Shown: positions 1 through 64,000 of the stretch, piece by piece
How the letters are laid out: each line of letters starts with the position of its first letter
Numbering within the stretch: position 1 is the first letter of the stretch
From: Botryllus schlosseri
Lineage: Eukaryota
NCBI GenBank assembly: GCA_051294905.1
Contig: CM119372.1
Coordinates: 32,676,001-32,740,000, forward strand
Direction: 5' to 3'
Length of the DNA stretch: 64,000 nucleotides
The notes under the pieces: model-generated
What the model saw: only the letters and a program-made list of their open reading frames with translations
Told to the model about the DNA's origin: nothing
Database searches by the model: none
Program-made: the position numbers and the translations under genes

Positions 1-348
1 GTCAAAATGTGCGATGACTCGAGATGACTCGTGTCTCGAAGGTAGTGACTTGATCCCAACACTGCAAGATTGTAAGATTTCGGGCGAATTTGAGACAATT
101 TCTCCGAACAAGATTTTTGACACGCATTAATTTTCGATTTGCACACCACTCCTAAATGGATCTCAGCGATTTGGAATTCGAGTAGATTCGCTAAACTTTA
201 ATCAATACCACGTGTAACTTTGAAAAAGAACAGTATAGATGAGAGCCACTGGTTCAATGGCACTATTATCCAGTGGTTTTTAGTTCTAAGCACTCGAAAA
301 TCAAGTTTTTTCAACTGTGAAGGTCTGTGTGATGCCATGCCTCTAAAC

Positions 349-736
349 CAGTGGTTCCCAAAATCCCAACTTGGACAATATCGCCCCCAGTGGGGTATTT
401 CGAGAAACGAGGGGGCGGCTGAGGGTGAAAATGTTAGAACGTCCAGAGTCTGAGATCTATTTGATTAACATGTGAAAAAATGCACGTGAAGACGGCTTAT
501 TCTGCGTATGACGAGAAAGTTGACTTGAAAAAGTCAACTCAACGGAAAGTAAACACAGAAACCAGTTTTACGAGCACCTACTCGAAAAATGACCTCTTTT
601 ATTCAGTTCACCAGCGATTAGAGTTTGGTGAATAAATTTTCTGTTTATATCTTTTTCGGATCCGTGAATATGGGGGCCGAAATTGGTGTCGAGCTTGATA
701 ATGGGCCTATGAGTTGAAAAAGGTTGGGAACCACTG
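349..736. mobile_element. hAT (Charlie/Buster-type) MITE
   Basis: Ends CAGTGGTTCCCAA...TTGGGAACCACTG; imperfect 8-bp flanks CTCTAAAC/TTATAAAC. Confidence 0.7.
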
Positions 737-1337
737 TTATAAACCATTTACTGGTACTCAAGTACTTTCAGAACCTCTGGATCACTACTTGCACTAGACG
801 GATTTATGGTATGCACTAGACACCTCTGTTTGCACTCTAACCTTCGAGTACTTGAACCACAAAAATAAATCAATGTTCCCAGTCTAGAAGAGGGTGGAAT
901 GCAAAAAGTTTGGATTTCAAAAGTGCCATTGATACTTGGTCCCAAATCTCAAATGAATTACATCTATCATGATTTCAGGTTCTAGGTCTAGCACCCTCTT
1001 AGTGGCCGTGCAATTTTACCAAACAAGCCGAAAATAGCTAATTTTGCCATGTCTTGATAATCGCTCATGCTAGAAAGCCAGTTTTGGGCTTGAAATGCGC
1101 GGAAGTATTCGCAGATTATAGATCTCTGACTCCCTAATTATCATGCTATTGCTATGGCATCCCCAAAATTGCTGATATTTTATACCTCATGGCTGATACC
1201 GGTGTTTCTACCCGAGTGTGATATCAACTCGATATTTTCGCCAAACCAATGTCACGCTCTACTGAAGCAGTTATGCTTTTACCCGTGCTCAGCTCTATTC
1301 AACGTGAGAAACACTGATATCGTAATCGGCCACTTAC

Positions 1338-1557
1338 CGGCAAGTAATTCGGTATAGCCGACAATGTGCATGTACTGCACAGACGTGATTTTGATGTACC
1401 CCTTGAAGGGCGCCACGCGCAAGAACTTTCCGAAATCTTTCGCCATGCTCTTGTGCACGTCGGGAACGATGGCGTGGCCAAACCTGGTGATTTTCACGCA
1501 GCCGGAGCAGACAAATAGCGCCCCAAGAGTGAAACGGAGTACCGTTGACAAACCCAT
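1338..1557 (-). CDS. TMEM35/NACHO-like (DoxX-type) membrane protein, copy A, coding exon 1; downstream exon not found in the window
   Basis: MGLSTVLRFTLGALFVCSGCVKIT...IVGYTELLAG resembles the TMEM35 N-terminus; the 220-nt exon ends at a G|GTAAGT donor. Confidence 0.7.
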
Positions 1558-2329
1558 AAGTACAGTTAAATATATTCGTTAATCTGGTAAAATGTTCGAT
1601 AAAAGAAAGAACAGTTATGTTGACGTGCGGTCCTAAATGATTTTGGTGGCATCATAGCTAGAAGATGAATTAATAATGAAATCGTTCAGAAAAATTAAAA
1701 ATACCACAAAAACGATGGTGCATTGAACAAGAAACTTCAGCAAATAACATAACTTACGTAACGTCAGGGGCCACAATTGAAATGCGAGACACCCGCTTTC
1801 AACATCAGAAATAGCAGAAAATATTTGAATCAATCGAATTTCAATTATGTCGAATAAATCAAATTTCTATAAAACTGAAATCTCGAACTCTATCTTGTGG
1901 TATCGTACCAAGTGAGATGGGAGATGCTGATCAGTAAGTGCCGACCTAATCAGGCTATTCGAAATATCAGCGCTGCAGCAGGAACGACTACTTACAGGTA
2001 TTGGCTAAGAATGGATTTTAATTTGGTTTTGAAAACAAACAGATTTCAATATTTTCGCACAATTTGGTTAGACTATTGAGTTACGATGAATTGAACTGAA
2101 AATTGTCTTCAGAATTTCGTGCAGCTTTTGAAAAAATTTCAGCCATCGCATTTGTTTGAAGATGATTCGGAAGAAGATTTGGACTACAAGCAGAAATTGG
2201 ATTTACAAATAATATTTGGTCACACGGGTGAATCATTGCAAATAAACATCATAAAGCTATTCTGTGCTAAATTGACTTCAAGATAGGGATGTGCGGATGG
2301 GTTACAAAATAAAAAAAAAGCTCTACTAC

Positions 2330-5300
2330 GTAGTACGTATATAAATCATAAGCGCTCGTTGATACTGGGCTGGCAATTGTAAATGGAGCACAGTGTACTC
2401 CAGTCTCGGCATTCAAGAGCATATCATGTAAGCATGTCCACATCCATATTTCCTGTTGACTGAAAATACCTGCAAAAATACAAAATCATCAGATTTATCA
2501 TATCATCTGATTTATGTACCGATATTTGTTGGATAATCTGAGAGAAGCATGGTTATACATTAGCATCTGAAGATGTTGGCTGGAGCTAGATTTATAAAAA
2601 TGATCCCACATGGTAGCCTATCCGTCACATTTACAGATAATCTTGGAGAGAAAGTAGAAACAGAAGTACCGATTTCCAGGATACCACAAGTGGAAGTATA
2701 AAATGAAAGGTCTGGCAATTTTTTTTGGTGGCTACTTTTGAAAGCGCGAGACGAATCTACACAGCTAAAACACATAATGACATGAGAAAAGAAACAAGCG
2801 CAATCTTCTAATAAACATCTAGTTAACTAGATGCAGGGGCTATTTCACACAGTTGTCATGACAATTTCCCTCAAAAAAGTAGTAGCGTAGCCTACTAGGT
2901 TACCTACTAATGCATGGGCTGGCAACCTTTTGTATGCAGGGTGTCAAAATATCAAAAAATTGTAAAATATTACCAACTGGCGTGTCAACCATATTTAATT
3001 TTGTCATATTCAGCGTTTCAAGCAAGGAATCACACCAACTACCTATCTGCAACGCAACTGGCACATGGCAACGGCGTCGGTTACGTCAGTGATTCTTACA
3101 GTATTAGTCGCGAAGGGTATAAATGTTGGTCGCTACCGCACTAGACATACCGCCTTCTGTACGTAATATGTGCATCATCCAAATTTGGTCGTGTAATGGT
3201 CTTTCTTCTACGGTTGCCTTGATAGTTCACAAGTCTACTGTGTTCGGTACCATAGCCAATAAGTGACAGGCCCATCAAAGATGTTATGAGATGGCCTGAT
3301 GATAAAATGTGCCAACCCCTGTATCATGCAAGTCGGTTTGACGTCACAATTTAGTTGGTCTGGCACTAGATTTGTGTGCAAAGCTTCAAAGATTGCGGTA
3401 TAGCAGTAAAGGTTATTGTCGTTGTTCCAGATATATTGGAATCGCTTACACGTATCAGGCGAAACTAAAACAATATATCCTTTCATGAGACGAACACAAT
3501 TCCAAATTCGCATTTCGACATGGGACTCATTATTTCCCTTTGTGGGTCTCATTCGAGACGTGCTGCTCAGGCTGCGGGAGCTGGACTCTTCGCGTCAGTC
3601 ATTTCGGCGCCTGGACAGTGGACATATCAATGTCGAACGTTTTGGTCAACATGCAGGAGGTTATTATATTTATATGTTTTATCGTCGCAAATCATTTTGG
3701 CCACGCACACAACGCACGGAGTCGCCTGTTGCCGAAACGTGCATCTCCTAGGGTGAAAATGCCCAGCACCAAAATGCTGGTTCATATAAAATATTCGCGG
3801 TCCCACATGCTGCACAGTGCACACTCCTAGACTAAAGCATCTTAACAGTTTCATACGATATTCGGTTACCGTATATATATTTTTGTGGGCTTCGAAAAAT
3901 CAAGTAATTAGGTCACGGTGAATCGAGCTAAAAAAATGTGCAGGATAACTAAAATCTGTCATAAAAAGTCTCCGTATTATGTTCATTTATCAAATATTTT
4001 AGCTTTTCGATTTTGAAAACTTACGGTATGTGAAATGTTTTGCAACAAAACATGGTTATAATGTCGGGTTCGTTGAATCATTTATCGTGCCATGAAAAAT
4101 CACCTCACGTGCCAGGGTTTGCTGACCCCTGGACTAATGGCTACCTCTGGACATTTGGGGTGTTCAAAAATGACTTTTTTCTAAATTGTACTGGCTACTC
4201 GGTAGCCTACCACTTGGCAAACCAAATTTGGTTTAATTCCAACCAGTTGCCGCATTGCTACAGGAGAAGTTTTTTCATTTAGTATTTCTCATGAAAATTA
4301 ATTGAAAAACAATTTTAAAATTTTCTGTTATCCCAATGAAATTGTTATGTTGCCTATAGAAACGATGTTCACCGAATCTGACTGAATTCCAACCAGTGGA
4401 AGCAAAGTTATTGCCGTCGAAAAATTTGGATTTGGATAAAATAGTATTGACGGTGGGCACACCTATAATAAATAATTAAAGAATTGGTCACCGTTAATAC
4501 TATTTTATTCAAAAACTTTTTCAGCGGCAACAACTCCGCTTTCGCTGGTGTGAATCGAGCCAAATTTGTTGAGCCTCGATTCTATAGACAACCCAACATT
4601 TTCATGGGGTGATCAGAAAATTTTGAAAATTTTTTTCATTCATTTTTACATACCGGTAATAAATACAACACTTTCTTCTGTAGCAATGCGGCTACTGGTT
4701 GGAGCTGAACCAAATTCGGTCTGCAGGCTTCAATTAGGTAACCTAACAATTGTATCAAATAGCCAGTACAATATGAAAAGGTAGTTTTTCAACACCCCTA
4801 CTGGACATGGTATTAAACATACTATAAAAGTTGATTGGAAACACATTCTGTCAAAACATTGTGTACATACCATCATTAATCGCATTTCTTCATCTTACGC
4901 CCCTTCCCACACCAAGCGACGTAGAGGCTAGCGCACGCCATGCACGCATGAAACGCTATTCTATCGAAGGGCTCTCTCACTTTATAGTGACTATGTGTGG
5001 CAGCCACCTTGACGAGAGCAAGCACCAATGCCGCATAGACTGTTGCATTGTTTGTCAGCAGCAGCATACCTTCGAGAGTAAAGCCTGGTCAGTGTTGTAT
5101 GAGGTACTACTTCTACAGTTTGAAAGAACGCGACCAAGGAGAAATAATTGCGAATCGGAATCATTAGGTGGCCTAAATAACAGCCGAACACGAAATTTGG
5201 CTCAATCCCAACCAGTAGCCTACAAACCACGACAGAGCCAATTGAAATTTCAAGTAAAAAAGTTTTTCGAATTTCACTGGCATGGCAACCCTATGAAATT

Positions 5301-6086
5301 GTCAAGTTGCCTTAAAAAATAAGATGCATAACAATTTTTGCTCACTTCCAACCAGCGGAAGTGAAGTTATGCAGTTGAAAGTTTTGGATTTGCAAGAATA
5401 GAATTGAATGTTGGGTAGCCTAATTCCAGAATTATTGATAGAAAATTCAAATAACCTTACTTCTACGGGTTGGAATGGCGTCAAATTTCTTTTACATTGT
5501 TTTTGTAGACAACTCAACAATTTCATGAGGTAGTCAGTCCAATTTATAACTTTTTTTAATTTTCTGAATAAACTCAAAAATTTCAATCAGCTCTGCCGCG
5601 GTTTGTTCTGGTTGGAATTGAGTCTAATTTGGTGAGCAGCGTTTTAGGCAACCTAGCAATTTAATAAGTGAATCTCTGGAAATCCGGAAAAAAAATAAGT
5701 TATTTTTGAACAACTTATTTCACACCTATGATTCACAGAACCACTCTCGCTTGTGCTTGAGTGCAATCAATGATTGCCACTTTGACCAACGACCAGGAAC
5801 AGCCGTCAAATGAAACTTTTGCAGCGACGGTGAAATCAGCAACTTCAACAGTGATCATTCACTCACCTCCCAGTAGTTCAGAGTAGCCCACAAAGTGCAT
5901 ATACTGCGAAGACGTGACCTTGATGTACCCCTTGAAGGGTGCCGCGCGCAGATACTTTGCATAATCTTTGGCCATGCTTTTGTGCATGTCAGGAACCACT
6001 GCGTTACCCAACCTGGTAATTTTCACGCAGCCAGAGCACACAAATAACGCTCCTACTACGAAACGAGCAATTGTCGCCAAACCCAT
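2330..6086 (-). pseudogene. TMEM35-like copy B: intact exon 1 (5867-6086) plus frameshifted last exon (~2330-2469)
   Basis: Exon 1 is 220 nt, ends G|GTGAGT and is a close paralogue of copy A. After the TTTTTGCAG acceptor at 2470, TGNM...LEYTVLHLQLPAQY matches copy C exon 3 but is out of frame. Confidence 0.55.
4155..4800. mobile_element. Palindromic hAT-like MITE, same family as 15790-16406
   Basis: Ends TTGGGGTGTT...AACACCCCTA; perfect 8-bp TSD CTGGACAT (4147-4154, 4801-4808). Confidence 0.75.
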
Positions 6087-7298
6087 CAGTGAAGTTATAT
6101 ATATTCAATGTAAATACAATCTGTAAGCAAAGAATAGGTGAACACATCGTCGGTCATGATTTTAATGGTATCGAAGTTGAGTATCAAAAATTGATCTCAC
6201 AAAACATGAGTTCAGCCAGAAACACTTTCATTACCCTAGAAAAAATTGTGTGGTAGATACACTCGAGCATAATTTCGGCACACAAAAATGAGTAAAGATA
6301 TACAATCAAAACATTGCGAATTGTAGAAAAATGAAGACAGACCGCAAAGCAGACTTGTTAAAAGTTAATTTCAGATTGGATAGAAAATCACAGCAACACG
6401 GAATGTGACTGATACAATTTGGAATGTCTCATGCAACACACTAGCATTTTGGTCAGCAAGGCAGTAAATGAGGAACGTAAATTTATGCAGCCTAATTGTA
6501 CGTCCCGTTTGCAGGAAAAGGAATTTGTTGCAAAAGTTGATAACAGTGCAAGTTTCAGCGATAATTTGAGCCAAAAATCAGCAGTGACAGTGTCAGCACA
6601 GTGTGCCGATCTTATGGCAGCAATTGAAGCGATCAACATGACATAACACCGCTAATGCTTGGAATATCTCTAGGTTTCAATGCATACCATTTGTCCCAAG
6701 CATAGTGGGAAAAGGACAGCCTAAATAGCAAAATCTTCAAGATCAATTCATCTCAATCGTATTTTTCATTAAAATTCGCCAATCATGGAGAGAATCAAAT
6801 TAATATTTGTGTAATATTGTAGTGTTTGCTAGTAATTGGTCAATGACTGATACAGTTATCTGTATTTTCAGTACCAGTGTATGTCATATATCCACAGCAA
6901 AATTCTAATTTTGTGGTAGCTGGCACAACTCGCAACTGATATACTCCAAGTCTGAAACTTCAAGTTAAAACGATTAACGACGTCTTGAAAAAGTACATCC
7001 ATATCAGCTTCAGTCATGATGATCGCAAGGCAAATCAAAAGCATGCGATTGCAACCTATACAAGGTCATTCAATTCATTTCTATTATCGTACAATATCCA
7101 AATAAACGCTAATTTCAGTAAGACGCACAGCCCAAAATATACAAAAATTCATTTCATTCAAATGTGCACAAATTCTCGCAATACAAATTATACAGGTACA
7201 GCCCCGGCAGGCCTCTTGCACAAATTACATACACATCACAGACGTTCCTCTCTTCGGAACTAACTATAGTCCACGAAACACAATACCCGATGTACACC

Positions 7299-10200
7299 TC
7301 AATCGGTTTTCTCTTTCGAGCCCCCGCTAAAGCAGATGGAGGCTAACGCCAAAATCAAGCCGCCGACTACGGCCATGTATTGGACCGGTGCTTTCATGAT
7401 GAACAGAGTGTACTCGAGTCCCGCCGTTTCGATGAGCAAAGTAAATGACGCGAGACCCACCATATTTCCTGTCATTATCAAAAACCCTGCAAACAGTAAT
7501 ACACCGATGAAGAATTTGATTAGTGGGATGAGCGTTAGTTCATTTTTCTCTGTTCAATCAATGAATTTACCATTCAGGTTGCTCTGGAGATCGGGGCTTG
7601 GTGATTTTGGGTCAGAGTAAGGTATACAGCTGAGTGACCAAATATATTTGAATTATAGCTTTCCTGTAGCTATTATATTATCAATGTATTATTATACACT
7701 GGCGTTTTCGACGTGAATAACTATTATTTGGTCCATTTTTCCAGAAAACTCTGAACTAATAGTGAGCTTTTTTGCATTCTCAAAATATAGCGTCAATGTC
7801 ACTGACTTGTTCCTCCAAACTCCACACTGCCTTCAGATGGTGATAATGTTGCTCAGGAACATGTTTCACATTTACTGTCCTATGCATAGGCGCCTACTTA
7901 CGAGGTGATGCGCCACCTCGTGACCATATTTACGAGGTGGCGGCCACCTCGTACAAAATGCTCAAACACCCAGTGATTTGTGACCAGTAATTAGTAATCA
8001 TGCAAATCGATGCGACCTCGTTAGAGACGCGCGTGTGCCAGGCTCGTAGCCCCGTTGGTTTCTGGGGTCAAACTTCCCTATTTGAAACGCGAAACCCCGT
8101 CATTTTGAAATGAGCATTCTAACTCTAATATTCAGTTGCAATTCACTAATTGGGTTATCAGTGTTCCACGCAGCCGATTTGCGACACATGTTGTCAATTA
8201 GCGAGAAGAGTCAGCGATGATTTCCCGCTGAGATGGTCGCAAAATTACGTCATTCATTCCCGTGCACGTGGCAATCGTCGCTAGCCTGATTTATCGCGTC
8301 TCGAACAAGCCTGGTTCCGCAGGCTTGAACAATCGCATCTGCAATAGGCCCAGTTCACACTGTATCATCGCTTGCCTGCGCAATCGCACCTGCATTGGCG
8401 GCTTCGGCCGGGTGTGCACAATATCATCGCTGGCCTACACATACACAATAGCATCTGCAATAGGCCTGTTGTGAAAGATATCATTGCTGGCCTAACTATC
8501 GCGTCTCGGGCATAGCGTGCTTTGGCTCCTAACTCTTGCTGGTTTGGAGACAAGAGGTCGGGTTTACGCTAATTAGTAATTGTTTTATGTCATATTGATT
8601 AAAAAGCGACATCGCGAAAACGAATAACATCGAATCGTTGCAAACAGACGTAATTGATTCCCGCTAATACTTGAACGTAACAATCAGATGAAGTGTATCA
8701 TGGCTTGAGTTCTGAAAGACGACAAATGTTTGAAATCGGTGCCATCAAGTTCGGACATTTTGCTTTGCGAAAACTGTCGCCGAGACAGCGTAATATACGC
8801 CCGTGATTAATTGTTTACCAGAGATCAAGGACTCGCTACTTGACAGCACTTCCGACTCTTTGGCAAGCTTATCATACGCCAAAAATCGTCGATACGAAGA
8901 GATGATATGATCGCCATTTACACATGTACTTGACCCGAATTGAATTGATGATATATTAGTAAATTTGAAAAAAAATTCCCCCTAATTTTTCAACTGGCTA
9001 CGCGCCTAGCGTGTGCTGAGAAGCACCATCCTAGATCTCCTCTCTCGATAAGGCGCCCAAATTATGATTTGATTCGATTCGTTTGAACATTGAACCATTT
9101 ACATTCCGGTAAACTTGATTGCTGGATGTACTCGTATCGAGAACAACAATATCGAATATTAAACTATTAGGCATTAGGTAGACAGTGGATTTCTATTGAT
9201 AAGACCGCGGCTTGCGCCCGGTAGTGGAATTAATTCTAGCCCAGAGGGGGCCAACCTGCGGCCGTAGAAGGAAATTTGTGCAGCCGTCAACACGTAATTC
9301 AATTAGTATGTGTTGGCGGCCGTCGACAATGCAAATTGAATTTACGAATTGACCGATGTACTCCTGAAATACTGCGCGAACGTAAATCAGGAAATGCACC
9401 AATGCCGTCCAAATCGCTCTTTTAATCTGCAAATAATTTCAGCGATGCGAGTAGGTCAACGCGAAGCAAGAAACCGCAAGATACAATTACTGATTGGCTG
9501 CGCGATTTCGCGTTTGGAATCATCATTATTGTCCGCTTGAAATATTCGAGAGTTGTCGTGTGTTACTTGGCAGGCGAGTGCGTAGTGTATTTCGTTGCTC
9601 ACACGGCTAGTTGCGCGTGAATAACATTGATGCAATTCCAGATTCTCAGTGACGTAAATTCTGATTTTTGTTCGATGCATTCCGTCGGACGGACTGGTAG
9701 CGCAGGCCGCAGTTACACTTTCGAATGATCGTACCGTTTTAAGATTCCATTTAATATGCATGGTTTGATATTAATGAGTGCAGACTACAGCCTGCAGGGC
9801 CAAACGTCACTGAATGGTTTAACACTGCACGTACACCAGCGGCATGTAGTAAAGTGTGTTTCAGTGCAACGATGACGTCATCGATATGGAACAATTATGA
9901 CGTCACAAGACTTCGCCACCTCGTAAAAAAATAAAAGTCGGTGCCTATGGTCCTATGGGATTATTTACAAAGAACACTAAAAATCCAAATTTTGTTGAAA
10001 TGTGCTGGATAAAACAATTATTTTTTAAATTTACACAGAATGGCTCTGAGGTGGGGGGGGGGGGGGTGCGGCTCGTATGCTCGACACCCCCGCCTTAGAG
10101 TCCCCATCTTCAGCTCAGCTAACATATCATACCAGCACCAGACGATAACTTCGATTGGAAAGACATTTCGCCAGCCGTCCATCATTCAAAATTGACACGT

Positions 10201-13200
10201 CTGACAGCTGTGGCCTGTCCTACGGTTTCACAATTTACAATAAGCAGCCTTTTGAAAATTGAGCTAATATCTCGGTTACATCGATAATAACTGACATCCT
10301 CATGATTAACGCATGGAGTGCTTTTATAAGTCACAAATAAATTGAAAATACACTGACCACAAATCAAGTCTACGTAGCCGAATAGTTCTTGCGCTTCGGC
10401 AGCGGTGACTTTCACATCATCTCGTCCGGGAAAATCTTTCAAGGCACGGTCCATGTCCTTAAATCCTTTTTCCTGCAATTTTTAAAATCATGACGGTGAA
10501 CGCATACTCTCCCAGATCGAGATTACATCTTTATATCAGATATCATATTCAGATCTCCCTTAACATCTGCCGCAGCTCTGTGTTCGGAGCATTGGTCCAG
10601 CAATCTGCAGGTCTGGACACCCAGGCTCCGACCCAGTGGCAGTACGAAGAAGGGAAAATGCGCCGAGGTCACAGGTAATGCAGAACAGGGCATTGCGCTT
10701 CCCAGCCCACATTTAATATAAGCTTTATTGTGCGACCAACTATGAGATATCACCAAATAAATGAAAACCAAATTTATGAGAAAATGAACAATCTATAAAC
10801 ATGCAATTTAATAGCAATGCGGAAATTGCATATGGTAGGGTCATATCAAGTCACTTGCTCCAGGCCAAATTTCCACCATCTCGGATTTTCATGAAAAACT
10901 GCTTGCTTACAGAGCTTTGTTTTCTGATTACAGAAAACCAAATTTCATCGAAAAAGGTCATCTAGAACCGAAGATATGGCCGTTCAAAAATTGCGGTTTT
11001 TGTGATCGCTCAAGCGAAAAAAATGTCAGAAATTTATACATGAAACTTGAATTTGCCATAATTCGATCAAATTAGGGTTGTTGAGGGTGACACTGTCACA
11101 CATGTTCATTTACATCAGGGGTCGCCAACTCAAAACGGGTCGCGGGCCACTTTTCAAATTTCGTAGCGGCCGCGGGCCGCATGAATTCAATATCGATATA
11201 AAGTAGGCAACCACGTTTTAAAACTTTATGTCAGTACAACGCTGTGCTACCTAACATAGTCGATGGGCATAGTGATCACAAAAGAAGTGATATTGTATTA
11301 GAATATCACCGTCATCAATTTCATTTTATTTTGAACTCTGAGCTGTGCACGATACCTTGAAACGATTTTTGGGGCTAGCGATATACGCTACTAGATGAAA
11401 GACCATCTCCACGTAAAGCTCGATCTTGTGAAGAAGCCCTAAGTCAGTGGTTCTGAAACCTTTTTAGACATGTCCCGCTTTATGATACTGAAAATTGTCT
11501 CTCCCCCCATTATTGTCACGTCACAAAATGCATCCATAGAGCTAGCAATCTGAACGGATAGTTTAATGGCATGGATGGTAATGAATGTTGATGACAGAAT
11601 TCTATAATATGAATTCGGGACTATACAAAGAGCAATAACTATAACTATGAACACGAGACAAATCGCGCGGAGCGCGAAAAAGTTTTCAGTTGACTTCAGC
11701 TCCGCGCCCCCTTGAAATGCTTTCACGCGCCCACAAGGCGACACGCCCCACAGTTTCAGAACCACTGCTCTAAACCGTTTTCTAAGCGTCTCGGTCTTGG
11801 CAGTATTTCCGCCATTGAAGGTCAATTTCAGCATTTGCAAAATCTTTTCTTAGCTTTCTTCCGAAATCTCAAATCAAGTCGCGGGCCGCAAAATAAGACC
11901 TCGTGGGCCGCGTGTTGGTGACCCCTGATTTACATCCTACTTGATACTTTGCCCCCTTCTTTGACACCTTGGGTTGCACAGTCTGACCTTTAACCCCGTG
12001 ATTCTGTTCATGTCTTCAAAAATCGCTCACGCATGACGTCATTTTTAATTGCAAATATCATTTGGCTAAGAGGAGATGTCATCAAGTGTAAGGTGTCATT
12101 GGAAAGCTCTTGACAAGGACTTTCGAAATCAACAATAACATTGTTGGATATAGAATCATTACATACCATAAGAGTGCCATGAAACTAACCTGCAAATAAC
12201 GTGTTTTAATTAAAAATCTCACCTTTCGTAACATGACACAAACTCTGTGAAACAACTAATTTTACTTTTATTCCATATACAGTACCAATTGATCCATAGA
12301 CAAGGTAATCAGTATAACTCAGAACAGATAATTGCTGACATAAATTATGCCGGAAATAATTTTGAAGATATTTTTGAAAATTGGAGAAAAATTTGCTACA
12401 CAGTTTGAGGTGAACACACAGTACTTCAAAAATGAATCAGAATTCACAACTAACGTAATGATAAGATGCGATATTTTATGTATTCTACACAATACATTTG
12501 GGCAACGATCAGCACTAAACAATGAAATGAACAATTACAATTAAATCCAATATCAATGACCTGCGGGTTTCAGGGTTTGTAGTTTTCATATTATGGTGAG
12601 ATATTAACTATGCACATATCAGAGTCTTCATGCAGTTGGTGAATCTCCAGTAAAGCTGCATTCTCTTTCTGGTAATCGAAAAATTAGATACGACAAAAGA
12701 AAAATACAAGAATTGAATCTCAACGTAAGAGCAAAGCTTGCCAAGGTTTTACATGTTGATGAGATTCAAGAATTAGTAGTGACGGGAAAAGAGGAATATG
12801 AAAATGAAACTGCTTTTGAAAATATCATATCAAAAATGAAAGAAAAAATCAGTAGCCCTTAGCCCTAATTCAACAAGAGCTCAAAAAATTCAAGTCTTAA
12901 CAATGGCTCTAGAAAATTGGTCAAGAAAGATAATCTCGGAAATTTTTGGAGTAAGTGAGGTTGGTTGGTGAGAGATGCGAAACAGCAATAAAATGACAAT
13001 GGAGTTTTTTCTTTGCCACCACCACGAAAAGGGAAGATGCTTTCAGAGGAAACAATTGAAAAAGTTGTGAAGTTTTTCGAAAACAACGAACACAGCAGGT
13101 TGATGCCAGAAATGAAAGAACGAGTTAGCAATAAAAAGAATGTGTATAAACAACACTGAAAGTCAAAGAAGTTTGGAAGACATATCATCAAAGATAAATA

Positions 13201-14443
13201 TATCTGATATGTGCATAGTTAATATCTCACCATAATATGAAAACTACCAACCCGCAGGACATTGATATTGATTTTCATTGTTATTGTTCATTTCATTGTT
13301 TAGTGATGATCGTTGCCCAAATGTATTGTGTAGAATACATAAAATATTGCATCTTATCATTGCGTTAACTGTGTGTTCACCTCAAACTGTCTAGCAAATT
13401 TTTCTCCAATTTTCAAAAATATCTCCAAAATTATTTCCAGCTTCAGCAATTATCTATTCTGAGTTATACTGATTACCATTTCTATAGATCAATTGGTACT
13501 GTATAAGAATAAAAGTAAAATTAGTTGTTTCACAGAGTGTGTGTCATGTTAAGAAAGGTGAGATTTTTAATTAAAACATGTTATTTGCAGGTTAGTTTCA
13601 TGGCACTCTTATGGTATGTAATGATTCTATATCCAGGAATGTTATTGTTGATTTTGAAAGTCCTTGTCAAGAGCATTCCAATGACACCTTACACTTGATG
13701 ACATCACCTCTTAGCCAAAAGATATTTGCAATTAAAAATGATGTCATGCGTGAGCGATTTCTGAAGACATGAACAGAATCACGGGGTTAAAGGTCAGACT
13801 ATGCAACCCCAGGTGTCAAAGAAAGGGCAAAGTATCAAGTAAGATGTAAATGAACATGTGTGAAAGTGTCACCCTCAACAACCCTAATTTGACCAAAATA
13901 TAGCAAATTTCAAATACATGTGTAAATTTCTGACATTTTTTCCGCTTGAGCGATCACAAAACCAGCATTTTTTGAACGTTCACATTTTCGGTTGTACTTG
14001 ACCGATTTTCATAAAATTTGTTTTTCTGAAATCAGAAAGAAAAGTTTTCTAAGCATACCAATTTTCATGAAAATCTGAGATGGTAGGGGTACATTTTGAA
14101 ATTTTTCTGGAGCACCTGAAATGAACTGACCCGGTATGCATATGCACGGATAGTGTGTATGTATATCATGAGTCAGTGTAGGAGGCAATATGCCGTAAAA
14201 ACATCAAGGACCTAAATAACGTTCTGTTCCTATTTCACAAACCCCTACAAAATAGTCACGTCTGTAGGCCTAAATACAAAATTATTTTGGATTACTTGCA
14301 ATGCAACCAATTGGTAAATTCAAACCTACCGCTATTTTCCACGCTTTAGGCACGAACCTCTTTCCCAGCTTCTTCGTCTTCACAAAGCCGGCAGTCATGA
14401 AAAACAGTCCGATGGCAACACGCAATAACGTAGACGTCCTCAT
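7299..14443 (-). CDS. TMEM35-like copy C, 3 exons (14330-14443, 10358-10472, 7299-7486), 138 aa
   Basis: GT-AG exons join in frame: MRTSTLLRVAIGLFFMTAGFVK...|EKGFKDMD...FGYVDLICG|FLIMTGNM...SKEKTD*. The C-terminal KxKxx is an ER-retrieval-type motif. Confidence 0.75.
7885..9949. mobile_element. Non-autonomous DNA transposon with 8-bp TSD (hAT-like), inside an intron of copy C
   Basis: Ends CATAGGCGCCTACTT...AAGTCGGTGCCTATG; TSD GTCCTATG (7877-7884, 9950-9957). Confidence 0.75.
10838..14132. mobile_element. Long-TIR foldback DNA transposon (Sola2-like) with central transposase-like remnant
   Basis: ~0.95-kb inverted arms (10838-12630 minus a nested insert; 13203-14132), GGGTCA...TGACCC ends, 4-bp TSD GGTA. 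The spacer encodes GKMLSEETIEKVVKFFENNEHSRLMPEMKERVS. Confidence 0.7.
11116..11927. mobile_element. hAT MITE nested in the foldback arm; itself contains a second MITE at 11445-11767
   Basis: Ends CAGGGGTCGCCAAC...GTTGGTGACCCCTG; TSD ATTTACAT; absent from the opposite arm. Confidence 0.85.
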
Positions 14444-15789
14444 CTTGCAATATTCTGTTGCCTAATATCTATAAAGTAGACTAAAGAAAACTGCCAAAAT
14501 AGAAGAATTATATTAATAAAAATGTAGCGATGCGTTTCAACTAATAGAACCGAGCAAGTAAGAATATTATAGCTTGGCCGCATAAGAACTAAATATTGTG
14601 CAAAAATAACACTGGAGCCATAAGAAAAGACGGGTGATATGCGCGATTGTACATGTACATATTTGAATGACACAGTGGACTTTGTGATAACATAATAACA
14701 GAGCTACCTCTCAAAACATAGCAAAATAACAAATCAAACACTTTTGAATGACATGATTAGGAATTCCGTGCGAGCCAAAACAATGATAGAAGTTACATCC
14801 GGAAAAATCTCTATTCATGATCCATACCAGATATTAGAAAGCATTCAATAAAAAGAACGTTGACTTCAATGGAGGCATCAAAATGGCATTGTAATCAAGT
14901 CATGACATGCAAAACCGGCCTTCCCAACTTCACAGCTATTGATCCTCCATATCGCAGAATATGTGTGCTATTTGTTTCAATGCAACCCTGCCACTTACTG
15001 CAGTTTCATTACTAAATGTAGACTACTATAAATCACACTCCAAACAATGTTTGTTCTGTAGCCTAGCTCACTTAGTCTGGCTTAGGGCTAGGCCAATTAG
15101 GTAGAGTCGTCTGCACTGCACTGAGCTGGTGTGCCATTTGTAAGCGAGCGAAATTCGCTGGGTGCGTTGAGTCGCTGGCCTAAACATTCACATCTGCAAC
15201 AGGTCTGGTTATGCTGGCCTGAACAATCGCATCTACAATAGGCCTTGTGTGCACAATATAATCGTTGGCCTGAGCAATCGCCACTGCAATAGGCCTGGTG
15301 CAGAAGATATCGTTGCTGGCCCGAGCTATCGCATCTCTTCGACTCCTATCTCTATTTCGTTTAGAGACAATGCCGTTAAGCGTATAATGATCAGCGATCG
15401 TTATGTGACATCGACTCAACGCAACTTCAACGTGCGTAATTGATTTCCGCTAATACTAGAACATAATTATCGATGGTAACTTATAAAACGCTCAAGTTCG
15501 TCAACAAGAGAATCTTGCATTATCGGCATTTACGCATGTACTATGCCTGTACTGCTCGTGCAGGGTGCGTACTATACATGGGTACAGGTTTTTTCCGAAA
15601 AATCTACATGCTATTTTTAGGACGCGTATTATTAACCTGAACATCTCATGAAACCTCGCCTGCTGACACACAAATCAATAGGGAACACTTGCGTCAAGGA
15701 GGAAAAATATTCAATATAAGCCAAAACGAAGGAATATGAGCACTGTGATATTGATACAAGAGAAAGACAACTGGGCAATGTATAAGCAG

Positions 15790-16406
15790 TAGGGCTGTTC
15801 AAAAATAACCTTTTTTCCTGAATCTTTCTGGTTACTTGATTAAATCGTTAGGTTGCCTTAAAAAACGACGCACACCAAATTTGAATTCATTCCAACCAAT
15901 ATTCGCGGATTACGTAGAGTTCGAAAATTTTGAATTTGCCTAAAAATACAAAAAAAAAATTTTTCAAATTTTTCTGTCAACCCCATGGAATTGTTGCGCT
16001 GTCTTCAAAAACGATGCAAAACAAATTTGACTCAATTCGAAGCCGTAGAAGTGGAGTTATTTCAGTTTTTCTTTGATAATTCTGAGATGATCCTTGATTG
16101 GTGGATCATCCCAGAATTATCATCAAAAAACTTGAATAACTCCGCTTCTGTAGCTTGGAATTGAGTCAATTTTTTTTTCCTTCATTTTTGAAGACAGCGC
16201 AACAATTCCATAAGGTTGAAAGGAAAATTTGAAGAAATTTTTTTTTTCATTTTTAGGCAAATTTAAAATTTTCGAACTCTACGTAATTCGCGAATATTGG
16301 TTGGAATGAATTCAAATTTGGTGTGCGTCGTTTTTTAAGGCAACCTAACGATTTAATCAAGTAACCAGAAAGATTCAGGAAAAAAGGTTATTTTTGAACA
16401 GCCCTA
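15790..16406. mobile_element. Near-perfect 617-bp hairpin MITE
   Basis: TAGGGCTGTTCAAAAATAACC...GGTTATTTTTGAACAGCCCTA, self-complementary throughout; TSD ATAAGCAG. Confidence 0.85.
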
Positions 16407-16984
16407 ATAAGCAGACAGCACACTGACACGATTGCAAACTTGTGCATTCATATAGCTGTATTTCCTCATATTTTTGGTACGCGGAAGTGCACAAATAATT
16501 TACGACCAACATCGACATCCTTTCATTCACTAGCAATGTTGGTTTACCATATGTAAATAATGAATTGATTCAAACAAAAAAACGACTTTACAGCAGGCCT
16601 ATTTGCGATATCGGGCCAAGATGAATCTGGTCCAGTGGCGCAAAGCCTTTTGCCAGTCGCGCATCCCCTTTTTAAAAATTATAAAGCTTGCAGATCCATT
16701 AATCACCAAGACTTTAATCTGTACAATAATTTTGCCATCCCGAGTAGATACGGAAATCCTAGCGAATCTCAATTACGGCGATTGAAGGTGGATTAGATGA
16801 AGCAGGAGTGTAACAGAATTATGACAGCTCTCCACTAATATTGGTCTTGGCTCTTCACATCGTTATCAACCACACTAATTAGAGCGAAATGCAAGGAATC
16901 CAATTCTGATCTAATTTGTGAAATGTTTCCATGCAGTAATTTCAATTCCAATCTAATTTCCGTAGCCTAAAGTACGGAACGGGC

Positions 16985-19900
16985 CAAGCTTGCCTACAGG
17001 GTTGGTTCGATTGGTTTGAAATAAGGATAGTCATGTTAGAAATGAGGACAGTCTCATGTTTGAAATGAGGATAGTCATGTCAGAAATAAGGATAGTCATG
17101 TTTGAAATAAGGATAGTCGCTATATTCACTATAAAGTCAGTTGCAGTACCAGGCACGACTTTCCAGTGGGAACCCAGTCCGAACACATCCCAGACATGAT
17201 GTCCGAACACGCCCCAGACACGATTTCCTAGCGTCAGCACAGTCCTAACATACCCCAGACATGATGTCCGAACACGCCCCCGACACGATGTCCGATTGGC
17301 AGCACAGGCCGAACACACCCCGGACATGATGTTCAAACACGCGCCAGACACGATGTACGACTGTCAATACAGGCCTAACACGCCCAAGACACCATGTCTG
17401 AATGGCAACACAGACCGAACACGCCCCAGACACGATGTCCTAGTGTCAACTCAGATCCGAAAACAACCCAGACACCGTGTTTGAATGACCGAACATGCCC
17501 CAGACACGATGTCCGATTGGCAGCACAGGCCGAACACACCCCACACATGATGTCCGAACTCGCCGCAGACACAATGTCCGAGTGTCAACTCAGTCCGAAC
17601 ACAACCCAGACACCATGTTTGAATCGCCGATCTCGACCCAGACATGATATCCGAACACGCGCCAGACACGATGTCCGAGTATCAACACAGGCCGAACACG
17701 CCCAAAGACACCATGTCCGAATGACAACACAGACCGAACACGCCCCAGACACGATGTCTGATTCGCAACACAGGCCGAACACACCCCGGTCATGATGTCC
17801 GAACACGCTCCAGACACGATGTCCGAGTTTCAACACAGGCCTAACACGCCCAAGACACCATGTCTGAATGGCAACACAGACCGAACACGCCCCAGACACG
17901 ATGTCCGATGAGTGTCAACTTAGTCCGAACACAACCCAGACACCATGTTTGAATGGCCGATCTCACCCCTGACATAATGTAAGAACACGCGCCAGACACG
18001 ATGTCCGAGTATCAACACAGGCCGAACACGCACAAGGCACCATGTCCGAATGGTAGCACAGGCCGAACACACCCCAGACTTGATGTCCGAACACGCCTCA
18101 GACACAGTGTCCGAGTGTCAACACAGGCCGAACACGCCCATGTCTGAATGGCAGCACAGGCCGAACACCCCCCAGACATGATGTCCGAACACTCCCAAGG
18201 CACGATGTCCGAACACGCGCCAGACAGGTGTCAACACAGGCCTAACACGCCCAAGACACCATGCTGAATGGCAACACAGACCGAACACGCCCCAGACACG
18301 GTGCCCGAGTGTCATCTCAGTCTGAACACAACCCAGACACCATGTTTGAATGGCAATAGCACAGGCCGAACACACCCCACACATGATGTCCGAACTCGCC
18401 GCAGACACAATGTCCGAGTGTCAACTCAGTCCGAACACAACCCAGACACCATGTTTGAATGGCCGAACACACCCCAGACATGATGTTCGGACATCGTGTC
18501 TAGGATGTGTTCGGACTGGAGCTGGGATGTGTTAGGACTGGGTTCTGGGAAATCGTGCCTGGTACTACAACTGACCTCATAGTGAATATAATAGCGACTA
18601 TCCTTATTTCAAACATGACTAACCTCATTTCTAACATGACTATCCTCATTTCAAACACGAGACTAACCTCATTTCAAACATGACTATCCTTATATCAAAC
18701 ATGACTATCCTCATTTCTGACATGACTATCCTCATTTCAAACATGAGACTAACCTCATTTCAAACATGACTATCCTTATATCAAACATGACTATCCTCAT
18801 TTCTAACATGACTATCCTTATTTCAAACACGAGACTGACCTTATTTCAAACATGACCAACCTTATTAACATCGTGTCCGGGGGGGGGGGGGGGGGGGGGC
18901 TGGGACTGTGTTGCCAATCGCACATCGTGTCTGGGGCGTGTTCCGACATCATGTCTGGGTTGTGTTCGGCATGTGCTGCCATTTAGACATTATGTCTGGG
19001 GCGTGTCGGCCTGTGTTGACACTCGGACATCGTGTCTGGGGCGTGTTTGGACATCATGTCTAGGGTGTGTTCGGCCTGTGGTGCCAATCGGACATCGTGT
19101 CTGGGGCGTGTTTGGACATCATGTCTGGGGTGTGTTCGGCCTGTGCTGCCAATAGGACATCGTGTCTGGGGCGTGTTCGGCCATTCAAACATGGTGTCTT
19201 GGTTGTTTTCGGATCTGAGTTGACACAAAGACATCGTGTCTGGGGCGTGTTCGGTCTGTGTTGCCATTCAGACATGGTGTCTTGGGCGTATTAGGCCTGT
19301 ATTGACACTCGTACATCGTGTCTGGCGCGTGTTTGAACATCATGTCTGGGGTGTGTTCGGCCTGTGCTGCCAATCGGACATCGTGTCTGGGGCGTGTTCG
19401 GCCATTCAAACATGGTGTCTTGGTTGTTTTCGGATCTGAGTTGACACTAAGACATCCTGTCTGGGGCGTGTTCGGTCTGTTTTGCCATTCAGACATGGTG
19501 TCTTGGGCGTGTTAGGCCTGTATTGACACTCGTACATCGTGTCTGGCGCGTGTTTGAACATCATGTCTGGGGTGTGTTCGGCCTGTGCTGCCAATCGGAC
19601 ATCGTGTCTGGGACGTGTTTGGACATCATGTCTGTGGTGTGTTCGGTCTGTGCTGCCAATCGGACATCGTGTCTGGGGCGTGTTCGGTCCGTGTTGCCAT
19701 TCGGACATGGTGTCTTGGGCGTGTTAGGCCTGTATTGACACTCGTAGATCGTGTCTGGCACGTGTTTGAACATCATGTCTGGGGTGTGTTCGGTCTGTGC
19801 TACCATTCGGACATCGTGTCTGGGGCGTGTTCGGACATCATGTCTGGGGTATGTTAGGACTGTGTTGACACTAGGACATCGTGTCTGGGGCGTGTTCGGT

Positions 19901-20328
19901 CTGTGTTGCGATTCAGACATGGTGTCTTGGGCGTGTTAGGCCTGTATTGACACTCGTAGATCGTGTCTGGCACGTGTTTGAACATCATGTCTGGGGTGTG
20001 TTCGGTCTGTGCTACCATTCGGACATCGTGTCTGGGGCGTGTTCGGACATCATGTCTGGGGTATGTTAGGACTGTGTTGACGCTAGGACATCGTGTCTGG
20101 GGCGTGTTCGGACATCATGTCTGGGATGTGTTCGGACTGGGTTACCACTGGGAAGTCGTGCCTGGTACTGCAACTGACTTTATAGTGAATATAGCGACTA
20201 TCCTCATTTCAAACATGACTATCCTTATTTCTGACATGACTATCCTCATTTCAAACATGAGACTCTCCTCATTTCAAACAAATCTGTCCTTATTTCAAAC
20301 CAATCGAACCAACCTTCCTCAAGCTTGC
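16985..20328. repeat. Inverted (foldback) array of ~20-24-bp minisatellites
   Basis: CCGAACACGCCCCAGACACGATGT-type units on the left and their reverse complement on the right; AAACATGACTATCCTCATTTC subterminal units; GGTTGGTTCG...CGAACCAACC ends. Confidence 0.9.
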
Positions 20329-22038
20329 TGTACACGACATTTGCTATTTCCAGGCTCGGTAGAATAAGCTATGATTTGATATCAACAGAACTTGATTCAA
20401 TGTCTAAGTTTTCGATAATTCAGTACTGGTAATTCTAATCTAATTAGGAAATACCTGTGTAGCTATAATTATAATTCTAGAATATAATTTTAAAAAGCTT
20501 AACATTTTTAGTTTGTATCAACAAATCATTTATGATTTAAAAAAATGATTGTGAGGCTCCTCTTCTAGTTTTGACATACCAATTACAGTTTTGGGGTGCA
20601 GAAGCTATACAAGTCCTTGTTTCACATACAAATCAGTTGATTTTGCCTGGCCTTAGCTACATCCGGATGTAGTCAGTACCACTAACTAGTTCAATTTTTA
20701 CTTCCGAGTGGTCAAGCAGGTAAGCACAATATGCACAAGCCATGTTGCTCTGCTCTGAGACGTGGGAAGGAGCCTCTGCACCACGTTAAATAATTTGTTT
20801 GTAGTGTCATTGGTCATTCTGTTGGTCGTGAAGACGCAACTAGCAATTTTCAAATTGGTGACCACTGATTAACCGCTAAAAATCTACCGTACTTTTTGAA
20901 AGTACTTACTTGAGCATCCAACTTTTCACAAGTTAATTTTGTACTTGCACAGATAGCCTATTCCACTTTACTCAATTTGCACTGGACTACTATATTATGA
21001 TTCTTACCAGACAGCTACAGTTGTCCTCGCAAAAGCTCATCCGAAGTTGAGATTCATTGCGACGAACATCAAAAAGAATACCCTGTTAAGAAACAGGCTA
21101 TAGGGCCTATTCATTATCCAATCAATAAAGTTAATAGGTTGACCTACAAAATGAAGGTATAGTTTCAATAATTATGGTGCAACACCAATCACAGTATTAG
21201 CCTACCTAAAGATATTCAAATTGTCTTGAATAAAATTAAACGGGTGTAGCATAAAAATCAGTATTACATCAATTAATGGCGCAATCAATGCCCAATGAAT
21301 GAGTAGTTCAGACAAGAGAAATAATTCTTGTTACAAAATGCAGTTCGGCCAAACTAGAAAGTACCCAGCACTGTCAATTACGGCTACTATAGATAATAAA
21401 GATCATTAAAGATCTAGGAAAATGCATGATAATGTAGGCTGTGGCTACTCATATTATTTCAAGTTTGGAAAGGGCATAAAACAGCTTAGTAGTACATGAT
21501 TGCCTTGTATGTTGTTTTAATGAACTATCTATGTAATTATGTGCTCAGCCATTAGGAGAGAGAGCATTTCAGCTTCTCTTGACTGTGCGTAGCCACAGCG
21601 AGCGGATCAGTGCGCAATTGCCTGTACAAGGATTTGACTGAACCTGAGACCCCAGGAATCTTTGTACTTTTCACAATAAATTGTGAGGCATGATAGGTCT
21701 CTATATGAAATTCTTGTCAATTACGAGGCAAGTCACAAAGAAACTGGATACCAATCTCATGGACGCCAGTGGTATTAGCAGTTAAATTAGGCTGCTTTTT
21801 TAAATTTATGTCATCAAGATTACTTCAACAGTGGTTAGTGCAGAAAGGAAAGTTGAGCAAAGACGTTAAATCAACACATTTGCTTTCATGCTTTATTGGG
21901 TGCTTGTGGCTATTTTCAGGAGGCCGTGTGCAACTAGAAAAGGGTTATGGCCACACAAGACACTAATTCCACACTGTGACGAGAATAAAGGTTTGAGAGA
22001 CTGGGGGTGTTACTAATGATGGCTGTTACGCGCAAGCA

Positions 22039-23100
22039 TCACGATCTACGAAAAACATTATCAAATCTCTCTTTTCCAACACACCACAATTCCTCAATGA
22101 AGTAATCCAGGGTGCTTGATTCATGCTCCTCATGTTGTGAGGTCTGTGGGTTATGAAGAACATCATACCCACCCAAAATTCTCAGGGAAGCAAAGCGGGC
22201 TAAGACTGCATAGTACAGAAAATCTATTTCTTCGGGTTTGAAGGTGATGTGCTGTTGAAATCCACTCATAAATAATTTGGCTGCCGGGAAGTACGTCAAC
22301 CCATTCACAAAGTAGGTTTGATACATACAGCTCGCAATGGGTATGGCAGCATCAAAAATAGAATAACCAAACGTCATATCAGAAAAATCTATCACGCCAA
22401 CAACAGCATATTCCTTTCTAACGTTAGGTGAAAATACTAAATTTTCAAGGCAGAGATCATGATGAATCAGTGTTTTCGTAAGAAAAGACGGTTTAGCTGA
22501 CAAACTTTCAATGACATCCATAATTTTGGAACAGATATTTTGCACATTGAGATTCGTCACAATATTTAACTTATCCCGCGATAAATGTAAACTTTCAGTC
22601 ATATAAACATCATTGGGACGTAATGGCAGGAGGGTTCGGGTGTCATTCGAGAGAATATGCAATTGAGAAGCAAGCCTACCAGCACAGCATCCGATATTGT
22701 GACACAAAGTTAAGAAATTATCTTCGTTGAGACGCAATTCTTTGTGATCAATCCCATCTATGTAACTTAGGAGGACTACTTTTCTTGCAATACCCGTGAT
22801 CGATGTGTGTTCCACAAACTTTCCATTGTCAGTCGCTATGGGTCGGGGAGTTGACATTTCCATGGATGGCAGCAAGTGAAGAACATTCATTATCGCTTCC
22901 GTCAAGTTTTCAGTGTTGGAATCATTGACATTAACGATTTTAAGAACATACTTTCCAGCAATTCCGGATGACAGACACTTCCCCACAACTGCATAATTCA
23001 TATCATCATACCCTGTTAGCCGTGACACAGATTCTGTCTCTAAGTTGAATTTATCAAGCAATAGTTTACTGATGTCGAGTATTTCAGGAACAATGGTCAT
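22039..23100 (-). CDS. HYKK: Hydroxylysine kinase-like (AGPHD1/aminoglycoside phosphotransferase family), intronless
   Basis: Motifs GYDDMNY, YVLKI, IHHDLCLEN (HxD) and VIDFSD. ATG at 23100 follows an acceptor-like TTTTCCAG; the ORF track extends to 23169. Orthology not proven. Confidence 0.7.
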   Translation of the reverse strand: MTIVPEILDISKLLLDKFNLETESVSRLTGYDDMNYAVVGKCLSSGIAGKYVLKIVNVNDSNTENLTEAIMNVLHLLPSMEMSTPRPIATDNGKFVEHTSITGIARKVVLLSYIDGIDHKELRLNEDNFLTLCHNIGCCAGRLASQLHILSNDTRTLLPLRPNDVYMTESLHLSRDKLNIVTNLNVQNICSKIMDVIESLSAKPSFLTKTLIHHDLCLENLVFSPNVRKEYAVVGVIDFSDMTFGYSIFDAAIPIASCMYQTYFVNGLTYFPAAKLFMSGFQQHITFKPEEIDFLYYAVLARFASLRILGGYDVLHNPQTSQHEEHESSTLDYFIEELWCVGKERFDNVFRRS

Positions 23101-26029
23101 TGCCACACAAATATATACAATAGTTGTCTGGAAAAGCATAGGAATCGTTTGATAGAGACAGCAACCCAATCCTTAAAAATTGAACAGATTTCAGTTGATT
23201 TGTATCTGGGCGCCGCCGGCACTACCGAAATGACACGTGACACAATATCTTGCCAGCACATCAGTAACCGTTTGCATATCACGTTACATTATGCAATCAC
23301 CTTGCGTCGGACGATTCGAATTCAAGACCAACATTTGTCGACACGATATTCGATAAGCATTCATAAAGGTATCGGCACGGCAAAAAAGTTGTGAGAGTGG
23401 TAACATGTACTCTACAAATGTATCGGCCCTGTACATCGCAGACGTGTATTGCATATATTCCTTACGCAAATGCACTGGAACGACACTGGAAATCTGAAGC
23501 GTTACAAGAAATACTTCTGATTACTAGGATAATGCAAAAGCTTCCGGATAGTCGTTAATCTACGGGAAATTCTGTTTGCACAGCGGCAAGACCGCTCTGA
23601 AGAGCGGCAGATCGGCGAGTAGCTCAAACAGAACCGACCCGCCTTCTAGTTGTCCAATAGCAAATGGCCGCCTCGCCAGTTTTACGAGAACCGCCTCTTT
23701 AGCAATTCATGCATGAATGCATGGATATTGGACACCTATCATTTGACTACAGGTAACTAACCTCCGTATGTTAGCTATAATTTGACTCAGTCATAATTTT
23801 CCGGTGACTCGACGTCATGAAGTAATAGGTGGTTGGCTTTGTGTTTGCAGGTTTGAATTGGATGTAGGCCTACCGCTCGGAATCTGGGGCACAGCCTGCA
23901 CGTCACTAATGATGCTACACGGCAGCTACGTGAGCATCAAAGGGCAGAACTGGGCGAAGTGCGGCCCGCTAAGCTATTCTGTGCGGCCCGCTAACCTATT
24001 CTGTGCCTGTACGGCCCGCGAAAGGTCGCTTGGAATTCGTACCTTAAAACCTGCATTTTGAATGTTGACGCATATGGACTAAAACCATAGGCTGTATCAA
24101 CTAAACAGAAAATTCGTTTTCTTTGAATCCGGTTCATTATTATGCCACGATTACGCTGCCTACGTACCTCGCATGCATAATCCAGATTGAAAATAAAAGG
24201 CAATTTGACAAAGTATGAGTATAGCAATTAAAGTCACAAGAAATCACTCTTTGCAAATAGTTTAGGTCAAACCTTTGCTGCCATTATCGCATTACGTATT
24301 ATACGGTAGGCTATGTGTTTCAAATTGTTACTTGAGGCGTTTCCAAATCCCTTATTTGTAAAACAAGTCAATCAGTGCTCGCAATTGCTATCTGAATCAT
24401 CATATCACATCACTCATAAAGGATGAACGGGCATGTCAAAAAAAGAAAGCTGCTGGAAGCTGAAATTCAAAGAAGGCTATAGAGCACTATATATTTGTAA
24501 ACTGGAGATTAGGGGTAAACCCGTCTTTTTAGTTTTTGCCGAGCATCTTGCCGAGATTTTAGGGATCTTAATTATGGCAAAAACACGAAACACTCGGTCA
24601 AGGAAGGGTGAATTTCAGAAAAACTGCAAGCTTCGCCCAACATCAATCAAGGTTATTTGAGGTGAACACTGCTCGATCGGAAGGCAGCGATCGAGACAAT
24701 AAACTTTGTACTATGCCATACATTTCAGTGCAGTGGTTCTCGAACTAGCGGGCGTGAAAGCATCTGAAGAGGGGCGCGACGCCGAAGTTATAAAATGATT
24801 TTTTTTTTCGCGCTCGGCGCGGTTTACCCCGTGATTATGGTGTTATAGTTATGGCTCCGTGTATTGTCCGACTTTGATATTTCCGAATTATCTCATCATC
24901 AGCCATAACCTTCCATGCCATCAAACCATCCGTTGCCATTAATTATGCTCTTGGTGTACAGACAGCCGCGGCGGCCAACCCGTGGCCCGCGAGAAGGTTT
25001 TGAGTGAGGTAATTTTCGAAATGAGTTACAATAAAAATAATTACCCAGGTCATTTTTTGTAAACTTTCAAGGGCTGCTTTGCAAAGGATGTTGATGACTA
25101 TATTCCGCACATTGGCGTCGCAAGGGGCCATAAGCCACAATTTCGTAGATCTTCGTATTACCCAGCTAGCACGCCCACTTGGTATCCAGGTGGAATTTAA
25201 GTGGTTAGGTGGGATGGATGATCGGAATGGGTTAGTAACATGTAACCCACATCGAAACCAAGCGGGATTTCCATCCATAAAGATGCGTGGTTATACCATA
25301 CCAATCCCAGGTAGATTGCAATAAGTCTCTTCTAATTGTACCTATCAATTTGAACTCGGGGGAGTTTTACTTGTTGAGTTTTTGATATCAAATCATCTTG
25401 AAACATGAGAAATCCACTTATGGAGGAGCTCAGATTTCCCATATATCACCCACACAGGAACCAACCTTATTTTCCATCAATGTTATTTGGTTTATTTCAT
25501 CGAATAATAAAGGTGGTTCGATATGTAGTAAAGTTTTCTAGCTATTATGCTATCCCTGTTGGTTGCTCGAACCTCGAACATTAAAACCCCTATGCTTTAC
25601 TTCGTCAATGTGATTTGAACTATTTAAAATTGACCGTTTGTCACACTGAAGTGAACTGAAATTTCCGTTGCTAGAGTAGGCTACTCAATTCCTCACAGCG
25701 TGCGGTATATTTTTCTTGCGTAGATCCCATTACCTTTATCCCTTATCTGTATCTATTATTTTTAACTCAGGATTAATTTTACTCGTAAAATTTCTGTGAT
25801 CAAATAATTGGAACTTGTTATTTTCGTCAATGAAGAATGGTCGACTTTTCATACGGCTCCCACATGTGACCGAGTAGTTTTCCGAAATAGATGCTTCTAT
25901 TATATTTTCCTACAGCAAGGTTTGTTCATTTATATAGTAAAGTCATGTTATAATCGGTTTCTGATTTATTCATTTGCGATGCTGGTCGCTGGGACATTTC
26001 CAAATTGAATTCCACCACCATATGAATTG

Positions 26030-26385
26030 AATTCGGGTACTGGTGACGATAAGCGCCTAAGAATCGGGCGGCCTCGGTTCGACTCCCGTTGGAGGTTTGT
26101 CCGGGCTCCTCTTCTTGCGACATATGAGACCCGAGAATATCTCGACGAAAGAATGCACTCACAAGTTATGGAAATCGCTAGCAAGGGCCGTGGCCTCGAA
26201 AATGATCAACATCGAGAGTAACTGTGACGGCGGGCACTCTAAGCCGAGGTAGATGTCAGTCTAAAAGACGGCAACTGCGCGTTGGTCGGCATCCTCCTAT
26301 CTGTTCATGACATCGCTTTGTATCTTATCGCATTGTACATTGTGTGTGTCTTGTTCAGTTGAAAATATAACTCAACGATTACACT
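26030..26385 (+). mobile_element. tRNA-derived SINE, family 1 (degenerate 5' end)
   Basis: B box GGTTCGACTCC; body colinear with 54598-55272. Confidence 0.65.
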
Positions 26386-28447
26386 TAAACAGTGATGATG
26401 GCCTCACTCACCCACCGTAAAGGTTATTATATACTCAGATTACCGTATATATTGTTTGGTTTGAGTAAGTGTTGGTAGCAGGTATTTACTGTACCGGATA
26501 CAATGTCAAAGTTAAATAACGTGTAGGGATTACCCAACATCGCCTTAGGACATGTCTACATCGAAATCTCGGCCCACTTAAACTGTCACTGCTACTGCCA
26601 CAAGGACCGGGGTCGTAATATTGTCTTCGCTATCAACTTGGTGGGTTACCCACATGGTTCCCCAGAAAATACCTCTGTAATATGGGGCCAAAAATGTACG
26701 GTTCCCGATTGGTTTCACCAGCTGGTTACCACAATTCATCTCACCTTGATACCTTGTGGTACCAGGCGCGTATCCAGAGCGCGAAAAAGGGGGGGGGGTT
26801 GCGTTACGAAATTGGCTATTGTGACGTCATCATTATGATCACTCGTCTCCACACCATGGCGAATATTTAATATATTATAGTTTAATAATAAACAGAGATT
26901 TGCGGTGAGTGGGAGATGTACGAATACGATACGGACATTGCCTGAAAATCGCGTTTCTTTTAATGTACGATTGAAAGAAATTCGTAAATGCTCACATTTA
27001 GTCATGAGCCGGCAAACGCCGCCCGTCTTCAAGCGCCTAGTTGCAATCAGAGATGCGCGATTTTGTTGGGTTTTGACGATATTATGCGCTCGGTCGGTAG
27101 TAACGCAGCGGACGAACAAGCGCGGAATAGGGCGGTAGCATAAACGAGGGCGATCGCCACAGAGAGGTGTGGTGTGAACAGTGTACGTCGTACACGAATG
27201 TGTGCTTTTCGATGGCTTTACTAGCCGTACGGCTGAGCGTGTAGTACGCGCGAAGATAATTAGACCTTAATTGCAAGCACGCAAGTCAGTCAACTAATAC
27301 AGAGTACACACTGGGATAATAACTTGATCGACAGAGAAACTTGTCAGCCGATATAATTAGGTTAACTTTACTACTAGGCCTACTCAATTCTCCCGTTCAG
27401 CGACAACATAGGCCAGTATTTGGACGACAGCAAGCCACCTAACAATCGAGAACGTGGATTGCTAGGCTTGTATTTTGAAATGTGAATGTCAATCCTAGGC
27501 CATTTCTCGCCAATAATCGCGAATACAATGTGGATTTGAGAATAGCATTGTCGTACTGGTGCCGTCGTGTCTGCGTCTCGCTGATCAATCAACACGCCGC
27601 GTGCAATTCATAATTAGGATTTCATGGCGAGCAGGTGCAGCGAATTCGCGAGCGATGTTGATTGCCGACAACTTCGTCTTTCCAATTACGTATCGCGTCG
27701 GCCAATTAGATTAGATTTTCCTAAAATGCGTCTCTCGTTTTAGCAAGCCGAGAGAGAAATCGAGGGAAGAAAGTTGAGAACGTCGGCAATTGCCACAGCT
27801 GAAATGTAGCTGAACAAGCGCAGAATTCGTATGAAATTAGCGAATTATAATGACCTATTTTATCCTTTCGACTAATTCGGCGCATAATTCCAATATTTTG
27901 TAGGGGTGTTAGTCCCCTTAAATAACATCAAGACGCCATATTCGCCTTTTCATACGTAAAAACGAATATGTTAAACTAATAAATTAGCAAATATTAGAGG
28001 CTATATTTGACATCAATTTTTATGATTTTGAAAAGGGGGGGTTCCGACCCCCTAAAACCCCCCTGGATACGCCACTGTGTGGTACCCAAGCAGGCGTGCT
28101 ACCTGGGTATAGGGTTACCACGTCTTGTGCGCTTTTTTTACTTTTTTGAAAGCGTCCTCGGAAGACGCCCTCTTGTCCTCTTTTTTGAGAAAATTGTTAA
28201 AATTTACGGCCAAATTCGACTGATATGCCGTAAATCAGCACCGAAGTACCGCCCTGGCGGGTATTTCGGAAGCTGAGCCGGGTATAATTGACCATTTTGT
28301 TTGGTCAACCACGCTGATAATGTTAAAGCAAAACTGTATTTTGGGCACTGAGCGAGAAAGTTAACCTTTTTCTGTAGTCAACCAACCACGAAGTGGGAAA
28401 AATTTACCATTATTTCAGGATTTTCCTCCGGTTTTGCAAGTCTAAAT

Positions 28448-28474
28448 CAGGGATATCTAGACTAGATATCCTTG
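28448..28474. mobile_element. 27-bp palindromic micro-element
   Basis: CAGGGATATCTAGACTAGATATCCTTG flanked by GTCTAAAT/ATCTAAAT (7/8 TSD match). Confidence 0.65.
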
Positions 28475-28764
28475 ATCTAAATATTATGAAAAAGTGTCCT
28501 CTTTTCAGATTTCCAAAATATGGTAACCCTATAGTATTAGGGATATGGTGTGAACCTCCGAAAGGTTCAGGTTCGTGTGAACGCGAACGTAAACCTCATG
28601 ACGTCACGTGACGTCATATTGCTAATACCAAACCTACATTTCAGTGAAGTGATAGTCTATATTAATGTATACACACGATATCTAGCGACGGCTCAGGCCA
28701 CATCATGCCACAAAGGCTGGAGTATATATTGACGTTTTAAACGTCGCCAATGGACCAACTCGAG

Positions 28765-29092
28765 CAGTGGTTCCCAACCTGGGGGGCGCGCCCCCCTTGG
28801 GGGGGGGAAAAGCGTGAAAGCATATCTGAGGGTGGCGCGAAGAAGCGATCAACTGCAAAAATAATTCGCGTTCTGCGCGATTTACCTCCAATTCACGCGT
28901 GTTTCTCTATATATAGACCGAATTTCATATTTCCTAATTCTCTCATCAACAGTCATAATCTTCCATGCCATCAAACAATCTATTGAAGTTGCTAGCATCC
29001 CGATTTGATTTTGTGATATGACGATAAGGGGGGCGCGAAATTTTTCACAATCATAAAGGGGCGCGTGTCTAAAAAAAGGTTGAGAACCACTG
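28765..29092. mobile_element. hAT MITE, family shared with 54858-55161 and 11445-11767
   Basis: CAGTGGTTCCCAACCT...AGGTTGAGAACCACTG; TSD AACTCGAG/AACTAGAG. Confidence 0.8.
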
Positions 29093-29904
29093 AACTAGAG
29101 CAATCAAAGGATATAATGATGTCACAAAATCTATATCTTTTGTCGCTTTGCCAACAATTACGACGGGGACTTGCAAGGGAATATAAGCTACGCCTTGGTA
29201 AGACCGGACAATGTATTCTTAAAGGCACCTATGACTACTGCTACATTGATATTGAGCAGAGTGTAAAACTGGTTTCTATACTTGCTACCGATATTATACC
29301 AGAGGTGGTCAAAGTAGTCAAGAAAGCTACTCAAGTAGAAGTGGAAGTAGCGACGAAAAATTCTACTCAAGTACGAGTAGAAGTACTTTTTCCATAAGCC
29401 ACCTTAAACTACTTGAAGTAGAAATAGAATTGACTGACTTTAAATCTACTCAAGTATGTGAGTAGTTTTGATAACAGTCTTTCGTACTTGGACTGTCAAA
29501 AGCTGCAAATTGAGCTATGCGGAAGGTGCAGAGAGCTTGATTCGTATTGCTTCATCCCAGGAGGTATCAATTTTCGACAGAATATAAGCATTCTTTCGCA
29601 TCATGGGATGCAAATTATAGTATTGATATGTAAATGCGATACTAACTCTTGGTTAACTAGAAGACCCCGTTTTAGAGAATATCATGGCATGGCGCCTTAC
29701 TCCATATTACAAGGCCCCAAGTTTAGGCGAAGAGCAATACGGAGAAGTTGTACCAAATATGTTTCAACACTTTGCGCGATTAGTATACGTTAATAACAAA
29801 TATTGTGGATCGTAAAATTTATATTTAGAGTAGCTTTATTTTCGGAAAATAGAGGCATTACTACACTTCCCAGCAAACACGAGATGTCTTTTGAACTTGT
29901 CAGG

Positions 29905-30190
29905 ATATCTTTTTCTGGTCCAGCCATGTTCAAATCATATCTTGTGCATGCCTTGTGCTGAAGCACAACTTAAATATATCTTTTTCATGTCCAGTCATGT
30001 TCAAATCATATCTTATGCATACCTTGTGGTGAAGCACGACTTGAATATATCTTTTTCTTGTCCAGTCAAGTCCAAATCATATCTTGTCCATACCTTGTGC
30101 TGAAGCACGACCTAAATATATCTTGTTTTTGTCCAGTCAAGTCTAAATCATATCTTGTGCATACCATGTGCTGAAGCACCACTTTTCTTG
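29905..30190. repeat. Tandem repeat, about four copies of a ~67-bp unit
   Basis: ATATCTTTTT..GTCCAGTCA.GT.CAAATCATATCTTGTGCATACCTTGTGCTGAAGCAC repeated. Confidence 0.8.
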
Positions 30191-30337
30191 GCCAAATTTT
30201 GTCGAATGCTGAAAATATATTTGTTGCGAATATCAAATTCGATTATTGCTTCCTATTGTGGGAGAGTTGCGTTTATAAATGTACAGTTGATTATGTTGAA
30301 CTTTTGCTCTCATAGGGCGATTATATAGTCACCTATA

Positions 30338-31119
30338 AGTAGTTATGTAGATCGGTCGCGAACGGCTATTGGTTCTTATGGGCGGGGTGGTGACTCGTAT
30401 TGAAACCGGGGGTGGTGATTCGTACTTTCAGACCCCCCTCTCGGCCGTGATTCGTAATGGGTTCTTATGGACGCGGTGGTGAGTCGTACTTTTGGGTATA
30501 GGCTGCGGCGGTGACTCGTATTGAAAACTCGTGGTCGTGAGTCGTACTTTTGGGTATAGGCTGCGGCGGTGACTCGTATTGAAAACTCGTGGTCGTGATT
30601 CGTACTTTCGGGTATAGGCTGCGGCGGTGAATCGTATTGAAATACTCGTGTTGGTAAGTCGTAATTTCAGGTATAGACTGTGGCAGTGATTCACCTGTCG
30701 TGTATTCTTACGGGATCTGTGGTGACTCGCCATGTGTTCTTATGGGTGCGGTCGTGATTCGTACTTTCAGGCATCTCTCGTGCGGTGTTGAATATGTACG
30801 AGTCACCAACAATAACCGCACAAACGGAAACGTGGCTTGCAAGAGGATTATTACGCAGTGCGTGCGACCTATATTCCGAATGACCTGCGCGCTGAATTAT
30901 TTCCCGTCCAGCTGTGTGCTACTATCGATTATTACACTAGACCAGTCAGTGCGAAATAGTTTGATCGTAAATTATGATATATGATGTCGTAGTTTAGTCG
31001 TGTCAAATGACCGATCGTGTTCTCTTTCCTCGCTATTGATTGCTACCTGAATAATACTTTCGGCTTATTCACACCGCTGTTTCGCGCCTACAGAATAGTC
31101 TGCTGTTCACAGTCGCAAC
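30338..31119 (+). repeat. Polinton left TIR (782 bp)
   Basis: Reverse complement of 51350-52126; internal array of GTGA(C/G/T)TCGTA-core units. Confidence 0.95.
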
Positions 31120-31250
31120 TTCATCGCGATAGCACAATTTTCACACCTCGATCAGTAGAACAACACCGCGCTAACCCAGTTGTCGAAACACATAGGTCAT
31201 ACATTTTACGTGAAAATGAAATATTGTATTGTGGTATACAAATATGCAAA

Positions 31251-31862
31251 CTATTCTTTCAATTCGACAAGTCTAGTTAACTGATCGATTTTCAATCTGC
31301 CGACACAGTTTTTAACACGAGTGAGTTGATATTTCTTCCCGGGTACGAGCGAGGCCTTGTTCCATCGATCCAACACCACCTCTCCGGTATCGTCTTTTAA
31401 TGTAAAACTGTATAATTTCAACTTCTTTCCGGCACCAGAATTGACCATCTTCTCCTCTCGAGAAACACAAGTAGCGGCGATCGATACGTATTCATCTTTA
31501 TTTCCGTATACCGATTCACAGATCAATAATGGGTATTCTTCAGTCGTATGTCTCGATTTTCCATGCAGAGTTACTGACGAAGCCCGTCCCAGTAATACAG
31601 CAGGTTTTCCAGTAAACTTGTCAATTTGGACCCAACCGGATTTGACCATGAGTTTTTTTCGTTTGGAGAATGCTTTCTCAATGACCCCGAACAATTCACG
31701 ATTGAAACACGTGAAAGATATCTCTTCGTTATTACTGTCGATGAATATACCTTTGAGATATTGACTAACGCCACCTCTTTTGGGTGATGAGACGAATTTG
31801 ACGCCGACGTGAAAATTTGAAACTGCTCCGACTTGCATACTGCTGACGCTGTTCGATGCCAT
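31251..31862 (-). CDS. Tandem OB-fold, RPA/SSB-like ssDNA-binding protein (putative)
   Basis: Two beta-rich repeats, YLKGIFIDSNNEEISFTCF and YSFTLKDDTGEVVLDRW, resemble the RPA1 L.D.TG.I..T.(F/W) motif; intact ORF. Confidence 0.6.
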   Translation of the reverse strand: MASNSVSSMQVGAVSNFHVGVKFVSSPKRGGVSQYLKGIFIDSNNEEISFTCFNRELFGVIEKAFSKRKKLMVKSGWVQIDKFTGKPAVLLGRASSVTLHGKSRHTTEEYPLLICESVYGNKDEYVSIAATCVSREEKMVNSGAGKKLKLYSFTLKDDTGEVVLDRWNKASLVPGKKYQLTRVKNCVGRLKIDQLTRLVELKE

Positions 31863-32024
31863 ATCGTTTGGTAAAGTGAGAGTCATCAACAAATCCGTCG
31901 ATATTTATAGAATTAGGTGCGTGGTATTGAGTGAGTTAACAGTCTTTGTATAATCCTGATGACCCGCGTGAATAGACTTGGATTGAAATAAACTTTACAG
32001 GAGTTCTGTAAGAAAGGATACCGT

Positions 32025-32378
32025 TCACAAGTACCAAACGACACGAATGAATTTTCTTCTTACCCAGTCACTTATCAATGTACTGTAGTGAGTATTCAAG
32101 ATGTCTGTTGCTAAATCTCTGTACGTCGCTAGGGTGCGTATGTCACTTTTCATCGCCGCAATGCTTATGACACTAAAAACCCCATTCCAGTCGATGTCGT
32201 ATGATCGAATCGAGTTAACCAATGCGGTAAAATCACACTTTCGAACACGGTTCACGTTTTGTCCATGTACATAGAAATCTAGTATCTTATGGATGGATTT
32301 TTCCGTTTCGCTCAAGGCGGGGGTAGTCAAATTATGATAGTACAGAAGGTAATTCTCAATAATCGCGCTAGTTGCCAT
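32025..32378 (-). CDS. Polinton hypothetical protein, 117 aa
   Basis: ATG-initiated intact ORF inside the element; no family recognised. Confidence 0.5.
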   Translation of the reverse strand: MATSAIIENYLLYYHNLTTPALSETEKSIHKILDFYVHGQNVNRVRKCDFTALVNSIRSYDIDWNGVFSVISIAAMKSDIRTLATYRDLATDILNTHYSTLISDWVRRKFIRVVWYL

Positions 32379-32415
32379 AACGAGTATATGTAACTATCAA
32401 CTGAAAAAGTAAACC

Positions 32416-32658
32416 ATGAGAATGTCACCACAATGTGTTAAAATGGTGAAATACACCGCTCAGATTTCGAAAAAACAGATGTTGGCGGGTGCGTTTGACA
32501 TGTGTGACACAATAAAATCGCCCGTTTCGCTAAACAGGAAATTCATAAAGCGCAGTGTGCTGTGCGATTTTGAAAAATCAGATATCTGTAGCGACGTTTT
32601 GATCTGTGACACACTAAATACGTCCGGTTCTGAAAGTCGGAAACGCGATCGGATCTGA
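32416..32658 (+). CDS. Polinton hypothetical protein, 80 aa
   Basis: ATG ORF divergent from 32378; no family recognised. Confidence 0.3.
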   Translation: MRMSPQCVKMVKYTAQISKKQMLAGAFDMCDTIKSPVSLNRKFIKRSVLCDFEKSDICSDVLICDTLNTSGSESRKRDRI

Positions 32659-32838
32659 GGATTACGCAGTGTGCGTGCGGTCTATATTTCGAATGACCTG
32701 CGCACCGAATTATTTTCCATCCAACCGCGTGCTACTATCGAATTAAATCTATAAATAGCCAACACCGCGATCCGGTTGTTATACTTCGCTGTTGCAGACA
32801 TAAACGCTGGTTGGAGCAGTTAGATTAATTATTATACA

Positions 32839-33696
32839 ATGGCCGAGGTTCAGATAGATAATCTTGACAAATTTGGTTATGAACCAAATGCATTCGAATC
32901 GCAATTTGAAGAGAACGCGGATATCTTTGATGCGATTAATCCTGGTGATCTGATGACGCCGGATTTAAGAGTTGAATCCGCAGAACGCGACCTTACGGCA
33001 ACGATCGAAATGCAGTCAAACTATACAGATATAGCGCGCCAGGCGTGGCTGAAGTCGGGTCAACTAGCTAGAGAAAGCGCGATTAACGATCTCACGAACT
33101 TGGTGACGATACCGTGTGTACCGATCGATGAGACAGCCGTTAGCAACGAATTACCGAATCCCGAGAAACCGTCGACTTCTGGGATGACGATACCGCGCCC
33201 CGCGGGGTCGCTATCGACGACTGATTTATTCCTAAATCTGTATCAACCGGCAAGCCAACTCGAAAAAGAACCACATCGACAACGGCGGGCATACCACCGG
33301 CTAAACAGCTTCGTAATGGAAAATCGAAAAATTTGAATCGTACCGAACCCAGACAGAAGATTGGTAAGAAACCTGTGAAATCTAAAAGCGCGCGTGAAGG
33401 GAAAAAAGAAGCAGGAAGAAAAGTTATGTCAATACACAGTTGACAAGATGGTCACCTACCTCCAGACTATTGACGTTGTTAAGCCGCATTTAGGTTCAAT
33501 ACTATGTTATGTTGATTCGTTGACGGAGAAAAAAAATTTGACTGTCACAAAGCTCATGGCTGACATCAAACGATTGCTTACTGTCAAGGGTCAGCGTTGG
33601 AGTCTTGATGAGATTCAACCTGAATTAAATACCGCAACCAATGAGTACTTGCATCGACTTCTGGAAATTAGAACAAAATTGAAGTATAATTTGTGA
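32839..33696 (+). pseudogene. Polinton hypothetical protein with acidic N-terminus, basic linker and helical C-terminus; apparently frameshifted
   Basis: TATAAATA at ~32750 upstream. ORFs 32839-33336 and 33394-33696 are bridged by an alternative frame TSTTAGIPPAKQLRNGKSK...KKPVKSK. Confidence 0.5.
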
Positions 33697-34299
33697 TTGT
33701 GCTGAATGATTTTCATTGTTGTGAGTGTCTATTCTCAATTTCTGTTTTCCGTTTCAGATTTTACATTAGAGTCATAAATAAACAATAGATTCTAAAAGCG
33801 CAACCACTAGTGGTGCTGGCGCTCTTGTAATCTCGAATCAGCGGTTTGGGTCTTTCTCTCTGGGTGTCGAGTAGCGAACAACGTGGCTGACTGTCTGGGT
33901 ATATTCGACTGCGATTGGTGGATAAGGAGTTAATTAGTAAGTTATTCGGTACGATTACTTTGATTTATGAATATAATTTGTTATTTATTTATCCGCCAGA
34001 CAAAACAAGCGCGGGATTAAAGAATTGAAACGGTGAGATATTACTGTTCAGAATGATAGGAGTGTGATGTAACGATTTTGTTGTTGAACAGACAGAGCAA
34101 ACTCAAGGATTAATAACAACAGCCAAGTCTACTGGTAAGTTATCTGCTATAACACAACGTTAGTGGACATAGATTGATGTGTTACTTGTTTTATTAAGCA
34201 TAAAGAATCGAAGACACCAACAAAGAAACTAGAATGTAAGTGAGACCAGTTTCATGTTCGCCAAGTGCTGAATTTGACCACGTGTTATTAATTTTACAG

Positions 34300-37200
34300 A
34301 TGAGTCGACGCAGACGGAATCGTGTTCGCGAAGAACCGAATGCACCACCAGAGATTGGCGACGAACGCCAAGAAGTTGTAAATCAGAACTGGCAAGCGAT
34401 AAAATCGTATGTAGTGAAAAAGACCAGTCATGTGTATAATATTCGAGTTATCGATCGTGAGCTAACGGATGTTTACCGCGATATCCAAGCGATATTTTTC
34501 TCCGAGTCACATACCTTTAAAGTGAACTACGCACATGCCTTCATTTTATATCACACTGAGACTCTGAGATTTCGGTATTTTCATGCTTCGGCAAACATCG
34601 ATAGTGTATTAGAAACACCAGCGCTAATTTCAACACTATCTGAATTTGATGAATTCGTTGAATCTATTCACCTGGAAACCGCACTTGATTTGTTACAAAA
34701 CTCTCGAGCAGATACAAAGTCACTGCCAGTCTGTCTGACTAATGTCCAGTTTTATGTATACCCTACGAGTCATTTACTGATTGGTTGTGGTGGTATTAAG
34801 CTACCAATGTGGCTTGCGAAATCGAAATGCATCTTGACATTTACCCATCAAAAAAATCGAAATCGATACAGAGACAATCTGTGCGCTTTTCGCTGTATCG
34901 CTCACTCACTAGGAAAAGACACCAAAGATTTAGCTCAACAATTCACTTCGGTGTATGGCATCAGTGTAGAATCCGGTGTGACTCTCGACATGCTGAATGA
35001 TATCGAGGTCTTGTTTAATGTGGCCATATTTGTATACACCAAGACTGATGGTGAAGCTGTCGCGCTCCGTCGTAGTACGTTTGAAGCGAAACCTGTGTAT
35101 TTACATCTAGAACATGCACACTTCTGTCTCATTTCTGATATGAGGTGATATATAGAGACCTATAAATGTGATGTTTGCCAACGATTATTTGATGAACAAT
35201 ATGATTTGACCAGACACAAATGTGTAACGGGTCCCGTTGAAGTGTTCCCGGGTGGTGTGTATACACCTCCTCTGAACATCTTTGAAAAACTTGATCTAGT
35301 AGGGGTGTTCGTTCCTCACCGACTTCGTTATTTCAAATACCGTATCGCGTTCAGTATAGAGAGTGTGTATGATACCTCAAAAACTTTGCGAGAGCGCCAG
35401 AACATCCCCATCTCTGTTAGCATATCGTCTAATGTGGAAGGTTACTTGGAGTCGCATGTAATTGTCTCGAGTGGTGATACAAACGATTTATGCGCACAAA
35501 TGATTGATCATTTTCACGATATTCAAAGTGAATCATTCAGACTGTCACTCACAGAATATCGACCCTACCTGGACATGCTCAAATCGAAAATTACCGAAAT
35601 GAAAGTGCTCGATCCTTCAAAACACCCAATACCCCTTGAACGTTTACAAGTGGAGTTTATGAGTTATTTGCGTCAAATCCCTGTTTTGTCGTTCAATGGT
35701 GATCGATATGACTTGAACTGGCTCAAAGCGTACTTGTTTGGTTTTCTCGTTGACGACAATCTTAGTGTACTGAAACGCGGTAACAAATTTCTCACAATGA
35801 CGACCAACAGACTTCAATTCTTGGACATTGTGAATTAATTGGCACCCGGGTTCTCGTATGATTCATATTTGGAAGCCATCAAATGTAGCACCGCTAAAGC
35901 TCACTTTCCGTACCAGTTTCTGACTAGTTTGAAAAAGTTGGATAACTCGAGTCTACCAAGCCACGACGAGTTTTACAACCCACTAAAAGGTTGTAATATA
36001 TCCACAGCTGAATATGAAAACTGTTTGAAGGTTTGGAACGACAACAAAATGACCTCTCTGCGTGATTATCTCAAATGGTGCAACGCGAACGATACTCACT
36101 ACTTCATAGAGGTTTTAGAAGAACAATTCCAATCATTCAAAAGTCAATTCAATGTTGATATATTCAAGGATGCGGTCTGCCTGCTCGGGGTTGTATCGAG
36201 GCATCTTTTTAACAGCATCCCGCGTGATTTCACAATGTTCAACGACAAACACCAGGATCTGGTTTCGCTATTCAGAGACAATTTAGTGCGTGGACCATCG
36301 ATCATTTTCCATCGATACCCAAAACCGGGTGTAACTCGAATCAAAGAACATGTCTATAAGGAAAATACACAGATTGCACAACATATAACAAGTTTGACCA
36401 GCGACTCGCTCTATCAGTATGCTTTAAGTCGACCAAGTCCAACTGGATTTGCGATACGTTGGCAACCAATCGACCCCGAGTGTACAAAATTCAAACCTGT
36501 CAAGACCGCGCCGAAATGCTCAGAGACTGTAACCCAGTGGATGAATTGGTATTCCCATATTCATAAGGTTCATGTTCACCACGCTTTTAACGGACCTGAA
36601 ATTCATGTGGGTGTGCGCAATTATCGACCTGATGGGTTTTATAGTAATTCGGCCGGACAAGGGATAATCTTATCATTCCTTAGATGTGATTTTCACGCCC
36701 ACGATTGCAGATTCGGATGTGATGACCCAGTACGTCGAGAGCGAGCTAAACGCATTCATGATTATTACGAAAGTCTAAATTATCGAGTTGTATGTAAATG
36801 GGAATGTGAGTGGAATATTGAGAAGAGAAATCCTCATATTGTGCGATATCTCGATGGTATTCAACTATAGAGTATGACTGGAGTGACGACTCGATTGTTC
36901 TCCCATTGTTAGCCGGCAGAATGGTCACGGTCAGATGGCTGCACCCAAAACAGGATCGCTCAGTGCTTGTTTATATGGCGTTCAAGGCGATTCGTCGTGT
37001 ATTTCTTGAAGCTGCGTCGGATTTAGTTAGACAGTTCAACATTTAGGTAGCGGTGGCGAGTCGTTATGACTAGGGAATAATACCGTGTAGCCTCTGTTAT
37101 ATTTTTCGCCAGAATTAGATCATACTTCGTCACGCATAGAGTCGGTATCATGGCTGATTCGGCCGCATCACTTTGGCCTTTGGGGATGGCTGGGAGGGAT

Positions 37201-40200
37201 TAACTGAAATGGAAATTGAAGAATGTTTCGAAGGACTCAATAACTGGAAAGGTGTGTTTTGTAAGGAATGCGAAGCATCCTTTCCTACTGTGAAAGCTTT
37301 GAAGAAACATTACAAAAATCATAAAGTTCTCGCCAGTAATTGGAATATATCTGAGGATGCTGTAATTGCTGTTTTAAAGAGGTTTTGTGTAAATAGCAAA
37401 AAATACTTTGAATGCGCCCCATCATTCGAGGAACTAGACATGACCAAAGCTGTTCCATTGGTGGAAAAACTCCATTCTGAATATTGTAAACTTGGTATTG
37501 ACGGATTTTATCAACATTATTCTAGTATCTGCCTTTGAGCTAAGAAGTTTTTGGGTTTGCCACAATTGCCAGCTTCAGCCTTACTTTTGAAGATTTTTGA
37601 TTCTCTCGTCTGCGGTAAAGAACAGCATCCAATCACATAGATTGGAGGAGTCAACAGCTAGGAATGTGGTAAGTAAATAGCCTATACTTTGCCTTTCCAT
37701 GGAAAAACTTTGACGTGTTTTTAGACATACTTGAATATATTGGTAGAGTGCTTTTGGGAGCCATTTCTAAGCAAGCCAACGAAGCAATTGCCACCTACCT
37801 AGCAACTGCAGCGCCATCGGGAAACCTCATTAAAGTGATGCAGAATAAAGACGGTGGATTGAAGAGCCCGTCTGAACAGTTTCATGGCATGGTTCTCCGC
37901 TTATATGTTAACCACAGTGTAAAGAAATGACAAATCCCATGAAAAATATAATTTTTTCAGGGTACTTGAGGCAATTCAATGTCATCCATTCTATAACAAA
38001 TTGATTCATACTGTATCACTTCAATCTGGTTCAGACGTAAATGAGGTTGAGGATGTCATGGACAAGGCAATGAAACACTTGAATAACATCTGTTCTCACA
38101 ATTTTGCGATGTTTGCATTGCATGAGAAGCAGAAAAAGTCTTCCACATTTTCCAAATGTTTGCGAGATAGCTTGAAAAAAGCAGGGGTGTCAAAGATACG
38201 GCCCGCCAGACGATTTCATCCGGCCCGCGAAGCAATTCTGAGTAGAGTGAAATATTCTTATATTTTCCAGCATATCTGTTACAAATGTTGAGATTTTTGG
38301 CAGGAATTACTTCCATGTTCATAGGTCCCATTATAACCCCCCCCTCCGACTATATGTGGCTCCACTCTAGTTACCACTAGTAACAAGTCGGTGAAATTTA
38401 CATCAAATTTCAAGAAGGCCAAAAGTGAACACTAAGTTCAGAGTTCTATACAAATATGAACCAAGAACATGGTCAAGCTGACAATTCGGCTTTTGAATGG
38501 TGTTATGGAATCAGTATCTTTCAGAGTCCTAACACAAGATGTTCTGGAAGCACCATTTGGATCTTTGATAACTTCAGTTGACAGTCATTAATATTATTCA
38601 CGAATGTTAACCTGAATTAATGATTGCCTTTTTAACTGCGGTCTTCGATGAGATACAGCAGGAATCCAGATATTAGCCAAGTCAGTTACTCAGTGAATGC
38701 CTTATGCCAGGGTAAGGCCATAAAGAGAGGGAAGGGTGCCGATACAACATATGCCTATGGTGATCAAAAGTCTGCCAGGAACCCATGACCAAGAAAAGAT
38801 TCAGCAAATGAAGCTAATGTAGTTTCTGGTAGTGTTAGTATGGTCGTTTTTTCTCTCTGTGGAAAATGCTGCCTATCCACATTCCCTACCTAAAAAAGGA
38901 AACCAATGCGTTGGTCGAAACCTTGACGTGGTGCATTGGCTTTCTACTAATGTCGACCAGAAGAGGTTTTCCAAGCGAATTCCAGGTTATTCTACTATTT
39001 TTGGTAATGCCAACGAGTTCCATTCAAGTGCGTTTTTGCATACTTCCAAGGAGTAAGCTCTGACTATTGTGAATTGAGATCAAGCAGAACATTAACATTA
39101 CACGAGGCTCTGGTTCTAGTCATCCTCAAGTTTCTGCGGTTATCGAACAGGCATACAAGACTATTGCGATGTTATTTGTTATATTCATACTTGAATTTCT
39201 GCAGTTAATATTGGACATACTTTCAATCAAAGATATTGTGAACTGCATATCGATATAGTTCAAGATCTTTCTTCTTGTTCACTTTGTAGTATTCTTCGGT
39301 CGTCCTTTCCATGAATTCGTCTCACACTAGCCAATGCACACGAACCAGATATTCTATATACCTTCTGTCTTTATATTTAAATACGTAGCAAACTCTGTAA
39401 AGGATCAAAGCCAGAATATCACTTAAATCTCGTGAGAAATGTAACATAGGTTACACGGTAATATTCACTAGTCATAACGACTCGCCACCGCTACCTAAAT
39501 GTTGAACTGTCCAACTAAATCCGACGCAACTTCAAGAAATACACGACGAATCGCCTTTGAACGCCATATAAACAAACACTGAGCGATAGTGTTTTGGGTG
39601 CAGCCATCTGACCGTGACCATTCTGCCGGCTAACAATGGGAGAACAATCGAGTCGTCACTCCAGTCATACTCCATAATTCAACCACAACTGACTCGTGCC
39701 AAGTCTGTCACCCCACAGAAATTGATGGAGATGGTGATGAATGGTACTTTCTTTGGTTGTTTGCTGGTTGATATTTGTACACGACCACATACACGATATT
39801 CAAAAATACCACAGTGTCTCGCGATACCGTGAAAAGTGACATGAATCAGCTTGCTGTAGATCGGAAATCACCCAGTAAACCCACTGACATGTTGGTTGCG
39901 TCGTACTGCGGTAAGAAAATCTTGCTAACCTCCGACTTGATCAAATGGTATGTAGATCACGGATTGGTGGTATCAAAAATTCATGAGGCTGTCGAATTCA
40001 CAAAAAGACATGTTTTGACAACTTTGCGAAAAATTTCTCAGACTGTCGACGTGCTGGGGATCGCGATCCTAACATGGAGATTATTGGGCTAACGCAAAAA
40101 CTCGCTGCGAATTCTTGTTATGATCGCGAGTTAATGAATCCGCGTAAACTCGAACAAACCACGTTCTGTGATAAAAGTGAATTGAACGCAAATGTGGAGG

Positions 40201-40689
40201 ATCGCTTTTTCGTCAAGTGTGAACAATTAAACACAGATCTATTTGAAATAACGAAGAGCCCTCAAAAGATCGAGCAAGATAACTGCATTCAAGTATCGTT
40301 CTGGATGTATTATAATGTCAAATTACGGATGTTGTCGTTTTTTTTATGACTGTTTATGCAAATATTTTCGCGCTGACTGCTTCATGCTACTTTCGGTGGA
40401 TATCAACTCGTTTTTCATCGCACATTCAGCACCACTCGATGACATTCTCATCCCCGAGAAAAGGCATGAATTTTACTGCGATTACGAGAACTGGTTTCCG
40501 CGTTATTTTTGCGATGACCATCGAAACGAATTCTTGACTGACCCGGCTTCTTTTGACCACTCGAGGCAGTGCTGTAAAGATACGTATGCTCATTATCTTC
40601 ATCAACCTGGTTTGATGGAAGTGAGATACGACGCCGATGCATCTTTCAGTGGTCTCAATCACTTTCACAGCGATCCAAAAAAACATTAA
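34300..40689 (+). pseudogene. Protein-primed family B DNA polymerase (pPolB) with embedded Vsr-like nuclease domain; disrupted
   Basis: Motifs DNLCAFRCIA, SFNGDRYD, FPYQF, RGPSIIFHR, SDSLY, FFGCLLVDI, KLAANSCY, VDINS. In-frame stops at 35146 and 35836, insertion 36866-39676, several frameshifts in 39780-40350. Confidence 0.9.
36866..39676. mobile_element. P-element-like DNA transposon inserted in pPolB
   Basis: ~240-bp TIRs (TATAGAGTATGACTGG...CCAGTCATACTCCATA) and 7-bp TSD ATTCAAC. Internal fragments: C2H2 finger (ORF 37173-37538), EYIG...GGLKSPS, RVLTQDVLEAPFGSL at 38523. Confidence 0.8.
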
Positions 40690-41310
40690 TCACGGCATTG
40701 AATGTTATTGCGGTGTACTTGTATATATTTTGTGTGACTTTAATTTATTTGTATATACTGTGTGTTTGATGTGATTTATTTGTATTGTGTGTTCATGTAT
40801 CATTTGTTTTCCAGATCGATAACACTATTACCTATCTAAAGTCTATCATGTCATTATATTTAAATAGTTTACATGTAGAGATGATTACCTTGGAGTGGGA
40901 ATTACCACAGTTCATGATTCTTGGTTTTACCAAACATTCCCCAACGTCGATGATACCCGATTGATGAAAAAGCAGATCACCAAAACTTGTGCTCCGTGGT
41001 GAGGTCTATAGTTTGTTATCGAAACACTATATTTTAAAGCGCTATGAACGTACATTATGAATCCTCTAATGTGATTTATTATTTTGCAGATTGGGATCAG
41101 CTGCTTGACGACCTGAAGCATTCGTAACACTACAACTTCCACCGATGATGAGGAACAGATGAAGATTTCATAACCAGTGGAAAATTGTTAAATCGAGCTC
41201 TACTGGGGTTATATATTCCACTAGAACAAGATGACTACAACAGTGGATATTCCAACCTTGTTGATATATAAACACATACACTTTATCGAGTTTTCAATAA
41301 ACAACAAACG

Positions 41311-41919
41311 ATGGAATTGATCCACCCATTCGCGTGTATTGTGAGTGGTCCTTCAAGAAGTGGGAAGACTACTTTTGTTGCAAAGCTGATTAGGCATGCC
41401 ACATCAATGATTAAACCAAGTGTATCCAGGGTCGTATATTGTTACAATAATTATCAGGAAGTTTTCAAGACGATGCATAATGTAGAATTTCACGCCGGTC
41501 TAGATATTTTAGAAGAGTTGAAGGTTTGCTTTGAAGACACCTTGATTATAGTGGATGATTTCATGGCTGAGACCGCGAAAATTGCAGACTACTTTACAAG
41601 ATTTTCACATCATTCGGCCAATTCAATTTGCTATATCACGCAGAACCTGTATCACAAGGGTAAAGGAGCACGTGACTTGAGTCTTTCAAGCTCGTATATG
41701 GTGATTTTCAAGAATCCGCGCGATCAACAACAGATCAGTTTTCTTGGTCGACAAATGTACCCAAACTCTAGATTTTTAACAGAGGCTTATCGTGACGCTG
41801 CTGGGCAACCTCATAGTTATTTATTCCTTGATCTCACGCAAGAAGCACCTGAAAATCGACGAGTTATGACCAATATATTTCCTGGTGAAACCATGGTGGT
41901 TTATAGCCCGATGGTATAA
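41311..41919 (+). CDS. Genome-packaging ATPase (A32-like, FtsK-HerA superfamily)
   Basis: Walker A GPSRSGKT, Walker B LIIVDD, ITQNLY, FKNPRD; intact. Confidence 0.92.
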   Translation: MELIHPFACIVSGPSRSGKTTFVAKLIRHATSMIKPSVSRVVYCYNNYQEVFKTMHNVEFHAGLDILEELKVCFEDTLIIVDDFMAETAKIADYFTRFSHHSANSICYITQNLYHKGKGARDLSLSSSYMVIFKNPRDQQQISFLGRQMYPNSRFLTEAYRDAAGQPHSYLFLDLTQEAPENRRVMTNIFPGETMVVYSPMV

Positions 41920-41952
41920 ATAGCCAAGCGCAGAGACGACTTTAAACTCAAA

Positions 41953-42300
41953 ATGACCAAGGTACCAGCTCGGACACGACGGCATATACCCACACTAGAG
42001 TTCCTACATAAAAGTAAACCCGAGATACGCAAGCAAATTATATCGGGAGCCAGCAAAGAATTTATCGAGTGTATATGCGATTGTACAAAGAACATTTTAA
42101 ACGGCAACATCCCTCTTTCAAAGTATAAAAGAAAGCGACTATCAGTTCATAAATGTAGTTTACGTCGACTTGTCAGGAAAGACATCCCTATTCGACATAA
42201 GAAACGTATGGTTAATCAGAATGGGGGTATGTTTATGACTCTATTATCAAGCATCCTACCCGTCGTCACTGGTTTACTCGGTAATCTTTTCAAAAAATGA
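41953..42300 (+). CDS. Basic Polinton core protein with C-terminal amphipathic helix
   Basis: K/R-rich; QNGG followed by MFMTLLSSILPVVTGLLGNLF. Confidence 0.7.
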   Translation: MTKVPARTRRHIPTLEFLHKSKPEIRKQIISGASKEFIECICDCTKNILNGNIPLSKYKRKRLSVHKCSLRRLVRKDIPIRHKKRMVNQNGGMFMTLLSSILPVVTGLLGNLFKK

Positions 42301-42692
42301 CTTCTTTTAAAAAAATCTTCATAAATCCGAATCCGATCAACGAGGTTGAAGTTCAGAAATTGAATTTGGATATCGACAAATGTATGAGCGACATATTACA
42401 GATGAACATACCCCAAGAACGAAAATTAGCCTTATATAACGACGCACTAAATCGTTATCAAACAAAACACGACACACTGAATCAACAGATGAAAATCGAT
42501 ATATCAGAACAAAGGAATCTATTTTCGGCTAGTGAGTTGGACGCACTGCGACGCCTGATCAAGGGTGAACCATCAAGGATTCCTATACCATCACCGAGTA
42601 GCCAACGAAGCAAAGTAAAGACTCAGCATGCCCCGACGAAGAGCGGTCGTACACCCAAGACCCCGAGACGATACGGATGGGAGCCGTACTAA
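42297..42692 (+). CDS. Polinton protein of unknown function upstream of the integrase
   Basis: DKCMSDIL...ERKLALYNDALNRY pattern; ATGA overlap with the previous gene. Confidence 0.6.
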   Translation: MTSFKKIFINPNPINEVEVQKLNLDIDKCMSDILQMNIPQERKLALYNDALNRYQTKHDTLNQQMKIDISEQRNLFSASELDALRRLIKGEPSRIPIPSPSSQRSKVKTQHAPTKSGRTPKTPRRYGWEPY

Positions 42693-43698
42693 GTATTTCA
42701 CGCCAGGGCTACCTGGTAGTTACCGCGGTGCATACGTATTCTCTAGAGGGCGGAATAGAGCCAAAGTCAAGGAGTTTCTTTCGAGCAAGGACGCGTACAC
42801 AAAACATTTTCCCTATCGAAAGAAATTTAAGAGACCTAGAGTGATTACGTCCGGTCTTGGTGTTCAGTATCAAACCGATCTCATGCATATGCAAAACCTT
42901 TCAAAAGAAAACGACAATTTTAAATATGTGTTGGTGACGATCGATTGTTTCAGTCGATTTTTATATCTGTATCCACTCAAGAACAAAACCTCGCATGGTA
43001 TTATTCGCGGATTCAAGGAAATATTTAAGGATCGTATACCTCATGTTATTCAAAGTGATCAGGGTTCCGAGTTTACTAACCGTGCGTTTCAGACTTTCTT
43101 AAAATGTAACAATGTGCGACATTTTCATACAGATAGTGAACTGAAAGCATCGATATGCGAGCGTGTTATTCGTACTCTGAAGCAGGTATTATACCGCTAT
43201 TTCACGCATAATAAGACTTTGAATTATGTCAATGTCCTGTCTGAGATATGCCAAGGGTATAACACTACTTTTCACGTGGCTATAGGGTGACCTCCAGCGG
43301 ATGTTAATTATTCAAATCAAGAACAAATTTTCCATAGGTTATACGGTGACATGACCCCTAAAAAACCCAAACTAACTATTGGCACACCAGTCAGGATTTC
43401 GAAATCGCGTGGTAATTTTGTAAAAAGTGCCTTGGCAAGTTGGACCGAAGAAATCTTTTTCGTATCTCAATGTCGTAAAGGTGACCCTCCTACTTATCAG
43501 TTGAAAGACTACCATGGTGAAGTTATAGACGGTAGATTTCAACGCGAAGAGTTACAACCAATAACTAAAAATAATAATATTTACAATATCGAAAAAATCC
43601 TGTCTACTCGCAAGAAAGGAAAGAAAACGCAATATCTTGTAAAATGGTTGGGTTACCCGTCTAAATTGAATTCCTGGGTCTCGGATTTGTATAAATAG
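42628..43698 (+). pseudogene. Retroviral-like DDE integrase with C-terminal chromodomain; one in-frame TGA
   Basis: YQTDLMHM, IQSDQGSEF, KASICERVIRTLK; TGA at 43288-43290, then same-frame YNIEKIL...YLVKWLGYP...NSWV. Confidence 0.93.
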
Positions 43699-43707
43699 AC
43701 GCTGAAA

Positions 43708-43941
43708 ATGTTGTTCAACCAAACTATGGATTCTGATTCCGTCTCATCTCGCATGGGTCAAGTCTCGAACAGTCTGAAAAACCAGATTGCGTTTATTGTA
43801 CAGATTTGTATGTTAGTGTGTGTAATCGTGTTTTCATTATATCACATTTCTGTCGGGGTGGATCGTGAAATATATTTAACGCTACTGTCTTCTTCACTTG
43901 GGTATTTATTACCGAATCCATCACCTCACCGTATATGTTGA
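43708..43941 (+). CDS. Small Polinton membrane protein
   Basis: Hydrophobic IAFIVQICMLVCVIVFSLY and IYLTLLSSSLGYLLPNP. Confidence 0.6.
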   Translation: MLFNQTMDSDSVSSRMGQVSNSLKNQIAFIVQICMLVCVIVFSLYHISVGVDREIYLTLLSSSLGYLLPNPSPHRIC

Positions 43942-44698
43942 AAGAAACAATAAAATGTTGTTGACTCTACCTTCGAATGCGAGTTTGGATAAATTTCCGA
44001 ATACTAGCACAGATTTTCAAACGGAACTTTACAAAGAATTAGAAATGAATCGCCATGAGCTAGGATTATGTGAGCTGACCTTCCCCCATGATTTTCAGCC
44101 GCGAATTGAAGTGACAGCGAAAAGTATCGGTTTTGGATTTGTCGATGCGAATGGATACACCGAACGGTATTATATTCCCGAAGGCTCGTATTACAGCATC
44201 GGTGAAATGTTAGAATCGTACGAGAAATATTACATGGGGGACATTTTCATTTTACGAGGATTCGGTGACTTTAGAATCACATTCAGAAGATTAGTCACGA
44301 GTAAAAAAAGACACAAGCGAGCTGCATCCATAAATACCGATACCGCAGACTCTAGCGCCAAACACATACCCCGTACCACGCATGACTCACCCGAGCCTTA
44401 CGGACTGATACCGCTAGGTTCTGTGTTGGACACAATAACATTTAGACGCGTTGTATCTCGTCGCCGCGGAGTGGTAGAATTTATATTTACACCTGCGATA
44501 AAGTTGGAACGGATTGATAAGGTTTATGTGTATTGCGATCTGATACAACCAAGACCACATGGTAACAAGCTGCAACAACTTTTACGGGTGGTTACTGTAA
44601 CCGCTAAACCGAATGAAAACCAAATCAACATATTCCCAAAACCATACTTCTTTGCTTTAGCGAGAAACAATTTTAGAACAATACGAATTTATCTACGT

Positions 44699-46169
44699 CA
44701 GTGGTTCTTAACCTTGCCTCCAGCGCCCCCCAAGGGGCGCTGGCGATTTTGAAGGGGGCGGAAACGCTCAGGGGGCGATATGGGGGGCGCTGGGCTCAGG
44801 GGGGCGATATGGGGGGCGCTGGAGAAAAATGGCTTCGCAGTAGATGATGTGGTAGTAGGACATATCCTTAATGAGTATTCAGAGCGAATTAACACTGAAA
44901 ACTTCGTTATATATAGCCTACAAAAGGCATATAGGTTTAATTGTCCATGGGCGCCTATAAATGACTGGCACCGAATGTTTCTGTCTTGGCAATCTGAACC
45001 TCAGAAGACGAATTCCATCTGGCTGGGAAAAATTATATGCCAGTGAAGAAATACCAATTTGAAATCGTGTGCGTCTTTTAGTTTAGTACGATTGGGCGAC
45101 AGGGATATATAGAACTAGATATCCCTGTTGGGCGATATCCCTGTTGGGTGATTCTATATTTTTTGATATAGCAGACAGGAGGTCACGAAATAACATTATG
45201 CAACGAAGTCATACCAACGGGTCCGCTCGCCCGAATATGTTTAATTATTAGTTACGGCCCCTACAGTTTCCAAGATACCTCACAATGTTCCCTTTACGTT
45301 TTGACGAGTCTGCGCACACCCACTAACTCACTGCGCAGACCCTTGAACAACAGTGCGTAACGACTAAAAAAAGGTCATAACTTCGGATTTGTTGGGCGTA
45401 ACGTAGATTTTCTGTGCGCAGAGACCGTGTCAGCACTGCGCACGTGCGCAGCTTAGAGGGAACATTGCACCTCACTCAGCTCTACCGGTAAATCTGGTAA
45501 CGTGAGCAGAGAGGACAAGAAATTGATAGCAATAAATGCAATTCCCTATCTTACTGACCGATTTTATCATGAATTATCGAAAGTTTTCGCGCTTCGCACT
45601 GGCTCGCTAAACAGTACAGCTGATTTCGTGGCAAAAGCGAACAACGTGATGGGTCGGTTTATCACCGTATGGGAGCCGAAGACCCAAGTTTTTTTCGGGG
45701 GCCCTGGCGAAGTGCCGTTTCGTTCCTGCCAACGGGTATACGCCCGAAGATGTATAATTATTATTGAGGGGTCCTACCTTTTCAATCACACATCACTCAG
45801 CTCTACCGGTAAATCTGATTACGTGGGCTGAGAGGATAAAAAGTTTATAGCGACATATATATGTAATTACCAACTATTCATTCATGCATTATAGAAAATT
45901 TTGGTACCTAGGGCGACCAGGCCACACAAACTTTGCTGACCATCGAAATCACGCTACGGGGTTCTTGGGAGCGAAGCCATCAGAAGTTTGGTTTCTCATG
46001 CTATAGGTGCGCAAGGCAATCGTTTTTAGGGGGGTTGACGAAGTGCTGTTACGGCCCTCCCTCTTACTCATTGTCTTTATTACATTCCTTACAATATGAG
46101 GTTGGGGGGCGCTGGAGCACGATAATTTTTGAAAGGGGGCGCTGGAGGAAAAAAGGTTAAGAACCACTG
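44699..46169. mobile_element. hAT-type non-autonomous element, 1471 bp
   Basis: CAGTGGTTCTTAACCTT...AAGGTTAAGAACCACTG; perfect TSD ATCTACGT. Confidence 0.92.
45100..45127. mobile_element. 28-bp palindromic micro-element
   Basis: CAGGGATATATAGAACTAGATATCCCTG flanked by perfect 8-bp TSD TTGGGCGA. Confidence 0.75.
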
Positions 46170-46260
46170 ATCTACGTGATGCAGCTGGCAACCCTATTAA
46201 ATTTCGAAAAGCACCAGTGACAGTAACCCTACGCTGCCGTCGTAGAGCTGTTGATTCAAT

Positions 46261-46932
46261 ATAAGTTACATCACGTTGTCTGGCACCCAAGGTGAATTCT
46301 CGGTGGTGTTACCGAATGAAATTATTTGTAATGAGCTTGCGTTAATGGATATGAGTTTTGTCAGTGAATCTCTTGATCGAATTATAATCAATCGTGATCA
46401 AGCACTCTGGGAGCTACATAACGAAAAAGATCGAGTAGTAGAAGCGTACCTAACACCACTTGGGAATTATGCAAACAACCTCGAGTTGATGCGAAGAATA
46501 TTATCAGACAGTTTCAAACACTGTTTCACCGAAAGAATCAACGATGAACTTTTCCGAATTCGTTACCCGAAACATATCACACTCCATCCCACGGATATAT
46601 TCACAAATTATTTCACTGTAGTTGATCAAGTGTCGACACCAGTATGTAATGTCTCGTCGATCAAATCTAAACCAACTCAACCCCACCTCAGATATCTATT
46701 TGTGTATATCAATGTACTACGACATCATCCGGTGGGTGATTACATGAGTCAATTGCTTCGTGTGATCCAAGTAAATAACGAGACGTGTATGAGACAAGAA
46801 GTTGTATTTGAAAAACCGTTCTATTTCCCAGTATCGATTAACCACATCCGCGATATAAAAATCACCATCAGGGACCAATACGGTCAGTTAGTATATGATA
46901 TAGAGACCACATTGACACTCCACGCGCGATGA
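46261..46932 (+). CDS. Minor capsid protein (penton) paralogue 2; start codon apparently mutated ATG>ATA
   Basis: ELALMDMSF, YLFVYINV...VGDYMSQLLRVI, YFPV, ITIRDQYG. Confidence 0.75.
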   Translation: MSYITLSGTQGEFSVVLPNEIICNELALMDMSFVSESLDRIIINRDQALWELHNEKDRVVEAYLTPLGNYANNLELMRRILSDSFKHCFTERINDELFRIRYPKHITLHPTDIFTNYFTVVDQVSTPVCNVSSIKSKPTQPHLRYLFVYINVLRHHPVGDYMSQLLRVIQVNNETCMRQEVVFEKPFYFPVSINHIRDIKITIRDQYGQLVYDIETTLTLHAR

Positions 46933-47324
46933 AAATAGTGATGTTAACCACCTCTATGCTTGGTACTGATTTTGAACACAGACTACTCACCATCAACAAC
47001 ATCCCGACGAGATATTGCGAATTAGCCCTCATGGAGATCGATTTCACTTTAACCGAACCGGCGATTGGTCAATATTTGTTTGTGTATTGCGATATTATTC
47101 ACCCTCACTTACTTGGAGATACGTTAGCGAATTTATTACGAGTTATACCGCTGACACCCGGCGATGTCGCACATAATTGGATAGCGACAAATCCGTATTA
47201 TTTCCCTGTTTCAAAAGATGTTGTAGATTCTGTCTGTCTTTACCTCAGGGATGAGTTTGGGAAGCCTATAAATATAATAAGTCGTTCATTGCAAGCTACA
47301 TTTAACATTAGGAAGCGATTATGA
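46929..47324 (+). CDS. Minor capsid protein (penton) paralogue 3, minimal 131 aa
   Basis: ELALMEIDF, YLFVYCDII...LGDTLANLLRVI, YYFPV, LYLRDEFG. Confidence 0.8.
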   Translation: MKIVMLTTSMLGTDFEHRLLTINNIPTRYCELALMEIDFTLTEPAIGQYLFVYCDIIHPHLLGDTLANLLRVIPLTPGDVAHNWIATNPYYFPVSKDVVDSVCLYLRDEFGKPINIISRSLQATFNIRKRL

Positions 47325-47692
47325 AAGTTGTTTTCACGTGTGATCATCATTCTGTCCATCGTCATTATAACCAGACAGGCGATGGTTATGGATATTTTAG
47401 TGGTGGAGTTCAAGCCGGTTCCGGTATCGGGAGTTTGTTTAAATCACTTGGTCGTTTAGTGACACCTATTGCGAAATACGCTGGCGGTCAATTGTTACGG
47501 ACTGGAGGTGAAATAGCGAGAGATCTATTACGGGGTAACTCGATCAAGTCTAGTGTTGTCAAGAGAAGTAAACAAGCTGGCGGTCGAGTGATTGATAAAA
47601 TTTTAACCCCAAAAGCTATAAAAAGGAAAAAAACAAAGTCAAAGAACACTTCATCCAAACGTCGTCGTAAACAACAGGATATATTCGACTAA
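47321..47692 (+). CDS. Polinton core protein (adenovirus pVI/pVII-like architecture)
   Basis: QTGDG and QAGSG motifs, then amphipathic IGSLFKSLGRLVTPIAK and a basic NLS-like tail. Confidence 0.7.
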   Translation: MKVVFTCDHHSVHRHYNQTGDGYGYFSGGVQAGSGIGSLFKSLGRLVTPIAKYAGGQLLRTGGEIARDLLRGNSIKSSVVKRSKQAGGRVIDKILTPKAIKRKKTKSKNTSSKRRRKQQDIFD

Positions 47693-47697
47693 GAACT

Positions 47698-50600
47698 ATG
47701 TTGATGCATGCGGGTTCCCGAGAATGTCATAACTCCGGATTAAACATATTTAGTATACCCCACACGCAAACCAGTATTGAAGAATCGCAATATGTCGTCG
47801 TCAAACCCCATAGTTTAGGTAATGTCATGGAAGTACAATTACCGAGGACGGATCGATATATGGATCTACAAAACACATTCTTGAGATTACGTTTGAAGCT
47901 CACTAAACGCGATGGATCTGATTTAGCAAACGATACACAAGTGGGTCTTGTCAATAACATGATGGATTCTCTTTTCAAACAAATCGATGTAACTATTTCA
48001 AATGAGGTTATCACAAATTCGGATAATTGTCATGCCTACAAAGCTTATATCGCTCGGTTGTTGAATGATACTCACGGTGCCTCGGAGAGTTTTGTGCAAG
48101 GACAAGTATTTTATAAAGATGTCGCTGGCTCTATGGATGTTCTTGGTGCAGCGAATACTGGATATGTTAAACGAAAAGACCTTACCAAAAACAGCACCCC
48201 GCTAGTGTTGATCGGAAAAATTCGAATGGGTCTTTTTGAACAGTCTAGATCAGTGGTTCTCAACCTTTTTTACCCGCGGACTCATCTCAAGCTCGCCAGT
48301 ATACCCGCGGACTCAAGCTATATATTACTGAAAATTTTTTTTTTCTATCCGAGGGAGTGTAATACGGTATCAACAAAAAATGAGCTAAAATTGAGTCAAG
48401 GAAGCTTTCTTAAATCTGTCTTTCCACATCTGTCGGCTTTGCAATTCAAGCAACTATTCAGTAATGCAGACCACATCTCGAGTTCCACTTATATTAGACA
48501 ACTATAGACTGTTTCTGTGATTAGCACATGTCCCTACGATTTGTAATTTCCCAAATAGTCTGTAAGTGAACAAGTCGCCATAATCAATTACCAGCACTCA
48601 GCGTATATCGCGCCGGAAACCTGTGCAATGTGCCTACGTGCAGGGCCGTAACAGCACTTCGTCAGCCCCCCTCAATAACAAAACGTTGGTCTTGGGCCAC
48701 ACAGGCCTTAAACCTAACTTCTGGTGGGCTTCAACCCCAGACCCCCCTTCCGATAATTTTTCTAAAAAGTTGCATAAATTTTCAAAAAACACTCTATAAT
48801 TTATGTTAATTCACGAATAATTTTGGCCCCCCTTCGAGGTCCCCCCCTCAATTATGGGGGTTTGGTGTACGGCAGTTACGGTCCCGCATACGTGTGTAGT
48901 GTATAAAGAGCTGTTTATACCTGGCATATTCTGTATGTGAATTGTTAATAGTGAACACGCGGCATTAAATTCCGAGTCCGGTCGTACTAAATTCAAGTGA
49001 ATCCGACCAAAATTGTAGAGTTTATGACCGTGATAAAATTGCTTATGACAATTTTAGCAATAGGCTATACCTCGAACATAAATGTAGGGCATTTTGAAAA
49101 ATTCCAGTTGGCGATAATTGGGGTTTTATACCTGGCGTGATTGGTATCAAACCAGGATGATGCGACAGATGTGCAAAGCATACCCGTTTTGCCTGTGATA
49201 CTTGCAACCAACTGGTTTGCCCAAGACACAGAAAATCTCAGGAGAACCAATAATGCTTGGAATGCTGATCAATTTGTAGTGGTGCTGTTTCGTTGTTCTT
49301 GCGTTTGAAATATACGTGGCCAAACATCGCTTATTGAGGTATCTCTAATATTGCTTCCAAAACTACATTCACTGCAGTATAATTTATTAACTTGCAGGAA
49401 TTTCGTATGCCCCTTATCAACAAGAGGTAACGGTACAATAAGAAGCATATAGAAAGAGATTCAAACAAAATCCAAATTGGCAAAATATGACGTAACAAGG
49501 GAATGATAAAAAGGAACGGTAGCTGGCCAAAGTCAGCTGTACCGGTACTCCGGTAGTCATAATAAAGGGATAATAGAGAATCAAATTATACGATACTCAG
49601 AAGACGTTACACAGACAATTAGCGGAATATATTAATGGAATATTGAAAGATTGTATACAAACTCTTTAGCCTTTGTATGGTGCCGTTAATTCTTGATAAG
49701 GGAAACCCGAAAAGTCACCGAGGTAATAAATTCTACTGCAATGAATGTAGTTCTGAAAGCACTATTGAAGTTGAGTGCCGCCAGTCACATATTTGAGGTA
49801 TCTATGCATTTTTTATGACAGCTATTAAGGTTACTAACATTTCAAAATAGGTATTTTGCAAATCACTCAGCCTAATCCTCAAATCGGAATTTGACGAAAC
49901 CGGACCAGGACGGGGCTCATTCACTTTCGGACCAAAAAGCTATTTTTTCCGTAAGGCTGCAATGACTTTGGTCCGAAAGTGAACGAGCCCCGTAGGTCTG
50001 TCAATTACATGTTCCGAAATCATATCGGAAGTGGAAGAAAAAGTGTGCCGAGCCGATTGAGTTACTGAAAATTCCTGTGTTCGCGGACTCACCAAGGACC
50101 TTCCGCGGACTCAAATGAGTCCGCGGACTCGGGGTTGGGAAACACTGGTCTAGATGTATGTTGGATAATGTCGACATGAAACTAAAATTTACACATAACG
50201 AAGATAATTTCTGTCTTCTCGGTGACGCGGAGGATGTACAAATTGTTTTACTCGAAATGGAGGTGTATGTCAAACAGATGAAGATCGCTGAAAGTGTAAG
50301 CCTAGCACACAAGTCTGTACTACAGAAGAATACTGCCAAGTATCCCTGGATACGCTTACAAATGTCGACTCATACATTCGCCGCGGGTTTGTCGAAAATT
50401 GATAGAGAGTTAGTTAGCGGCACCATGCCAAAGAAGATCGTAATTGGTTTAGTCGAGACCACGACATTTAACGGTGTTCGAGCCAAAAATCCATTCAACT
50501 TTAAACACTTGATGTTCAAAATCTTTCGTTAAGTGTGGACGGGCGTCAAATTAACGGACGCGAATTTCATTTCGATTTTGATAAACATGGCGGACTCGAA

Positions 50601-50873
50601 GGTTATATGACACTATTCTCTCAGACAGGTCGCTGGGAATCCGAGGCACCTTTAAATATTTCTCGCGAAGATTATGTCAATGGGTACACTCTTTTTGTGT
50701 TTGATTTGACACCTGATAATAGTTTGGGATGTTATCAACTTCATAAGACAGGAACTGTGCATCTGGTTTTGACTACGTCGAAGCCTTTACCAACCTCCGT
50801 AACCTTGTTATGTTTGAAGGAGTTTCAACATCTTCTACAACTGAATCAAAAAAGACAAGTCGTCGAAATATGA
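47698..50873 (+). pseudogene. Major capsid protein (double jelly-roll); MITE-interrupted and frameshifted
   Basis: LNIFSIPHTQTSI, YMDLQNTFL, SLFKQIDV, NPFNFKH, GYTLFVFDLTPD. Removing 48251-50155 restores EQSR|CMLDNVD; 1-nt deletion near 50508. Confidence 0.9.
48251..50147. mobile_element. hAT-type non-autonomous element, 1897 bp
   Basis: CAGTGGTTCTCAACC...GGTTGGGAAACACTG; perfect TSD GTCTAGAT. Confidence 0.92.
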
Positions 50874-51313
50874 ATACGTCTGAGATCGATGATATTCTCT
50901 ATAACCACCCTGACACACAAAGTCTATATCTAGGAACTTATCCAGTAGATCAGTTACCGAAGAAACCAACTAGCGGAAAATTCGCTATCACCATTAATTA
51001 CGATGAGTCGAGTTTGCCTGGGTCTCACTGGGTGTCTATATACAGAGATGACGATACTCATTTTCATGATTCGCTAGGCTTCGGACCACTAAAACCTCAG
51101 ATAATCGAATTCCTGGAGCCGGATGAATTTTCTGTGACTGGGAAACAGTTACAGAGTAAAACTTCAGATGTGTGTGGACATCATGCTATAGCATTCTTGA
51201 TAAAAAGAGCTCAAGGGTTTTCAACCGAGGAATACTTGGATAATTTTGGCGATGATAAAAAAGTGAATGATACGATTGTACGTGCTTTTGTGAAGAGTTT
51301 GATTTCGGAGTAA
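50870..51313 (+). CDS. Adenain-like cysteine protease
   Basis: GSHWV (His), FHDSLG (Asp), LQSKTSDVCG (Gln/Cys); intact; AATAAA follows the stop. Confidence 0.92.
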   Translation: MNTSEIDDILYNHPDTQSLYLGTYPVDQLPKKPTSGKFAITINYDESSLPGSHWVSIYRDDDTHFHDSLGFGPLKPQIIEFLEPDEFSVTGKQLQSKTSDVCGHHAIAFLIKRAQGFSTEEYLDNFGDDKKVNDTIVRAFVKSLISE

Positions 51314-51349
51314 TAAACGAATGTGTAAATGTGTATACTTGTGATTCTT

Positions 51350-52126
51350 GTTGCGACTGTGAACAGCAGACTATTCTGTAGACGCGAAACAGCGAATAAG
51401 CCGAAAGTATTATTCAGGTAGCAATCAATAGCGAGGAAAGAGAAGACGATCGGTCATTTGTCACGACTAAACTACGACATCGTATATAATAATTTACGAT
51501 CAAACTATTTCGCACTGACTGGTCTAGTGTAATAATCGATAGTAGCACACAGCTGGACGGGAAATAATTCAGCGCGCAGGTCATTCGGAATATAGGTCGC
51601 ACGCACTGCGTAATAATCCTTTTGCAAGCCACGTTTCCGTTTGTGCGGTTATTGTTGGTGACTCGTACATATTCAACACCGCACGAGAGATGCCTGAAAG
51701 TACGAATCACGACCGCACCCATAAGAACACATGGCGAGTCACCACAGATCCCGTAAGAATACACGACAGGTAAATCACTGCCACAGTCTATACCTGAAAT
51801 TACGACTTACCAACACGAGTATTTCAATACGATTCACCGCCGCAGCCTATACCCGAAAGTACGAATCACGACCACGAGTTTTCAATACGAGTCACCGCCG
51901 CAGCCTATACCCAAAAGTACGACTCACGACCACGAGTTTTCAATACGAGTCACCGCCGCAGCCTATACCCAAAAGTACGACTCACCACCGCGTCCATAAG
52001 AACCCATTACGAATCACGGCCGAGAGGGGGGTCTGAAAGTACGAATCACCACCCCCGGTTTCAATACGAGTCACCACCCCGCCCATAAGAACCAATAGCC
52101 GTTCGCGACCGATCTACATAACTACT
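51350..52126 (-). repeat. Polinton right TIR (777 bp)
   Basis: Reverse complement of the left TIR, lacking its 5-bp ACACC. Confidence 0.95.
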
Positions 52127-53929
52127 CCTATATCGTCGCAGTGGAATCAAAGTGACTTCCCAGCAAACACCTAATCGCCGTGGGCTATCCGAGTCGTGTC
52201 CGAGTGGTCCGGCTGGACAGACAGGGGCATATACTTTGCTGTTATGCTTCAACAATCAACAAGTATGATCTGCCGACAAAAGAACTGAAAGTAATTAGAA
52301 CTCAAAGTATGATACTAGGAATTGAAAGTGAAATAAAAATAACGCTTCTAAAAAGCGGAAAATATATTTCATGTCTTTTGTCCATAAAGCTTCAAAGTGA
52401 TCTGCTAAAACAGCTGTAACGTTCAAAAAGCCGTATTTTCCAGATTAGTAGGACACGTCATGGGCTGATAGATTACAATATGATAGGTAATTGCTAGATT
52501 GCGAAACGGTATAGTTTCAAACGCTATAATGGGCCATACTGTGATGAAAAATTTGATATGGGTGACAATGCGGTGTGAGCGGAACCAAGCAATCTCTGGT
52601 ACCTAAATTATATTCACTGATACTTTCGTGAAAATATATTTGTCACTCCATGACTACTGTGCGCGAAGCCCAACAAAATTTCTGGGCTATACCTGACTTT
52701 TATGAATATTAAATGTTGGTCCTGCGTGAAAACAGCCCCGAAATTCCTCAGGCTATCTTTCGTATTGGGGGATTAAACTACTTCTACTTGAAAACTGAAA
52801 ATAGCGAAAAGTAAGTAAGTAGATCACAAAATAATACGAAGTAGAAGTAGAGAAAATCAGATCTACTTGAGTAAGTACCAGAAGTAGAGGAAAACTACTT
52901 GAGTACTTCCAAAAAGTAGAAGTACTTCGTTATACTGACCACCTCTGTATTATACCCCATTTACAATTTATACAGCAGTAGCCAACACCCCAATTGTACG
53001 GATTTGGTTTTTATGATACAATAAACATATGAAATCAAGATTGACCCGCCCGTACGCCTGCTAGATTTTTTACATCAGACAAAGATATCAATTTTATTGA
53101 TTGGTTGAATAAGCATCATTCGCTGACTACCTATTGTAGTATATTTCGCTCATGATGTTGTGTGATATTACGGGTTAACTCACAGCAGAGAGTCACCAAA
53201 TATTCACAAACGGAAAGCTGGATATTTCGAGCAAACTTTTGTAACAAAGCAAGTAAAATGTTTGAGGTTCGCAATGGGGCATGCCCGTTTCGAGTTCATT
53301 TTTTTTATGTCGGCAACGCCATGCATAAAGTGAGGCGAAGTTGTGAAAAATGGTAATTTATGAAAAAGGTTCACAGTGCAGAACCTTACCAAGGTTCGTT
53401 TGTGAACGTGAACCATTAAATTTCTGAGGTTCACACACAGAACGTGAACGCTACGTTCACGCCATCTCTAATATGTAGAGAGAGAGAGATTTATTTTGTC
53501 AACCGATGACGCCAAAATAAATAGAACTCCTACATATAATTAAGCTATATTTAACAAACAAAACAGTGGTTTATCGGTATTGTGGACATGTGTGATCATG
53601 GCGATCTTCGTCTATGTAGCATACTAGCACCCTCTCTGAAACACTTGTTCGACCCAAGCAGCTGAGCTACTTACTAGAAATATTTTTGATTTTGTCAAGT
53701 GGGAAGCAGCGTTTGGTTACATTTGCATCAATTTTACAAATGATGCTGTCACTTACAAAACCGGACGATGTAGTCTTATTATTTACTCTTTTATAAAATC
53801 AATGCATAATTCCAAAATTAAGCCAATTTGTGACTGCATCAGTAATTTTGTGTTGGTCGCGGATGTTCGCTTTATTCACATAATTGGTGCTTTTAACAAC
53901 TTGGGTCATTTGCACCCAGCACGGAAATG

Positions 53930-54140
53930 CGGACTTTTTCTGGTCATATTGCTGCCATCTTTCCAGAGTTCGGCTCTCTCGTCATCTGGGCTTTTCAAGG
54001 CGCTGTGCATGTGCATACAGCTGGATCGGCGATGGAGCCCAGATAAACCTCCGACACATAGAAACACGGCAGAGCCGAGACTCGAACCAGCAGGCATTGG
54101 TGTCGCGACTGCAGTGTTTAAGCAACTGCGTCACTCCTAC
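53930..54140 (-). mobile_element. tRNA-derived SINE, family 2
   Basis: Reverse complement matches 60692-60850 (GAGTCTCGGCTCTGCC.TGTTTCTATGTGTCGGAGGTTTATCT). Confidence 0.55.
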
Positions 54141-54597
54141 TCCAACTCCACAGCCTTAGCAGAAAGACACAAAGTGATGGAGAAATAAGATATGTGCTTT
54201 TGAGGTCATGTCATATGTCACGCATAATATGCAGCAGGAAGCAAGGATTTATATCGAAGTGGCTTAGAACAGTGTTTCTCAAACTTTTTCCGGTCGCGTA
54301 GCGCACTAATTTGTTTTTTACTACACCGCGTACCACATATAGATCCCAAATGACCCATGTTAGTCAAATGTACCAGTATTATTAGTAACTGGCGTTGTTA
54401 ATATTCACCATAACACCAATGAATAGTACGAAAAGTCACAGGCCGAAAGCCTTCCTCGCATTTGCACGCCGAGGCAAGTATGGTGCAAAAGCGGGTAATT
54501 CGGGAGATCGAGTCAAAGTGATGACCTTTTCTTGATGGCAACACATACAGTACTATCAGTCGAAAACCTGTCAAAATCACCAGTGTCATCTTTTTCC

Positions 54598-55272
54598 GGG
54601 GAGATAGCGTAGTGGTGACAATAAGCGCCTACGAACCGGCGGCCCTGGTTCGATTCCCGTCAGAGGTTCATCTGGGGCTCCTCTTCCCCCGCCGTCGCCG
54701 TTTTTACGGCGACAAAAAAGCGCAGACAGAGACCCGACGAAAGAAAGCACTCACAAGGAATGGAAAGATCTAGAAAGGGCCGCGGCTTCAAAAAGATCAA
54801 CATCGAAAAGAAATGTTACATCGGGCATTCTAGGCCGAGGTGGATGTCAGTCGAAAACAGTGGATCCCAACCTGGGGGGGGGGGGTGAAAGCTCGGAAGG
54901 TGTGCGCGAAGAAGCGGTCAACTGAAAAAAAATTTCGCGCATTGCGCGATTTACCTCCAATTCACGCGTTTCTCTATATATATACACCGAATTTCATATT
55001 TTTTAATTCTCTCATCAACAGTTATAACCTTCCATGCCATCAAAAAATCTGTTGGAGTTGCTAGCATCCCGGCTGGATTTTGTGATGTGACGATAAGGGG
55101 CGCGCGAAATTTTTCACCATCATAAAAGGGGGCGTGTCTAAAAAAAGGTTGGGAACCACTGGTCTAATCGGATCGCAACTGCGTGTCGTTCGATATCCTC
55201 CTATCTGTTCATTACATCGCATTGTACATTGTGTGTGACTTTTTCAGATGAAAAATATAACCTAACGATTAT
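54598..55272 (+). mobile_element. tRNA-derived SINE, family 1, interrupted by hAT MITE 54858-55161
   Basis: A box TAGCGTAGTGG, B box GGTTCGATTCC; the copy at 26030 shows the empty site GTCTAAAA. Confidence 0.75.
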
Positions 55273-56568
55273 CATCTCAAGTATGTTAACCCTACTTATG
55301 GTGAGTTCTACACCATGGGCATGTGGAATTGTACCTCTCACATTTTGGTCCTTGCTACGTCGAGGCGAGTATGTTGGATATAAATTTGGTTCCACAATAT
55401 GGTAAATCGATCTCACCATTCATATTTTCGTCAACGATCCACGTTCAAATATAGCAAACTCGCTGCAGATTACTGAATATTCCCATTCTTCAAAACTATC
55501 TCATGTGGCTAATTCACACAATTACATCCTTATTCTTTACTGATCATTTCACACTGCCTGTATGGAACATCATTTCAACGTACCCAGAAATAATAATATG
55601 CATTGTTTTGCAAGAACACGGACTGGAGTATGCAAACTTTGATATTTTCACAGTTGGTTGCAATATCTATGGGGCGCAAGACTGGAAATCCTCAGAGTTG
55701 GTCATGGTGTTCGGCGTTGTCACTCAAGTAGAAGTAACACCATACATTTGTAATCAGTTACAAGTGGAAGTAGTGATTTCCAAGACATGTCGAAACCAGA
55801 TCAAGCGGAAGTAAAAAGATGAAGATAAGTACCCAAATTAGCGGTTTCAAACAGTAGATATGGCAAAGGGGCCTGCATACATTTAGCCAGTAATCGAAGG
55901 TGGCTACTTCAGAAATCATAGTAACACAAAATGACACTATACAAACGGTGCAATTTTTTAAAATATATATAGCTACCTTGATACATGGGATATTTCGCCC
56001 AGTTGTTATAAGCAATTTACTTGCGAAATTGACCCAAACACAACCCTAAACCACTTCTTATGTTACAAAATCATAAGTGTTAACGTAGTAGTTTGCCCTA
56101 AACAGCTTAGTACAAGTGCTTTAAAACACACTTGAGTAGTGCAAGTAATCCAAACTGATTTGAGCACGTTGAAAAAGTACAAGTAAACTGCGTTACGGTT
56201 CAATTCTGAAAATCCCACACAACTACCAAGTGTATAGAAACAAAACCGAGATATATTGTAGTAATTGTACCATAATAGAAATCAACAATTCCATGTCACA
56301 ATTTTCAACAGCACATACACAATCCAATTGTAGACTTGCAACCAGCACATACCACAAAAAACACATGATTCCTACAATCCAATCTATCCCTATTTGCAGT
56401 GCTGTTACGGATTTCGTATACGCTGGATGAAACTAGCAAGATGCATTTAGGTTTCTCTCATAGAATGTAAAATTACTTAATCATCCGTGAGAGAAGCACG
56501 TAGTGAAATGAAAACCGGTACGTTTTCCTTGTGGTGAGAGGAGTAGCATGAAGTCGTCTGTGAAATCA

Positions 56569-58647
56569 TCAAATTTTCTCCAAAATCTTGGTTAGCAAGT
56601 CATTCAAACGATTGACCATAGGTCTCGCGTCTTCTATTAGCCCGGCTGATACCATAGCGTTTTCGTACAGCTGTTCCAGCGCTAGCGATGATATTTCGGG
56701 TTCCGTTTCGTGTATTTGAGAAAGTTTCAGTACAGCTGGATGGTTGCTGTTCAGCTGGAAAACGGGCTTGAATAGCATGCCCCTCTCTTTGTCCGACAAG
56801 CCTTTCGGATCCACTAAATACTGACTGCGTAAAAAGTGCCGGACCGAACCCATTTCCCAAACAGTCACCATGGCGGGGTGTTTATCGAGTTTGGTCGTTG
56901 TCTTTACCTCCGCCACGCGTTCGCCGAGAACACCTTTTGTCCAATCTTTAAACTTGGTCATTTGCGGCGAGACGAGTTCATCCGTGGTGTCAGTTTTCTT
57001 ATCATCTTTGAACATGTCCGCAACTATTTCGTTCTCCACCGAAAAAAGCTGCTTGCCTCGATAGGTTTTCAACTGCAGCATCATTATTTCATCGAAAGGA
57101 TCGTAGCAGAATAGGACTTCCATTTTTTTGCTTTTGACGGCTTCATAGTACGGTGATGATTCGGCAAGTTGTCTGCTCGGCGCGCAAAGGTAAAATATGT
57201 TCCGCTGATCGTCTGTCATGTTCTTAATGTATTCGTCTAGACTGACAGACTGTCCTTCCGGTTTTAACGAAGTTTCATACCTTAACAACTGCGCTACCTC
57301 TTCTCTTTTGTCTTGCGTCGATTCAGACATGACGCCTTCGGCGATAAACATTTTGTAAGCCGCGTGAAATACGGCATACTTTTCTTCATCTTTTTTGCTT
57401 TGGTCTTTGAAGAAACGGATTAATCTGCCAGTGATGGTGTCTCGAATTTTGGCGATTAGCGAACTATTTTGTAGCAGCTCCCTGCTCAAATTCAAAGGTA
57501 TGTCCTCGCTATCGACAACGCCGCGTACGAAACGAAGCCACTTCGGTATAAGATGTTCGGTTTTGTCCTGTATGAGCACTTTTCGCGAATACAAAGAAAC
57601 GCCGGACGTAGATTCCTTTGACATATCCAACAAGGAAGGTCTCGATTCTGGAACGTAAAATATACTTCGAATATTCAACGGGGCGTCGGTCTTGTAAACG
57701 AGCTTGTACTGGTAGTGATCAGTAGTCGAGCCTGACATGTACCTAAAAAAATTCAAGTGCATGTCCTCATCTATCTGACTCGGCCCCATAGTCCATAAAG
57801 GCTGCACTGTGTTCAACTGCGTACCGTTTAGTTTTATTGGAAAACCCACAAAATTGTTGTATTTCTGGACAATCCCTTTCACCGCGTCTTCAGTCGCAAA
57901 TTTTCTGCAATCCGGTTTGAGATGAATCACTATTTTTGTTCCAGGATCAACGTTTTGCGCTTCGCTGATGCTAAAAGACACCCCGCCTTCCGACGACCAC
58001 ATGAAACCAGGACTGTCATCACCGTGAGGTTTACTGTACACAACAACTTTTGATCCTACCATGAAAGCGGAATAAAACCCAACGCCGAATTGTCCGATGA
58101 TAGAATTGGCACCGTCGCCTTGGCTTTTTAGCTGTTCGATAAATTTTTTAGAGCCGGACCTGGCAATGACTCCTAAGTTGGATATCAAATCTTCTGAATT
58201 CATGCCGATTCCGTTATCCTGAAACGTGATTGTGTTCTCTTGTTTATCAACGATGATGTTGATTTCATAGTCGTCATCGCTTACACCATCGTTCTCTTGA
58301 CTGAGATGTTGGTACCTTTGTTTTTCCAAAGCATCGCTGCTATTGGATATCAACTCTCGAATAAAGATTTCATTTTCAGAGTATAAAGATTTTGCGACAA
58401 TATCCAGCAACTGTGCCGTTTCCGCTTGGAACTCGTAATCACCCAACTTGGCATCACCAGACTGTGAAGTTGCAGTATTTGCTTGCGCGGATGAGTAAAA
58501 TGCAATTGACGATGGGTGTTGTTTTGGCAATGCAAACAGTTGGTTTGTGCATGTTACACGTGCAGAATTCGATATTCTACTGTAAGATCTTGTCAAGATG
58601 CTCTTCAAGCGTTGACCAACGATTCGAGACACGCCAGAAGTTGCCAT
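56569..58647 (-). CDS. TRAP1: Mitochondrial Hsp90 (TRAP1/HSP75), intronless CDS, 692 aa
   Basis: Transit-peptide-like N-terminus; EFQAET, IFIRELISNSSDAL, DNGIGM, IIGQFGVGFYS, VDSEDIPLNLSRELLQ; no MEEVD or KDEL tail. Confidence 0.96.
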   Translation of the reverse strand: MATSGVSRIVGQRLKSILTRSYSRISNSARVTCTNQLFALPKQHPSSIAFYSSAQANTATSQSGDAKLGDYEFQAETAQLLDIVAKSLYSENEIFIRELISNSSDALEKQRYQHLSQENDGVSDDDYEINIIVDKQENTITFQDNGIGMNSEDLISNLGVIARSGSKKFIEQLKSQGDGANSIIGQFGVGFYSAFMVGSKVVVYSKPHGDDSPGFMWSSEGGVSFSISEAQNVDPGTKIVIHLKPDCRKFATEDAVKGIVQKYNNFVGFPIKLNGTQLNTVQPLWTMGPSQIDEDMHLNFFRYMSGSTTDHYQYKLVYKTDAPLNIRSIFYVPESRPSLLDMSKESTSGVSLYSRKVLIQDKTEHLIPKWLRFVRGVVDSEDIPLNLSRELLQNSSLIAKIRDTITGRLIRFFKDQSKKDEEKYAVFHAAYKMFIAEGVMSESTQDKREEVAQLLRYETSLKPEGQSVSLDEYIKNMTDDQRNIFYLCAPSRQLAESSPYYEAVKSKKMEVLFCYDPFDEIMMLQLKTYRGKQLFSVENEIVADMFKDDKKTDTTDELVSPQMTKFKDWTKGVLGERVAEVKTTTKLDKHPAMVTVWEMGSVRHFLRSQYLVDPKGLSDKERGMLFKPVFQLNSNHPAVLKLSQIHETEPEISSLALEQLYENAMVSAGLIEDARPMVNRLNDLLTKILEKI

Positions 58648-59626
58648 GATTGAAGAAAATAGAATCTGGAGTAAGCAAGAATGGAATTTGCATTCAAGTT
58701 GTGATCTGTTATGAAAAATACATTCACATTACTACTCCAACACATCAAACTCAATAAAAATACCTTAATGGCTGTGCAGAATGTTATTCAGGTGCCCTAC
58801 TGGAATCTTGGTACGTTTTGCCTGATATAACAGGTGAGCAGCGATGATTTTCCAAGTTGAAGTAAAATAATAAAAAATAATTAAAAAATAAAACATAGTG
58901 TGAGCACTGGACAACGATTCCATACAAGTTCAGGTGTGTGCTGACACCAGGCCTGAGATATCTTGTCCCAGTATTGAATTTTACGACTATTTCATGCGGT
59001 CACATAGGCTGACTAACAAAGAATTTTCGGCACACCACGAACACAAATAGATTTCAGAGGTAGATACAATACAAGTCAAAAGACATTACAAATCCATATA
59101 TTGTAACTCACATTCACAAGCATTTGGTTTATAAAGCTTTGAAGTCATTAGACTAGTTGGACTTGCATGCATTGGAAACGCGTCACTCAAACTCGGAAAT
59201 ACAAGCTTCTATTCTAATCACATTCAATTAGTTGAAGAAAAGGTACCTTAATTACACAATAGACCAAAATTTCCAATGTATATTCAACCACATTAAACAT
59301 AACTACAATGCAGGTGAAAATATTTGTCTTTGTACCAACAGCAAGGAAGCCGGGAACACTGCGTTAGATAAAAGCAACCGACCGTTTTGAGGCCATTTCA
59401 AAGACGACTTCTGCGATCTGCTCATTATACTGTTCTTTCTACGCATCTTAAAATTGACATGTCACTGCAAGCGGCATGTTCTGCAAAGTGCAAACGATGA
59501 CAATCGTGAACGTGAATTTTGCTCACGTTACGTTGTTGCCGCCCTATGTACGCATCCTTCAGAAATCGCTACAATCGACACAAAATCACCTTCGAGACCA
59601 CACATGTTCAACACATTAGTATTTAG

Positions 59627-60117
59627 CAGAGACCAGAGATGAGCATGGATTAGGATTAGGATTAGGATTTGAAAAAGCAGGATTTGTGAAATTTTATTGG
59701 ATTTAGATTGGATTAGGATTAGAGATTTTTTTCTGAGCGGATTAGGATTTGGATTGGATTTACCGATTTCCTGAGAGATTAATATGTCGTGGGGCGAATG
59801 GCGACAAACTTTATTCAGATCAGTCATTGATGTACTTATAGTTCACTACACTATGGTTTACTCGGTGCAAATGAACATGAGAGGTGCAGCCCTATGCTAA
59901 GTTATCTTAAACCAAGAGAATCGTTGATTGTGAAAGAAAATTTTCCAATCCCTCCTTTGCATAAATTAGCATTTTTCTGAATTCCAAGTTGGAATCGGAT
60001 CAGGATTGGACATGGACTTGAATGTGAAAAAGTTATTGATTAGGTTTTGGATTTGGATTTGAAGTTTCGGATTTGGATTGGATTTGGACATAGAAATCCC
60101 AAATCCGCTCATCTCTG
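59627..60117. mobile_element. hAT-like MITE with GGATT(A/T) subterminal repeats
   Basis: CAGAGATGAGC...GCTCATCTCTG; TSD GTATTTAG. Confidence 0.75.
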
Positions 60118-60691
60118 GTATTTAGTAATCGGTTGTTACGTGTGAAGCACTTCAGATAACGACAATCACTTTAGGAAGACGAAAAACAAAATGCTCATTG
60201 CTTATCCTTAGGCATTGTTATTATTGGTATTTCGGGAAACAAATGCCAAAGACTGCCAAAAATAAAATTTTGAAAATGTCAAAAATAAGACGTTTCAGGA
60301 ATATAGATTTTTAACCCTAGACTGCATACACGAAAAAACTTACGCTAATGCATAACAGGGGGCATTTTGACTCATATTGCTATTACGTGCAATTCTATTA
60401 TAAAAGACGTAGAATATTTTACTTCTTGTTTTTTTCCTCGGATCTTCCATAAGCGTAATGATGACATATATCTAGAGTTTTCGCTGCATTTTAATGAAAC
60501 AACCGACGAAAAACAGATTGAATATAGTACATTCATATTGAAATGAATATACTATTCAATTGTATATTGAAGTTCTGTACCTCCAAGAAGCTCTTCGAAA
60601 AACAGATTAAAGAAGTCAATAATGATAAAATAAAATAAAAGTCCAGAACGGTTTACACTACAAAGAATAGCCCGATTCATTCACTTCATTT

Positions 60692-60850
60692 GGGAAGCGA
60701 GTGGCGCAGTGTGCTAAGCGATACCATCACCGGTTGCTGGTTTGAGTCTCGGCTCTGCCATGTTTCTATGTGTCGGAGGTTTATCTAGGTTCCTCATCGC
60801 CGACTTCGCTGTTACCGCAGCGTCTTGAAAAAGCCCAGTAGAAGAGTGTG
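60692..60850 (+). mobile_element. tRNA-derived SINE, family 2
   Basis: A-box-like TGGCGCAGTGTG, B-box-like GGTTTGAGTCT; second copy at 53930-54140. Confidence 0.55.
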
Positions 60851-61174
60851 CATATGCTCGAAAGTCGGCAACAGACACCAGAAAGTGGACGCGCGATACC
60901 GAGAGATAATGAAGAGTGGGAGTGCGCGTGGAAGCAAAAAGTCATCCTCATTACCCAAAGCTAATAGACACTGAACTTTAAGAAATGTACTGTTGTGGCG
61001 CACAAGGCTTAAACAGGCGATAAACACCACTGTAAATGTGTATTAATAATGATAATAATTCACTCCATTTGTTGCCTGTGATCATGGTCACGCTGTATTC
61101 TGGGCTCACGGGTCTGCAACATCTGTAGCAACATTTTGCAACTTTCTTATCCTTTGCGTTTGGACATAAGGAAC

Positions 61175-63204
61175 CAGACATGGGGTAATCGTGATTAGTA
61201 ATCGTAATCGATTGCGACGATTACAGCATATTCAAGTAATCGTAATCGCAATCGATTACATTCGAGAAAATTCAGAAGTAATCGTAATCGTAATCGACTA
61301 CTTCCCATATTTAATCGATTTCTTTGTGAAAGAACGATTACTTTTTATTTGTACAGGACTATGACATAAACTGAGCATTCGTGAACATAGAAGAGGTATT
61401 ATACCAGTTAGTGATAGCACAAACGTCAGATTTTCAAATGCCACTGCTCATTATTACGTCAGAAGTGGCCTATTAGCTTTGCTCGTCATCGTGTTAGAAG
61501 TATCCAGCTATCCACACATAGTGAATAGATATTCGATGTACATTAGTGTGATTGTAAGAACACTCATCGTGCTGTATATCAGGTTATCAATACATTCTAG
61601 AAACCAGCACTACCTCGCAGCACGATAATTAATCACTACTCTGCCTAGTTTAAAATAGTAACTTTTGTATTGATGTTTGGTTAAGCTTAGTTAAACGCAG
61701 TTTGACCGTTGCTGCTTAGCGAGCAGTAGGCCTAAGTATCACGAACGTACACCGGACAAAGGTTTGAAATTTTTTAGCCTAATCGTCAAATAAAGCATTA
61801 CGGTTTCCACGACGAAGCATTAAAAATCAACAGCTGCTGATATATATCATAACCGAGCCGTTTCTCGTGATGGCCGCTTGCAATACATTATCTGTATTAA
61901 GTTGAAGGCAGAAGTTTATGTTCACTTTCTCTTATTCTGATAAGAATCTGCTTGAAACGGGCACCGTTATTTCACAATTCTGTACTCAAAATTTGGACCT
62001 GCCGCCATAGTCCTCGGCTTATATACAATGTTAGCGTGGCTTGTAGCTAGAATCAGGACAAAAACAGCAAATCGTCCCCCACTCCAAACGTTGGTCTTGG
62101 GTCCCTATAGGGTAGCCTAGTTAATTTTCAAGTTGAAGATTTAGTTTCGTCAATAATATTGGTAATTGCAATATATTACTATTCATTTTTAACATTCTCT
62201 CAGCCCCCGATGGTCAGATTTATCTGAAGAGCTGGGAGCACGCAATTCATAATTATAACATCTGGTATCTTGTAATAATTACTTTAGGGTATGTTGTTAA
62301 TTCGTGACCTTCGGTCTGTTATATAATCAAAAGATATTGTTGTGGTCAAAACGTAGCAGACTAAAAGAAATACTTGCGTGAGACGCACACACAAATTGCC
62401 ATGTCTTTAATGCTCTGTGGGTGCCAGGGTGGCATTTGCATTGGGGGCTTAGATTGGAAGGACCGGACTATTAGTCACGCCCACCCAGCTCGGCTATTGA
62501 CAATGAACGCATACCCCAAGTTTCGGCCAATGTCTTTCATTAGTAGCACACTTCGTGGGTTCGCATGTTGGCCGAAACTGCATATGTATTTTGCAGGGAT
62601 ATCTAGACTCTAGATATCCCTGGTATTTTGGTGTGTCGTGGCGCAGTATTGACTGGCACCTAAATGCCTGTTACTATAAATGATGCATGAGGAGACGTAG
62701 GCTATGCATTTCAAAATCAAGCTATCTAGAGATATTTAAATCGCAATGCTCGTAGGCAATTTCCAAGTTCATGAAATCTCTCGAAAATAGTCTATAATTT
62801 GCGTTGGTTTACGAAATACTTTTGAGTCCCCTTCGAGCTCGCTCCCCACCCTATTAGGAAATTTGGGGTGCGGCAGTTGTGGACCTGGCAAGAATGCAAA
62901 TCGTTGGGTGCGATAAATCGTCCAATATAAAATGGGCAATGGGTACTTTATGACGTAACAAGCAAATGTCGCATCTTTTTAAAAGAAAGTTTTTGTCTCA
63001 TTAGGCCTTTGTCTTCCAATATAAGTTGTAAGAAGCCAAATATATGTAATCGTGAGTAATCGTGATTACTTTTCCAAAGTAATCGTAATCGTAATCGACT
63101 ACTTCCTGATTTTGCTGTAATCGTAATCGTAATCGTAATCGCGTTATTCAGAAGTAATCGTAATCGCAATCGATTACATTCACGAAGTAATCACCCCATG
63201 TCTG
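61175..63204. mobile_element. hAT-like non-autonomous element with GTAATC subterminal repeats, nested in the piggyBac relic
   Basis: CAGACATGGGGT...ACCCCATGTCTG; perfect TSD TAAGGAAC. Confidence 0.88.
62594..62622. mobile_element. 29-bp palindromic micro-element
   Basis: CAGGGATATCTAGACTCTAGATATCCCTG flanked by perfect 8-bp TSD GTATTTTG. Confidence 0.8.
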
Positions 63205-64000
63205 TAAGGAACACCGATTCCTCTTCGGCAACGTGTTTACTGTTTGCGGGGATGAACTTCGAAAAGCTATCAAGCCACATCTCAACATAGCCTCTCTTGT
63301 GGCTCTGTGGTGTTGTCTTGTCTGTCTTGTCATCATGTGGGACAAAATGAGGCATTTATTAGCAAGATATGTTATGAAACTTCGCTGCTTTGAACCTTGT
63401 CCACTCTTATGATCAGGATATACTTGACTGAATATAGTATATGCATTTAGAGCTGCGATGTCGAGCAGACTGTAGAAGAGAACTAGAGGTCATCGGCAGG
63501 TTTGTCGTTTGCAAGTGTATGATAGAACCATTTGGTCAATCAAGTCCACACAAATCTGGTTATAAAATCTGATGATCACAGGCCTCTTTTTTCTATTTCA
63601 ATTGGCTGCGGGTCAAAATGACCCCTGTTATGCATTCTCGGGGTACTTAATGAAAAATGCATTTTTTTGTCAAAAGTAAAATTGTACAGAACAATTTTTT
63701 CTCATCATGTATAAGTATAAAAGACTAACAAAGGCAAGAAATTCCAGAACTTAATTCCCAATATGTGTTAAGCAGTTATGATGAGTAGCACCGTTTGGGT
63801 CATTTTGAACCTGTTCTGCATTCTAGGGTTAAGAAAGTTTTTGATAGAAATGTCAACAAAAATTAGCAGGAGTTTGTAAGAAGCGACAAAATAAATGTAT
63901 AAAGCAGAATTGTTAACTTAGGGTCCGTGAATCTTTCGGGGGTCCGGAAACTACTATCCACAGGTTCCATGAAAAGGCCAAAAAGTCCAGTGATTAAATG

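Follow-up and report, generated by a model that had tools for sequence, protein, structure and literature searches.

A Polinton/Maverick element in the genome of Botryllus schlosseri relies on the host splicing machinery for the message of its protein-primed family B DNA polymerase (pPolB). The polymerase gene is preceded by a leader with four short GT-AG introns, three of which are exactly removed in one of four sequencing runs (X3, whose status as RNA is a guess), and the comparison of copies indicates that all four are host-type introns whose splice sites are maintained by purifying selection. In our view it is very probable that these are real introns in a non-coding leader. As to how the message is made, we lean, with reserve, towards an arrangement in which pPolB is a downstream gene of an operon-like unit, with entry of the host spliced leader (SL) at position 33757, four cis-splices and a leader free of AUGs.

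The Polinton element and its genes

The window, i.e. the whole stretch of 64,000 nucleotides analysed (contig CM119372.1, positions 32,676,001 to 32,740,000 of the forward strand), includes the following features, numbered from its first letter:

30338..52126, no strand, Polinton/Maverick element, about 15.6 kb of native sequence plus three insertions
32750..32757, + strand, TATA-like box TATAAATA before the upstream gene, proposed polycistronic promoter
32839..33696, + strand, upstream gene, a single ORF of 292-293 aa in siblings, split by frameshifts in the window copy
34300..40689, + strand, pPolB gene (protein-primed family B DNA polymerase)
40813..40814, + strand, acceptor after the pPolB stop, whose equivalent in sibling L041 bears the host SL

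The element is bounded by terminal inverted repeats of 733 nt (99%) at 30338-52126, with AGT...ACT termini and a 6-bp target duplication characteristic of Polintons/Mavericks, and encodes an integrase with an rve domain (PF00665, E 5e-16) plus a chromodomain. A P-loop ORF, the candidate packaging ATPase, gave AAA/helicase matches that are all weak, and Pfam searches returned no match for the candidate capsid/protease ORFs (423 and 167 aa), the upstream gene or a 182-aa ORF after pPolB. The upstream ORF shows no similarity to the N-terminus of the Styela homologue of the polymerase, and its identity with that region was ruled out. At the DNA level, the sibling search yielded at least 41 matches of 88-100% identity in the 40 of 150 candidates that were scored. 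The insertions (36866-39676, 44699-46169 and 48251-50147) are missing in 10/10 siblings and private to the window copy; the first has inverted ends of 141 nt and a zinc-finger ORF.

The ORF at 34300 is a protein-primed family B polymerase by homology: PF03175 is present in homologous proteins in 6 of 12 matches (E 4e-72), and homology to the first piece of the window's polymerase reaches E 2e-39. Direct Pfam and PDB searches with pPolB matched nothing relevant, and a search of viral contigs found no relatives. The window copy is disrupted by stops and by the insertion at 36866-39676, and in many siblings the frame is open for about 1200-1300 codons.

A non-coding leader with four short introns

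The region between the upstream gene and pPolB is organized as follows:

33697..33757, + strand, U-rich spacer and unpaired acceptor (AG 33756-33757), candidate SL trans-splice site
33758..33936, + strand, leader exon 1, 179 nt (175-180 in copies), AUG-free in 31/32
33937..33999, + strand, intron 1, 63 nt, GTAAGT donor in 32/32, spliced joint in X3
34000..34032, + strand, micro-exon 2, 33 nt (33, 34 or 39 in copies)
34033..34091, + strand, intron 2, 59 nt, GT and AG in 32/32, splicing not seen
34092..34134, + strand, micro-exon 3, 43 nt (35-43 in copies)
34135..34198, + strand, intron 3, 64 nt, spliced joint in X3
34199..34235, + strand, micro-exon 4, 37 nt (30-40 in copies)
34236..34299, + strand, intron 4, 64 nt, spliced joint in X3, AG adjoining the start codon

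The original prediction had described introns of 63, 59, 64 and 64 nt with their donors and acceptors, micro-exons of 33, 43 and 37 nt, a last AG abutting the ATG and stops in all three frames of the joined micro-exons, and every one of these is in place (AG|ATG at 34299|34300; two stops per frame). To these we add the AUG-free exon 1 behind an invariant acceptor. A fixed intron rule finds four introns in 33759-34302, a number reached in 0 of 2000 dinucleotide shuffles, 7 of which contained three. The introns have only loose TRAY-like words as candidate branch points. Since 4 of 10 placed introns of host myosin genes are similarly short (57, 64, 66 and 67 nt), the uniform size of the leader introns matches that of short host introns and needs no special explanation. 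An origin of the array by tandem duplication is unproven: whole units 1-2 and 1-3 are alike (z 2.9 and 3.4), and the introns minus their splice signals are dissimilar (z up to 1.3). The idea of a structured leader was rejected on the folding of exon 1, which is not unusual (z -0.32, 33759-33936).

Conservation was assessed in 60 loci (partly the same places), of which 55 span the full leader, yielding 32 distinct copies; five loci were set aside, three with four donors spaced as in the other copies, one with only two such donors and one truncated. In the distinct copies the splice-site conservation that had been named as a check is complete (GT 128/128, AG 128/128), as is that of the pPolB ATG (32/32), with intron lengths of 57-68 nt. 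The 16 GT/AG columns are invariant, while 138 of the 327 remaining columns in introns and micro-exons vary; of the extended splice-site columns 4/36 are variable (Fisher p=2e-4, an optimistic value as the copies are related). The GT-AG ends together with the conserved extended donor consensus identify the introns as U2-type. The micro-exons behave quite differently: their diversity (0.104 in 26 distinct copies) is close to that of third codon positions (0.126) and unlike that of the first two (0.043), their lengths when added up belong to each of the three frame classes (18/12/2 of the 32 copies), and 1-3 stops in frame with pPolB occur in each of the 32 leaders. The leader is non-coding because its micro-exons thus drift neutrally with frameshifts and in-frame stops, and a coding N-terminal extension of pPolB was rejected on these grounds. 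Three of six more divergent leaders read open in frame, with an in-frame start codon shown in none of the six. A splice fusion of the upstream gene to pPolB was likewise rejected for the window subfamily, as exon 1 has stops in all frames.

A second regularity concerns start codons. All six ATGs in 33758-34299 are intronic or straddle a donor, and across copies every intron has at least one AUG inside it or across its start (128/128), while the spliced leader is AUG-free in 31/32 copies, compared with 4.7 AUGs expected and with 46 AUG-free leaders in 10000 shuffles. The front of the leader is equally constant: AG 33756-33757 is kept in 32/32 copies although it is unpaired, the sole nearby GT that could serve as its donor being deleted in 7/32, and the spacer before it (51% T in L041) lacks a strong donor.

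Removal of three of the introns in run X3

Four sequencing runs were mapped on 8.6 kb of sibling L041, the candidate that most resembles the rest of the copies. In X3, which was labelled RNA by a tool's guess and in which each joint is represented by one contig at depth 4-5, joints at L041 5704>5768 (63 nt, depth 4.05), 5508>5573 (64 nt, depth 5.12) and 5407>5472 (64 nt, depth 5.12) correspond exactly to introns 1, 3 and 4, respectively. All three read CT..AC on the + strand of L041, and one contig spans micro-exon 4 whole between two joints (side 37). Spliced RNA had been named as a check of the prediction, and it was obtained for these three introns and not for intron 2, for which no joint is listed at L041 5608-5665 in the four runs. 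Run X1, deep over all 30 bins, lists none of the leader joints, and the raw RNA runs X18 and X22 (6% and 13% of reads) have a leader depth of at most 2 and no joint there. Taken together, conservation, frameshifts and three RNA joints bear out the claim of a spliced, multipartite, non-coding leader on pPolB.

Over the whole element and both strands the intron rule gives 13 rows, two of which are alternative donors for an acceptor already listed. Beyond the four leader introns, full sibling conservation is limited to two of them, the intron-like stretches 32008-32067 (+) and 50957-50910 (-), which are kept in 9/9 siblings and are both antisense to ORFs; no joint is listed for the former in the run mapping on L041, and the latter lies outside the stretch covered.

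Host spliced leader and a proposed operon-like organization

The two genes downstream of pPolB start with the host SL in L041. At the AG|ATG acceptors L041 813 and 1454, in two raw RNA runs from two studies, the SL appears as a loose end of reads, 78 and 15 in X18 (the 15 at L041:1454, equivalent to window 40813..40814) and 369 in X22. This loose 5' piece corresponds to the 'Chordata 1' spliced leader given in Table 1 of PMC3795323, which marks the host as a chordate that trans-splices. Its core occurs 410 times in the genome outside the element; among the sites inspected (L101-L115 of the 410 in G000) some are followed by GT and are candidate SL RNA genes, and others are orphan copies. A viral origin of the piece was rejected, as the full 30-mer has 0 genomic matches and the core is that of the published SL; the extra nucleotides ahead of the SL are presumably a template-switch tail. 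We take the 'Chordata 1' SL to belong to ascidians, which fits the existence of a Styela homologue of pPolB. In L041 the second small gene contains an intron of 80 nt (window 40999-41089) that is spliced in 4/4 runs, and its expression in X18 and X22 far exceeds that of every other part; the small-gene region L041:811-1454 corresponds in part to window 40813-41089.

Both SL acceptors share one anatomy, in which a gene's stop lies upstream and the U-rich spacer in between lacks a strong donor, and the front of the pPolB leader is built likewise, with the upstream stop at 33696, a 61-nt spacer and AG 33756-33757. In Ciona, according to the available part of PMC11155486, trans-splicing favours the first acceptor, weak paired donors and GU/AU-rich upstream RNA, and the anatomy at 33757 agrees with this first-acceptor rule. 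The unpaired acceptor at 33757 thus probably takes the SL for the pPolB message; as no SL read at 33757 is among the loose ends listed (24 of 471, with depth at most 2 in X18 and X22), we infer this use from its surroundings.

TATA-like boxes precede four genes of the element (32750, 41265 and 41915 on the + strand, 31909 on the - strand), the first being unchanged in 16/16 aligned copies; those at 32750 and 41915 have a 13-nt extended motif in common. No such box lies ahead of pPolB or of either SL-bearing gene, and a search for TATAWAW on the + strand from 32758 to 34300 gave zero matches. Under the operon-like arrangement, the transcription unit would begin at the TATA box at 32750 and comprise the upstream gene, the polymerase and the two small genes. 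SL trans-splicing at 33757 would free the pPolB message, and the four cis-splices would then produce a leader of about 290 nt plus the SL, with no AUG before 34300. Once the introns exist, their splice sites would be kept at least for the reason that a retained intron, or the loss of any site, would bring an AUG into the leader ahead of the start codon. Strong donors close behind the trans-splice acceptor may also help the host to treat a long gene without introns as one of its own, through the principles of exon definition and intron-mediated enhancement. Polymerase output would need five host splicing steps, whether or not these are used for regulation.

What doubt we have in this reading concerns SL entry and the single transcription unit. 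No polycistronic precursor is seen in the runs, which consist of contigs and short reads, and X18 and X22 contain scarcely any pPolB reads against abundant reads from the small downstream genes, so that a single unit would require selective decay. AUGs are, moreover, expected by chance in AT-rich introns of 60 nt.

Related subfamilies

In a sister subfamily of 63-65% protein identity, three introns of 68-75 nt are present in 8/8 intact loci (a ninth, L095, is partial), again with A-rich micro-exons and an array that ends at AG|ATG. When aligned to the window, its exon 1 scores z 5.1 and one intron z 4.7. Here 1-2 AUGs occur within exon 1 in 8/8 loci, whereas the middle intron is AUG-free. The proposal that the leader controls expression would hence agree with the AUG pattern of the window subfamily and disagree with that of the sister subfamily. 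Similarly, the AUG-containing mini-introns might act as a splicing gate, with polymerase produced solely in cells that remove all four and replication switched, by host or element, through intron retention (e.g. between germ line and soma); we think such a gate improbable, and the sister pattern implies that it is not general.

Two distant families (31-39% identity) lack the intron array in 6/6 loci; what precedes the polymerase in all six is a T-rich acceptor, placed at its start or slightly upstream of it. In the family at 39% identity (L091-L094) the upstream ORF ends in a stop that overlaps a GT, and the acceptor sits one base ahead of the ATG; cis-splicing would join the upstream ORF and the polymerase in frame, while trans-splicing would part them.

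Alternative explanations

The alternative that survives best, which we nevertheless consider unlikely, is that pPolB is a stand-alone gene with its own TATA-less promoter within 33758-33900 and that the four introns are plain 5'-UTR introns. The sequence blocks that exon 1 has in common with the sister subfamily could belong to such a promoter, and a start downstream of them would drop the upstream AUGs of the sister leaders; the strongly unlike RNA levels of pPolB and the downstream genes would be accounted for as well. The window copy also has an AATAAA at 33778, but a 4-nt deletion strikes this hexamer in 7/16 copies. Further points against a separate promoter are the absence of TATAWAW here as opposed to its presence at the four other genes, the invariance of the acceptor at 33757 despite its lack of a partner, and the behaviour of rearranged copies (76-80% identity), which keep the four introns behind other upstream sequence (6/6 leaders), and of several sublineages in which exon 1 is replaced and the introns stay (L065, L068 and L096-L100). 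A TATATT near 33900 is not the TATA box of the X3 transcript because its contig carries at least 33 nt of exon 1 ahead of donor 1.

It is quite unlikely, in our estimate, that the micro-exons are relics of coding exons, such as N-terminal zinc fingers, whose introns remain since their removal is still needed. Relatives at 30-33% identity do extend further at the N-terminus, by about 60 residues that carry C2H2-like motifs and lie ahead of the point matching the start of pPolB. No Cys/His pattern appears in in-frame readings of the micro-exons in either subfamily, however, and the absence of the array from the two distant families of this genome is consistent with its gain. Both this reading and the next are compatible with the operon-like arrangement, and a relic origin would agree with the non-coding role that the exons have at present.

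Still more doubtful is the possibility that the introns serve as camouflage against a host response that silences long transcripts lacking introns, whether HUSH-like or through small-RNA surveillance. The pPolB ORF runs intron-free for 3.6 kb, and the host has a gene (G000:C13:8717868-8718342; L116, L117) in which two exons match DUF3715 above the Pfam cut-off, a domain which we take to be linked to the HUSH subunit TASOR. As far as the available text of PMC8770142 goes, HUSH silences mobile DNA that lacks introns and the presence of introns is protective, but short introns give little or no protection and silencing is linked to an A-rich sense strand (ORF2, 41% A). The leader introns are short, and the pPolB ORF has 29% A; moreover, the distant families that lack the array still hold open polymerase frames.

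The analogy originally drawn with the adenovirus tripartite leader, i.e. a shared leader spliced onto several viral genes and boosting translation, is not supported, and we rate it as highly unlikely. Several short non-coding exons would suit it, and the element has further AG|ATG starts, but these bear the host SL. No joint from the leader donors to other genes is listed elsewhere in the 8.6 kb, a stretch of low depth that leaves the late genes outside; the integrase and the capsid-region ORFs have no AG|ATG starts, the exons drift neutrally, and the folding of exon 1 is ordinary. Finally, an origin of the X3 joints in a retro-processed copy at the DNA level or in an assembly error, with the introns unspliced, is extremely unlikely, for in spite of the guessed RNA status and the single contigs at depth 4-5 there are three exact GT-AG removals at the predicted places, an intron is absent from 0/55 full loci (the shortest being 57 nt), the depth of X3 climbs toward the 3' end of the gene as in poly(A) RNA, and a processed copy would itself presuppose spliced RNA.

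Comparison with known systems

The element resembles other Polintons/Mavericks in its inverted repeats, 6-bp target duplication, protein-primed polymerase, chromodomain integrase and candidate ATPase gene. In a nematode Maverick the core genes are described as intronless, with introns only in cargo genes (10.1101/2022.07.12.499685, available part), and GT-AG introns were not found in the PLVs of Oxyrrhis according to the portion available of PMC12721341. Here, in contrast, the polymerase gene has 3-4 spliceosomal introns, all in the untranslated leader.

With adenoviruses it shares short non-coding exons spliced ahead of a viral ORF. The leader exons of adenovirus E2B span kilobases and provide the first codons, and the tripartite leader raises translation by ribosome shunting. 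As stated in the accessible part of PMC7070027, the tripartite leader is common to all late mRNAs, and E2B, which encodes a related protein-primed polymerase, is transcribed from a promoter far away and accounts for very few of the reads. Unlike the tripartite leader, that of the Polinton serves one gene as far as is seen, adjoins it and has minimal introns.

Tunicate SL operons offer a closer parallel, with same-strand neighbours, downstream members that receive the host SL, and U-rich unpaired acceptors. Most Ciona operons have no intercistronic DNA, and in Oikopleura it measures 23-30 nt (PMC1488885, in the part available), whereas the spacers of the element are 61-112 nt, which counts against the operon-like reading. 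Spliced leaders are also found on about 30% of long reads from transposable elements in Hydra (10.1101/2024.03.13.584568, portion available). The present case differs in that the unit is a mobile virus-like element and that SL addition to pPolB is predicted. In the P element of Drosophila, too, the key enzyme of a DNA transposon needs intron removal by the host. Its regulated intron interrupts the ORF and its tissue-specific retention is proven; the Polinton introns, by contrast, lie in the leader, and regulation is here a candidate reading only.

Spliced viral leaders, tunicate operons and the SL on transposon transcripts are already known. The available parts of PMC12220804, PMC12721341 and 10.1101/2023.08.22.554363 make no mention of spliceosomal introns in polymerase leaders, and spliced or trans-spliced Polinton polymerase leaders were not found among the titles and abstract openings listed. 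The X3 joints give RNA support for the spliceosomal processing of a Polinton polymerase message.

The gene expression of Polintons is hardly known and their core genes had been described as intronless; introns of this kind escape ORF-based annotation because they are located in the leader. Their presence implies transcription in the nucleus with use of the cis- and probably the trans-splicing machinery of the host, and Polintons may thus be tied to hosts with compatible splicing. The spliced junctions also mark active transcription, since with dozens of copies present they set genuine polymerase mRNA apart from both DNA and read-through, and as specific markers they make it possible to address by RT-PCR when and where Polintons are active.

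Rearranged and mosaic copies

In a rearranged subfamily (L096-L099 and L049) a truncated polymerase start is accompanied by the post-polymerase spacer and by another leader with four introns. The L096-L099 copies join the upstream gene, in frame, to this truncated start (33058>34301 in window terms), a fusion also found in X1; as it lacks GT-AG ends, it reflects a DNA deletion and not splicing. The siblings L031-L050 are mosaic, the 3' end of pPolB and the next spacer occurring in two types, with about 76% versus 93% identity to the window, while their capsid-side halves are 95-97% alike. At 17000-20314 the window has a large inverted array of 41/65-nt satellite-like repeats.

Follow-up and report, generated by a model that had tools for sequence, protein, structure and literature searches.

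A palindrome of 27 to 29 bp occurs three times in a 64,000-nt stretch of DNA from Botryllus schlosseri (here called the window), each time between short direct repeats, and the question raised by this locus is whether so small a sequence is itself a transposon or the remnant of something larger. An earlier note on this DNA held that the palindrome behaves as a mobile element and proposed either an ultra-minimal transposon or a recurrent internal-deletion footprint of a larger hAT element. We found that the palindromes are the outermost 13 to 19 bases of both ends of a P-type element, joined head to head and flanked by an 8-bp target-site duplication. We consider it highly probable that they are scars of P-type excision and not mobile elements, and we refer to them as scars below.

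Three palindromes in the window

The three palindromes reported earlier, at 28448, 45100, and 62594, are present, with lengths of 27, 28, and 29 bp, respectively. Each also has the 8-bp direct repeats ascribed to it, identical at 7/8 positions for copy 1 and at 8/8 for copies 2 and 3. The features are as follows.

28440..28447, unstranded: left target-site duplication of copy 1, GTCTAAAT; the word is single in paralogs
28448..28474, unstranded: copy 1, 27-bp scar of two P-type end stubs, with one substitution in the right arm
28475..28482, unstranded: right target-site duplication of copy 1, ATCTAAAT; 7/8 identical to the left word
41272..48507, plus strand: open reading frames (ORFs) of the large host element of copy 2, given for context only; integrase core, chromodomain, and a weak P-loop match
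45092..45099, unstranded: left target-site duplication of copy 2, TTGGGCGA
45100..45127, unstranded: copy 2, 28-bp scar fixed in a multicopy host element; base 10 of the left arm is A for C
45128..45135, unstranded: right target-site duplication of copy 2, TTGGGCGA; 8/8 identical to the left word
45136..45151, unstranded: extra sequence of copy 2, consisting of 8 bases of the right arm, TATCCCTG, and a third target word, TTGGGTGA; present in 20/20 aligned host loci
62586..62593, unstranded: left target-site duplication of copy 3, GTATTTTG; single in paralogs
62594..62622, unstranded: copy 3, 29-bp scar with no substitution in either 13-base arm
62623..62630, unstranded: right target-site duplication of copy 3, GTATTTTG; 8/8 identical to the left word

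With up to two mismatches allowed, the 13-mer that forms each arm was found 6 times in the window versus an expected 0.85 (standard deviation, 1.10), and a count of 6 was reached in 0 of 100 shuffles. When possible stub joins were enumerated (see below), copy 3 proved to be a simple join with 1-base microhomology. The bases behind copy 2 (45136 to 45151), which the earlier note overlooked, are a 16-bp tandem duplication and likely a templated repair product.

A genome-wide series of short forms

Genome-wide counts were obtained by exact-site search of the 495.5-Mb assembly, in which the window spans positions 32676001 to 32740000 of contig CM119372.1, with the 13-base arms required to be exact. 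The 13-mer alone occurs at 1282 + 1274 sites (2 + 1 in the control). Two exact arms separated by a spacer of 0 to 6 bases (26 to 32 bp in all) were found at 230 sites, and those with a spacer of 7 to 37 bases (33 to 63 bp) were found at 208 sites, with no site of either class in the control. Arms may also overlap: a 14-bp form, overlapping at GATATC, occurs at 144 sites (control, 1), and a 22-bp form, overlapping at CTAG/TCTAGA, occurs at 132 sites (control, 0). The 14-bp form was predicted before it was searched for, and the 22-bp form was first noticed among the 13-mer matches. Spacers of 38 to 68 bases were found at 2 sites only and spacers of 69 to 99 bases at 4 sites (control, 0 for both), one of the latter being two separate scars ~45 bp apart. 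Elements of 64 to 125 bp are thus nearly absent, with 2 + 4 sites versus 438 sites of 26 to 63 bp.

Exact-armed scars number at least 714 genome-wide, which bears out the high abundance suggested from the three window copies, and the two products with 6-base microhomology (14 and 22 bp) make up 276 of these 714. Twenty solo 13-mers on contig 1 comprised 12 clear scars with a mutated other arm, 3 probable scars, and 5 ends of longer elements, two of which were duplicates of one locus (L024). Since solo 13-mers are mostly scars with a mutated arm, the figure of 714 is a lower bound; a share of nonindependent sites due to hitchhiking enters this and all other scar counts. By exact count, the 28-bp type accounts for 73 of the 230 sites in the 26- to 32-bp class. 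Among the 50 sites at the head of the listing for this class, tallied by hand, lengths of 28, 31, 27, 32, and 30 bp were seen 20, 11, 6, 4, and 3 times, respectively, with 6 others.

Long elements with the same ends

Pairs of exact arms lying far apart led to two longer elements, of 2557 bp (L022) and 7.5 kb (L023), each with perfect 8-bp duplications. Reading frames of L023 gave matches to THAP (8.9e-17) and to the N-terminal domain of a TNP-like RNase H (2.9e-7), and a piece of its protein had 71 genomic matches at E <= 1e-10. From those matches we fetched six transposase loci with long open frames. The terminal 13-mer and the adjoining inner bases bound all six, with A for C at base 10 in two loci and one other substitution in one left end, and perfect 8-bp duplications flank four of these loci. 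The earlier reading of the palindrome as a pair of transposon ends that abut each other between target duplications of 8 bp holds. Longer elements with these ends, which the earlier note had proposed to look for, do exist: they bear a transposase and are 3.6 to 4.0 kb long (3576 to 3973 bp in the six loci).

Uninterrupted ORFs of 961 and 969 amino acids were found in two of the six transposase loci. The 961-amino-acid protein (P0001, from L042) matched THAP (3.4e-14), TNP-like_RNaseH_N (7.5e-10), and TNP-like_GBD (1.3e-6), all above Pfam cutoffs; the last match points to a predicted GTP-binding domain. One homolog of this protein is named by its source “Transposable element P transposase.” In the ORFs between these ends, Pfam reported only THAP and TNP-like domains and no hAT domain. 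The parent elements thus have the protein architecture that defines the P superfamily (THAP plus an RNase H-like domain with a predicted GTP-binding insertion) as well as its inverted repeats and 8-bp duplication. Since a P-type transposase lies between them, the ends belong to the P superfamily and not to hAT, so that the hAT assignment made earlier must be given up in favor of elements that encode THAP plus TNP-like transposases. As members of that superfamily, the parent elements are new.

The inverted repeat of the long elements is ~30 bases long and continues past the 13-mer with AACT, one variable base, and CGGGAT. Ends that are exact through CGGGAT number 41 (versus the at least 714 exact scars) and comprise three variants with one, two, or three A residues after CTAG; 22 of them carry the middle-length variant. 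Local BLAST of flanks revealed empty paralogous sites for two of the long elements, L042 and L046. A candidate short P element with 1096 bp between exact ends (L021) was rejected, as it proved to be a different element that carries an 8-bp duplication of its own and lies nested within a scar. This nested element has CAGTG-type ends.

Junctions and the length of the retained ends

Each scar arm retains the element tip and one GGGAT word. In the genome search, only a single site had arms reaching base 20, and it is identical to a 19+19 blunt join; arms extending into the inner CGGG word were found at 0 sites genome-wide, and every scar lacks the subterminal CGGGAT word that all long elements have. 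We enumerated the joins possible between stubs taken from four long elements, with arms allowed up to 24 bases. The 14-, 22-, 27-, 28-, 31-, 34-, and 37-bp forms are simple joins, with microhomologies of 6, 6, 3, 3, 3, 2, and 0 bases, respectively, and no simple join required an arm longer than 19 bases. In the sample used for this comparison, 11 of 20 distinct forms required filler or a repeat variant outside the model. Read by eye, the fillers are repeated stub words, such as ATATCTAG and AACTAG, and those of the longer forms look copied from the stubs.

The retained ends are therefore bounded, as would be expected of P-type scars, and show no continuum to longer derivatives; the one exception to the 19-base limit is a joint in a sequencing-run contig, with an arm of 23 to 24 bases and a filler of 32 bases. 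The value of 19 bases for the cut offset rests on few microhomology-free joins (the one 19+19 site and the 18+19 forms), and most junctions can be explained with arms shorter than 19. One idea is that the cut is measured from the inner CGGGAT, which would give stubs of 18, 19, or 20 bases according to the repeat variant; the informative microhomology-free joins were seen for the middle variant only.

A first alternative is that the palindromes arose by internal deletion, through aborted copying of a sister template or hairpin-mediated slippage, instead of by joining of stubs. Internal deletion is the route to the short nonautonomous P elements of flies, 0.5 to 2.8 kb long, in the sections available of one review (PMC7776569), and the contig joint with the 23- to 24-base arm and 32-base filler would fit it. 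However, deletion breakpoints should spread along the element, whereas no arm in the assembly extends beyond base 19, and although the inverted repeat of the parents is ~30 bases long, nothing past base 19 is retained. The scarcity of 64- to 125-bp elements (2 + 4 sites versus 438 smaller ones) also argues against such an origin, which we regard as quite unlikely. The earlier suggestion of an internal-deletion footprint of a larger hAT was close in one respect, namely, that the palindrome is most likely the footprint of a larger element. The hAT identity does not stand. Nor are the scars internal deletions as usually understood, since short elements with longer retained ends are essentially absent.

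Target-site duplications and independence of sites

A genome-wide search with scoring of target duplications had been proposed earlier. We scored 50 scars in listing order (15 each of 14, 22, and 26 to 32 bp and 5 of 33 to 63 bp). The flanking 8-mers were identical at 8/8 positions in 20 scars, 7/8 in 12, and 6/8 in 9, so that 41/50 reached at least 6/8, compared to 0/50 in a shifted control using 8-mers 16 bases further out. A few of the misses are 7-bp duplications offset by one base. The 50 scars fell into 43 flank clusters, which indicates that most sites are independent.

Different kinds of junction behaved differently in this respect. Independent sites with perfect duplications share simple joins, such as an 18+19 join present at three of them, and among the recurrent types sampled, only joins that are blunt or predicted by microhomology recurred at independent sites. 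A 39-bp form with complex filler was confined to one host-repeat flank (3/3 loci), as was a 36-bp form with a shared substitution (4/4 loci). The commonest complex form of 36 bp was seen in two distinct host-repeat locations; we attribute this to recurrent templated copying of one stub word, and it is a weak point of our interpretation. Internal sequence or substitutions shared across independent sites, the sign of descent expected of MITEs (miniature inverted-repeat transposable elements), were not seen in the sampled recurrent complex types.

These observations bear on a second alternative, that the palindromes are micro-MITEs cut and reinserted by the P-type transposase. Such elements would account for the presence of one sequence at many places, each with a newly made 8-bp duplication, and identical 28-bp copies do exist at 73 places, many with perfect duplications; the element tip and one GGGAT word are kept in each arm, and several length variants occur at one host-repeat site. 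However, the 14-bp form is too short to contain two ends, yet its flanks are at least 6/8 identical in 12/15 cases. Variation among copies is concentrated in the center and microhomology guided, and among the recurrent types sampled, the forms with distinctive fillers or substitutions were restricted to few host flanks (the 3/3 and 4/4 cases above and a third form at two flanks). Moreover, the subterminal CGGGAT word of the long elements is always absent, while in Drosophila, according to the portions available of PMC7776569, the transposase binding sites are internal to the terminal repeats. We consider cutting and reinsertion of the palindromes as micro-MITEs highly improbable. An ultra-minimal mobile element, as first proposed, is hard to reconcile with a series that runs down to 14 bp with target duplications, stubs that stop at 19 bases, and junctions at microhomologies.

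An origin as footprints or mini-elements of the hAT superfamily has next to no probability. The ends begin with CAGGG and are accompanied by an 8-bp duplication, and the CAGTG-ended element with an 8-bp duplication nested in the L021 scar suggests that hAT-like elements of this kind may exist in this genome. However, all six long elements examined encode a THAP/TNP-like P transposase, with no hAT domain reported by Pfam, and hAT excision, which involves hairpin formation on the flanks, is not known to leave stubs of the element.

Host repeats and hitchhiking

All three window copies sit inside other repeats, those of copies 1 and 3 being high-copy repeats. Paralogs of these hosts provided the empty sites that the earlier note had suggested comparing. 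Copy 1 plus one target word (35 bases) is absent from 11/11 aligned paralogs of its host repeat, and copy 3 plus one target word (37 bases) is absent from 12/12. Since the paralogs lack exactly the palindrome and one target word, copies 1 and 3 represent true insertions with target duplication, and their absence from every aligned paralog marks them as events private to those places. An adapter or assembly artefact can be dismissed for practical purposes, given that each copy has its own target duplication, that empty paralogs exist, and that contigs of four sequencing runs (from three studies bearing the same species label and one bearing another label) include the palindrome, along with variants of its spacer.

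Copy 2 has a different history. A 551-base segment surrounding it matched 40 scored genomic places at 93 to 100% identity over nearly their full length, and a 34-base diagnostic word across copy 2 has 125 genomic occurrences with no more than two mismatches. The palindrome, its substitution, and the triple target word are present in 20/20 aligned loci, the window's own included. Since copy 2 is identical in all aligned host loci, it was made once and then multiplied with its host, that is, by hitchhiking. ORFs of this host matched an integrase core (rve; 5.3e-16) and a Chromo domain (6.1e-10), and the host may be a Maverick/Polinton-like element. The three copies had been described as lying in unrelated contexts. 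This must be qualified, as each of the three is embedded in another repeat and copy 2 was inherited with its host. The claim of mobile behavior is not supported, given the multiplication of copy 2 by hitchhiking and the confinement of distinctive forms to few host flanks.

A further host repeat carries a scar at one site (site A) in 51 copies. Thirty of these were examined; all 30 were short, and none contained a full element. Site A scars are chiefly a 36-bp form and its point mutants, along with 28-, 22-, and 42-bp versions. The length variants differ by gain or loss of 8- and 6-base repeats within the scar, and slippage therefore suffices to explain them, without new excisions.

A model for the origin of the scars

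We hypothesize that the scars arise as follows. Insertion of a P-type element would create an 8-bp target duplication. On excision, the transposase would cleave one strand at the tip of the element and its partner ~19 bases into the inverted repeat (versus 17 in Drosophila), which would leave a 3' single-stranded stub from the element on each flank. Since identical stubs are unable to pair end to end, pairing would take place at short self-complementary words: pairing at GATATC would yield the 14-bp form, pairing at TCTAGA would yield the 22-bp form, and pairing at CTA or TTC would yield the 27-, 28-, and 31-bp forms. Near-blunt joining of stubs would give forms of 34, 37, and 38 bp, and copying of short runs from the stubs, by end joining of the polymerase theta type as in flies, would give those of 33 to 63 bp. 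We infer from the analogy with flies that polymerase theta may act at these junctions. Scars within other active repeats would then be copied along with them, as in the case of copy 2, and scars may change length by slippage between their short internal repeats.

Among the copy-3 paralogs, site A, the flanks of long elements, and the run contigs compared with L044, no position was found to carry a full element in some copies or individuals and a scar in others. We therefore infer excision from the anatomy of the scars and the fly precedent. When the flanks of eight long elements were compared with fetched loci by local BLAST, only empty sites and no same-site scar were found. In an alignment of the flank of L042 with a further site (site B), the homology stops before the site. 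Two copy-3 paralogs carry an insert of ~236 bp that was considered as a possible filled site and rejected, since it lacks P ends and lies a few bases away; it looks like a short retroelement-like insertion. For positions 61900 to 63300 of the window, which are very repetitive, run contigs contain joints that skip 37 bases, and these are best read as empty paralogs, not as alleles. No run contig bridged L044 from flank to flank, and since the joints seen at this element have 19 to 20 bases on their short side, they derive from scars elsewhere.

A variant of this model is that scars are still recognized, recut, or moved by the P-type transposase. If so, they would be the smallest known eukaryotic transposon substrates, and scar mobility would explain the 22-, 28-, 36-, and 42-bp versions at one host-repeat site; we regard this as very unlikely.

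What the scars may record

Most cut-and-paste families other than the P type leave only a few bases behind on excision. P-type transposases cut far inside their own ends, and their scars are therefore long enough to recognize. If the excision model is correct, independent germline excisions of a single family are preserved here by the hundreds. The cut offset of a noninsect P lineage could then be estimated without bench work (~19 versus 17 bases), the germline end-joining spectrum of a nonmodel marine animal would become visible, and excision could be measured relative to the surviving elements (at least 714 scars versus 41 exact ends). For annotators, the lesson would be that tiny palindromes flanked by target duplications are easily taken for novel mini-transposons and that scars of this kind spread further inside other mobile elements. 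In the literature outside subscription journals, we found no genome-wide census of natural P-type scars.

Comparison with known systems

The closest parallel is the P element of Drosophila. In the parts available of PMC7776569, its transposase is described as cutting the 3' end at the tip and the opposite strand at a distance of 17 bp into the 31-bp repeat, insertions as giving rise to 8-bp duplications, and the donor break as being repaired by homologous recombination or end joining. Junctions left by excision of P{wa}, as far as they are set out in the accessible portion of PMC2895639, consist of the 8-bp target word, a stub of up to 17 nt, microhomology or a templated insertion, a second stub, and the target word again; the templated insertions reach ~49 nt (Chan, Yu and McVey 2010, PMC2895639), and polymerase theta is credited there with long microhomologies and complex insertions. 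The Botryllus palindromes have the same anatomy, including a fixed stub maximum (PMC2895639, same portion). In both systems, to judge from that partial account, self-complementary stub words are used in pairing and fillers run to tens of bases. The differences lie in the stub limit, which in the fly text at hand is 17 bases compared to 19 here, and in the end sequence, CAGGGATATCTAG... here, which is unrelated to CATGATGAAATAACATA of Drosophila P. The fly junctions covered by those excerpts were obtained in the laboratory, whereas those described here are natural, are fixed in the genome of a wild animal, number at least 714, and were recognized from sequence alone. Unlike the fly junctions, many scars here were multiplied by hitchhiking in other mobile elements.

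Zebrafish Pdre2/THAP9, in the available parts of its descriptions, resembles the parent elements in being a noninsect member of the P superfamily with a 13-bp terminal core and 8-bp duplications (PMC10983969, PMC7776569). It likewise has a THAP9-like transposase, but its terminal sequence is unrelated to the ends described here (PMC10983969, likewise in part), and those portions of the two accounts do not describe stub-type scars (PMC10983969, PMC7776569). A further difference from Pdre2/THAP9 is that several of the lineages here have uninterrupted ORFs, of 961 and 969 amino acids.

The hAT transposons have the 8-bp duplication and the CAG start in common with the palindromes, but the transposase superfamily differs. 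Since both features are common to P and hAT elements, they do not discriminate between the superfamilies. In hAT footprints, the duplicated target bases are altered and the element ends are not known to be kept. MITEs, finally, are like the scars in being short, in having inverted-repeat ends and a target duplication, and in their high copy number. The scars differ from them in measuring 14 to 63 bp, in having no internal sequence or subterminal binding word, and in that the differences among copies lie at the junction.

Intact P elements and repeated insertion

Two P elements, P-superfamily transposons with the same ends as the scars (short palindromes made of two P-type end stubs lying head to head), were found to carry uninterrupted transposase frames. 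Coordinates are those of each genomic locus.

L042 3620-6502, + strand: uninterrupted transposase frame, 961 aa; element with a perfect 8-bp duplication
L043 3635-6541, - strand: uninterrupted transposase frame, 969 aa; element with a perfect 8-bp duplication
L043 2127-3275, + strand: 383-aa frame that borders the P element at its left end

Because both loci combine uninterrupted frames with perfect 8-bp duplications, the P-type family is, judged from its sequence, a candidate for one that may still be active. The start of the 383-aa frame, compared by eye, resembles a non-LTR retroelement endonuclease.

The intact element at L042 sits in a repeat family that also has a scar ~300 bp away, with the target word (the 8-bp sequence duplicated on both sides of a scar) CGTTCACA (flanks of L042; L011, L074, and L124); therefore, that repeat has been struck by P elements at least twice. 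The L042 insertion site is empty in paralogs. Two distinct scars separated by ~45 bp were observed at another place in the same assembly (G000:C6:5285971-5286071).

Scars as sites of change

At a host-repeat site with the target word CCGAGAAT (e.g., L165 to L194), scars of 22, 28, 36, and 42 bp were present, the commonest being the 36-bp scar together with point mutants of it. Scars at this site, copied along with the host repeat, change length through gain or loss of internal short direct repeats.

Other insertions were observed in a scar or close to the counterpart of a scar site.

L021 (G000:C1:6716101-6717596), about 225-1272: ~1-kb element whose inverted ends are of the CAGTG type and which is flanked by an 8-bp duplication of its own, TTCTAGAT

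This element is inserted within a P scar, and a reading of L021 as a 1.1-kb P element was rejected in favor of a nested insertion with its own duplication. Two close paralogs of the copy-3 host repeat, L092 (G000:C13:19662900-19664100) and L093 (G000:C7:20159450-20160600), carry a ~235-bp insert that lacks P ends and lies a few bases from the site equivalent to copy 3; by eye, one end of the insert resembles a tRNA-derived short retroelement.

When window:61900-63300 was compared with contigs under a different species label (run X6), these also spanned the palindrome; thus, the same family may be present in a related species.

The host element of copy 2

Copy 2 lies within a large multi-copy element.

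Window 41272-48507: ORFs of the element flanking copy 2; rve (5.3e-16), chromodomain (6.1e-10), and a weak P-loop match
Window 45128-45151: 16-bp tandem duplication beside copy 2, in which the right arm's final 8 bases are followed by the target word

The target word is therefore present three times at copy 2, and the tandem duplication was found in all 20 of the 20 aligned host copies. The 551 bp surrounding copy 2 are 100% identical to L048, on a different contig. The rve match is to an integrase core. The host element may be Maverick/Polinton-like.
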